A stretch of 64,000 bases of DNA from Octopus vulgaris (Eukaryota), in contig OX597840.1 of the NCBI GenBank assembly GCA_951406725.2, positions 12,772,001-12,836,000 of the forward strand. Direction: 5' to 3'. A program made the position numbers and the translations under genes. A model generated the notes under the pieces. That model did no database searches and was not told the origin of the DNA. It saw only the letters and a program-made list of their open reading frames with translations. Shown in pieces: positions 1 through 64,000 of the stretch (position 1 is its first letter; every line of letters starts with the position of its first letter).

Positions 1-51
1 CTTTTCAGCTTTCTCTCCAACAAGGATTTCGATTTTTGGTCCAGAATTTTT
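1..51 (-). CDS. Divergent actin-like gene A, start of exon 2 (runs off the window edge)
   Basis: Minus strand: ...tattgcag|AAA AAT TCT GGA CCA AAA ATC GAA ATC CTT GTT GGA GAG AAA GCT GAA AAG = KNSGPKIEILVGEKAEK. Colinear (offset 33428) with the start of exon 2 of paralogue B; aligns to actin (G)MGQKDSYVGDEAQSK. Confidence 0.85.
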
Positions 52-216
52 CTGCAATATAATAAATGACAATAAGAATTCTAGAAACTTAAGTCAATAA
101 AATTTTTTACAAGATAGAAATGATAGAAAGAATTACACAAACAATGAAATTTTCATAATCAATCCTATAATATCCTATAATCAATCCTATAATATCCTAT
201 AATTAATCCTCTAATA

Positions 217-568
217 TCTATATATATAAAACTGAGAATGTGTGTGTGTCTGTCTGTCTGTCTGTCTGTCCGTCCGTCTGTCTGTGTGTTTCCCTAAAAC
301 TTGAGAACTACACAACCAATTTCATTCAAATTTTACACATGCCTTACGTAGGGTCCGGGGAGTGTCATTGCAAGAGACGAGCCTACAATTCCAGTCTGTT
401 ATATATTTTGAGTATTGTTATCACTAGTGATATCAAGATATAACTTTGTATTTTGTATTTTATGTGTAGATGTATATATATAGAAGTACATGTAATATGT
501 ACACATATATATACACATATATACATGCACTAGAACTATGACCCGGCAACGACGGGTCATAATGCTAG
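217..568 (+). mobile_element. Non-autonomous Helitron-like element inserted in the satellite
   Basis: 5' TCTATATATATAAAA, (GTCT)n tract, 3' hairpin ATGACCCG-gcaacga-CGGGTCAT then CTAG, between host A and T, no TSD. Confidence 0.75.
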
Positions 569-781
569 TATGCTATAATTAATCTTATAATATCCTACAA
601 TTAATCGCATCATATCCTATAATTAATCCTATAATATCCTATAATTGATCCTATAATATCCTATAATCAATCCTATAATATCTTATAATTAATCCTATAA
701 TATCCTATAATTAATCTTATAATATCCTATAATTAATCCTTTAATATCCTGTAATTAATCCTTTAATATCCTATAATCATA

Positions 782-1780
782 TCTATAAAAGGGTGGATGT
801 GTGTGCGTGTGTGTGTGTACGTGATAGTAATTTATGCACGTCCACAAATTAGCATGCATGTAGCTCAAATGTTAGGACATTTGTCAACACCCTATCTGGG
901 TTTTGTCAACTTAATTTTTTCTCCGAGGGATCCGTGGGTAGCGTAAATATCTAATTTCAGACATAGCTTTAAGCCACAAAAAATATCGGACTTAGCTTTT
1001 TTGCCAGCGTCTAACAAAAAAATAAGATAAAGAAAAGTGGAAGAAGGAGGCAGAGAGTTTCATGGGAAAGACAAGGTGAGAGAGGGAGAGAGAGAGTAAG
1101 TGACCACATTCATAAAAAATGGAATGTAAAATGTTTTGTTTTTTGTTTTTGAAATGCACACTATATGTTATAGTCATCGTATATATACTTTCTTACACAA
1201 CAATTACAATATATTTATTTTAAATCATTTATTTATTTTAAATCGTTCATCTTTCTCCCTGCTCTCTCTCTCTCTCTCACACACATTACTTTAGGTGCGA
1301 AAGAGTTTTGTTTTTATTTTATGCCAAGAAAACAAGTGTCTTGTTGACAATCCATATATTTAACAACAAAGAAACAAAGAGGTGAGTAACAATTTGTCAG
1401 TGAATTACACAATATAAATGGGTACAATTTGCGAGGCTTCCACCACAACCCACTCCGTTTCACAGACCACAAAAAGGGTTTTGAGGCCAATAATTTTTCC
1501 ATTCATTTCTGTTTATCAACATGTATGCGTGCAAAAAACATGCAATTGGTCTACATACGTACGTGTGTATATGTGTGTTCGTGTCTGTTGCCCATATGTA
1601 TTTATATTATATTATATATATATATATATAATATATATATAACATATATATATTGTAACTAATTTCAACGGATTTCGCCCAAATTTGACGTCTATATTAC
1701 ATAGTTTCAGTTGAAATAAAGAACTTGATTAGCTTAATAATCATACCTTAATCCCGGGCAAGGCCAGGTTATACTGCTAG
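782..1780 (+). mobile_element. Second non-autonomous Helitron-like element
   Basis: 5' TCTATAAAAGGG, 3' GC-rich degenerate hairpin (cccgggcaaggccagg) then tatactgCTAG|T; flanked by satellite on both sides. Confidence 0.7.
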
Positions 1781-4700
1781 TCAATACTATAATATCCTAT
1801 AATCAATCATGTAATATCCTATAATCAATCCTATAATATCCTATAATTAATCCTATAATATACTATAATTGATCCTATATGATTGTATAGTCAATCCTAT
1901 AATACACTATACTCAATCCTATAATAGCCTATAATTAATCCTATACTATCCTATTATCAATCCTATAATACATTTTAATCAATCCTATAATATCCTATGA
2001 TTAATCCTATAATATCCTATAAGCGATCCTATAATATACTATTACACTATATGATTGTATATTCAATCCTATAATACACTATAATCAATCCTATAATATC
2101 CTCTAATATCCTATAATTAATCCTATAACATCCTATAATAAATCCTATAATATTCTATAATCAAACCTATAATATCTTATAATTAATCCTATAATATCCT
2201 ATAATTAATCTTATATTATTCTGTAATTAATCCTATAATATGCTATGATTAATCTTATCAAATCCTATAATTAATCCTATAAAATTCTACAATTAATGCT
2301 ATAATATCCTATAATGAATCATAAATATCCTATAATTAATTCTCTAATACCCTGTAATCAATCCTACAATATCCTATAATTAATCCTCTAATATCCTATA
2401 ATTAATCCTATAATATCCTATAATCAATCCTAAAATATCCTATAATTAATTCTATAATACCCTGTAATCAATCCAACAAAATCCTATAATTAATCCTATC
2501 ATATCCTATACTTAATCTATAATATCCCATTATTAAGTAATCCTAAAAGACCCTGTACTCAATCCTATAATATCCTATAATTAATCCTATAATATCCTAT
2601 AATTAATTCTATGATATCCTATAATTAATCATATAATATCCTATAATTAATCCTATAAAATCCTATAATTATTCCTGTAATATCCTATAAATAATCTTAT
2701 AATAACTTATAATTAATCCAATAATAAATTCGATAATATCCTATAATTAAACCTATAATATCCTATAATTAATCTTATAATATCCAATGATTAATCCTGT
2801 AATATTCTTTAATTAATCTTAAAATATCCTATAAGTAATCTTATAGTATCCTATGATTAATCCAATAATATCCTATAATTAATCCTATAAAATCCTATAT
2901 TTTAATCGTATCATATCCTATAATTAATCCTATAATATCCTATAATTAATCCTATAATATCCTATAATTATTCCTATAATATCATATAATTAATCTTATT
3001 ATATCCTATAATTAATCCCATAATATCCGATAATTAATCTTATAATATCCTATTATTAATCCTATAATATCGTGTAATTAATCTTATAATATCCTAAAAT
3101 TAAACCAATAATATCTTACAATTAATCTTATAATATCCTATAATAAATGCTATAATTAATCCTATAATATACTATAATTAATCCTATAATATCCTATAAT
3201 TAATCCTATAATTTCCTATAATTAATCCTATAATAACCTGTGATCAATCCTACAATATCCTATAATTAATCCTATAATATCCTATAATAACCTATACTCA
3301 ATACCACAACATCCTATAATTAATCCTATAATGCCCTGTAATAAATCCTACAATATCCTATAATTAATCCTATGATATCCTAAAATTAATCTATAATATC
3401 CCTACAATTAATCTCATAATATCCTATAATTAATCCTATTATCCTATAATTAATCTTATAATATCTTATAATTAATCATATAATATCCTATAATTCATCC
3501 TATAATATCCTATTATTAATCATGTAATATCCTATAATAAATCCAATAATATCCCACAATTAATTTTTGTAATATCCTACAATTAATCCTATAATTAATC
3601 CTATAATATGCTATAAGTAATCCTATAATATCCTATAATTAATCATATAATATCCCATAATTTATCCTATAATACCCTATAATTAATCCTATTATGTCCT
3701 ATAATTATTCCTATAATATCCTATAATTAATCCTATTATATACTATAATTATTCCTATAATGTCCTTTAATTAATCCTATAATATCCTATAATTAATCCT
3801 ATAATATCCTATAATTAATCTTATAACATCCTATAATTAATCCTATGATATCCTATAATTATTCTCATAATATCCTATAATTAATGCTATAATATCCTAT
3901 AATTATTCCTATAATATCATATAATTAATCTTCTAATATCCTATAATTAATCCAATGATATCCTACAATTAATCTTATAATATTCTATAATTAATCTTAT
4001 AATTAATCCTATAATATCCTATAATTAATCTTATAATACCCTGTAATCAATCATACAATATCCTATAACAAATCCTATAATACCTTGTAATCAATCCTAC
4101 AATATCCTATAATTAATCCTATAATATCCTAAAATTAATCTTATAATAACCTGTAATCAATACCATAATATCCTATAATTAATCCTATAATACCTTTTAA
4201 TCAATCCTACAATATCCGATAATTAATCCTATGATATCCTAAAATTTATCTAGAATATCCCATTATTAAGTAATCCTACAAGACCCTCTAATCCTATAAT
4301 ATCCTACAATTAATCCTATAATATCCTATAATTAATCTTATAATATACTATAATTAAGTTTATAATATCCTATAATAAATCCTCTAATATCCTATAATTA
4401 ATCTTATAATATCCTATAATTAATTTTATAATATCCTATAATTAATCCTTTAATATCCTATAATTAATCTCATAATATCCTCTAATTAATCCTATGATAT
4501 CTTATAATTAATGTTATAACATCCTATAATTAATCCTATAATATCCTAGAATTATTCCGATAATATCTTATAATTAATCTTACAATATCCTATAATTAAT
4601 CCAATAATATCCTACAATTAATCTTATAATATCCTATAATTAATCCTATAATTAATCCTATAATATCCTATAATTAATCCTATAATATCCTATAATTAAT

Positions 4701-7700
4701 CCTATAATATCCTATAATTAATCTTATAATAACCTATAATCAATACCACAATATCCTATAATTAATCCTATAATACCCTGTAATCAATCCTACAATATCC
4801 TATAATGAATCCTATTATATCCTAAAATTAATCCATATTATCCCATTATTAACTAATCCTAAAAGACCCGGTAATCAATCCTATAATATCCTATAATTAA
4901 TCCAATAATATCCTATAATTATTCCTATAATATCTAATAAATAATCTTAAAATATCCTATAATTAATCTTATAATATCCTATAATTAATCTTATAATATC
5001 CTATAATTAATCCTATAATGCCCTATAATTATTCCTATAAAATTCTTTAATTCATCGCATCATATCCTATAATTAATCTTATAATATCCTATAACTAATC
5101 CTATAATATCCTATAATTAATCATGTATTATCCTATAATTAATCCAATAGTATCCTACAATTATTCTTATAATATCCTATAATTAATCCTATAATATCCT
5201 ATAATTAAACATAATAATCTCCTATAATTAATCTTATAATATGATATAATATTATCTCCTATAATATATATACTATATATTATAATATCTATCTATAATT
5301 AATCCTATAATATCCTATAATTAATCCTATAATACCCTATAATTAATCCTATAATATCCTATAATTAATCCTATAATATCCTATAATTAATCTTATAATA
5401 TCCTATAATTAATCCTATAATATCCTATAATTAATCCTATAATATCCTATAATTAATCCTATAATATCCTATAATTAATCTTATAATTAATCCTATAATA
5501 TCCTATAATTAATCTTATAATACCCTGTAATCAATCATACAATATCCTATAAGAAATCCTATAATACCTTGTAATCAATCCTACAATATCCTATAATTAA
5601 TCCTATAATATCCTATAATTAATCTTATAATAACCTGTAATCAATACCACAATATCCTATAATTAATCCTATAATACCTTGTAATCAATCCTACAATATC
5701 CGATAATTAATCCTATGATATCCTAAAATTTATCTAGAATATCCCATTATTAAGAACTCCTACAAGACCCTCTAATCCTACAATATCCTACAATTAATCC
5801 TATAATATCCTATAATTAATCTTATAATATCCTATAATTAATCATATAATATCCTATAATTAATCCTATAATATCCTATAATTAATTTTATAATATCCTA
5901 TAATTAATCCTTTAATATCCTCTAATTAATATCATAATATCCTCTAATTAATCCAATGATATCTTATAATTAATGTAATAACATCCTATAATTAATCCTA
6001 TAATATCCTAGAATTATTCCGATAATATCCTATTATTAATCATGTAATATCCTATAATTATTCCAATATCCATAATTAATTTTATAATATCCTAAATCTA
6101 TAATATCTATAATATCCTATAATATCCTAAATTATTAATATCCTATAATTAATCCTATAATATCCTATAATTAATCCTATAATATCCTATAATTAATCAT
6201 ATAATATCCTATAATTTATCCTATAATACCCTATGATTAATCTTATTATATCCTATAATTATTCCTATAATATACTATAATTATTCCTATAATGTCCTTT
6301 AATTAATCCTATAATATCCTATAATTAATCCTATTATATCCAATAATTAATCTTATAACATCCTATAATTAATCCTATTATATCCTATAAATAATCTTAT
6401 AATATCCAATAATTAATCCAATAATATCCTACAATTAATCTTATAATAACCTATAATTAATCTTTTGATTAATCCTATAATATCCTATAATTAATCTTAT
6501 AATACCCTGTAATCAATCATACAATATCCTATAACAAATCCTATAATACCTTTGTAATCAATCCTACAATATCCTATAATTAATCCTATAATATCCTACA
6601 ATAATAATCTTATAATAACCTGTAATCAATACCACAATATCCTATAATTAATCCTATAATACCTTGTAATAAATCCTACAATATCCGATAATTAATCCTA
6701 TGATATCCTAAAATTTATCTAGAATATCCCATTATTAAGTAATCCTACAAGACCTCTAATCCTATAATATCCTACAATTAATCCTATAATATCCTATAAT
6801 TAATCTTATAATATACTATAATTAATCCTATAATATCCTATAATTAATCCTATAATATCCTATAATTAATCTTATAATATCCTATAATTAATCCTATAAT
6901 ATCTATAATTAATCCTATAATATCCTACAATTAATTTTATAATATCCTATAATTAATCCTTTAATATCCTATAATTAATCTTATAATATCCTATAATTAA
7001 TCCTATGATATCTTATAATTAATGTTATAACATCCTATAATTAATCCTATAATATCCTAGAATTATTCCGTTAATATCCTATAATTAATCTTATAATATC
7101 CTATAATTAATCCAATAATATCCTACAATTAATCTTATAATATCCTATAATTAATCCTATAATAAATCCTATAATATCCTATAATCAATCCTATAATATC
7201 CTATAATTAATCCTATAATATCCTATAATTAATCTTATAATACCCTGTAATCAATCCTACAAAATCCTATAAGTAATCCTATAATATCCTATAATTAATC
7301 TTATAATAACCTATAATCAATACCACAATATCCTATAATTAATCCTATAATACCCTGTAATCAATCCTACAATATCCTATAATGAATCCTATGATATCCT
7401 AAAATTAATCCATAATATCCTATTATTAACTAATCCTAAAAGACCCTGTAATCAATCCTATAATATCCTATAATAATCCTATAATATCCTATAATTAATC
7501 TTATAATATCCTCTAATTAATCCTATAATAACCTATAATTAATCCCGTAATATCCTATAATTAATCTTATAATATCCTATAATAATCCTATAATGTCCTA
7601 TAATTAATCATATAATATCCTATTTTTAATCCTATAATATCCTATAATTAAACATATAATATCCTACAATTAATCTTATAATATCCTACAAATAATCCTA

Positions 7701-10700
7701 TAATATCCTATCATTCATCTTATAATATCCTATAAGTGATCCTATGACATCCTATAATTAATCTTATAAAATCCTATAATTAATCGCATCATATCCTATA
7801 ATTAAACTTATAATATCCTCTATAATATCCTTAATTAATCCTATAATATCCTATAATTAATCCTGTAATATCCTATAATTAATCTTATAATATCCTATAA
7901 TTAATCCTATAATATCCTATAATTAATCTTATAATATCCTATAATTAATCCTATAATATCCTATAATTAATCCTATAATATCCTACAATTAATCTTATAA
8001 TTTCCTGTAGTTAATCCTATAAATAATCCTATAATATCTTATAATTAATCCTATAATATCCTATAATTAATCCTATAATATCCTATAATCAATCTTATAT
8101 TAACCTATAATCAATACCACAATATCATATAATTAATCTGTAATACCCTGTAATCAATCCTACAATATCCAATAATTAAACCTATGATATCCTAAAATTA
8201 ATCTATAATATCCCATTATTAAATAATCCTAAAAGACCCTGTTATCAATCCTATAATATCCTATAATTATTCCTATAATATCTAATAAATAATCTTAAAA
8301 TATCCTATAATTAATTTTTTAATATCCTATAATTAATCCTATAATATCCTATAATTAATCCTATAATATCCAATAAATAATCTTAAAATATCCTATAATT
8401 AATGTTTATAATATCCTATAATTAATCCTATAATATCCTATAATTAAACATATAATCTCCTATAATTAATCCTATAATATCCTATAATTAATCCTATAAT
8501 ATCCTATAATTAATCTTATAATATCCTATTATTAATCCTATAATACTCTATAATTAATCCTATAATATCCTATAATTATTCCTATAATATCCTATAATTA
8601 TTCTTATAATACCCTGTAATCAATCCTACAAAATCCTATAAGTAATCCTATAATATCCTATAATTAATCTTATAATTACCTATAATCAATACCACAATAT
8701 CCTATAATTAATCCTATAATACCCTGTAATCAATCCTACAATATCCTATAATGAATCCTATGATATCCTAAAATTAATCCATAATATCCCATTATTAACT
8801 AATCCTAAAAGACCCGGTAATCAATCCTATAATATCCTATAATTAATCCTATAATATCCTATAATTATTCCTATAATATCTAATAAATAAACTTAAAATA
8901 TCCTATAATTAATCCTATAATATCCTATAATTAATCCTATAATATCCTATAATTATTCCTATAATATCTAATAAATAATCTTAAAATATCCTATAATTAA
9001 TCTTATAATATCCTATAATTAATCTTATAATATCCTATAATTAATCCTATAATGCCCTATAATTAATCCTATAAAATTCTTTAATTCATCGCATCATATC
9101 CTATAATTAATCTTATAATATCCTATAATTAATCCTATAATATCCTATAATTAATCCTATAATATCCTATAATTAATCTTATAATATCCTACAATTAATC
9201 TTATAATATCCTATAATTATCCCTTTAATATCCAATTATTAATCCTATAATATCCTATAATTAATCCTATAATATCCTATAATTAAACATATAATCTCCT
9301 ATAATTAATCTTATAATATGCTATAATTATTCCTATGATATCCTATTATTAATATGATAATATCCTATAATTAATCCTATAATACTCTATAATTAATCCT
9401 ATAATATCCTAAAATTATTCTTATAATATCCTATAATTAATCTTTTAATATCCTATGATTAATTCTATAATATCCTATAATTAATCCTATAATATCCAAT
9501 AGTTATTCCTATAATTAATCCTATGATTAATCTTTTAATATCCTATAATTAATCCAATAATATCCTACAATTAATCTTATAATATCCTATAGTTAATACT
9601 ATAATTAATCCTATAATATCCTATAATTAATCTTATAATAACCTATAATCATATATCCTATAACAAATCCTATAATTAATCAATCCTATAATATCCTATA
9701 ATTAATCCTATAATATCCTATAATTAATCTTATAATAACCTATAATCAATACCACAATATCCTATAATTAATCCTATAATACCCTGTAATCAATCCTACA
9801 ATATCCTATAATGAATCCTATGATATCCTAAAATTAATCTATAATATCCTATTATTAAATAATCCTAAAAGACCCTGTTATCAATCCTATAATATCCTAT
9901 AATCATTCCTATAATATCCTATTATTAATCCTATAATATCCTATAATTAATCCTACGAAATCCTATAATTAATCCTGTAATATCCTACAATTAATCTTAT
10001 AATATCCTACAATTAATCCTATAATATCCTATCATTCATCTTATAATATCCTATAAGTGATCCTATGACATCCTATAATTAATCTTATAAAATCCTATAA
10101 TTAATCGCATCATATCCTATAATTAATCTTATAATATCCTCTAATTAATCCTATAATAACCTATAATTAATCCTGTAATATCCTATAATTAATCTTATAA
10201 TATCCTATAATAATCCTATAATGTCCTATAATTAATCCTATAATATCCTATAATTAATCCTATAATATCCTATAATTAATCTTATAATATCCTATAATTA
10301 ATCCTATAAAATCCAATAATTATTCTTATAATATCCAATAAATACTCTTAAAATTTCCTTTATTAAAGTTTATAATATCCTATAATAAATCCTATAATAT
10401 CCTATAATTAATCTTATAATATCCTCTAATTAATCCTATAATAACCTATTATTAATCATATAATATCCTATAATTAATCTTATAATATCCTATAATTAAT
10501 CCTATAAAATCCAATAATTATTCTTATAATATCCAATAAATAATCTTAAAATATCCTTTATTAAAGTTTATAATATCCTATAATAAATCCTATAATATCC
10601 TATAATTAAACATATAATCTTCTATTATTAATCTTATAATATGCTATAATTAATCCTTTGATATCTTATAATTAATCTTATAATATCCTATAATTAATCC

Positions 10701-12225
10701 TATAATACTCTATAATTAATCCTATAATATCCTATAATTATTCCTATAATATGCTATAATTAATCCTACAATACTATATAATTAATCCTATAATATCCTA
10801 TAATTATTCCTATAATATCCTATAATTTTTCCTATAATATCCCATAATTAATCTTATAATATCCTATAATTAATCCTTTAATATCCTATAATTAATCTTA
10901 TAATATCCTATGATTAATTCTATAATATCCTATAATTAATCCTATAATATCCTATAGTCATTCCTATAATTAATCAGGTAATTAATCTTATAATGTCCTA
11001 TAATTAATCCAATAATATCCTACAATTAATCTTATAATTTCCTGTAGTTAATCCTATAATATCCTATAATTAATCCTATAATATCCTATAATTAATCCTA
11101 TAATATCCTATAATTAATCTTATATTAACCTATAATCAATACCACAATATCCTATAATTAATCTGTAATACCCTGTAATCAATCCTACAATATCCAATAA
11201 TTAATCCTATGATATCCTAAAATTAATCTATAATATCCCATTATTAAATAATCCTAAAATACCCTGTTATCATTCCTATAGCATCCTATAATTAATCCTA
11301 TGATATCCTAGAATTATTCTTATTATATCCTATAATTAATCCTATAATAACCATTAATTAATCCTATAATATCCTATAATTAATCTTATAATATCCTATA
11401 ATTAAGTTTATAATATCCTATAATAAATTCTATAATATCCTATGATTAATCTTATAATATCCTATAATTAATCTTATAATATCCTATAATTAATCCTATA
11501 ATATCCTATAATTAATCTTATAATATCCTATTATTAATCCTATAATATCCTATAATTAATCCTATAAAATCCTATAATTAATCGCATCATATCCTATAAT
11601 TAATCTTATAATATCCTCTAATTAATCCTATAATAACCTATAATTAATCCCGTAATATCCTATAATTAATCTTATAATATCCTATAATAATCCTATAATG
11701 TCCTATAATTAATCATATAATATCCTATTATTAATCCTATAATATCCTATAATTAAACATATAATATCCTACAATTAATCTTATAATATCCTACAATTAA
11801 TCCTATAATATCCTATCATTCATCTTATAATATCCTATAAGTGATCCTATGACATCCTATAATTAATCTTATAAAATCCTATAATTGATCCTATAATATC
11901 CTATAATTAATCCTATAAAATCCTATAATTAATCGCATCATATCCTATAATTAAACTTATAATATCCTCTAATTAATCCTATAATAACCTATAATTAATC
12001 GTGTAATATCCTCTAATTAATCTTATAATATCCTATAATAATCCTATAATGTCCTATAATTAATCATATAATATCCTATTATTAATCCTATAATATCCTA
12101 TAATTAAACATATAATATCCTACAATTAATCCTATAATATCCTATAATTAATCTTATAATATCCTACAATTAATCCTATAATATCCTATCATTAATCTTA
12201 TAATATCCTACAGTTAATCCTATAA
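1781..12225. repeat. 22-bp AT-rich satellite (ATAATATCCT+ATAATTAATCCT), ~10.4 kb; short outliers at ~155-216 and 569-780
   Basis: Hundreds of tandem, diverged copies of a 10+12 nt dimer sharing the core ATCCTATAAT; stops in all frames. Confidence 0.97.
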
Positions 12226-12329
12226 AAAGGCAGCACTTATTATTTTGTTGTAGGCTTTTGCTTTAAGAAATATGGTTTTTGTGAGTCCCAGTGGGCAGCA
12301 AGCAAACAGAAGAACATTTCAGGGTGGCA

Positions 12330-13260
12330 TACACTCTAGCTACACTAGTGTATATAACATTACAACCAAATATTCATCATATCTTTTCTTATATATATAT
12401 GTCTGTATCTCCAACCAGCAATCATTAAGCAATTAATTAATAAAACTAGCAGGTGTCTGTCCAATCTATCCGTTGATAAAACACTTTTGTAAAGGTTGTC
12501 CCATACAATAATGCTGCATTAGAACTGTCCAACTTTAAGGATTGCATAAACTACATTGACCCAAATGCAGATAGATCAAGAAGACACAGATAGAGGAAAA
12601 TCTTATGGTTTAACACATCTTATAGCATGAATGTAGCTACTAACATAGCTAGGAGATTCTTAATATTAAAAGACATGCACTTTCTACATTCACACAAAAA
12701 CCAGATCTTCAACAGAAACACTCTTAAATTTAGCTATAGTTACCTCCTCAATATAAGGTCGATAATATTCAACCACAATAAAAATAAACACACCAGAAAT
12801 ATCCCTGAAAGACACTGTAACTATAGGTCTTCAAATCACTGTCCTCTAAATAATAGATGTCTAGAAAAAGAAAAGTATATACGAGACGAAAAATCATGAA
12901 TCTCAATGGAGTAACAATGGCATATATCAGAATATCAGGCACCTCGTTCAAGAAAAAATAGACACAACACCTGGTGCCATTTAGGGACAAAAATGAAAGC
13001 GATATGTTACATCCCTATCCTATATGATAGGGATACTGAAAGACGGGAAGTAAGCAACCCCCAAATAACATGGAACATCATTGCTTAAGCCAGAAAATAC
13101 AGGGGACAAGTACCAAATGTGAACTCTGTATCACTAAAAATCTAAATATAATCCAGTCAATAGATAACATTTTTAATATTAGAGATGATACCTTCTCTCC
13201 CTGCATACAGAAGTAATATTATACACTCTGACATTTCAAAAAGGAACCACCACTCACTCC
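12330..13260 (+). mobile_element. Degenerate Penelope-like element, 3' part (RT C-terminus, Cys linker, GIY-YIG)
   Basis: Fragments ILWFNTSYSMNVATNIARRFL, IFNRNTLKFSYS, HCNYRSSNHCPLNNRCL match Penelope ORF motifs; frameshifts and stops. Confidence 0.8.
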
Positions 13261-13309
13261 ACCATTCTCAACAGGATAGTTTCTTTGCCAGAAAAAATTT
13301 ATTATACAG

Positions 13310-13560
13310 ATATTGTGGCCAAGAGAAATCAAATGTGAAAGAAAGAACACTGCGCAGGTACAGACATGTGAAGCATATGGATGAGGGCAGCTTTATAAAA
13401 AAGAGCCAATCACTAAATGTAGCTGGATCTTCTAGAAAAGGAAGACCCAGAAAGACAGGACACAGAGTGGTGGAGGCTGACTTCAGGACTCTGAGCCTCA
13501 CAAAGGTAATGACAAAGCACCAGAATATCTGGTGATATGTGGTTCTCAAGAACAACTGCA
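13310..13560 (+). mobile_element. Degenerate RTE-clade LINE 3' ORF fragment
   Basis: ERTLRRYRHVKHMDEGSFIKK...RKGRPRKT resembles LRWYGHVARMDEDSCVKK...GRGRPRKTW at 46642-46917. Confidence 0.65.
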
Positions 13561-13564
13561 TGCA

Positions 13565-13765
13565 AGGTGGTGAGCTGGCTGAAATGTTAGCACACCAGCC
13601 GACATGATTACTGGAATTTCGTCTGCCGTTACATTCTGAGTTCAAATTCTACCAAGGTCGACTTTGCCTTTCATCCTTTCAAGTCGATTAAAGAAGTACC
13701 AGTTACATACTGGGGTCGATGTAATCGACTTAATCTCTTTGATGTCCTTGTTTGTCCCCTTTGTG
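13565..13765 (+). mobile_element. tRNA-derived SINE, family 1 (GGCGAGCTGGCAGAAACGTTAGCAC head)
   Basis: Box A-like GAGCTGGCTGAAATG, box B GAGTTCAAATTC; same family at 31396, 42183, 58465-59243, 60735. Confidence 0.8.
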
Positions 13766-13788
13766 TGTATGTATTGCATATGTTCATA

Positions 13789-13840
<52 letters not shown>

Positions 13841-13954
13841 TAGATAGATAGATAGATAGACAGGTAGAGAGACAGATACATACATGCATACATACATACA
13901 TACATATATATATATGAATATACATATATGTATATCTATATCTACATATCTGTC

Positions 13955-13999
<45 letters not shown>

Positions 14000-14097
14000 A
14001 ATATCCTGGTATCTTGGTATGAGATCACAATGATGTGCACATATGAAAAATTATTTGGATATTACGATATTTTTCTTAATATGAAACCAATGGTAAT

Positions 14098-14450
14098 ATC
14101 ATCATCATCATCATCATCGTTTAACGTCCGTTTTCCACGCTAGCATGGGTTGGACGGTTCAACTGGGGTCTGGGAAGCCAGGAGGCTGCACCAGGCTCCA
14201 GTCTGATCTGGCAGTGTTTCTACAGCTGGATGCCCTTCCTAACGCCAACCACTCCACGAGTGTAGTGGGTGCTTTTTACGTCCCACCGGCACATGTGCCA
14301 GGGGAGTCTGGCATCGGCCACGATCAGATGGCGCTTTTAACGTACCACCGGCACAGGTATCACAGCTACTATTTCCATTGATATTTATTTCGATGTTCAT
14401 GTTCATGTACTTGACTCAAATAGGTCTCCTCAAGCACAGTGGTGTTCGGA
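14098..14450 (-). mobile_element. RTE-type LINE 3' end with (GAT)n tail
   Basis: (CAT)n-CGTTTAACGTCCGTTTTCCA...GGATGCCCTTCCTAACGCCAACC; same sequence is attached to the RTE ORF at 46053-46937. Confidence 0.75.
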
Positions 14451-14727
14451 TGGTGTCTTAAGATATGGGTGTGTGTGTGTGTGTGTGTACACAGATACAG
14501 ACCTATATAAGAAAAGATCTGATGAATATTTGGTTGTAATGTTATATACACTAGCGTAGCTAGAGTGTATAATATATAAATATATATATATATTATACAC
14601 ATGCATCCAAACACCACTTCATTCACTGCAATACCAAGATTAACATAAAAATTTAACCAGTTCAACCAGGAAGCATATTACAGTGAAGACCCTGACGAAA
14701 CTACATTGCTTGCACATATATATATAT

Positions 14728-14899
14728 ATGTGGCTGTGTAGTAAGTAGCTTGCTTACCAACCACATGGTTCTGGGTTCAATCCCATTGCGTGGCACTTTG
14801 GGCAAGTGTCTTCTGCTATAGCCCCGGGCCAACCAATTCCTTGTGAGTGGATTTGGTAGACGGAAACTGAAAGAAGCCTGTCGTATATATGTATATATC

Positions 14900-14930
<31 letters not shown>

Positions 14931-15140
14931 TTGTGTATCTGTGTTTGTCCCCACTAGCATTGCTTGGCAACCAATGCTGGTGTGTTTACGTCCCCGTCAC
15001 TTAGCAGTTCGGCAAAAGAGACCAATAGAATAAGTACTGGTCTTACAAAGAATAAGTCTCGGGGTCGAGTTGCTCGATTAAAGGTGGTGCTCCAGCATGG
15101 CTGCAGTCAAATGACTGAAGCAAGTAAAAGAGTAAAATGC
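14728..15140 (+). mobile_element. tRNA-derived SINE, family 2 (GTGGCTGTGTGGTAAG head, internal microsatellite, GTAAAAGA tail)
   Basis: Box A TGGCTGTGTAGTAAG, box B GGTTCAATCCC; many dispersed copies in the window. Confidence 0.85.
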
Positions 15141-15142
15141 GT

Positions 15143-15365
15143 ATACTCTTTACTCTCTACTCTTTTACTTGTTTTAGTCATGTGACTGTGGCCATGCTGG
15201 GGCACCGCTTTTAGTCAAGCAAATCTACCCCAGGATTTATTCTTTGCAAGTCTAGTACTTATTCTATCAGTCTCTTTTGCTGAACTGCTACGTTACAGGG
15301 ACATAAATACACCAGCATCAGTTGTCAAGCAATGTTGGGAGGGGGGGTACAAACACAGACACACA
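15143..15365 (-). mobile_element. SINE family 2, 3' half, tail-to-tail with the preceding copy
   Basis: Reverse complement of the 14940-15140 type sequence. Confidence 0.8.
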
Positions 15366-15380
15366 TACATACATATATAC

Positions 15381-15413
<33 letters not shown>

Positions 15414-15522
15414 CTCAAATGTGGAAGTGATATATCTCGACTTTGCAAAGGCCTTTGATAAAGTCGATCATGGAATGATATGTCACAAACTGTGTGATCT
15501 TGGCATAGTTGGAAAATTGGGA
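15414..15522 (+). mobile_element. Truncated CR1-group LINE RT fragment
   Basis: VIYLDFAKAFDKVDHGMICHKL; near-identical to the start of the longer copy at 44058. Confidence 0.85.
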
Positions 15523-16117
15523 GTATGGTGGGGTGGCGTAGTTCGAAGGCGAAAACAATGCGAATGCATTGTGACCAGCGATGTGTAGCAACATCTGATT
15601 GTCTGGTCAGTCACGTGATTACGTGACATATATATATATATAGCAAATAAGAAAATGGAGAAGCACATTAGTTGGTTCATCAACTTTAGGACATTAAAAT
15701 GTTGACTTATTTATTTATCAAAACAACGACCATAATAACATACATACATACAGTATAATATTCAATGCATATAAGATAAGAATACAAGCAATTATTAAAA
15801 AACATGAATATAAATTATTAAGTTAACAATTTTAATATCCTAAAGTTGATGAACCAACTAATGTGCTTCTCCATTTTCTTATTTGCTATATAAATTAATG
15901 GTAAAATATCTCATTAACTTCATCCATTTAATTCAATAGGTAAGTTAATTGCAATGCAATTAAAAACACTGGTGTATTAATAATTGGGTATTATACCAAC
16001 AGTATATTGGATAAATATTATCCCTTACTTGGTTGGATCCACAACCCCTAACTTTCTTGGAGTTATACATATATATATATATATACATGTTTGTATATAC
16101 ACACACACATATATACA

Positions 16118-16171
<54 letters not shown>

Positions 16172-17951
16172 ACAAAGGTTAAAATTAATTAATTAAGAAG
16201 TAATCTGTAATTTCACCAAGTAGAATTTGGCATGAAAAAGACCATTTCATGGTAAGCTTAAGTAATACTTTATAATTAGGGTTCAGCAAAGATTTGCTTC
16301 ACCACATACCAAAGCTTAGAAATAGCAGTTAAAAAATCTTAGCTATTCCTTCTACTTTAAAAGGGGCTCCCAGAAAAACCAAAGTACTTGAAAACAATCC
16401 ATGCAGGCAAAAGGGAAAAATAATGAAAATCCTTTTAAAGTAGAAGGAATAGCTCAGATTTTTTGACCGCTATTTCTAAACTTCGGTATGTGGTGAAGCA
16501 AATCTTTGCTGAACCCTAATTATAAAGTACATATATATATTATGTATATGGGCACCTCACTCAATCAATAATTCCCCCCTGGAGATACCATAAATTCATT
16601 GACATTCTCTCTCCTAATTGTGATCAGCCATGATGCTTCCCCACAAACTCTTCTTCAATCTCTCCTCTCAGACATTAACCATCATTTAACACAAGGACAC
16701 ATCCTCTTACTCAGGTTTTGCAAACTTAAGATCTATATATCAACCTTAAGAGTGCCATTGCACTGTGAAATGGTTGATATTAAGATCATGAAGTTGTAAA
16801 AACCATTCCAAAGCAGACAATGCAACCTGGTGCAATCTTTGGATTGATTCTTGTTAATCCATGCAACCCATAACACCATAGATCAAGGACATGACATGAT
16901 AATGATCAATCAGATGCAGAACAAATATTAAACAGATGAATACATAACCAAAAGTTTCATAAAACACAACACAAAATGCATCACAAGGGACCACAAACTA
17001 AAATCAATAATATATGATATGAACTCAAAACCAAAAATCTTTTATCAATAAAACATCACATGTAAACCAAAACTCCTAATGATTACCTTCAGGAGTCCAG
17101 CACTTATTTTGGACATACTTGTACAACACTCTATTGACAGTTTCCTTTGCACTTACAACGAAACTCTGTACGACATACCATAAAACATACTTAGATAGAA
17201 AAATACTAAAAGATGACACTTGCACACTCCATGAAATTTGTCACCAGAAAAGACCATATACTGTACATACCACAATACAAAGTTAACATAAAACACAAAC
17301 AATTAACACATGGTGGCTGGCATGAAAAACCTAACAGATAACACAAAAAATTAACGTGTGATTTTTAATGAAGAAACTTAACGATGTTAAATTTTTGCGA
17401 CAAACTCGGCAGAAAAAAGAAAAATGAGTCAATAGATTTATAAAACTGAATGAAGATGTCAAAACTATTTCAAATTTAAAAATAAGGCTGTGAAGTTCTG
17501 GAATGTATATTTAGAAATTGATTGTTCTACAGTCACTGAAGAAAAATCTGATTTAAAAAAATACGGAATATATAGATATGTAGTTACATACATACACACA
17601 TACACACATACATACATACACATATATATATACATACATACGTACATACATACATACATACATACATACATACATGCATACTTATATATATATATATACA
17701 TATATGCATGATATATATACATGTATACATACAGTTAAAGATATGTATATATATATTGATTGATTGATTCTAGTTTCAGCTCATGAGCTGTGGCCATGCT
17801 GGGGCACCGCCATTTATATATTTATATATATTTATATATTTAATAATAATAATATTAGGGAATATTATTCCAAACTTACAGGGAAAAATTCAATTGAGTA
17901 ATACTAAATCAAATTTCACAATATATATATATATATATAAATAAATATATA

Positions 17952-17988
<37 letters not shown>

Positions 17989-17989
17989 T

Positions 17990-18745
17990 GATAAAACGGT
18001 AAGATAACAAAAGAAAGAAAGAGACCTCAATATTATGTAAATAGAGGAAATTTATCTATACAATATGTTACATTACTCGGTAGTCAAGATAAAACTCTGA
18101 GTTTCAGATGCCGAAGTGGAAATCCACAACACCATCTCTTCGGTTATCTGGCTATTTGAAAACGTTATGAAAAAATACCGTTAAATAAAGGGAAATTACT
18201 CTGTTATAACTCTGCTTGCCTGCGTACTTATACATCGCTCGCATTTTTCGTCATAAAAATTATATAAAAATACATAAAAAATATATAAAAATATATAAAT
18301 TCTTCTTGGGACATAACATAGAAAGCATGTTCTATCTGTTTTCTTTAGGGGACCAAAAACGTAACAGAAACTTAGTCACATGTGGGCATGATCCGAAAAG
18401 CTCTGTCCTTGTATTTAGACATGTAGTAGGGTCTAAGCTGCTTTTCCAGATAAGCCATCTCTCCATGTCGCATAGACCGCACTTTCCGCTGCCGTTATTA
18501 TAGGGCTTACATCTGGCCAAAATCTTCCATTGTATGTTATAATCGACACCTTTATCTCTTAAAGACCAAATATGATTAGACAATTGTGTCGCTTTTCTTT
18601 TGTTCCAGTGCCTAAAGCTCAAAGTGTGGTTATTGAACCTGGCCTTGAAATTACCCTCTGGTAAGAGATGGTGTTGTGGATTTCCACTTCGGCATCTGAA
18701 ACTCAGAGTTTTATCTTGACTACCGAGTAATGTAACATATTGTAT

Positions 18746-18750
<5 letters not shown>
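17990..18750 (-). mobile_element. Penelope-like 3' fragment (GIY-YIG C-terminus) with inverted terminal duplication, flanked by (TA)n
   Basis: EGNFKARFNNHTLSF...LSNHIWSLRDKG...WKILARCKPY...CGLC; 18054-18140 is inverted at 18663-18749. Confidence 0.85.
18087..18149 (-). ncRNA. Variant minimal type I hammerhead-like motif in the Penelope 3' repeat
   Basis: AGATAA-CCGAAGA-GATG...CATC-t-GAAA-CTC-a-GAG-TT-TTATCT; stems I-III pair but the core is non-canonical (CCGA, extra T). Confidence 0.45.
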
Positions 18751-18795
<45 letters not shown>

Positions 18796-19016
18796 GTTTC
18801 ATATTCTGTTGAACTGACCCAAAAATTTTACTGTTTGCAAAACAAGGAAGTTTTCTTTATAGAAACTACGTATAAGTTTTCAGTAACTAGATACAAGGGT
18901 GTTTAAAAAAATGTGATAAACCATACATTTGTTCACATGATATTATTGTATAACTATTTTAGAACAAACAATTCTTCCTTGTAAGAGATTTTCTTCACTG
19001 GAATTCTCTTCCTGGT

Positions 19017-19084
<68 letters not shown>

Positions 19085-19123
19085 ATATACATATATGAAT
19101 ATATGTGTATGTATCTATATATA

Positions 19124-19163
<40 letters not shown>

Positions 19164-19358
19164 CATACATATATGTATGTATATATATATATATACATAT
19201 ATATACACACACATATATATACACATACACATCACACACACATATAGATATATACAAGTTTGTATATACAAATATGTTTATAAATCTATATGTATTTATA
19301 AGTTTATATACAAACACATGTCCACAAACACACATATATACTTATATACACATATATA

Positions 19359-20627
19359 CAGGGTGAGATGGGTAAATTGTCTCCATTTTATATTTTTTAT
19401 TGTACGCATGCTCATTGTTTGTTTTTAATTTTCTCAACTACACAGCATAGTAGGGTCAGTTGGGCACCATCTGTGAGGAAAACAATACTATGGCCAGAAA
19501 TTTTTAAATGACATGCTGTATAGCTTGGCATTCATTCTGGAAGCTATTTCCCCTATGAACATTTCGGATTGTTTGGGTGTCAATCTGAGGACAGCGCAGA
19601 GGAATCGGGAAGAGTTTGAATGAGTCTATTGTTGATTATGAAGATATGGCAGCTCAAAAAACTCACTCTGATCATTCTGATAAGAAAAGAACTCTTGACC
19701 TTGTTGGTGAGGTTCAAGACATGGATTCCAAGACAATCAGTTCCATCACCAGGGACATGGGAATGTCTGAGTTTCTTATCAGACAGGTAGTGTGTGAAGA
19801 CGTTTATTATTCCTCATACAAGACGAGAAACAACCAGTTTTTATCCCAAGCCATTAAGGACAAGAGGAAAGACTCCTCTACGAAGTTTTTGAACAAACTC
19901 AAGTATCACCTCCAACCGAACATGCATTGGTTTTTCTCTGACAAGAAAATTTTCTCCCAGGATCAGATGGTAAACACAGAACAACTGTTGGCTTGCTGTG
20001 CCCCGAAAACATGTACCGAGAATGATAAAAATCAAGCAACCAGTTAACATCATGGTGTCTGGAGTGATCACTAGCGATGGCGAGGTTATGCCACTGATCA
20101 TCTTTCCACACGACCTCACACTCAACATGGGAACCCACATCAAGTGCCTGGAGGAGGTAGTGCTGCCTTGGGTCAAGATGGTGACTACTGGAAGACCATA
20201 TGTCTGGTAAACAGGACTCTGAACCATATCACACAAGCAGGAGAATCCAGTCATAGCTGTCTGACAATTTCTGCGATCACACCACCCCTAACATCTAACT
20301 CCCCAGACTGCAACCCCTTTGATTATGTGTGGGGTACATGTGAGCAAGAGACCAACAAAACTCCTTGTAACACCAAAGATGAACTGAAGGCAAGGATTAT
20401 GGCAGCATTCACCAACTTGAACAAGGAGACCGTCCAGAAGGGTTGAGGAGATTCCAAAGTCGTCTGGCAGGTGTGATTTAAGCCAATGGCGATTTTATTG
20501 AATAAATTTACTTTTTATTATTTCAAGATATTTTAATGTAATTTTAGTAAATATATCTGTTAAAATGAGATGTCAGTGTTTTTTCATTTTTGTGTAAGTT
20601 AGATGACAATTTATTCACTGCACCTTG
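19359..20627 (+). mobile_element. Tc1/mariner superfamily transposon (maT/DD37D-like), degenerate transposase
   Basis: TA|CAGGGTGAGATGGGTAAATTGTC ... GACAATTTATTCACTGCACCTTG|TA imperfect TIRs, 1269 bp; motifs WFFSDKKIF, IMVSGVITSDG, SPDCNPFDYVWG in shifted frames. Confidence 0.85.
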
Positions 20628-20640
20628 TACACACACACAC

Positions 20641-20680
<40 letters not shown>

Positions 20681-20940
20681 ATGTATGCATGTATGTATAT
20701 ATATATATATATATATTTAATCATTATAGGGTGGCAAAAAATTTTGTAGAATTTTTTTGCCACCAGCGGCCTAGTGGGAAAAAATTAAATAGTCATAGAC
20801 CATTTATAAGTTCAACATCACAATCAAGGAACGGCCATAATAGGCCATTCACCCACTAGAAATAACAGCCAAAGCTTCAACCGCAAAATAACATTAATTC
20901 CGCAAACCAGGAGAAAATTAAAAAAACATTTACCTTGTAA

Positions 20941-21045
20941 TTTCTTATACGATGCACCGTTTCATCTATTGTTTAATGGTAAACTAACCTGATTAAATTA
21001 AATCAAGCCAATCTTCCATAGGCCGATAGATTCGTCAGTAAGAAA
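20941..21045 (-). ncRNA. Type I hammerhead ribozyme, copy 1
   Basis: TTTCTTA-CTGACGA-ATCTAT...ATAGAT-GAAA-CGGTGCATCG-TA^TAAGAAA; 7-bp stem I, 6-bp stem II, quasi-palindromic stem III, GUA cleavage triplet. Confidence 0.8.
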
Positions 21046-21430
21046 ACAGCCAGATCGGAACATATATTTTCACGAGGCACTTCTGTCCCTGCCTCGGCAA
21101 TATCTGACCTAAAATTTTCAAATCATCGCACTCGCGCCAAATTTATCGGCAGCAAATAAATATAAGCCGCCGATTCCATTACGGAATTAACCAGAAAATT
21201 CATAATTAATCAATATAGGGTGGCAAAAAATTTTGTAGAATTCTTTTTGCCACCAGCGGCCTAGTGGGAAAAAATTAAATAGTCATAGACCATTTATAAG
21301 TTCAACATCACAATCAAGGAACGGCCATAATAGGCCATTCACCCACTAGAAATAACAGCCAAAGCTTCAACCGCAAAATAACATTAATTCCGCAAACCAG
21401 GAGAAAATTAAAAAAACATTTACCCTGTAA

Positions 21431-21535
21431 TTTCTTATACGATGCACCGTTTCATCTATTGTTTAATGGTAAACTAACCTGATTAAATTAAATCAAGCCG
21501 ATCTTCCATAGGCCGATAGATTCGTCAGTAAGAAA
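21431..21535 (-). ncRNA. Type I hammerhead ribozyme, copy 2
   Basis: Same core and stems exactly 490 nt from copy 1; lies in the spacer of the fold-back. Confidence 0.8.
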
Positions 21536-21953
21536 AAAGCCAGATCGGAACATATATTTTCACGAGGCACTTACAGGGTAAATGTTTTTTTAATTTTCTC
21601 CTGGTTTGCGGAATTAATGTTATTTTGCGGTTGAAGCTTTGGCTGTTATTTCTAGTGGGTGAATGGCCTATTATGGCCGTTCCTTGATTGTGATGTTGAA
21701 CTTATAAATGGTCTATGACTATTTAATTTTTTCCCACTAGGCCGCTGGTGGCAAAAAAATTCTACAAAATTTTTGCCACCCTATATTGTTTAATTATGAA
21801 TTTTCTGGTTAATTCCGTAATGGAATCGGCGGCTTATATTTATTTGCTGCCGATAAATTTGGCGCGAGTGCGATGATTTGAAAATTTTAGGTCAGATATT
21901 GCCGAGGCAGGGACAGAAATGCCTCGTGAAAATATATGTTCCGATCTGGCTGT

Positions 21954-22058
21954 TTTCTTACTGACGAATCTATCGGCCTATGGAAGATTGGCTTGATTTA
22001 ATTTAATCAGGTTAGTTTACCATTAAACAATAGATGAAACGGTGCATCGTATAAGAAA
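21954..22058 (+). ncRNA. Type I hammerhead ribozyme, copy 3 (inverted arm)
   Basis: CTGACGA 21961-21967, GAAAC 22036-22040, GTA 22049-22051, stem I 21954-21960/22052-22058. Confidence 0.8.
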
Positions 22059-22199
22059 TTACAGGGTAAATGTTTTTTTAATTTTCTCCTGGTTTGCGGA
22101 ATTAATGTTATTTTGCGGTTGAAGCTTTGGCTGTTATTTCTAGTGGGTGAATGGCCTATTATGGCCGTTCCTTGATTGTGATGTATATATATATATATA

Positions 22200-22483
22200 T
22201 ATAAATTAATAATAAAATATTAGGGAATAAATCCAAACTTACAGGGAAAAAGCAGATTTAGGATTAAATCCAATTTTATAGTATAAATATATTATATATA
22301 TTATATTATATTAAATTAGAGATAAAACCACTATTAGGCAAAACAAATAATGAAAAACATAAGCCAATACATAAAATTAATTAATTTATATTATTTTAAA
22401 ATAATATAAATTAATTAATTTTATGTATTGGCTTATGTTTTTCATTATTTGTTTTGCCTAATAGTGGTTTTATCTCTAATTTA

Positions 22484-22490
<7 letters not shown>
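22200..22490. repeat. AT-rich element with ~90-bp fold-back, probable truncated/inverted Penelope terminus; copy at 46945-47250
   Basis: ATTATATTAAATTAGAGATAAAACCACTATTAGGC... and its reverse complement nearly abut; head TATTAGGGAATAAATCCAAACTTACAGGGAAAAA also at ~17850. Confidence 0.6.
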
Positions 22491-22542
<52 letters not shown>

Positions 22543-22645
22543 GTATATGTATATATATACATACATATAAATATATATATATATATATATATGCATGTAT
22601 GTATGTATATATATATATATATATATGCATGTATGTATGTATATA

Positions 22646-22680
<35 letters not shown>

Positions 22681-22682
22681 AT

Positions 22683-22714
<32 letters not shown>

Positions 22715-23645
22715 GTATATGTATATATATACATATATATATATATGTATATATATAGACATATATAGACATATATATATATATACACATACATAGATAT
22801 ATACACATACATAGATATATATATATATACATATTTGTATAAATATTGAGGTTATAAGTGCTTATGTATATATATATATATACACACACACACAGAAAGA
22901 AAGAGAGATATGCATATCTATATATATATGAGCGTTTGTATGCACGTGTATGTACATACATACATTCATAATATAGAGAAAAACGGAATAGTTTACCTAA
23001 AACTCATGCATGCAATGTGTTTGGCGGTTTTTAATTATTTAAACAAATCTACAGTATTTGTTGCATGTTGATTCGGAGTTCAGCACGCTACAATATGTAT
23101 CATCAGCGGATTATATATCCGAAAAAGAAGACACTCTAAATGTAAGACACATAACGTGCTTACAGAATTGACCAATGGCTTGCATTCATAAAGAACTATA
23201 AAGCTAAGTGCTGTAAGCATGCAGAACCATTCCATATATAGAGTGACCAGCCATATAATTAGCTTCCTATAAATATATATGTATATGTATATTTAATTTA
23301 AAATTTAATAAGGGTAGAAATTGATATTAATCAATTAAAACCAGTGGCCCAGCATATTAAAAAATCCGAAGATTAAAATATTTTTGCAGACAAAATTTAA
23401 AGGACTGACCACTAAAAGTGGACGGTCAACATGCTAGATATAGACGTCAAGTCGCTATTTTCCACGAAGAATATGTTCTCAAATAAAAACTCAGCACAAA
23501 ACCAAAGCATTAAAAATATTTTATTTATTTGAGAACATATATTTTGTGGAAAATAGCGATTTGACGTCTATATCTAGCATGTTGACCGTCCACTTTTTGA
23601 GTGGTCAGTCCTTTATGTATGTATATGTATATATAGTCAACATAC

Positions 23646-23759
23646 CTTTTGTTTAGGATAACCAACAACTGGAGGAATCAGTTTTCTTTCTTCATAATCA
23701 CCTCCAAAACCAGCTTTACACATATATGATCCATTATCAATAACAATGGAAGCAACCAT
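23646..23759 (-). CDS. Divergent actin-like gene A, coding exon 1 (38 codons)
   Basis: caagcATGG context; [38 protein letters not shown]|gtatgt; matches actin [34 protein letters not shown]. Too short for the ORF track. Confidence 0.9.
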
Positions 23760-24570
23760 GCTTGTGTTTTTAGGTTGGATAGAATATTTCTGGCTGATGT
23801 ATAGAAATATTAATGTTCAGTTTCTTAGTGTTGTGGCTTGTGGGATGTGAGCTTGTCTCAAATTTAGCTTCTGGTCCTTGGTAAGAGTAAAAATGTTATG
23901 GGAAAACAGGTACAATAGTAATTTATATACGTTTCATATTCTGTTGAACTGACCAATAACTTTTACTGTTTGCAAAACAAGGAAGTTTTCTTCATAGAAA
24001 TATGTATATGTTTTCAGTAACTAGATACAAGGATGTTTAAAAAAATGTGATAAACCATACATTTGTTCACATGATATTATTGTATAAATATTTTAGAACA
24101 AACAATTCTTCCTTGTAAGAGATATTCTTCACTGGAATTCTCTTCCTGGTCCTATCTTTCCCCAAAGGTTGTGACTTCATTAGGAACATTCGTAGTATGA
24201 ATCACACCAACTGAAAAGGGCCTACAAAGGTCTTAGGGGTTGCCTCTACCTCCAGATCCTGGAAGGGAAGAGAAAAAGGAAAAAGAAACACCTTCACAAA
24301 TTGATAATGGGTGATTCTAGATTAATAACTCAACACTGGGGACCCAATTATTTTCTATTTCATAAATAGGTGCAGGTATGAAGGCAGCGAGCTGACAGAA
24401 ACTTCTTTCCATGCAGGAAATGAGGAATAGATAGACAGCCGACAACTGATGTAGGGTCGTCCTTTATATTAATTGTTCTGTTCTCCAATTTTTTCTCTCG
24501 TTGAGTATTTAATTAATTTGTTTTTGTATTTCACATTGTATACTATTGGTGATATCTTGTACCCATATAT

Positions 24571-24642
<72 letters not shown>

Positions 24643-24644
24643 AT

Positions 24645-25018
24645 ATATGGTTCCGGGTTCAGTCCCACTGTGTGGCACCTTGGGCATGTGTCTTCTACTA
24701 TAGCCTCGGGCCGGCCAATGCCTTGTGAATGGATTTGGTAGACAGAAACTGAAAGAAGCCCGTCGTATATATGTATATATATATATATATGTGTGTGTGT
24801 GTCTGTGTGTGTTTCTGTGTCTGTGTTTGTCCCCCTAGCATTGCTTGACAACCGATGCTAGTGTGTTTATGTCCCCGTTACTTAGCGGTTTGACAAAAGA
24901 GACCGATAGAATAAGTACTGGGCTTACAAAAGAATAAGTTGATTTGCTCGACTAAAGTTGATTCTCCAACATGGCCGCAGTCAAATGACTGAAACAAGTA
25001 AAAGAGTAAAAGAGTAAA
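24645..25018 (+). mobile_element. SINE family 2 (5' truncated)
   Basis: GGTTCCGGGTTCAGTCCC ... GTAAAAGAGTAAAAGAG tail. Confidence 0.85.
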
Positions 25019-28000
25019 GTAGAAGAAACCCACCTCCAAATTACACTTTGGAAAATTTTAAGAAGGAGTTAATTGACTTTATTAGCAGTATCAAATTTAA
25101 AAAGCATAGGACCATTTTGAACACTCACTTGAATAGTTTAAAAGAGTTCATAAATTCACTTAGGAATGAGGACAGTCTAATTGTACCTGCTGATAAAATC
25201 GGCAATTGGTATAAATTAGACTAAAATAATTACAAATTACTAATCATGAAGGAATTGCATAAAAAATATACGATCACATCTACTGAAAACCTAAAGAAAA
25301 TTAACCGAAAAATAAAGGCAGTAATGACTAAACTGGATCTACTAGATAGGACTGAACCTCTCAAACCTCAGGAGCCATAAAAAAGGATTCCCAGAAAACA
25401 GGAGTAAGATTAATATGTCCAACTAAATCAGATATAGGCAGACTTAGCAAAACTATTCTGGACACAGTGATTCCACGGATTAAACCCCATATTCCACTCA
25501 ATTTATGGATTAATACCGATGATGTTCTAGAATGGTTTAACTCCATTACTGACAGATGTAATCATTCTTTTATACAGTTCGACATAGCAAATTACTATGC
25601 TAGCATCTCCCCTATATTACTGAATAAGTCCCTTATATATGCCTGTAGCCTTTCGCTCGTAGATAGAGAAAAAATTGATATTATACTCTTAGCTAGGAAG
25701 ACAATAATCGAATTTGATGGTAAACTTTGGACTAGATACGATACCCCTGATAGCATCGATGTGGCCATGGGCACGAGCGATTCAGCTCAGGTAACTGACT
25801 TGGTTGGGGCCTACCTGATTAAGAAGCTGTTCTCGGAGGTACCAGATCTTCAGGGGGGTCCATATAGGGATGATGTACTTTTCATATACCCCACTAATAA
25901 TAAGAGTAAACTAGAAAGAATTAGAAGAAAGATTAGCAAATTCTTTAAATCATTTAATCTAAAACTAGAGTTTATGACTAGTACTAAGATAGTTGATTTT
26001 ATAGACGTTACATTAGATATAGACAAAGGCCTTCACTACCCCTATAGGAAACCGGAAGAAACCACTAGATATATTAACACATCATCCAATCACCCGCCCT
26101 GTATAGTTGTTACCACAGTCAAGCAGTCTCTGACAGACTGAGTTATCATCAAACAATAATATCTTCAGTGATTATGCGCATCACTATAACCAAGCCCTCT
26201 CTAGCACTGGGCACCCCCAGAACATCCGTCATCAATAAAACTCCATCACATAAACGAACTAAGGATTCCAGAACCAATCATTTAAATTTAAATTTAAAAT
26301 TAAATGAAATTAGACTAAATAGTTGTAATAAAAACGCAGATTCAACTAATATAAATTCAAATAGGACTAAGAAACAAACAGACAGAAATCGCACCAATAG
26401 AAATTTAGTTAATGAAAACCCTACCGATAGGAGTATCACAGATAATATTAGAAGACACAAGAGTAAAAACGGTAGATTACGTAAATATATATGGTATAAC
26501 ATACCATATAATATAGCGGTTAAGGGTAAATTATGCAAAAAATATTTTCAATAATATGTATTAATTTTCCACCCACTCATAGATATAGTAGTATCTTTTG
26601 AAATAAAACTATTAGGATATCATACTCAACTCTACCTAACATGAGCTGCCTCATAGCTAAACATAATAAAACTAAAATTGAAATAGCTAGTTTAAGAGTA
26701 AATAATAATGATCAATCAAACCCCAACAGTCCAGGAGTGAACATTGGTAGTAACCAAACTAATAACTATAGCCAAGGCATTATCCCTAGAGCTTTGATAC
26801 CTAACCGCCAAGCTGACAACTTAGAGATTACTGATAGTAGTTCCCTAAACAGTGAATTTAACATTGATAATAACTATAGCTACATTAATAATAGTAACAG
26901 TAAATATAATAACATTAATAATCTGGATAGCAAAATTGACCCCAGGTCTTTTTTTTTTTTGTAGACCTTGTACTTATTCTATCAATCTCTTTTTGCCAAC
27001 AGCACTGATTGTCGAGCAATAGTTGGGAACAAACACAAAGACACACACAAGTATTATATCATCAACATCATCGTTTAACGTCCGTTTTCCATGCTGGCAT
27101 GGGTTAGACGGTTTGACTGAGGTCTGGAAAGCCAGGAGGCTGCACAAGGCTCCAATCTGATCTGGCAATGTTTCTACAGCTGGATGCTCTTCCTAACACC
27201 AACCACTCTGAGAGTGTAGTGGGTGCATTTTACGTGCCACCAGCATAGGAGCCAGTCAGGCAGGCCTGGCATCAATAGTGTTCGGATAGTGCTTTTTATA
27301 TGCCACCATCATGGGAGCCAGTCAGGGGACACTGGCATCAGCCACTTTATATATATCTGTAAACGTAATATGTGCAATAGATAGTAATAGCACCCATTAC
27401 AATAATGGAGATAATATTATACCCAATAATTATATAACTAATCAAGATAATGCTACTACTACTATTAATGTGATAACTCAGCCCACAACGAACAATAATT
27501 GCGAATTTAATTTTACTAATTGTAATAGCAATATAACTAGCAATAATAGAGATGTAGGTGATAGATTTAATATCAGTACTAGCAGTAGAAGAAATATAGG
27601 TAGGAAAAACTTAAATAGCACCAATAGAGATAACAATAACAATAGCGAAAACGTTAGTGGAGCTTCTATCTACCATAATAGTAACCTTGACAGCAACCAT
27701 ACCGAAATTATCCGTCCGCGGATTAATAACAGACAGCCGGGAAATGGAAATTTTGGATGCAATTGTCTGGATGCAACAGCTTGTCCCTTACGTGGAAATT
27801 TCTTAGCAAAAAACGTAGTTTATTCCTGTGAAGTAATTACTGAAACGAACACTCTTACATACATTGGGTGCTCATCCATCTGGAAATCTAGGTTTTATAA
27901 CCACCGGTCGTCATTTAGGCTCAAACATAAGGCTAGTAGTACTTCCTTATCATGTAAGATTTGGGAACTTAGGGACAAAAATATCGAATTTAACCTTAGA

Positions 28001-28900
28001 TGGTCCATTATTGGATCGGCTGCGGCTTATAAAAATGATAAAACAGGTTGCCAGCATATGTTGCATAGAACTTCTAAGAATCATTAGATTCAAAGATAAA
28101 AACAAACTAATTAATAAAAGATCTGAATTTAAACCATCGTGCATGCATAAATTAACTAAAACCTTTAAATATTATAAACCTTAATTTTCCATTGTAATAT
28201 CTTCATAATCATTTCACATTGGAATTTCAATAATCTACTACTCAGGTATTAGATTAACTACTCATGGACTTACCCCAACAACTCTATCCCCGGATAGTAT
28301 GCACATACCATTCAATCGGGAAAATTTATACTTTTATACTTACCTATGCGTATCTAAATGGAACATAGATAAATAATCTAACCATGGTCTCTATAATTTA
28401 GCATATAGCTTCATTAATATCTTTACTAATATCAACATTAGACGAGTAATATCGGGTAATAAATACCTAGAAACTTTTAGCTTCTCACTTCCCCTAACAA
28501 TACAAAAATCTCTCGAACCAATGTAGTTTTACATTCAATATTACATTGTAATACTGTAACAATATTGTTATCACCAGTATTTTTCGATTATTCTTTCCAT
28601 TATAATCTTTGCTTCTGTACTTTGATGTACTTTTTGCTTATTTAACGTATCTTTCTCACCTTTCTTATTTTTCCTTTTTTTCCTATCTTTTCTGATATTA
28701 TTTTTTTTATTTTACTTTTATTTTTATTTTTATATTTTTTATTTATATTTTTTATTTTATTTATATTTTATTTATCTATTTATTTATTTATTTTTCTTTT
28801 GCCTTTTTTCTAATTTTACCGTATTTTTTATTTTTTTCTAATTTTATCATTTATTTTTATCTTTACATTTTAATTATTATTAACTTGTTAATTAATTACA
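25019..28900 (+). mobile_element. Penelope-like retroelement, near full length, degenerate (RT, Asn-rich linker, GIY-YIG, 3' UTR)
   Basis: LIVPADK, RLICPTKSDIGRLSK, FIQFDIANYYASIS, GPYRDD, DFIDVTLD, YINTSSNHPP, CNCLDATACPL, VVYSCEV...TYIG, RFYNHRSSF; interrupted by SINE/RTE pieces at ~26932-27378. Confidence 0.9.
26932..27350 (-). mobile_element. SINE family 2 fragment plus RTE-type 3' end inside the Penelope copy (absent from unit B)
   Basis: Unit B reads ...ctggatagcaatagcaacattgaaatagctagtaatagcacc uninterrupted at ~54308-54350. Confidence 0.75.
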
Positions 28901-29049
28901 ACTGTTACATCCCCAAAATCAAGATAGATATTTAGAAGGTGTGATACATTTGCGTGTGTGTATGAATGAATCCACGGGTGTGTATGTATGAAGATTTATA
29001 CATAGTGTGATTCGCATGTTTGCATGCATGAGCGTATGTACGAGTTGAA

Positions 29050-29078
29050 GTGTACACACACTCACATATATGTATATG

Positions 29079-29122
<44 letters not shown>

Positions 29123-29198
29123 TGTATGTATGTGTGTGCATGTATGTGTGTGTGTATGTAGATGTGTGTGTGTATGTGTGTATATACATATATATATA

Positions 29199-29229
<31 letters not shown>

Positions 29230-29575
29230 GTATATGTGTATATGTTTATTTTTATGTATGTGTATATGGGGGTGTACATATGTGTATATATGTGTATGTG
29301 TAGGTATGTATATACGTATGCATGTGTGAGTGTATGTATGTGTATGTATATGTGTGTATGTATATATGTGTGTGTGTGTATGCATATGTATGTGTATGTG
29401 TGTATATATGTATATATATATATACATGTGTGCTTGTAAATTCGGGAATGTATAGATATGTGGATATGTACATGTGTGTGCATGTATATATACGTATATT
29501 TGTATGTATATATGTGTTAGGTATGTGTAGGTGTACATTTGTATGTGGATGTGTATATGTGTATGGGTATATGTA
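29050..29575. repeat. Compound (TG)n/(TA)n/(TATG)n microsatellite
   Basis: Directly visible. Confidence 0.95.
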
Positions 29576-29597
29576 AATTAATAAATTAAATAAAACA

Positions 29598-30075
29598 TAG
29601 CGTAGGAGTGGCTGTGTGGTAAGTAGCATGCTTATGAACCATATGGTTCCGGGTTCAGTCCCACTGCGTGGCACCTTAGGCAAGTGTTTTCTACTATAGC
29701 CTCGGGCTGACCCGTCGTATATATGTATATATATATATGCGTGTGTGTGTTTGTGTGTCTCTGTTTGTCCCCCTAGCATATATATATATATATATATATA
29801 TAATTATAGGCGCAGGAGTGGCTGTGTGGTAAAGAAGCCTGTCGTATGTGTATGTGTGTGTGTTTGTGTGCCTGTGTTTGTCCCCCTAGCATTGCTTGAC
29901 AACTGATGCTGGTGTGCTTATGTCCCCGTCACTTAGCAGTTCGGCAAAAGAGACCAATAGAATAAGTACTGGGCTTACAAAGAATAAGTCCCGGGGTCGA
30001 TTTGCTCGACTAAAGGTGGTGCTCCAGCATGGCCACTGTCAAATGACTGATATAAGTAAAAGAGTAAAAGAGTAT
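29598..30075 (+). mobile_element. Two internally deleted SINE family 2 copies in tandem
   Basis: Two GCG(C/T)AGGAGTGGCTGTGTGGTAA heads (29600, 29810), one complete tail. Confidence 0.8.
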
Positions 30076-30816
30076 ATATAAATGAAATAATTGAGATTCA
30101 GTTGAATTGGGTACTTAAGTTGAATCCCTAAGTCAGACCAGCATTATCCACACAGCCAAAAGTAAGGTGAATAAAATAAAAATAAACAACAGGATTCTAT
30201 GGAATCTTTTTTTTTAATGTTTATAATTGACATATACCCACCTTTTACCTATTTAGGTTATGATATCAATTTTAAAATTTTATTTTGATACAACATGACA
30301 ATATTGCTTATGAACAATCAACCATAGTGCCCCTAAATAAAATTTCCTCTGTATTTACATCTTAGGTTTCTTAGCATCTTGCCCCTTTAACTGGTAATTA
30401 ACATCATGATTTAAAGTCTGCCCCTACATGCCTCGTTTTATAGACAGTTCCTTATATCCAATTAACTACTCCTAATGTCTTATTTCTTCCCGGGGGGGGG
30501 GAAAGGGTTACATATGATAATATTTATGACTACACCTAGCCATTAGTTGTCAATTCACTCTTGTCCTTTATTCAAAATAGACACATACTTCAAGTCTTAG
30601 ATTTAGTAGTTGATAAAGAGATAAATGAATTAGAAATGAATTACAACACTTACAACACTATGACCTCATTATGCTCCGTGCAATTCCTAGAAGTTGTTGT
30701 CTATTCTTAGCTACAATAGTGATGACATGAATTTCTTCCATCTTCTTACTCTGTTAAAATATTTAAGAAAAATTATATTAATGTGTCCTACTTGTTAAAA
30801 TTCCATTCATTTATTT

Positions 30817-30904
30817 GTACAGCTGAAGATGGCATTACATTAAAATTGATGTACTGATTGTATTGTTAAATTAAATGGAGCTGCTTGAAACAGTCGTACT
30901 GCAT
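30817..30904 (+). ncRNA. Degenerate type I hammerhead-like motif
   Basis: GTACAG-CTGAAGA-TGGCA...TGCTT-GAAAC-agtc-GTA^CTGCAT; core intact, stems I and II mismatched. Confidence 0.4.
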
Positions 30905-30949
30905 CACTTGATATCCTGTTGCATATTTTGATTATATGTGTGTGTGTGT

Positions 30950-31165
30950 ATCTTTTATCTTTTACTTGCTTCAGACATTAGACTGTGGCCATACTGGGGC
31001 AGGGCCTTGAAGGGTTGTAGTCAAACAAATCGACCCCAGTACTTAGTTTTTCCCAAGCCTGGTACTTATTCTGTCAAACTCTATTGTTGAACTACTAAGT
31101 TATGGAGATATAAACACACCAACATCGGTTTTCAAGCAGTGGCAGGGAACAAAGACAGGTATAAT
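30950..31165 (-). mobile_element. SINE family 2, 3' half
   Basis: Reverse-complement tail and body, followed by (CA)n. Confidence 0.75.
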
Positions 31166-31173
31166 GATGCACG

Positions 31174-31252
<79 letters not shown>

Positions 31253-31254
31253 CT

Positions 31255-31850
31255 GACCATGATGTTAGCAAAGCCATGGAACACATTGTCAGAAGGAAGA
31301 TGATCACATTCTTTGAAGAAAATATCTTGCTCACTAACATGCAGCATGGCTACCCTTTAATAAGAAGCTCCCTTACATAATTAATCGCATATTCGAACTG
31401 GCAGAAACGTTAGCACGCCGGGCGAAATGCGTAGCCGTATTTCGTCTGCCGTTACGTTCACTTGTATCACAGGGAAACTAGGGACATGGCTGCATTCCAG
31501 AAAGTCATTGTAAAGGGATCCCTAGCCAGGGAACTGTATGAGGATCACTGCTGTTCATAGAGGCTCTCCCATCCGTTCTCTCAGTCAGACAGTCTAACCA
31601 GCTCTGCTGATGATATCTGAGTATTACAAAGTCTCAAGGACTACAGAATGATAGGAATGTAATATACAAATGGTCTGAAGAAAGCAACATAAAGCCTAAT
31701 GCTTATAAATTGCAAGCATTTTGATATCACCCTACTGATTCCACTTGGAATGCACAGGAGCAGGGAGTATTGCAATCCCAAACTTAGAGTCAGTGCTTGA
31801 CTTGGGAATCCACTTGAGTGGCAATGTGTCTTTCTGTGGGAATATTACTA
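31255..31850 (+). mobile_element. Old CR1-group LINE RT remnants with a SINE family 1 head inserted (~31396-31460)
   Basis: Similar to 44066-44640 (gctgatgat = ADD; GSIAIPNLESVLDLGIHLS vs GGIAIPEAQSVRDLGIYMS). Confidence 0.55.
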
Positions 31851-32477
31851 AGGCACATATACTTACACACATATACAGAAGTTACCATACACAGACACAC
31901 ACACACTCACTTGCTCTCCCTTCAGACATTGCTGTTGGGCTGTTATGGTGAAACATTCTCTAAAGTGCATCAAAAACAACAGAACACTATTTTTATTAAA
32001 TTCTTTATTAAAGTTCAGATCACACAAAAATCAACATTTTACTCAAATTTTATGGTTACATGGCAGTTTAGAACAACATTATCTTACCATTAATAACAAA
32101 CTTATAATACTGAAAATAGGTTCCAGAGAGGAATATTGCTAACAAAATATGTTAGTACTAATTAAATCCATTTGTTACCAGATTTCTTTTAAGATACAAA
32201 AATTATGAAGAATTTAGTCAAAGTAACTTTGTCGTTATGAAACTGGCATTTCAAACATACATTAACGCAAATATTTCATGGAAGATTTTAATTGAAATCA
32301 CTTTAAAACAGGCAGCTTTTATCATAGAATCAGGGTTACTCTCAGGTGGGTTAGTATTAAAAGGGTTAGTAGGATTTCATTAATATCTCTTATTAATTGT
32401 CATTGAAGGGCTGAAAGTTAAACATTCAGCTTCCAGCTCTGGCCTATCACATTGTGCCATATATACATACTAAGGAC

Positions 32478-33479
32478 TCAAATTTTCCATTTATGTATAC
32501 GTTCCCTATAGACATCAATTGAGCCAAATTCTTCATATTCTTCTTTTGTAATCCACAGATCATCAGTGGGAGGTCTACTAGCCAATCTAGAACCCCCAAT
32601 CCATGGAGAGTATTCACGTTCTGGTAGAGCAATGATATTAACTTCTGTGTTAGGTGGTGCCAAGGCACTGATTTCCTTTTTCATACGCTCAACAAAACCT
32701 GGAAACATTGTTGAACCACCAGACAACACAATGTTGGCAAACAGATCTCTCCTAATTTCCTCATCACATTTCATGATTGAGTTATAAGTTATTTTATGAA
32801 CACCATCAAAAGGGTTGAAAATAGCTTCTGGGACTCGAAATCGTTCATTGCCAATGGTAATGATTTATCCATCAGATTGTTCATGACTCTTTTCCAAAGC
32901 TTTAGAAGACTTTGCTGCCTGCATTTCTTGTTCAAAGTCTAGAGCAACATAGCAGAGCTTCTCTTTGATGACATTTAACGTTCTTTTGTCTGACATTGAG
33001 TTACCAAACATGTAGCCACGTTCAGTCAAGATATTTTTAAGGTTATCTCTCAAGGCAAGACCAGTAATATTCTGATGCTGGCAGAAAGTAGCTCCTTTTA
33101 TAGTTGAAGCTCCATAAATAGGGACAACTTGGGTGATACCATGGCCTACATTCACAGAAATACCTGTGACACGGCCAGAATCAAAGAGGGACAAAGCAGC
33201 TTGATTAGCCACCATTACTGCACGAACTTCAAACTTTTTAAACATAATTTTAACCATTTTCTCTCTGTTTTTTTCAGAGTTACCAACAGGCTCAGTCAAC
33301 AAGACAGCAGAGTCTTCGGCTGCAACGTTCAACTCGTCGAATGCATGTTGCCAGATCCTCTCCATATTACCCCAGTCAGTAATAAGACCATGTTTAATGG
33401 GATTCTGCAAATTAGGCAAAGTTTTATCCTTTTCAGCTTTCTCTCCAACAAGGAATTCGGGGTTTGGTCCAAGATAACT
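32478..33479 (-). pseudogene. Divergent actin-like gene B, exon 2 (333 codons plus terminal stop) with one in-frame TAA at 32865-32867
   Basis: Acceptor ttgcag| then SYLGPNPEFLVGEKAEK...PIKHGLITDWGNMERIWQH...VLLTEP...NQAALSL...IKEKLCYVALDFEQEM...[15 protein letters not shown]...[28 protein letters not shown]...WIGGS. ORFs 32865-33500 and 32478-32774 are in one frame. Confidence 0.9.
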
Positions 33480-33642
33480 CTGCAATATAATAAATGACAA
33501 TAAGAATTCTAGAAACTTAAGTCAATAAAATTTTTTACAAGATAGAAATAATAGAAAGAATTACACAAACAATGAAATTTTCATAATCAATCCTATAATA
33601 TTCTATAATCAGTCCTATAATATCCTATAATTAATCCTATAA

Positions 33643-33983
33643 TCTCTATATATATAAAACTGAGAATGTGTGTGTGTGTGTCTGTCTGTCTGTCCGTCCG
33701 TCTGTCTGTGTGTTTCCCTAAAACTTGAGAACTACACAACCAATTTCATTCAAATGCCTTACTTAGGGTCTGGGGAGTGTCATTGCAAGAGACGAGCCGA
33801 CAATTCCAGTCTGTTATATATTTTGAGTATTGTTATCACTGGTGATATCAAAATATAACTTTGTATTTTGTATTTTATGTGTAGATGTATATATATAGAA
33901 GTACATGTAATATGTACACATATATATAGACATATATACATGCACTAGAAATATGACCCGGCAACGACGGGTCATAATGCTAG
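33643..33983 (+). mobile_element. Helitron-like element (duplicate of 217-568)
   Basis: A|TC start, hairpin ATGACCCG...CGGGTCAT, CTAG|T end. Confidence 0.75.
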
Positions 33984-34196
33984 TATCCTATAATTAATCC
34001 TATAATATCCTACAATTAATCGCATCATATCCTATAATTAATCCTATAATATCCTATAATTGATCCTATAATATCCTATAATCAATCCTATAATATCCTA
34101 TAATCAATCCTATAATATCCTATAATTAATCTTATAATATCCTATAATTAATCCTTTAATATCCTGTAATTAATCCTTTAATATCCTATAATCGTA

Positions 34197-35225
34197 TCTA
34201 TAAAAGTGTGGATGTGTGGGCGTGTGTGTGTGTACGTGATAGTAATTTATGTACGTCCACAAATTAGCACGCATGTAGCTCAAATTTTAGGACATTTGTC
34301 AACACCCTATCTGGGTTTTGTCAACTTATTTATTTCTCTGAGGGATCCGTGGGTAGCGTAAATATCTAATTTCAGACATAGCTTTAAGCAACAAAAAATA
34401 GCAACGAACTTAGCTTTTTTGCCAGCGTCTAACAAAAAAATAAGATAAAGAAAAGTGGAAGAAGGAGGCAGAGAGTTTCATGGGAAAGACAAGGTGAGAG
34501 AGGGAGAGAGAGAGAGTAAGTGACCACATTCATAAAAAATGGAATGTAAAATGTTTTGTTTTTTATTTTTGAAATGCACACTATATTTTATAATCATCGT
34601 ATATATACTTTCTTACACAACAATTACAATATATTTATTTTAAATCATTTATTTATTTTAAATCGTTCATCTTTCTCCCCTCTCTCTCTCACACACATTA
34701 GTTTGGGTGCGAAAGAGTTTTGTTTTTATTTTATGCCAAGAAAACAAGTGTTTTGTTGACAATCCATATATTTAACAACAAAGAAACAAAGAGGTGAGTA
34801 ACAATTTGTCAGTGAATTACTCAATATAAATGGGTACAATTTGCCAGGCTTCCACCACAACCCACTCTGTTTCACAGACCACAAAAAGGGTTTTGAGGCC
34901 AGAGTAGTTGATTCCACGCAAAAAAAATTTATTCAATAATTTTTCCATTCATTTCTGTTTATCAACATGTATGCATGCAAAAAACATGCAATTGGTCTAC
35001 ATACGTATGTGTGTGTATGTGTAGTCGTGTCTATTGCCCATATATATTTATATTATATTATATATATATATATTCAATATATATATAACATATATTTCTT
35101 GTAACTAATTTCAACGGATTTCGCCCAAATTGACGTCTATATTACATAGTTTCATTTGAAAAAAAGAACTTCATTAGCTTAATAATCATGCATTAATCAA
35201 GGGCAAGGCCAGGTTATACAGCTAG
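34197..35225 (+). mobile_element. Helitron-like element (duplicate of 782-1780)
   Basis: TCTATAAAAG start, CTAG|T end. Confidence 0.7.
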
Positions 35226-38200
35226 TCAATACTATGATATATCCTATAATCAATCATGTAATATCCTATAATCAATCTTATAAAATCCTATAATTAATCC
35301 TATATCCTATAATTAATCCTATAAACAATCCTATAATATCCCATAATTAATCCTATAATATCCTATAATTGATCCTATATGATTGTATAGTCAATCCTAT
35401 AATACACTATAATCAACCCTATAATAGTCTATAATTAATCCTATACTATCCTATAATCGATCCTATAATAACTTTTAATCAATCCTATAATATCCTATGA
35501 TTAATCCTATAACATCCTTTAAGAGATCCTATAATATCCTATAACACCCTGTAATCAATCCTATAATACCCTCTAATATCCTATATTTAATCCTATAACA
35601 TCCTATAATATTCTATAATCAAACCTATAATATCTTATAATTAATCCTGTAATATCCTATAATTAATCTTATATTATTCTATAATTAATCCTATAATATC
35701 CTATAATCAATCTAATCAAATACTATAATTAATCCTATAAAATTCTTCAATTAATGCTATAATATCCTATAATGAATCATAAATTTCCTATAATAAATTC
35801 TATAATACCCTGTAATCAATCCTATAATATCCTATAATCAATCCTATAATATCCTATAATTAATTCTATAATACCCTGTAATCAATCCAACAAAATCCTA
35901 TAATTAATCCTATCATATCCTATAATTAATCTATAATATCCCATTATTAAGTAATCCTAAAAGACCCTCTAATCAATCCTATAATATCCTATAATTAATC
36001 CTATAATATCCTATAATTAATTCTATGATATCCTATAATTGATGCTATAATTAATCCTATAATATATTATAATTAATCCTATAATATCCTATAATTAATC
36101 CTATAATATCCTATAATTGATCCTATAATACCCTGTAATCAATCCTACAATATCCTATAATAAATCCTATAGTATCCTATAATAACCTATAATCAATACA
36201 ACAACATCCTATAATTAATCCTATAATACCCTGTAATAAATCCTACAATATCCTATAATTAATCCTATGATATCCTAAAATTAATCTATAATATCCCTAG
36301 AATTAATCTTATAATATCCTATAATTAATCCTATAATATTCTATAATTAATCTTATAATATCATATAATTAATCATATAATATCCTATAATTCATCCTAT
36401 AATATCCTATTATTAATCATGTAATATCCTATAATTAATCCAATAATATCCCACAATTAATTTTATAATATCCTATAATTAATCCTATAATTATCCTATA
36501 ATATGCTATAACTAATCCTATAATATCCTATAATTAATACTATAATATCCTCTAATTAATCTTATAATATCCTATAATTTATCCTATAATACCCTATAAT
36601 TAATCCTATAATATCCTATAATTAATCTTATAATATCCTATAATTATTCCTATAATATCCTATAATTAATCCTATAATATATGATAATTATTCCTGTAAT
36701 ATCCTTAAATTAATCCTATAATATCCTATAATTAAGTTTATAATATCCTATAATAAATCCTCTAATATCCTATAATTAATCTTATAATATCCTATAATTA
36801 ATCTTATAATATCCTATAATTAATCCTATAATATCCTATAATTAATCTTATAATATCCTATAATCCTTTAATATCCTATAATTAATCTTATAATATCCTA
36901 TAATTAATCCTATGATATCTTATAATTAATGTTATAACATCCTATAATTAATCCTATAATATCCTAGAATTATTCCGATAATATCATATAATTAATCTTA
37001 CAATATCCTATAATTAATCCAATAATATCCTACAATTAATCTTATAATATCCTATAATTAATCCTATAATTAATCCTATAATATCCTATAATTAATCCTA
37101 TAATATTCTATAATTAATCTTATAATACCCTGTAATCAATCCTACAAAATCCTATAATTAATCCTATAATATCCTATAATTAATTATAGGATTTTATAGG
37201 ATTAATTATAGGATATTATAGGATTAATTAGAGGATATTATAAGATTAATTATAGGATCTTATAAGATTAATTATAGGATATTATAGGAATAATTATAGG
37301 ATATTATAAGATTAATTATAGAGTATTATAGTATTAATTATAGGATATTATAAGATTGATTATAGGATATCATAGGATTAATTATAGCATATTATAAGAT
37401 TAAATATAGGAGATTATATGTTTAATTATAGGATATTATAGGATTTTTTATAGGATATTATAAACTTAATTATAGGATTTTTTCAGATTATTTATTGGAT
37501 ATTATAGGAATAATTATCGGATTTTATAGGATTAATTATAGGATATTATAAGATTAATTATAGAATATTAAAGGATTAATTATTGGATATTATAGGAATG
37601 ATTATAGGATATTATAGGATTGATAACAGGGTCTTTTAGGATTATTTAATAATAGGATATTATAGATTAATTTTAGGATATCATAGGATTCATTATAGGA
37701 TATTGTAGGATTGATTACAGGGTATTATAGGATTAATTAAAGGATGTTGTGGTATTGATTATAGGTTATTATAAGATTAATTATAGGATATTATAGGATT
37801 AATTATAGTATTAACTATAGGATATTATAAGATTAATTGTAGGATATTATTGGATTAATTATAGGATATTATAAGATTAATCATAGGATTAATTATAGGA
37901 ATGACAATTGGATATTATAGGATTAATTATAGTTTATTATAGAATTAATCATAGGATATAAGATTAATTATAGGATATTATAAGAATAATTATAGGATAT
38001 TATAGTATTAATTACAGGATGTTATAATCTTAATTATAGGATATCATATTATAGGAATAATTATAGGATATTAAAGGATTAATTATAGAGTATTATAGGA
38101 TTAATTATAGGATATTATAAGATTAAGTATCGGATATCATAGGATTAATTAGAGCAAATTATAAGATTAATTATAGGAGATTATATGTTTAATTATAGGA

Positions 38201-40845
38201 TATTATAGGATTAGTAATAGGATATTTTATGATTAATTATAGGATATTATAGGATTAATTATAGGATATTATAGGATTAATTATTGTATATTAAAGGGAT
38301 AATTATAGGATATTATAAGATTATTTGTAGGATACTATTGGATTAATTATAGGATAATACATGATTAATTATAGGATATCATAGGATTAGTTATAGGATA
38401 TAATGCGATTAGTTAAAGGATTTTCTAGGATTAATTATAGGATTAATTATAGGGTATTATAGGATTAATTATAGGATATTATAAGATTAATTATAGGATA
38501 TTATAACATTAATTATACAATATTAGAAGATTTATTATAGGATATTATAAACTTAATTATAGCATATTTTAAGATTATTTATTGGATATTATAGGAATAA
38601 TTATAGGATTTTATAGGATTAATTATAGGATATTATAGGATTGATTACCGGGTCTTTTAGGATTAGTTAATAATGGGATATTATAGATTAATTTAAGGAT
38701 ATCATAGAATTCATTATAGGATATTGTAGGATTGATTACAGGGTATTATACGATTAATTGTAGGATATTGTGGTGTTGATTAAAGATTATTATAAGATTA
38801 ATTATAGGATATTATAGGATTAATTATAGGATTTTGTAGGATTGATTACAGGGTATTATAAGATTAATTATAGGATATTATAGGATTAATTATAGGATAT
38901 TATAAGATTAATTGTAGGATATTATAGGATGAATTATAGGATTAATTATAGATATCATAAGATTAATTGTAGGATATTATTGGATTAATTATAGGATATT
39001 GTAAGATTAATTATATGATATTATCGGAATAATTCTAGGATATTATAGGATTAATTATAGGATGTTATAACATTAATTATAAGATATCATAGGATTAATT
39101 AGAGGATATTATAAGATTAATTATAGGATATTAAAGGATTAATTATAGGATATTATAAGATTAATTATAGGATATTATAGGATTAATTATAGGATATTAT
39201 AAGATTAATTATAGGATATTATAGGATTAATTATAGGATATTAGAGGATTTATTATAGGATATTATAATCTTAATTATAGGATATTATAAGATTAATTAT
39301 AGGATATTATAGGAATAATTATAGGATTTTATAGGATTAATTATAGGATATTATAGAATTAATTGTAGGATATTATGGGATTGATTAGAGGGTCTTTTAG
39401 GATTACTTAATAATGTGATAATATAGATTAATTTTAGGATATCATAGGATTAATTATAGGATATTATAGGATTGATTAATCCTTTAATAACCTATAATCA
39501 ATACCACAACATCCAATAATTAATCCTATAATACGCTGTAATAAATCCTACAATATCGTATAATTAATCCTATAATATCCTAAAAGTAATCTATAATATC
39601 CCGACAATTAATCTTATAATATCCTATATTTAATCCTATAATATCCTATAATTAATCTTATAATATCATATAATTAATCATATAATATCCTATTATTAAT
39701 CATGTAATATCCTATAATTAATCCAATAATATCCCACAATTAATTTTATAATATCCTATAATTAATCCTATAATTAATCCTATAATATGCTATAACTAAT
39801 CCTATAATATCCTATAATTTTTCCTCTAATACCCTATAATTAATCCTATAATATCCTATAATGAATCTTATAATATCCTATAATTTATCCTATAATACCC
39901 TATAATTAATCCTATAATATCCTATAATTATTCCTATAATATCCTATAATTAATCCTATAATATACTATAATTATTCCTATAATATCCTTTAATTAATCC
40001 TATAATATCCTATAATTAATCCTATAATATCCTATAATTAATCTTATAACATCCTATAATTAATCCTATGATATCCTATAATTATTCTCATAATATCCTA
40101 TAATTAATCCTATAATAACCAATAATTAATCTTATAATATCATATAATTAATCCTATAATATCCTATAATTAATCTTATAATAACCTATAATCAATACCA
40201 CAACATCCTATAATTAATTCTTTAATACCCTGTAATCAATCCTACAATATCCTATAATTAATCCTATGATATCCTAAAATTAATCTATAATATCCCATTA
40301 TTAAATAATCCTAAAAGACCCTGTTATCAATCCTATAATATCCTATAATCATTCCTATAACATCCTATAATTAATCCTATGATATCCTAGAATTATTGTT
40401 ATAATATCCTATAATTAATCCTATAATAACCAATAATTTAATCCTATAATATCCTATAATTAATCTTTTAATATCCTATAATTAAGTTTATAATATCCTT
40501 TAATTAATCCTATAAAATCCTATAATTAATCCCATCATATCCTATAATTAATCTTATAATATCCTATAATTAATCTTATAATAACCTATAATTCATCCTA
40601 TAACATCCTAGAATTAATCATATAATATCCTACTATTAATCCTATAATATCCAATAATTAAACATATAATATCCTTCAATTAATCCTATAATATCCTATA
40701 ATTAATCTTATAATATCCTACAATTAATCCTATAATATCCTATGATTAATCTTATAATATCCTATAAGTGATCCTATAATATCCTATAATCAATCCTATG
40801 ACATCCTATAATTAATCTTATAAAATCCTATAATTAATCCTATAA
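35226..40845. repeat. 22-bp satellite, ~5.6 kb, with internal inversion ~37182-39477
   Basis: Same unit as 1781-12225; the strand switches to AGGATTAATTATAGGATATTAT and back. Confidence 0.97.
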
Positions 40846-40949
40846 AAAGGCAGCACTTATTATTTTGTTGTAGGCTTTTGCTGTAAGAAATATGGTTTTT
40901 GTGAGGCCCAGTGGGCAGCAAGCAAACAGAAGAACATTTCTGGGTGGCA

Positions 40950-41880
40950 TACACTCTAGCTACACTAGTGGATATAATATTACAACCAAATATTCATCAT
41001 ATCTTTTCTTATATATATGTCTGTATCTCCAACCCGCAATCATTAAGCAATTAATTAATAAAACTAGCAGGTGTCTGTCCAATCTATCCGTTGATAAAGA
41101 CACTTTTGTAAAGGTTGCCCCAAACAATAATGCTGCATTAGAACTGTCCAGCTTTAAGGATTGCATAAACTACATTGAACCAAATGCAGATAGATCAAGA
41201 AGACACAGACAGAGGAAAATCTTATGGTTTAACACATCTTATAGCATGAATGTAGCTACTAACATAGCTAGGAGATTCTTAATATTAAAAGACATGCACT
41301 TTCTACATTCACATAAAACCCTTTTCTTCAACAGAAACACTGTTAAATTTAGCTATAGTTACCTCCTCAATATAAGGTCGATAATATTCAACCACAATAA
41401 AAATAAACACACCAGAAATATCCCTGAAAGACACAGTAACTATAGGTCTCAAATCACTGTCCTCTAAATAATAGATGTCTAGAAAAAGAAAAGTATATAC
41501 GAGACGAAAAATCATGAATCTCAATGGAGTAACAATGGCATATATCAGAATATCAGGCACCTCGTTCAAGAAAAAATAGACACAACACCTGGTGCCATTT
41601 AGGGACAAAAATGAAAGCGATATGTTACATCCCTATCCTATATGATAGGGATACTGAAAGACGGGAAGTAAGCAACCCCCAAATAACATGGAACATCATT
41701 GCTTAAGCCAGAAAATACAGGGGACAAGTACCAAATGTGAACTCTGTATCACTAAAAATCTAAATATAATCCAGTCAATAGATAACATTTTTAATATTAG
41801 GGATGATACCTTCTCTCCCTGCATACAAAAGTGATATTTTACACTCTGACATTTCAAAAAGGAACCACCACTCACTCCAC
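40950..41880 (+). mobile_element. Penelope-like 3' fragment (duplicate of 12330-13260)
   Basis: ORF 40892-41467: PAIIKQL...RRHRQRKILWFNTSYSMNVATNIARRFL...NRNTVKFSYS. Confidence 0.8.
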
Positions 41881-41929
41881 CATTCTCAACAGGATAGTTT
41901 CTTTGCCAGAAAAAATTTATTATACAGAT

Positions 41930-42422
41930 ATTGTGGCCAAGAGGAATCAAATATGAAAGAAAGAACACTGCGCAGGTACAGACATGTGAAGCATATGGAT
42001 GAGGGCAGCTTTATAAAAAAGAGCCAATCACTAAATGTAGCTAGATCTTCTAGAAAAGGAAGACCCAGAAAGACAGGACACAGAGTGGTGGAGGCTGACT
42101 TCAGGACTCTGAGCCTCACAAAGGTAATGACAAAGCACCAGAATATCTGGTGATATGTGGTTCTCAAGAACAACTGCACGCAAGGTGGTGAGCTGGCTGA
42201 AATGTTAGCACACCAGCCGACATGATTACTGGAATTTCGTCTGCCGTTACATTCTGAGTTCAAATTCTACCAAGGTCGACTTTGCCTTTCATCCTTCAGG
42301 GTCGATTAAATAAGTACCAGTTACATACTGGGGTCGATGTAATCGACTTAATCTCTTTGTATGTCCTTGTTTGTCCCCTTTGTGTGCATGTATTGCATAT
42401 GTTTATATGTGTGTCTATATAC

Positions 42423-42463
<41 letters not shown>

Positions 42464-42563
42464 TAGATAGATAGATAGACAGGTAGAGAGACAGATACAT
42501 GCATACATACATACATGTATATATGTATATACATATATGTATATCTATATCTACATATCTGTC

Positions 42564-42608
<45 letters not shown>

Positions 42609-43517
42609 AATATCCTGGTATCTTGGTATGAGATCACAATGATGTGCACATATGAAAAATTATTTGGATATTACGATATTTTTCTTAATATGAAACCAAT
42701 GGTAATATCATCATCATCATCATCATCGTTTAACGTCCGTTTTCCACGCTAGCATGGGTTGGACGGTTCAACTGGGGTCTGGGAAGCCAGGAGGCTGCAC
42801 CAGGCTCCAGTCTGATCTGGCAGTGTTTCTACAGCTGGATGCCCTTCCTAACGCCAACCACTCCACGAGTGTAGTGGGTGCTTTTTACGTCCCACCGGCA
42901 CATGTGCCAGGGGAGTCTGGCATCGGCCACGATCAGATGGCGCTTTTAACGTACCACCGGCACAGGTATCACAGCTACTATTTCCATTGATATTTATTTC
43001 GATGTTCATGTTCATGTACTTGACTCAAATAGGTCTCCTCAAGCACAGTGGTGTTCGGATGGTGTCTTAAGATATGGGGTGTGTGTGTGTGTGTGTGTGT
43101 ACACAGATACAGACCTATATAAGAAAAGATCTGATGAATATTTGGTTGTAATGTTATATACACTAGCGTAGCTAGAGTGTATAATATATAAATATATATA
43201 TATATTATACACATGCACACACACACATGCATCCAAACACCACTTCATTCACTGCAATACCAAGATTAACATAAAAATTTAACCAGTTCAACCAGGAAGC
43301 ATATTACAGTGAAGACCCTGACGAAACTACATTGCTTGCACATATATATATATATGTGGCTGTGTAGTAAGTAGCTTGCTTACCAACCACATGGTTCTGG
43401 GTTCAGTCCCACTGCATGGCACCTTGGGCAAGTGTCTTATGCTATAGCCCCGGGCCAACCAATGCCTTGTGAGTGGATTTGGTAGACGGAAACTGAAAGA
43501 AGCCTGTCGTATATAGG

Positions 43518-43556
<39 letters not shown>

Positions 43557-43985
43557 TTGTGTATCTGTGTTTGTCCCCCCTAGCATTGCTTGACAACCAA
43601 TGCTGGTGTGTTTACGTCCCCGTCACTTAGCAGTTCGGCAAAAGAGACCAATAGAATAAGTACTGGTCTTACAAAGAATAAGTCTCGGGTTCGAGTTGCT
43701 CGATTAAAGGTGGTGCTCCAGCATGGCTGCAGTCAAATGACTGAAGCAAGTAAAAGAGTAAAAAGTGTATACTCTTTACTCTCTACTCTTTTACTTGTTT
43801 TAGTCATGTGACTGTGGCCATGCTGGTGCACCGCTTTTAGTCAAGCAAATCTACCCCAGGATTTATTCTTTGCAAGTCTAGTATTTATTCTATCAGTCTC
43901 TTTTGCTGAACTGCTAAGTTACGGGGACATAAATACACCAGCATCGGTTGTCAAGTAATGTTGGGGGGGTACAAACACAGACACA
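41930..43985. mobile_element. Duplicate of the RTE fragment / SINE 1 / RTE tail / paired SINE 2 cluster at 13310-15365
   Basis: Near-identical sequence and order. Confidence 0.85.
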
Positions 43986-43998
43986 CATACATACATAT

Positions 43999-44052
<54 letters not shown>

Positions 44053-44057
44053 TATAT

Positions 44058-45335
44058 ACTCAAATGTGGAAGTGATATATCTCGACTTTGCAAAGGCCTT
44101 TGATAAAGTCGATCATGGAATGATATGTCACAAACTGTGTGATCTTGGCACAGTTGGAAAATTGGGAGAATGGCTTCATGACTTTCTGAAGGATAGAAGT
44201 CAGGTGGTAGTAGCCAATGGGGCCACCTCCAGTAACACGCAAATAGTGAGTGGAGTTCCGCAAGGCACTGTTTTGGGACCACTGCTTTTCATAATAGCCC
44301 TCTCAGACATGCCCTCAGCCACGCAGAGAGCCACGATCACAAGTTATGCAGATGATACAAAAGTTTCACAGGTAATACAGAACCCTGAAGACGCTATGCC
44401 TTTGCAATGTGAGCTGGACAAAATATACAAGTGGACTGAAAAGAATAGCATGCAGTTCAATGCTGAAAAGTTTCAAGCTTTATGCTATCAGCATGCAAAA
44501 CTATATGCAATACACATTAAATACACTGGACCTGGAGGGATTGCAATCCCAGAGGCACAATCAGTGCGAGATCTGGGTATTTACATGAGTAATGATGCAA
44601 CCTTTCATGTGCATGTTGCTAAATTGGCAATGAAATGTAGGCGGCTGACCGGATGGATTCTTAGAACCTTTAGAACAAGAGACCAGGAAACCATGATGGT
44701 CCGCTGGAAGACACTTGTCCTAAGCCACTTTGACTATTGCTCTCAGCTATGGTCACCATCCAGTGTCAAATTAATCACAGAACTTGAGGCAATCCAATGA
44801 AGCTACTCAAAGAAGATAGCCTCTGTGCAGCATATAAGCTATTGGGAAAGACTCAAGAGATTAAGACTCTATTCCTTAGAGCGAATGTGTGAAAGATATG
44901 CTATAATATACATCTGGAAGATCCTGGAAGGACTTGTCCCAAACTTTGACATCGAGAGTTACACGAATACTAGAACTGGGTGCCACTACATAGTGCCAAG
45001 GACTCCAAATTTGCCATCAAAATGTAGGAAAAGATAACGTGATAGCTTGGGTTTCAGAGGTCCACAGCTCTTCATTATCCTCCTGAAGGACCTGAGAGAC
45101 CTGCATGGGGTGGATGCAGATGTCTTTAAAATAAAGCTGGACCTCTTCCTGTCAGGTGTCCCAGATGAACCAACTTCACGGCAGGAGGTGCAGATGAGGG
45201 CAGCTGCATCGAACTCTCTCATACACCAAATGTTAATTGCTAAAAAGCATTCGTGAAGTAAAATAATGTAGCAACACTGAATGGCGGTGCCCCAGCATGG
45301 CCACAGCTCATGAGCTGAAACTAGATGAAATAAAA
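44058..45335 (+). mobile_element. CR1-group LINE, 5' truncated (RT domain to 3' end)
   Basis: YLDFAKAFDKVDH, SGVPQGTVLGPLLF, YADDTK, VRDLGIY, DYCSQLWSP, SYWERLKRLRLYSLER; in-frame stops; 3' stem-loop CAGCTCATGAGCTG. Confidence 0.9.
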
Positions 45336-45364
45336 AATGATATATATATATATATATATACATA

Positions 45365-45527
45365 TATATAACGGGCTGCTTTAGGTTTCCGTCTACCAAA
45401 TCCACTCACAAGGCTTTGGTCAGCCCAAGGCTATAGCAGAAGACACTTGCCCAAGATGCCATGCAGTGGAACTGAACCCCGAACCATGTGGTTGGTAAGC
45501 AAGCTACTTACCACACAGCCACTCCTA
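45365..45527 (-). mobile_element. SINE family 2, 5' half
   Basis: Reverse complement of the head (cttaccacacagccactcct). Confidence 0.8.
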
Positions 45528-45811
45528 AACCTGCATATATATCACATGTAAACCAAAACTCCTAATGATTACTTTCAGGAGTCCAGCACTTATTTTGGAC
45601 ATACTTGTACAACACTCTATTGACAGTTTCCTTTGCACTTACAACGAAACTCTGTATGACATACCATAAAACATACACAACGAACTCACAATGTATCGGA
45701 GAACTTATTTTTTAATTTTTGTACATTTTTATCATTATTCTTTTGCAAAAAACAATGCAATTTTCTTTTTTTCCCCTTTCTAATTTTTAAAAAAACGTTT
45801 TAAAACATAAA

Positions 45812-45852
45812 TATTCTTGACAAGTCATACAATGACGAAAACCGGTTGAATA
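45812..45852 (+). ncRNA. Decayed minimal type I hammerhead
   Basis: TATTC-ttGACaA-GTCA(tacaa)TGAC-GAAA-aCCGG-TT-GAATA; perfect stems I and II and a palindromic CCGG stem III, core mutated from CTGACGA. Confidence 0.5.
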
Positions 45853-45943
45853 AATATATATTTATATATTTTATCAATTTCTCATTTTATTAAAATTTTC
45901 TTTCATTTGAGCATTCTGCATTTTAAAAAAATTTTTTCCTTAC

Positions 45944-46937
<994 letters not shown>

Positions 46938-47263
46938 TATATATATATAAATTAAAAATAAAATATTAGGGAATAAATCCAAACTTACAGGGAAAAATCA
47001 GATTTAGGATTAAATCCAATTTTATAGTATAAATATATTATATATGTTATATTATATTAAATTAGAGATAAAACCACTATTAGGCAAATCAAATAATGAA
47101 AAACATTAGTCAATATATAAAATTAATTAATTTATATTATTTTAAAATATTTTAAAATAATATAAATTAATTAATTTTATGTATTGGCTTATGTTTTTCA
47201 TTATTTGATTTGCCTAATAGTGGTTTTATCTCTAATTTAATATAATATATATATATATATATA

Positions 47264-48068
47264 CTAGCAGCATAGCCCGGCGTTGCCCGGGTATGTAAGA
47301 GCCCCTAGTAGGCAACGACTAATCCCAATCTAGTCCTTTCCCTCTAGGGAACGAAGGCGCATGTGTAGGTTGCAATGTCTTCTCTTCACTCCCAAATAAC
47401 TATCAAACAGCTATCGATAATTCAACCCAGCCAATTCCTACCAGGAAGAAATTACATTCGAGACTTTACCCCCAACACCGTCACTTCTGCTAATAGCTGC
47501 TGCAGCCGCAAGTTATTCGAATACTGTTTTTGTTTACACTTTCTTTATAACTACCACCCCAAACGTTTTACCTTAAATTTTTGACGTACCCTAAGGGTCC
47601 TCGGACGCTACTTGCAAACTCTTGGTTTATTATAAACCGCTTTTGTCGTGTGCACCAAAAAACCTTTTCCATTCGTTCGTTCAGTTTTGTCACTTTTGAC
47701 TTTTTCGTTGTTGTCACTCACATTGCTGCCCGCTTTTTTGCCGTTTTTGTACATTTTTATACATTTTGGGATAATTACCCCACGTGTTCCGAGAGTTAAA
47801 AAGGTCGAGTTGCGTCTCCTAGACAGTCTGTAGAAAATGTGTTGCATATAAAAAGCTTAGATTCTCGAGCCATGTCGAATTTATCGATTTTGTTTCAGAA
47901 CTGGGGGAACTTTTCAAAATTTTCGCTGCGTTAGTTTTGAATTATGACATTGGGCTATGTGTGTGTCAAGTTTCATCAGAATCGGTTGAAAGCCGTGGTC
48001 AGGGTGAGGGTACAACCTGACAGACACACAGACACAGAGACAGACAAACTGCCGTTTATATATAGAGA
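47264..48068 (-). mobile_element. Non-autonomous Helitron
   Basis: Minus strand 5' TCTCTATATATAAACGGCAG; 3' hairpin CCCGGgcaacgCCGGG then ctatgctgCTAG|T. Confidence 0.8.
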
Positions 48069-48079
48069 GATATGTATAT

Positions 48080-48114
<35 letters not shown>

Positions 48115-48132
48115 ACACACATATATATATGA

Positions 48133-48512
48133 CTAGCAGTATCGCCCGGCGTTGCTCAGGTTTGTAAGGGAAATAACTATAAAGCATTTTTAGAGAGTTA
48201 TAGCCAAAAAACAGCAAAAAAATGGAAAAAAATGATGGTAAATTTTTTTTTGATAGTTAAAAAGGTGGAGTTGCGTCCCCTAGACAGTCTGTGGTTTGTG
48301 TTCCTGATTCTCGACCCCATGTCGAATTTATCGATTTTTTTCAGAACTGGGGGAACTTTTCAAAATTTTCGCTGTGTTAGTTTTGAATTATGACATTGGG
48401 CTATGTGTGTGTCAAGTTTCATCAGAATCGGTTGAAAGCCGTGGTCAGGGTGAGGGTACAAGCAAACAGACACACAGAAACACGCACAGACAAACTGCCG
48501 TTTATATAGAGA
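48133..48512 (-). mobile_element. Shorter Helitron of the same family, in tandem
   Basis: Shares the 5' ~260 bp with 47264-48068; hairpin plus CTAG end. Confidence 0.8.
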
Positions 48513-48545
48513 TATATATATATATATATATGTATATGTATATAT

Positions 48546-48637
<92 letters not shown>

Positions 48638-48640
48638 ATG

Positions 48641-48681
<41 letters not shown>

Positions 48682-48683
48682 AT

Positions 48684-48762
<79 letters not shown>

Positions 48763-48764
<2 letters not shown>

Positions 48765-49087
48765 TGGCCCCGTGTCGGTGGCACGTAAAAGCACCATCCG
48801 TTCGTGTCCGTTGCCAGCATCGCCTGGCCCCGTGCCGGTGACACGTAAAAGCACCATCCGTTCATGGCCGTTCGCCAGCTCTGTCTGGCACCTGTGCAGG
48901 TGGCACGTAGAAAACACCCACTACACTCGCGGAGTGGTTGGCGTTAGGAAGGGCATCCAGCCGTAGAAACACTGCCAGATTTGACTGGGCCTGACGAAGC
49001 CTTCCAGCTTCACAGACCCCAGTTGACCCGTCCAACCCATGCTAGCATGGAAAACGGACGCTAAACGATGATGATGATGATGATGAT
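48763..49087 (+). mobile_element. RTE-type 3' end with (GAT)n tail
   Basis: Inverted relative to 46053-46330. Confidence 0.75.
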
Positions 49088-49920
49088 ATGTATATATATA
49101 TACATATATATATACACATATATAGATATATACACATATATATATATATATATACATATTTATATAAATATTGAGGTTATAAGTGCTTATGTATATATAT
49201 ATATATACACACACACACAGAAAGAAAGAGAGATATGCATATCTATATATATATGTGCGTTTGTATGCACGTGTATGTACATACATACATTCATAATATA
49301 GAGAAAAACGGAATAGTTCACCTAAAACTCATGCATGCCATGTGTTTGGCGGTTTTTAATTATTTAAACAAATCTACAGTATTTGTTGCATGTTGATTCG
49401 GAGTTCAGCACGCTACAATATGTATCATCAGTGGATTATATATCCGAAAAAGAAGACACTCTAAATGTAAGACACATAACGTGCTTACAGAATTGACCAA
49501 TGGCTTGCATTCATAAAGAACTATAAAGCTAAGTGCTGTAAGCATGCAGAACCATTCCATATATAGAGTGACCAGCCATATAATTAGCTTCCAATAAATT
49601 TATATGTATATGTATATTTAATTTAAAATTTAATAAGGGTAGAAATTGATATTAATCAATTAAAACCAGTGGCCCAGCATACAAAATTTAAAGGACTGAC
49701 CACTAAAAGTGGACGGTCAACATGCTAGATATAGACGTCAAGTCGCTATTTTCCACGAAGAATATGTTCTCAAATAAAAACTCAGCACAAAACCAAAGCA
49801 TTAAAAATATTTTATTTATTTGAGAACATTTTTTGTGGAAAATAGCGATTTGACGTCTATATCTAGCATTTTTGAGTGGTCAGTACTTTATGTATGTATA
49901 TGTATATATAGTCAACATAC

Positions 49921-50034
49921 CTGGAGATTGCGATAACCAACAAATGGAGGAATCACTTTTCTTTCTTCATAATCACCTCCAAAACCAGCTTTACACATAT
50001 ATGATCCATTATCAATAACAATGGAAGCAACCAT
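49921..50034 (-). CDS. Divergent actin-like gene B, coding exon 1 (38 codons)
   Basis: [38 protein letters not shown]|gtatgt; the first 26 codons are identical to gene A. Confidence 0.88.
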
Positions 50035-50510
50035 GCTTGTGTTTTTAGGTTGGATAGAATATTTCTGGCTGATGTATAGAAATATTAATGTTCAGTTTCT
50101 TAGTGTTGTGGCTTGTGGGATGTGAGCTTGTCTCAAATTTAGCTTCTGGTCCTTGGTAAGAGTAAAAATGTTATGGGAAAACAGGTACGATAGTAATTTA
50201 TATACGTTTCATATTCTGTTGAACTGACCAATAAATTTTACTGTTTGCAAAACAAGGAAGTTTTCTTCATAGAAAATATGTATATGTTTTCAGTAACTAG
50301 AAACAAAGATGTTTAAAAAAATGTGATAAACCATACATTTGTTCACGTGATATTATTGTATAAATATTTTAGAACAAACAATTCTTCCTTGTAAGAGATT
50401 TTCTTCACTGGAATTCTCTTCCTGGTCCTATCTATCTATATATATATATATATATATAATATACATATATGAATATATATGTATGTATCTATATATATCT
50501 ATGTGTGTGT

Positions 50511-50545
<35 letters not shown>

Positions 50546-50742
50546 CATACATATATGTATGTATATATATATATATACATATATATACACACACATATAT
50601 ATACACATACACATCACACACACATATAGATATATACAAGTTTGTATATACAAATATGTTTATAAATCTATATGTATTTATAAGTTTATATACAAACACA
50701 TATGTCCACAAACACACATATATACTTATATACACATATATA

Positions 50743-51350
50743 CAGGGTGAGATGGGTAAATTGTCTCCATTTTATATTTTTTATTTTACGCATGCTCATT
50801 GTTTGTTTTTAATTTTCTCAACTACACAGCATAGTAGGGTCAGTTGGGCACCATCTGTGAGGAAAACAATACTATGGCCAGAAATTTTAAAATGACATGC
50901 TGTATAGCTTGGCATTCATTCTTGAAGCTATTTCCCCTATGAACATTTCGGATTGTTTGGGTGTCAATCTGAGGACAGCGCAGAGAATTCAGGAAGAGTT
51001 TGAATGAGTCTATTGTTGATTATGAAGATATGGCAGCTCAAAATCTCACTCTGATCATTCTGATAAGAAAAGAACTCCTGACCTTGTTGGTGAGGTTCAA
51101 GGCATGGATTGATAACGACCCCTTCCAAGACAATCAGTTCCATCACCAGGGACATGGGAATGTCTGAGTTTCTTATCAGACAGGTAGTGTGTGAAGCAAT
51201 TTGGTATTCCTCATACAAGACGAGAAACAACCAGTTTTTATCCCAAGCCATTAAGGACAAGAGGAAAGACTCCTCTACGAAGTTTTTGAACAAACTCAAG
51301 CATCCCCTCCAACCGAACATGCATTGGTTTTTCTCTGACAAGAAAATTTT
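50743..51350 (+). mobile_element. Left half of the maT-like transposon, truncated by a deletion
   Basis: Matches 19359-19952, then joins sequence matching 24208 onward. Confidence 0.85.
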
Positions 51351-51718
51351 CAGCAACTGAAAAGGGCCTACAAAGGTCTTAGGGGTTGCTTCTACCTCCA
51401 GATCCTAGAAGGGAAGAGAAAAAGGAAAAAGAAACACCTTCACAAATTGATAATGGGTGATTCTAGATTAATAACTCAACTCTGGGGACCAAATTATTTT
51501 CTATTTCATAAATAGGTGCAGGTATTAAGGCGGCGAGCTGACAGAAACTTCTTTCCATGCAGGAAATGAGGAACAGGTAGACAGCCGACAACTGATGAAG
51601 GGTCATCCTTTATATTAAATATCCTGTTTTCCAATTTTTTGTCTCGTTCAGTATTTAATTCATTTGTTTTTGTATTTCATGTTGTTTACTATTGGTGATA
51701 TCTTGTACCCATATATAC

Positions 51719-51778
<60 letters not shown>

Positions 51779-51849
51779 ATATATATGTATATATATATAT
51801 ATGTATATATATATATGTATATATATATGTATATATATATATGTATATA

Positions 51850-51911
<62 letters not shown>

Positions 51912-52044
51912 TATATATATATATATATTGTATGTATATATATATATGTATATATATATATGTATATATATATATGTATATATATATGTATATATATATA
52001 TATGTGTGTGTGTATATATATATATATATTATTTCATTTGATAT

Positions 52045-54947
52045 ATAACCTCTCACCTCTGCTACTATTTGGCATATACAGGTGCTTACATTTATCAAGT
52101 ATTCACCCTGAATTTATTGTACCTACCTGACCTACGTTGTCAATTGGATCAGATCCCATATAACCTCGACAACCTTTAGTACTTGATAAACATAAATATG
52201 ATACAAAGGATTAATACCAATTTCTCTCCCAAGAACATACCACTTCACACCGAAAATGCATATATGGCGACCCTTATCCATAGAACTACGGATTTCATTA
52301 GAAGGATTAGATGGGCTGCCTACCATTTTGACAACAAAGAAAAATGCAACTCTGATAGGAACCAGGACGAAATGATATACAGAAAAAGTTTTTAAAGTAG
52401 AAGAAACCCACCTCGAAATTACACTTTGGAAAATTTTAAGAAGGACTTAATCGACTTTATTAGCAGTATCAAATTTAAAAAGCATAGGACCATTTCAAAC
52501 ACTCTCTTGAATAGTTTAAAAGAGTTCATAAATTCACTTAGGAATGAGGACAGTCTAATTGTACCTGCTGATAAAATCGGCAATTGGTATAAATTAGATT
52601 ACAATAATTACAAATTACTAATCATGAAGGAATTACATAAAAAAATTCAAGATCGCATCTACTGAAAACCTAAAGAAAATTAACTTAAAAATAAAGGAAG
52701 AAATGACTAAACTGGATCTACTAGATAGGACTGAACCTCCCAAACCTCAGGAGCCATAAAAAAGGATTCCCAGAAAACAGGAGTAAGATTAATATGTCCA
52801 ACTAAATCAGATATAGGCAGACTTAGCAAAACTATTCTGGACACAGTGAATCCACGGATTAAACCCCATATTCCACTCAATTTATGGATTAATACCGATG
52901 ATGTTCTAGAATGCTTTAATTCCATTACTGACAGATGTAATCATTCTTTTATACAGTTCGCCATAGCAAATTACTATGCTAGCATCTCCCCTATATTACT
53001 GAATAAGTCCCTTATATATATATGCCTGTAGCCTTTCGCTCGTAGATAGAGAAAAAATTGATATTATACTCTTAGCTAGGAAGACAATAATCGAATTTGA
53101 TGGTAAACTTTGGACTAGATACGATACCCCTGATAGCATCGATGTGGCCATGGGCTCGAGCGATTCAGCTCAGGTAACTGACTTGGTCGGGGCCTACCTG
53201 ATTAAGAAGCTGTTCTCGGAGGTACCAGATCTTCAGGGGGGGTCTATATAGGGATGATGCACTTTTCATATACCCCACTAATAATAAGAGTAAACTAGAA
53301 AGAATTAGAAGAAAGATTAGGCAATTCTTTAAATCATTTAATCTAAAACTAGAGTTTATGACTAGTACTAAGATAGTTGATTTTTTAGACGTTACATTAG
53401 ATATAGACAAAGGCCTTCACTACCCCTATAGGAAACCGGAAGAAACCACTAGATATATTAACACATCATCCAATCGCCCGCCCTGTATAGTTGTTACCAC
53501 AGTCCAAGCAGACACTGACAGACTGAGTTATCATCAAACAATAATATCTTCAGTGATTACGCGCATCACTATAACCAAGCCCTCTCTAGCACTGGGCACC
53601 CCCAGAACATCCGTCATCAATAAAACTCCATCATATAAGCGAACTAAGGATTCCAGAACCAATCATTTAGATTTAAATCTAAAATTAAATGAAATTAGAC
53701 TAAATAGTTGCAATAAAAACGCAGATTCAACTAATATAAATTCAAATAGGACTAAGAAACAAACAGACAGAAATCGCACCAATAGAAATTTATTTAATGA
53801 AAACCCTACCGATAGGAGTATCACAGATAATATTAGAAGACACAAGAGTAAAAACGGTAGATTACGTAAATATATATGGTATAACATACCATATAATATA
53901 GCGGTTAAGGGTAAATTATGCAAAAAATATTTTCAATAATATCTATTAATTTTCCACCCACTCATAAATATAGTAATATCTTTTGAAATAAAACTATTAG
54001 GATATCATACTCAACTCTACCTAACATGAGCTGCCTCATAGCTAAACATAATAAAACTAAAATTAAAATAGCTAGTTTAAGAGTAAATAATAATGATCAA
54101 TCAAACCCCAACAGTCCAGGAGTTAACATTGGTAGTAACCAAACTAATAACTATAGCCAAGGCATTATCCCTATAGCTTTGATACCTAACCGCCAAGCTG
54201 ACAACTTAGAGATAACTGATAGTAGTTCCCTAAACAGTGAATTTAACGTTGATAATAACTATAGCTACATTAATAATAGTAACAGTAAATATAATAACAA
54301 TAATAATCTGGATAGCAATAGCAACATTGAAATAGCTAGTAATAGCACCCATTACAATAATGGAGATAATATTTTACCCAATAATTATATAACTAATCAA
54401 GATAATGCTACTACTACTATTAATGTGATAACTCAGCCCACAACGAACAATAATTGTGAATTTAATTTTACTAATTGTAATATCAATATAACTAGCAATA
54501 ATAGAGATGTATGTGATAGATTTAATATCAGTACTAGCAGTAGAAGAAATATAGGTAGGAAAAACTTAAATAGCACCAATAGAGATAACAATAACAATAG
54601 CGAAAACGTTATCTACCATACCTGACAGCAACCATACCGAAATTATCCGTCCGCGGATTAATAACAGACAGCCGGGAAATGGTAATTTCGGGTGCAATTG
54701 TCTGGATGCAACAGCTTGTCCCTTACGTGGAAATTTCTTAGCAAAAAACGTAGTTTATTCCTGTGAAGTAATTACTGAAACGAACACTCTTACATACATT
54801 GGGTGCTCATCCATCTGGAAATCTAGGTTCTATAACCACCGGTCGTCTTTTAGGCTCAAGCATAAGGCTAGTAGTACTTCTTTATTAAGTAAGATTTGGG
54901 AACTTAGGGACAAAAATATCGAATTTAACCTTAGATGGTCCATTATT
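52045..54947 (+). mobile_element. Penelope-like element (duplicate of 25019-28013, with extra 5' ORF and truncated 3' end)
   Basis: FSPKNIPLH...FIRRIRWAAYHF N-terminus, RT motifs, Asn-rich linker, GIY-YIG; cut off by the TIR element at 54948. Confidence 0.9.
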
Positions 54948-56301
54948 GGGATCTTTTCATTTTGAAGGCCAGATTTTCCTAGTTAACTAAACAATTTGAA
55001 ACTTCGTATACTGGTAGAATGTGTCAAAAGAAAACAAAATTGTAAACAAAATTGAAAACAAAATTGTAATTCGTAACTTTAACGTAGTTTAATTCTACGA
55101 ATTTTAACCAATGAAATCGCAGCATTCGAGCTCAAATTATTTACCTCTTCTTCTGTCTTCTACATGTGCTAGAAATAACAGCTATATCTCTTAAATCGAT
55201 TAATTTCGTCGCCCAATAAAAATATTAACGATATTTTTTGAATATTTTCTTTATTTTTTTTTACCGAAAAGGCTTCTCCCATGGTTTTGAAGGGCCAGAA
55301 ACAACAAAAACAAAACAATATTATGCCTAAATCGGTCTCGAGTTTGCGCGTGGAGTGTGAGTAGTATTGTAAAAATTTGCGAAATATTTTTTCATAAAAG
55401 GATGCCCCCAGCTTGTCGGAAGCTGTGATATAAATTGGGGAAAAAATCCTCGACACCAGTGCCTAATTGGTACTTAATTTATCGACCCCGAAACGATGAA
55501 ACATTGACCCCCCCCCTTCTGGTTTATTTACCTTTTGTGCAAATTTGTTGCGGCAAGTGGCAAAACACGAACGTGTAATGTATGCTTGTGTGCATATGTG
55601 TGTGTATGTATATGTCCGTTTGTATGTGTGTGTACGCTTATATATTAATTACTATGTGCTTGTGCAAATGTATATGCGTGTGTTTGAGAGAGAGAGAGAG
55701 AGTGTGTGTGTGTCGTTTATATGTGTGTGTACGCTTATATATTAATTACTATGTGCTTGTGCAAATGTATATGCATGTGTTTGAGAGAGAGAGAGAGTGT
55801 GTGTGTGTGTGTGTGTGTATGTGTGTGTGTCGTTTGTATGTGTGTGTACGCTTATATATTAATTACTATGTGCTTGTGCAAAATGTATATGCATGTGTTT
55901 GAGAGAGAGAGAGAGTGTGTGTGTGTGTGTGTCGTTTGCATGTGTGTGTACGCTTATATATTAATTACTATGTGCTTGTGCAAATGTATATGCATGTGTT
56001 TGAGAGAGAGAGAGAGAGAGAGAGAGTGTGTGTGTGTTTGTGTGTGTGTCGTGCGTCTGCTATATTTCTTTATCAATATCGATAACGCAGCAATGCTGGG
56101 ATTTCATTGGTTAAAATTCGAAGATGTTGGGATTTCATTGGTTAAAATTCTTAAAATTAAACTACGTTTAAGTTACGAATTACAATTTTGTTTTCAATTT
56201 TGTTTACAATAATGTTTTCTTTTGACACATTCTACCAGTATACGAAGTTTCAAATTGTTTAATTAACTAGGAAAATCTGGCCTTTAAAATGAAAAGATCC
56301 C
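54948..56301. mobile_element. Non-autonomous DNA transposon with ~170-bp TIRs (GGG...CCC, Mutator-like) and an internal ~105-bp tandem repeat
   Basis: GGGATCTTTTCATTTTGAAGGCCAGATTTTCCTAG... vs ...CTAGGAAAATCTGGCCTTTAAAATGAAAAGATCCC; four units at ~55612-56050; no TSD seen. Confidence 0.75.
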
Positions 56302-56742
56302 ATGTATGTGTGTATATGTACGTATATATATATATATATATATGTATGTACGTATGTATATATTATATATGTATGTATGTAATGTTATATTTCTATACAT
56401 ACATACATACATACATATATTTACACTACATATACATATAGCTCCACATAGCTTTTCAGAACTGGTCAAACTGAAACTACAGTAATAACGAAGCAGTCAC
56501 AAGATTTGAACCCGCTTTCATCCTATTGAAGCGTTAATAGTGAATCAAGTGGAGCATAACGACCTCTCATCGAATCACACATTGGTACAGTCGAGAAACC
56601 ACGTTTCCATTAATATTTATTTCGTTTTCCTTCACACAACCAACAGATCATCCTGTGTATAAACACTTTAGTAGTAATTAGTTTATGGCTGGTTAATTAA
56701 AACTCACAAAAAGAACTTTAGTTATGATCAATGTCTTCATTT

Positions 56743-57610
56743 AAGAAGAAAAGAGGAAGAAGGAAGGAGGAAGTAGAGGAGGAGTAAGGAGGAGAGGGAA
56801 AGGAGGAGGAGGAGTATGGAGGCGGAGGGGAGGGGAAGTGGAGGAGAAAAGAAGAAGAGGAGGAGAAGAAGAAGAAAAGAAGAAGGAAGAGGGAAGTAGA
56901 GGGAGAGTAAGGACGAGGAGGGGAGGGGAAGTGGAAGAGAAAGGAAGAGGAGGTGGAGGAGGAGGAAGGAAGGAAGAAGGAAGGAGGAAGTAGAGGAGGA
57001 GAAGAAGAAGAAGACAAGAAGAAGAAGAAGAAGAAGAAGAAGGAGAAGAAGAAGACAAGAAGAAGACAAAGAAGAAGAAAAAGAAGAAGAAGAAGGAGAA
57101 GAAGGAGAAGAAGAAGAAGAAGAAGAAGAAGAAGAAGAAGAAGAAGACAAGAAGAAGAAGAAGGAGGAGGAGGAGAAGAAGAAGAAGAAAAGAAGAAGAA
57201 GAAAAGAAGAAGAAGACGAAGAAGAAGAAAAGAAGAAACTTCATTACTAAGTTTTTCTGGTTTCCTTGTATCTACCCAGCCACCCAATTTAATCCTGTCT
57301 CTCATTACTCTCATATTCAGAGGAGGAGGAGAAGGAGGTGAAGGAAGTAGAATAGGAGGAGGAAGGGGATGAAGGGGAATAGGGATGGAAGAGGAGGAAG
57401 AAGGGGAGGTGAGGTGAGGTGAGGTAGAAGAAAAAGAAGGGGATGAGGTGGTGGTGGAGGAGGAGGAAGAGGTGATTGAAGGGGAGGAGGTGGTTGAAGA
57501 GGAGGCAGAGGTGGTAGAAGAGGAGTAGGAGGAAGAAGAAGAGGTGTAGGAGGAAGAGGAATGAGAAGAAGAAGAAGAAGAAGAAGAAGAAGAGGAGGAA
57601 GGAGGAGGAG
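56743..57610. repeat. Polypurine (GAA)n/(GGA)n low-complexity tract
   Basis: Directly visible; two purine blocks separated by ~80 bp. Confidence 0.95.
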
Positions 57611-57779
57611 CCATGACCATACTGTCTATAGCTCAAACATTCTGCACCTTGAGTAACTGCACCATTTTTTGTCTGTTTCTGATATTTCTGTGCTTTTGAG
57701 CTCTAAATGTCCAAATGAGATGCTCACTCAAGACAAATACCACTGTATCACAGTGTTCTTACAATACATTCTTGTTCAG

Positions 57780-58460
57780 TAAAATATGAAGATTGAGGCA
57801 AATTGTATGATACCTATGTACAGACAGCTATGTTACATGGCAGTGAAACATGGGCTTTGACTACAGAGGACTTGCAAAGGCTTGAAAGCAATAAAGCTAA
57901 CATGCTCCACTGAATAAGTAATGACAATGTGCATGCATGACAGAATGACAGAGTATAAATGATTTAAGAGGAAAACTGGACATAAGAGGCATCAGCTGTT
58001 GTGTGCAAGAGAGAAGACTGCGCTGGGTTTGGTCATGGGATGCATAGGAATGAGAACAGCTGCATAAAGAAGTACTGAGTTCTGAATGTGGACAGTACCT
58101 GTGGAAGGGGTAGATCCATGAAGACGTGTGACAAAGTGGGGAGAAAGGTTCTTCAGACACTAAGCTTCACTGAGGAAACGACAAGGGACTGGGAGATGCG
58201 GGGATTTGCTGTACCCTAACCCATCAAGCTAAATAAAAGCGCTGTCTTCCACATACACAGGCTTCTCCTTTCAGGTGCCGGTGCCAGTGCTGCATTAAAA
58301 GGCACTCAAAACACTCTGTAAAATGGTTGGTGTTAGGAAGGGCATCCAGCCATAGAAACCATGTCACAACAGACAGTTGGACTCTGGCCAGCTCCATGCC
58401 AAACACTCCAACCCATGACAACATGGAAAGCAAACAATGACCGATGACAACCATGATAAT
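57780..58460 (+). mobile_element. Old RTE-clade LINE 3' remnant
   Basis: gagagaagactgcgctgggtttggtcatg (RRLRW.GH-like), later GTTAGGAAGGGCATCCAGCC and the decayed tail. Confidence 0.65.
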
Positions 58461-58464
58461 TATG

Positions 58465-59243
58465 TCTTTATTACCCACAGGGGGCTAAACATAGAGGAGA
58501 CAAACAAGGACAGACATATGGATTAAGTCGATTATATCAACCCCAGGGCATAACTGGTACTTAATTTATCAACACCCCGAAAGGATGAAAAGCAAGGTCG
58601 ACCTTGGCGGAATTTGAACTCAGAACATAACGGCAGACGAAGTACCTGTTTCTTTAATACCCACAAGGGGCTAAACATAGAGGAGACAAACAAGGACAGA
58701 CATAGGGATTAAGTCGATTATATCGACCCCAGTGCATAACTGGTACTTAATTTATCGACCTTGAAAGGATGAAAGGCAAAGTCGACCTCGGTGGAATTTG
58801 AACTCAGAACGTAACGGCAGATGAAATACCGCTAAGCATTTCACCAGGCATGCTAATGATTCTTATTTCTTTACTGCCCACAAGGGGCTACACACAGAGG
58901 AGACAAACAAGGACAGACAAACGGATTAAGTCGATTATATCGACCCCAGTGCATAACTGGTACTTATTTAATTGAACCCGAAAGGATGAAAGGCAAAGTT
59001 GACCTCAGTGGAATTTGAACTCAGAACATAACAGTAGACGAAGTACCTGTTTCTTTATTACCCACAAGGGGCTAAACATAGAGGGGATAAACAAGGACAG
59101 ACAAACGGATTAAGTCGATTACATCGATCCTAGTGTGTAACTGGTACTTAATTTATCGACCCTGAAAGGATGAAAGGCAAAGTTGACCTCAGAATTTGAA
59201 CTCAGAACATAATGGCAGACGAAATACCGCTAGGCATTTCGCT
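58465..59243 (-). mobile_element. Four head-to-tail SINE family 1 copies
   Basis: Units start ~58465, 58648, 58864, 59049. Confidence 0.85.
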
Positions 59244-59412
59244 TGTATATTTATATATACACATATGTGTGTGTATATATATATGTATATATATATGTGT
59301 ATATATATATATAAATGTATATATATATATATGTATGCATATATATATATGTATGTATATTTATATATGTGTGTATATATGTGTGTGTATATATATGTTT
59401 ATATATGTATGC

Positions 59413-59447
<35 letters not shown>

Positions 59448-59880
59448 TGTATGTATGGGTGTGTGTGTGTATATATACACACACATATGTATGATATATG
59501 AATGTCTATATGTATTGTTGTAATGGTATGGCACCTGGTATTTCTGACCATATGAAAGATGAGATAATGATAATCCCAGAATGGATTGATTTAATCCTTC
59601 TTTTCTGCATATTTCTGTTGAAATAAATGCCTTTGTTTCAATTAATAGTGAAAATAATAAAGAATTCAGTGAAATAACTTGGTCATAATTAAGTTGGCAT
59701 TTGGAACATGAAGCAATCTAAAATATTAATGGAAGAGTTAACTTTGAATCACTTTGAAAGAAAAAGGTTGTCTTGTAGGAAGATGGTAAGCTGGCAGAAT
59801 TGTTAGCACACAGGCCAAAATATATTTAATAGTATAGCATTAAGTTTTACATTCTGAGTTCAAATTCCACTGAAGTTGGC

Positions 59881-60286
59881 TTTACTCTCTCTTTTACTTG
59901 CTTCAGTCATTTGACTGTGGCCATGCTGGAGCACCGCCTTTAATCAAGCAACTCGACCCCGGGACTTATTCTTTGTAAGCCCAGTACTCATTCTATCAGT
60001 CTCTTTTGCCGAACCGCTAAGTGATGGGGACATAACCACACCAGCATCGGTTGTCAAGCAATGCTAGGGGGACAAACACAGACACACACATATACATACA
60101 TATATATATATATACATATATACGACGGGCTTCTTTCATTTTCCGTCTACCAAATCCACTCACAAGGCTTTGGTCGGCCTGAGGCTATAGTAGAAGACAC
60201 TTGCCCAAGGTGCCACGCAGTGGGACTGAACCCGGAACCATGTGGTTGGTAAACAAGCTACTTACCACATAGCCACTCCTGCGCCT
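59881..60286 (-). mobile_element. Full-length SINE family 2
   Basis: Head GGCGCAGGAGTGGCTATGTGGTAAG at 60286, tail at 59881. Confidence 0.88.
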
Positions 60287-60412
60287 ATGCTTCACCTTTT
60301 TGGAGTTGATGAAGTAAATACCAATTGTGCACGGGGTGGAGGCGATATAATTGACTAGGCCCCTCCCTTATAACATTTCAGGTCTGATGCCTAAAGTTGA
60401 AAGAAAAACAAA

Positions 60413-60662
60413 ATTATTATTATTTTATTGTGTTTGCACAGCTTCTAATGCTGGAGATGTACTACGATGCCAGCTGTTCACTACCAGTGGACTAAGATAA
60501 CACCCCTTATTTTTTGAGCACCCTCCAGAGAATTTGAACAGTTCCAAGCAGTGCTGTTTTCTGCAAGTGCTCCACCCTTATTGCAGCCCCTATTTGTTCC
60601 ATGTACTTCTCAAGATTTTTACTCACTGTTCCCAGGGCTCCGTCAATTATTGGTACTACTGC
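60413..60662 (-). mobile_element. R4/Dong-type (restriction-like endonuclease) LINE 3' end
   Basis: VVPIIDGALGTVSKNLEKYMEQIGAAIRVEHLQKTALLGTVQILWRVLKK* followed by a short UTR and a (TAA)-like tail. Confidence 0.7.
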
Positions 60663-60734
60663 TTATATTTTCTTTCTTTTAATTTCGTTATTGTTTTAGG
60701 CAGTGAGGTGGCAGAATCCTTAACATCCTTAAAA

Positions 60735-60978
60735 GGCAGCGAGCTGGCAGAAACATTAGCACGCTGGGTGAAATGCTTAGCAATATTTTGTCTGCCGCTA
60801 CATTGTGAGTTCAAATTCCACCAAGGTCGACTTTGCCTTTCATCCTTTGATGCTTTTGGGGTCGATAAATTAAGTACCAGTTATGCACTGGGGTCAATGT
60901 AATCGGCTCAATCCGTTTTTGTCTGTCCTTGTTTGTCCCCTCTATGTTTAGCCCCTTGTGGGCAATAAAGAAATAAGA
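60735..60978 (+). mobile_element. Full-length SINE family 1
   Basis: GGCAGCGAGCTGGCAGAAACATTAGCAC...GAGTTCAAATTC...TAAAGAAATAAG; possible TSD gaatccttaacat on both sides. Confidence 0.85.
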
Positions 60979-60989
60979 ATCCTTAACAT

Positions 60990-61960
60990 TCTGAACATGA
61001 TGATACCTATGTCTCTATCACTAATTTAAGTGAAGCCCCTAGCAAAGGAAAATGATTTGATCAGCAACGCTTTCGATATAGACAAGTAAAAGTCAATAAT
61101 GTCGAATTGTGTAAACCATGCTCTGCCCTTCTCATGGTTGGCATTAAACCATGAAATTACCTCGTTGGTGCTCTACTAGAATGAGAGGTTGGAGGTTCCC
61201 CTTATGTTGACATTGATCTTCTTTAGTATACATTTGCTCAACAGACCAATCTTGGATTTGGCCAGGTTGATCAGGTGAACATCATTGGCAACAAAAGCAG
61301 CAACACCAGTAGTATGGCCAGAGATGGCTACTGCAACGACAATAACTATAGCAATGTCACCAGACACACATCCCATAATAACAGTACCAATGACAGCTTC
61401 AGTAACAGCAGTGGCAGCAACAGCCCCCAGGCCTGGAGCCAACAGAAGATGAACACTACCAGCATGCAAGTTTGGAGGTATATCAGGTTAGCTGGAACTG
61501 CCTTTAAGCAGCACCTATACCACCACAGGTACTCATTCAGGATTCCAGAAAGATGGTACATCACATCCCAGGTTAACCATGTATGGTACCTTAAAGATGA
61601 AGGTACTCCACATGAAATTAAATGGAAGATTATAGAGCAACCAGGGCCTTACATAAATGGGAGCAGACAATGCAGGCTTTGCATAGCAGAGGGAGCAAAG
61701 ATCCTTAAAGACTCCCTGGACCCAGATCTATTTCAAACTCTAAACATGAGATTTATAGACCCTGCCCCCAATTCAAATGCTACCTGCTGCAGGCATGGGG
61801 TTCCCCATTCATTGATTAGAGTCAAAAAGAATCCTTGCGGACTGGAAACAGCCTAAAGGCAGAGATTACCTGTTTGGCACTTAAGTTCATAAGGTTTGCC
61901 AACTGAACTGATTTAAGGAAGATAACTCATCCTACCTAAGCCTCAAACAGTATTTTATTC
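60990..61960. mobile_element. Penelope-like remnant: RT N-part on minus (~60990-61280), GIY-YIG on plus (~61480-61800)
   Basis: Minus: HLINLAKSKIGLLSKCILKKIN...FTQFDIIDFYLSIS; plus: YIRLAGTAFKQHLYHHRYSF...WYLKDEG...WKII...CRLCIAE. Confidence 0.75.
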
Positions 61961-62361
61961 TTTGTTTACAAATCAACTGTCTTTATTATTGTGACTTAGT
62001 AGTTTGGCAAAAGAAACCGATAGAATGATTACCATGCTTTTAAAAAATAAGTACTGGGTTTGATACATTCAACTAAAATTTCTTTTAGACAGTGCTCCAG
62101 CATGGTCGCAGTCTAATGGCTGAAACTTGTAAAGGAAAAAAATAGAAAAATATTTATATTGTGGGGAGAAAACACAGACACAAAGAAACACACATGTAAC
62201 ACCACATACACACACATACACACAAATACATTTTACATCGACTTATAGCAATGTCAGATCTGTCCATTATATTTGATAAGTGGCTGAGTGCTCCTCAGTC
62301 ATGTGTACCATTAATGTAAGCCGCTAGGTTATGGGGACGTAAACACACCAGCATCAGTTGT

Positions 62362-63233
62362 CATAGTATCACCCAAGTTGTCCCTGACTGTGAAGCTTTA
62401 ATTACACGAAATACTGCAATCCATCAGGACCTTGCTGGTCTCAACTTGACTTTATGAGGATCTTGATGGAACGTGGCTATTGCTTTGACGCAGCTTCTCA
62501 GAGGGAAATTGTCCGTGACATCAAAGAAAAGTGCTGCTATGTTGCTCTAGACCAGTGGTTTTCAACCAGGGTTCCGCGGAACCTTAGGGTTCCGCCAATA
62601 CAGTCCGGGGGTTCCACAAAAAGTTACAAAACTGCTAAAATCGGCAGTAATTTTTAATTCTCCTGTGCAGATATGTGTGCATAAGACTATTAAATTATTG
62701 CACAGGGGTTCCTCGAGCCAGTGCAATGTTTCCTTGGGGTTCCGCTCCAGCAAAAAGGTTAAAAAGCATTGCTCTAGACTTTGAACAGCAAATGGAGACA
62801 ACAGCCTCTTCTTCATCTTTGGAAATGAGTTATGAACTACCTGATGGACAATTCATTACCATTGGAAATGAACGATTCCGAGTCCCAGAACCTATGCTCA
62901 AGCCAAGTTTACTTGGAATGGAATATGATGGTCTTCATAAAACAACATATAACTCAATCATGAAAATGTGATGAGGAACTCCGAAAAGGTCTTTTCGCCA
63001 ACATCGTGTTGTCCGGGTATTCAACAATGTTTCCAGGTTTTGTTGAGCATATGAAAAAGGAAATCAGTGCCTTGGCACCACCTGACACAGAGGTTAATGT
63101 CATTGCTCTACCAGAACGTGAATACTCTCGATAGATTGGTGGTTCTAGTTTGGTTTCTGAGCTTTCCTTCAAAGGTATGAAGTCTAAAAGAAAATGTTAC
63201 GAATCTAGTTCATTCATCCATTGTACAAAATGA
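62362..63233 (+). pseudogene. Actin-like pseudogene C (5' truncated, frameshifts, nonsense codon, hAT insertion)
   Basis: SITQVVP...[16 protein letters not shown]...[17 protein letters not shown]|FEQQM...[21 protein letters not shown]...[20 protein letters not shown](+1 A)CDEELRK...PEREYSR*(63132)IGGS. Confidence 0.92.
62553..62771. mobile_element. hAT (Charlie/Buster-type) MITE, 219 bp
   Basis: TIRs CAGTGGTTTTCAACC / GGTTAAAAAGCATTG; perfect 8-bp TSD CTCTAGAC (62545-62552, 62772-62779); empty site in gene B. Confidence 0.92.
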
Positions 63234-63254
63234 GTGTAATATGTTAAATATATG

Positions 63255-63405
63255 TCATTATTTACATTATTTACATTATTTACATTCGACGGATATTTGT
63301 CCTCATCTTGTTTGTTGTTGACACATTTCAGCTGATATACCCTCCAGCCTTCTTCAGGTGTCTTGGGGAAATTTCAAACCTGGGTTCTCATTCCTAAGGT
63401 ATTTT
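63255..63405 (-). mobile_element. Penelope-type terminal repeat remnant with a decayed hammerhead (63321-63361)
   Basis: ACAC-CTGAAGA-aGGCTG(10 nt)CAGCT-GAAA-t-GTGT; stem III and the cleavage triplet are missing. Confidence 0.45.
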
Positions 63406-64000
63406 TTGATGTTGTTGTTGTTGTTGTTGTTGTTGTTTTGTTGTTGTTGTTGTTGTTATTATTATTATTATATGCCCATTGGCATATGGCGTAGTGGTTA
63501 AAAGCGTGGGCTAATAAGGCCAAAATTCCAAGTTAAATTCCAGGAAGTGACCAGAATAATAATAATAATAATGATAATGATAGGTTCAATTTTGCTGTAA
63601 GTACCTTGAACACATAATATCTATTATAGTTCCTGGCAAATAATAATCTTGTGAAAGTATTTGATAAATTAAAACTAGTAAGGTCTTCTTATATGTGTAC
63701 ACACACTCACACACACAGATGTATATATACACACACAATCACACATACATACATACGTATATATATAATGTGATAAATAAAAATATATGCATACATACAA
63801 ACATATATGTACATACCTACATCTACATGTATATATACATGCATATATAAATAATTATACGTGAGTACAGGACACCGCAATAAGACGTAGAAACGGGAAA
63901 AACAAAAAAAAAAACAAAAAACAAGAAAACGAAAAAACAAGAAAACGAAAAAAACAGTTACAGGACGTGCTCACAGGAAAAAAACCCCGTCATCAGCTGT

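Follow-up and report, generated by a model that had tools for sequence, protein, structure and literature searches.

A recent hammerhead retrozyme insertion in an actin-like gene intron of Octopus vulgaris, probably mobilised by Penelope-like enzymes

The window analysed here is a stretch of 64,000 nucleotides of the Octopus vulgaris genome (contig OX597840.1, forward-strand positions 12,772,001 to 12,836,000), and all coordinates below are counted from its first letter. It contains two paralogous actin-like genes, A and B. The first coding exon of gene A (23646..23759, minus strand) is followed by a GT donor at 23645 and a predicted first coding intron of 23.6 kb (52..23645) whose AG acceptor ends at 52. 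In this predicted splice model, the exon pieces join in frame at what we take to be the position where actins usually carry an intron. A tandem hammerhead ribozyme element lies in the predicted intron, 1.46 kb past the donor, with two of its ribozymes on the strand of the pre-mRNA, as a first-pass annotation of the same DNA had proposed. That annotation also described the element as absent from unit B; this agrees with our searches, which recovered no similar sequence elsewhere in the 64-kb window. The unit B actin-like exon (32868-33479) matches an actin-like protein of O. vulgaris at 100% identity. Because the left neighbour of unit B is different, being a LINE fragment, no clean empty site can be defined there.

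The surroundings are rich in repeats and rearranged pieces. Large, degenerate satellite arrays (about 80% alike) occupy the first introns of both actin-like genes at 1770-12230 and 35220-40850, the latter with internal inversions. A piece found upstream of unit B exon 1 recurs in the unit A intron (18786-19954, compared with 23921-24155 and 50196-51351); it carries a Tc1/mariner-like remnant and, as far as its sequence indicates, points to local rearrangement beside the insertion. In exon 2 of unit B (32478-33521, minus strand), two actin-like open frames are separated by an in-frame stop codon at 32865-32867; gene B may therefore be truncated or a pseudogene. The protein that it matches in the database has 242 aa. 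A third actin copy at 62448-63203 (plus strand) is more conventional, broken, and in the opposite orientation.

The element itself is composed of two arms arranged head to head. With unit position 1 defined as the base directly 3' of the ribozyme cut, the left arm (20717..21572, minus strand) comprises unit 355-490, 1-490 and 1 to about 232, or 1.76 units, and the right, inverted arm (21571..22184, plus strand) comprises unit 8-490 and 1-133, or 1.26 units. They overlap by 2 nt (TT) at the junction (21571..21572), and the 5' start of the right arm, at unit 8, is 7 nt past the ribozyme cut. Each 3' end enters (TA)n, and the two ends are about 90-100 nt apart in unit coordinates. Examined for a target-site duplication of more than 4 bp, both flanks proved to be (TA)n, the left (20641..20716) being (TA)n-rich and the right (22185..22203) a (TA)n tract. 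The sole complete cut-to-cut monomer of 490 nt is at 20948..21437 on the minus strand. Of the extent first given, 490-nt units spanning 20722..22184, the right end stands; the left end is relocated to about 20717, and one unit only is whole.

The 490-nt unit has a GC content of 36.7% and is non-coding, with longest open frames of 45 aa in sense and 60 aa in antisense. A tRNA gene search of the unit found none, and no reverse transcriptase (RT) or GIY-YIG open reading frame was found in or beside the arms. Compared with the middle unit, the copies differ at 2/135, 3/227, 4/483 and 0/133 positions, which upholds the earlier description of the units as nearly identical and young. Using a rate of 0.0036 per Myr (PMC13282606) and assuming that the copies were identical at insertion, these differences, to which assembly errors may have added, suggest an age of roughly a million years or less.

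The adjoining arms are 99% complementary across 616 nt, and such a pair could also be produced by a fold-back of the assembly or of reads, leaving a simple tandem as the only real structure. We regard this as most improbable. The junction is asymmetric, bringing unit 355 against unit 8, and the arms differ in their 3' ends, in their unique flanks and by four private differences. The end of the right arm moreover recurs in other sequencing runs, and another opposite-strand joint is present in one contig of run X9 among the loose ends listed.

Three complete type I hammerheads are found in the arms, at the places where the first-pass annotation had put them. Hammerhead 1 (21431..21535, minus strand) is predicted to cut at 21438/21437, after GUA; hammerhead 2 (20941..21045, minus strand) at 20948/20947; and hammerhead 3 (21954..22058, plus strand), which has a near-palindromic stem III of 12 nt, at 22051/22052. 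The two minus-strand cuts are spaced by exactly 490 nt, giving two consecutive units with a complete type I hammerhead in each. All three copies contain the core elements CUGACGA, GAAA and GUA, in accordance with CUGANGA / GAAA / UH, together with a stem II region of 68 nt (the motif spacer being 56 nt) and internal loops in stems I and II. A structural, pairing-aware descriptor recovered these three sites only in the 64 kb, with 7, 6 and 5 pairs in stems I, II and III, stem I being open-ended. In dinucleotide shuffles of the window, it matched in 0/200 at both the (5,4,3) and the (7,6,4) settings and in 12/200 at the loosest setting.

A search with the Rfam hammerhead models, suggested earlier as a check, failed to recover these sites: scans of a 7-kb and a 1.45-kb piece gave 73 and 7 matches, respectively, none of them to a hammerhead family, even at E<=10. 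The microRNA and snoRNA matches that did appear were rejected as microsatellite or chance hits under the gathering scores. The octopus ribozymes share the core and type I topology of Rfam families such as Hammerhead_1, and the miss is probably due to the long stem II. The stems also distinguish the element from known retrozymes: stem II is 68 nt and stem III a 12-nt palindrome, compared with a stem III of 1-2 bp plus a tetraloop in the retrozymes described in the available sources.

Folding predictions favour a dimeric form of the ribozyme. For the lone ribozyme, the active fold is predicted to be 2.2 kcal/mol above the minimum free energy and to have an occupancy of about 1-2%, because the core pairs with stem III in the predicted misfold. 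When a tandem dimer was folded, stem III formed between the two ribozymes with a probability of 0.98, and stem I of the composite hammerheads with probabilities of 0.95 for one and 0.22 for the second. The palindromic stem III is thus modelled to favour the double-hammerhead form, a behaviour reported for metazoan ribozymes (PMC4209133, PMC7229834). Folded as a circle, the sense monomer reaches -143 kcal/mol, as against -112+/-5.5 for shuffles (z = -5.7; 0/100 as low) and -102 kcal/mol for the antisense circle; with 0.59 of its bases paired, it does not exceed the shuffles (0.63).

In the literature, a non-LTR retrozyme is defined, for working purposes, by two or more tandem units in succession, every one of them with a complete type I hammerhead. 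On its sequence, the octopus element falls within this definition, and its two consecutive units and multi-copy family sustain the earlier proposal of a cephalopod retrozyme-type tandem hammerhead element. It resembles metazoan non-LTR retrozymes, as far as their published accounts extend, in its short tandem units, which are non-coding, carry a single type I hammerhead each and have a GC content below 50%, as well as in a predicted circle of low folding energy, a dimer-favouring stem III and co-occurring Penelope-like elements (PLEs). At 490 nt, the unit exceeds the range of 150-450 nt in which retrozymes were first described (PMC7229834) and is within the 51-972 nt of a later survey. It differs from the retrozymes so far described, in the text available to us, by its head-to-head locus with fixed 3' ends. 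Retrozymes of a coral, the mussel Mytilus galloprovincialis and the axolotl are expressed as circles (PMC7229834).

The unit belongs to a multi-copy family that is detectable in public sequencing runs. At least half of the unit's words are carried by 20 of the 24 run rows listed, which represent 10 studies (nine without the possible source) and four organism labels. In four runs, the variant contigs aligned to one unit numbered 1693, 637, 194 and 111, many of them below 99% identity; contig depth in these runs is not copy number. Head-to-tail joins occur in runs X7 and X14 among the loose ends listed. Loose ends in (AT)n were found at 22182 in seven contigs of X7 and at 22183 in one contig of X20, among the 24 of 128 loose-end rows listed. 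Since these ends recur at 22182-22183, the 3' end of the right arm is a recurrent end of the family. Outside these runs, exact motif scans gave no matches in metagenome contigs and none in viral contigs. A looser pattern matched 35 metagenome loci, which we attribute to chance: none had a stem I of at least 5 or a stem II of at least 4, and none aligned to the unit.

Several other signals in the runs were considered and set aside. Coverage in X14 and X20 was rejected as a sign of expression, given that their RNA origin is only guessed and no RNA run is on record among the rows listed. There was no excess of the kind expected from A-to-I editing, A>G changes making up 29/85 in these two guessed-RNA runs and 17/62 in the other two (P=0.47). 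A lone 75-nt skip within the unit has ends of AA..TT and is not an intron. An A16 loose end at 21759, seen in one contig, coincides with a genomic A-run. Low depth at 21911-21978 was dismissed, its cause being divergence of this copy from the family.

The same contigs bear on whether the unit is instead the tandem terminal repeat (pLTR) of an autonomous Penelope-like family, with the locus being a short 5'-truncated insertion that stops before the open reading frame. The insertion shape is that of PLEs (PMC8557442), genomic copies of PLE hammerheads are mostly truncated (PMC4209133), and in Xenopus retrozymes and pLTRs are homologous (10.64898/2026.07.22.740005); Logan contigs are short, and a link to an open reading frame could go undetected in them. 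Nevertheless, we consider this reading unlikely. The left arm is 1.76 periods of pure unit free of foreign sequence, and the unit has no open frame beyond 45 aa in sense and 60 aa in antisense. The share of contigs that continue into unlike sequence is 0 and 0.01 in the two large runs, and 0.01 and 0.07 in the others, and no foreign join recurs among the 24 of 128 loose-end rows listed. The three-stem hammerhead also contrasts with the minimal type of PLEs (PMC4209133).

Variation within the family suggests that the ribozyme has been maintained. Among the substitutions listed (40 of 75 rows), variants fall at 14 positions of the 105-nt ribozyme and at none of the 35 positions that form the invariant core, stem I and stem III (P=0.002), 11 of which are invariant core bases. 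The only core changes in the list are at N7 and H17 (A>C), both free positions. In stem II, the pair 21972/22031 changes from A-U to G-C, with shares that track each other across four runs (r=0.98), and the partners of the variants 22032G and 22035C are seen on the 5' side in loose ends reading GTCCA; both cases are unphased. As counter-cases, 22016 T>C disrupts a distal pair, and in a loose end from X20 stem I is altered, the partner change being absent among the rows listed. The first-pass annotation had named stem covariation among genomic copies as a point to examine, and the paired stem II changes, unphased and from the listed rows, provide it. Because the listed core variants hit free positions only and stem II shows paired changes, the ribozyme looks selected.

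These observations argue against a satellite amplified at the DNA level whose hammerheads are inactive leftovers. Such a view would suit the prediction that the monomer seldom occupies its active fold and the lack of a hammerhead match in Rfam, and 8/9 Xenopus candidates were inactive, a single one of nine predicted dimers having cleaved in vitro in that study, which ties retrozymes to the pLTRs of PLEs (10.64898/2026.07.22.740005). It is nonetheless very unlikely here, as the listed family variation spares the core and stems I and III, the fold is strand-asymmetric and G-U-rich, and the fixed 3' end into (TA)n together with the inverted arms indicates RT-mediated insertion. In our assessment, the family is probably an "active-type" hammerhead retrozyme.

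The most conserved block of the unit lies outside the ribozyme, at about unit 228-348 (121 nt; 21790..21910, plus strand), where 0/37 listed variant positions fall. This gives P=2e-5 for that window and about 0.002 as a largest-gap test. The block is directly 3' of the distal 3' end (about unit 232). Its freedom from listed variants makes it a candidate binding site for a Penelope protein or a candidate promoter. It contains another hammerhead-like motif (21835..21900, plus strand), whose core has C6 (CUGCCGA...GAAA) and whose stem III is minimal; the motif is repeated on the minus strand at about 21100-21165 (21152-21112). A relaxed descriptor finds such a motif in 4/3000 unit shuffles, and A6C hammerheads occur naturally (PMC7151607). 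The motif was rejected as a ribozyme: its constrained fold has -4.9 kcal/mol against -17.4 for alternative hairpins, a gap of 12.5, and it is probably not folded as one.

The shape of the insertion is the strongest evidence that the element was mobilised by a Penelope-like enzyme. Published traits of PLEs include partial tandems, an adjacent inverted and 5'-truncated copy, a tail and microsatellite targets (PMC8557442). At AT-rich DNA, the purified Poseidon protein of the anole nicks both strands and extends them; it initiates reverse transcription from two internal positions that lie downstream of the hammerhead, and it requires RNA 3' of these positions (PMC11167929). The octopus element resembles endonuclease-bearing (EN+) PLEs in its partial tandem and inverted 5'-truncated copy, in its two 3' ends past the hammerhead (PMC8557442, PMC4209133, PMC11167929), and in its AT-rich/(TA)n target and type I hammerhead. 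Head-to-head arms with (TA)n at both 3' ends therefore fit a Penelope-like insertion pattern. The first-pass annotation had already favoured mobilisation by Penelope elements; this is now the most likely explanation, on the strength of a shape that it had not used. There are also differences. The 3' ends are about 100 nt apart here, compared with a PLE tail of 30-40 nt, and the octopus element has a three-stem rather than a minimal hammerhead and no RT/GIY-YIG open reading frame. Lacking this frame, it cannot be classed as an autonomous PLE.

Penelope-like remnants are also present in the window. A Penelope-like GIY-YIG remnant at 17990..18856 (minus strand), 2.5 kb from the element, has its own degenerate hammerhead (core 18143, cut about 18093), which is a different type I ribozyme with one core mismatch and a palindromic stem III. 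Its insertion shape is alike: a short terminal copy lies inverted at about 18660-18750 (plus strand), and there are two (TA)n 3' ends about 66 nt apart. Two further decayed elements of RT-linker-GIY-YIG type, at 25015-28185 and 52393-54965, have a long linker rich in Asn, and a CNC-x-CP-L-x-G motif precedes their endonuclease; their ends yielded no hammerhead. A Pfam search of the PLE fragments returned no family, and the RT-like and GIY-YIG-like clusters obtained from the ESM Atlas serve as leads only. As for an autonomous partner, the unit is no closer to eight PLE-end regions in the window than its shuffles are (11-93/100 score as high). O. vulgaris has 190 PLE families, 31 of them recently active (PMC13282606).

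Taken together, we assign a probability of about 0.7 to the locus being a recently inserted member of a multi-copy family of non-coding octopus retrozymes, a non-autonomous derivative of Penelope-like elements that was mobilised by their enzymes. In the mechanism we propose, source copies would be transcribed as multimers and cut by their hammerheads, best when two of these pair through the palindromic 12-nt stem III into a double hammerhead, to yield linear monomers and circular ones, the latter probably closed by RtcB. A Penelope-like RT/GIY-YIG protein would bind the unit RNA, perhaps at block 228-348, and nick both strands of a (TA)n tract. Reverse transcription would then begin at fixed internal sites, near unit 232 on one strand and near unit 133 on the other, and the resulting cDNAs of 861 and 616 nt would be joined head to head with a 2-nt overlap. 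One of them would have halted 7 nt short of the ribozyme cut, as though its template ended there. Opposite-strand priming of two cDNAs, followed by their joining midway, would leave exactly such a locus.

The start of the right arm at 7 nt past the cut hints at a ribozyme-cut template, as a single post-hoc event with a chance of about 3% across two arms. In the anole PLE, ribozyme cleavage is dispensable for insertion (PMC11167929). A more detailed joint reading holds that priming was of the Penelope type on two strands with two fixed starts, that the templates were ribozyme-cut linear multimers and not circles, that the 121-nt block recruits the protein and may be a second hammerhead with the C6 core, and that intronic insertions form ribozyme-silencing hairpins and RNA-editing substrates. 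We offer this combination tentatively and think it unlikely to hold as a whole.

The position of the inverted arm has consequences for the host transcript, since it is transcribed ahead of both minus-strand ribozymes of the gene A pre-mRNA. In equilibrium predictions, hammerhead 1 is wholly inside a 268-bp duplex on its completion, with P(stem I) = 0, and in the full-length transcript the minimum free energy structure instead has a duplex of 616 bp, in which hammerhead 2 is masked. On these predictions, the inverted arm would sequester a single ribozyme at any moment, in a hairpin of 268 or 616 bp, and would also block the dimer; the ribozyme left unmasked would misfold by itself. As the inverted arm comes first and masks one ribozyme, release of a monomer from this locus is doubtful, and our models make excision of the 490-nt monomer from the pre-mRNA quite unlikely. 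This weakens the original suggestion that the locus can release a 490-nt RNA. With a masking hairpin and the dimer prevented, it is likelier that this copy is a passenger than that it supplies 490-nt RNA, and its effect on the host actin-like gene is probably small. The gene A intron also contains MITE-like near-perfect palindromes (15634-15895, 16266-16529, 22192-22519 and 23398-23615), further potential sources of intronic double-stranded RNA.

The class to which the element belongs is already described, including in a mollusc (PMC7229834). For octopus and other cephalopods, our search of mostly open-access literature found no description of a retrozyme beyond 235 Rfam hammerhead matches counted for the genome of the giant squid (PMC6962438); the family may be listed in supplementary material or in the repeat library deposited for O. 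vulgaris. A search of similar scope found no published report of inversion or truncation signatures in retrozymes. The present work extends non-LTR retrozymes to octopus, in a ribozyme form that Rfam overlooks, and annotation by Rfam alone would miss the octopus family.

The finding also bears on how animal retrozymes move. In the published sources available to us, the case for their mobilisation by PLEs is built on co-occurrence and on homology to pLTRs; here, the insertion ends themselves bear the PLE signature. As a young and abundant family, the octopus retrozymes provide a computational test bed for determining which enzyme mobilises them in animals. The same family can address the question of the template, namely whether it is a circle or a ribozyme-cut linear RNA. 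If the reading of two start sites on a linear template is true, the family would be a record of how retrozymes move.
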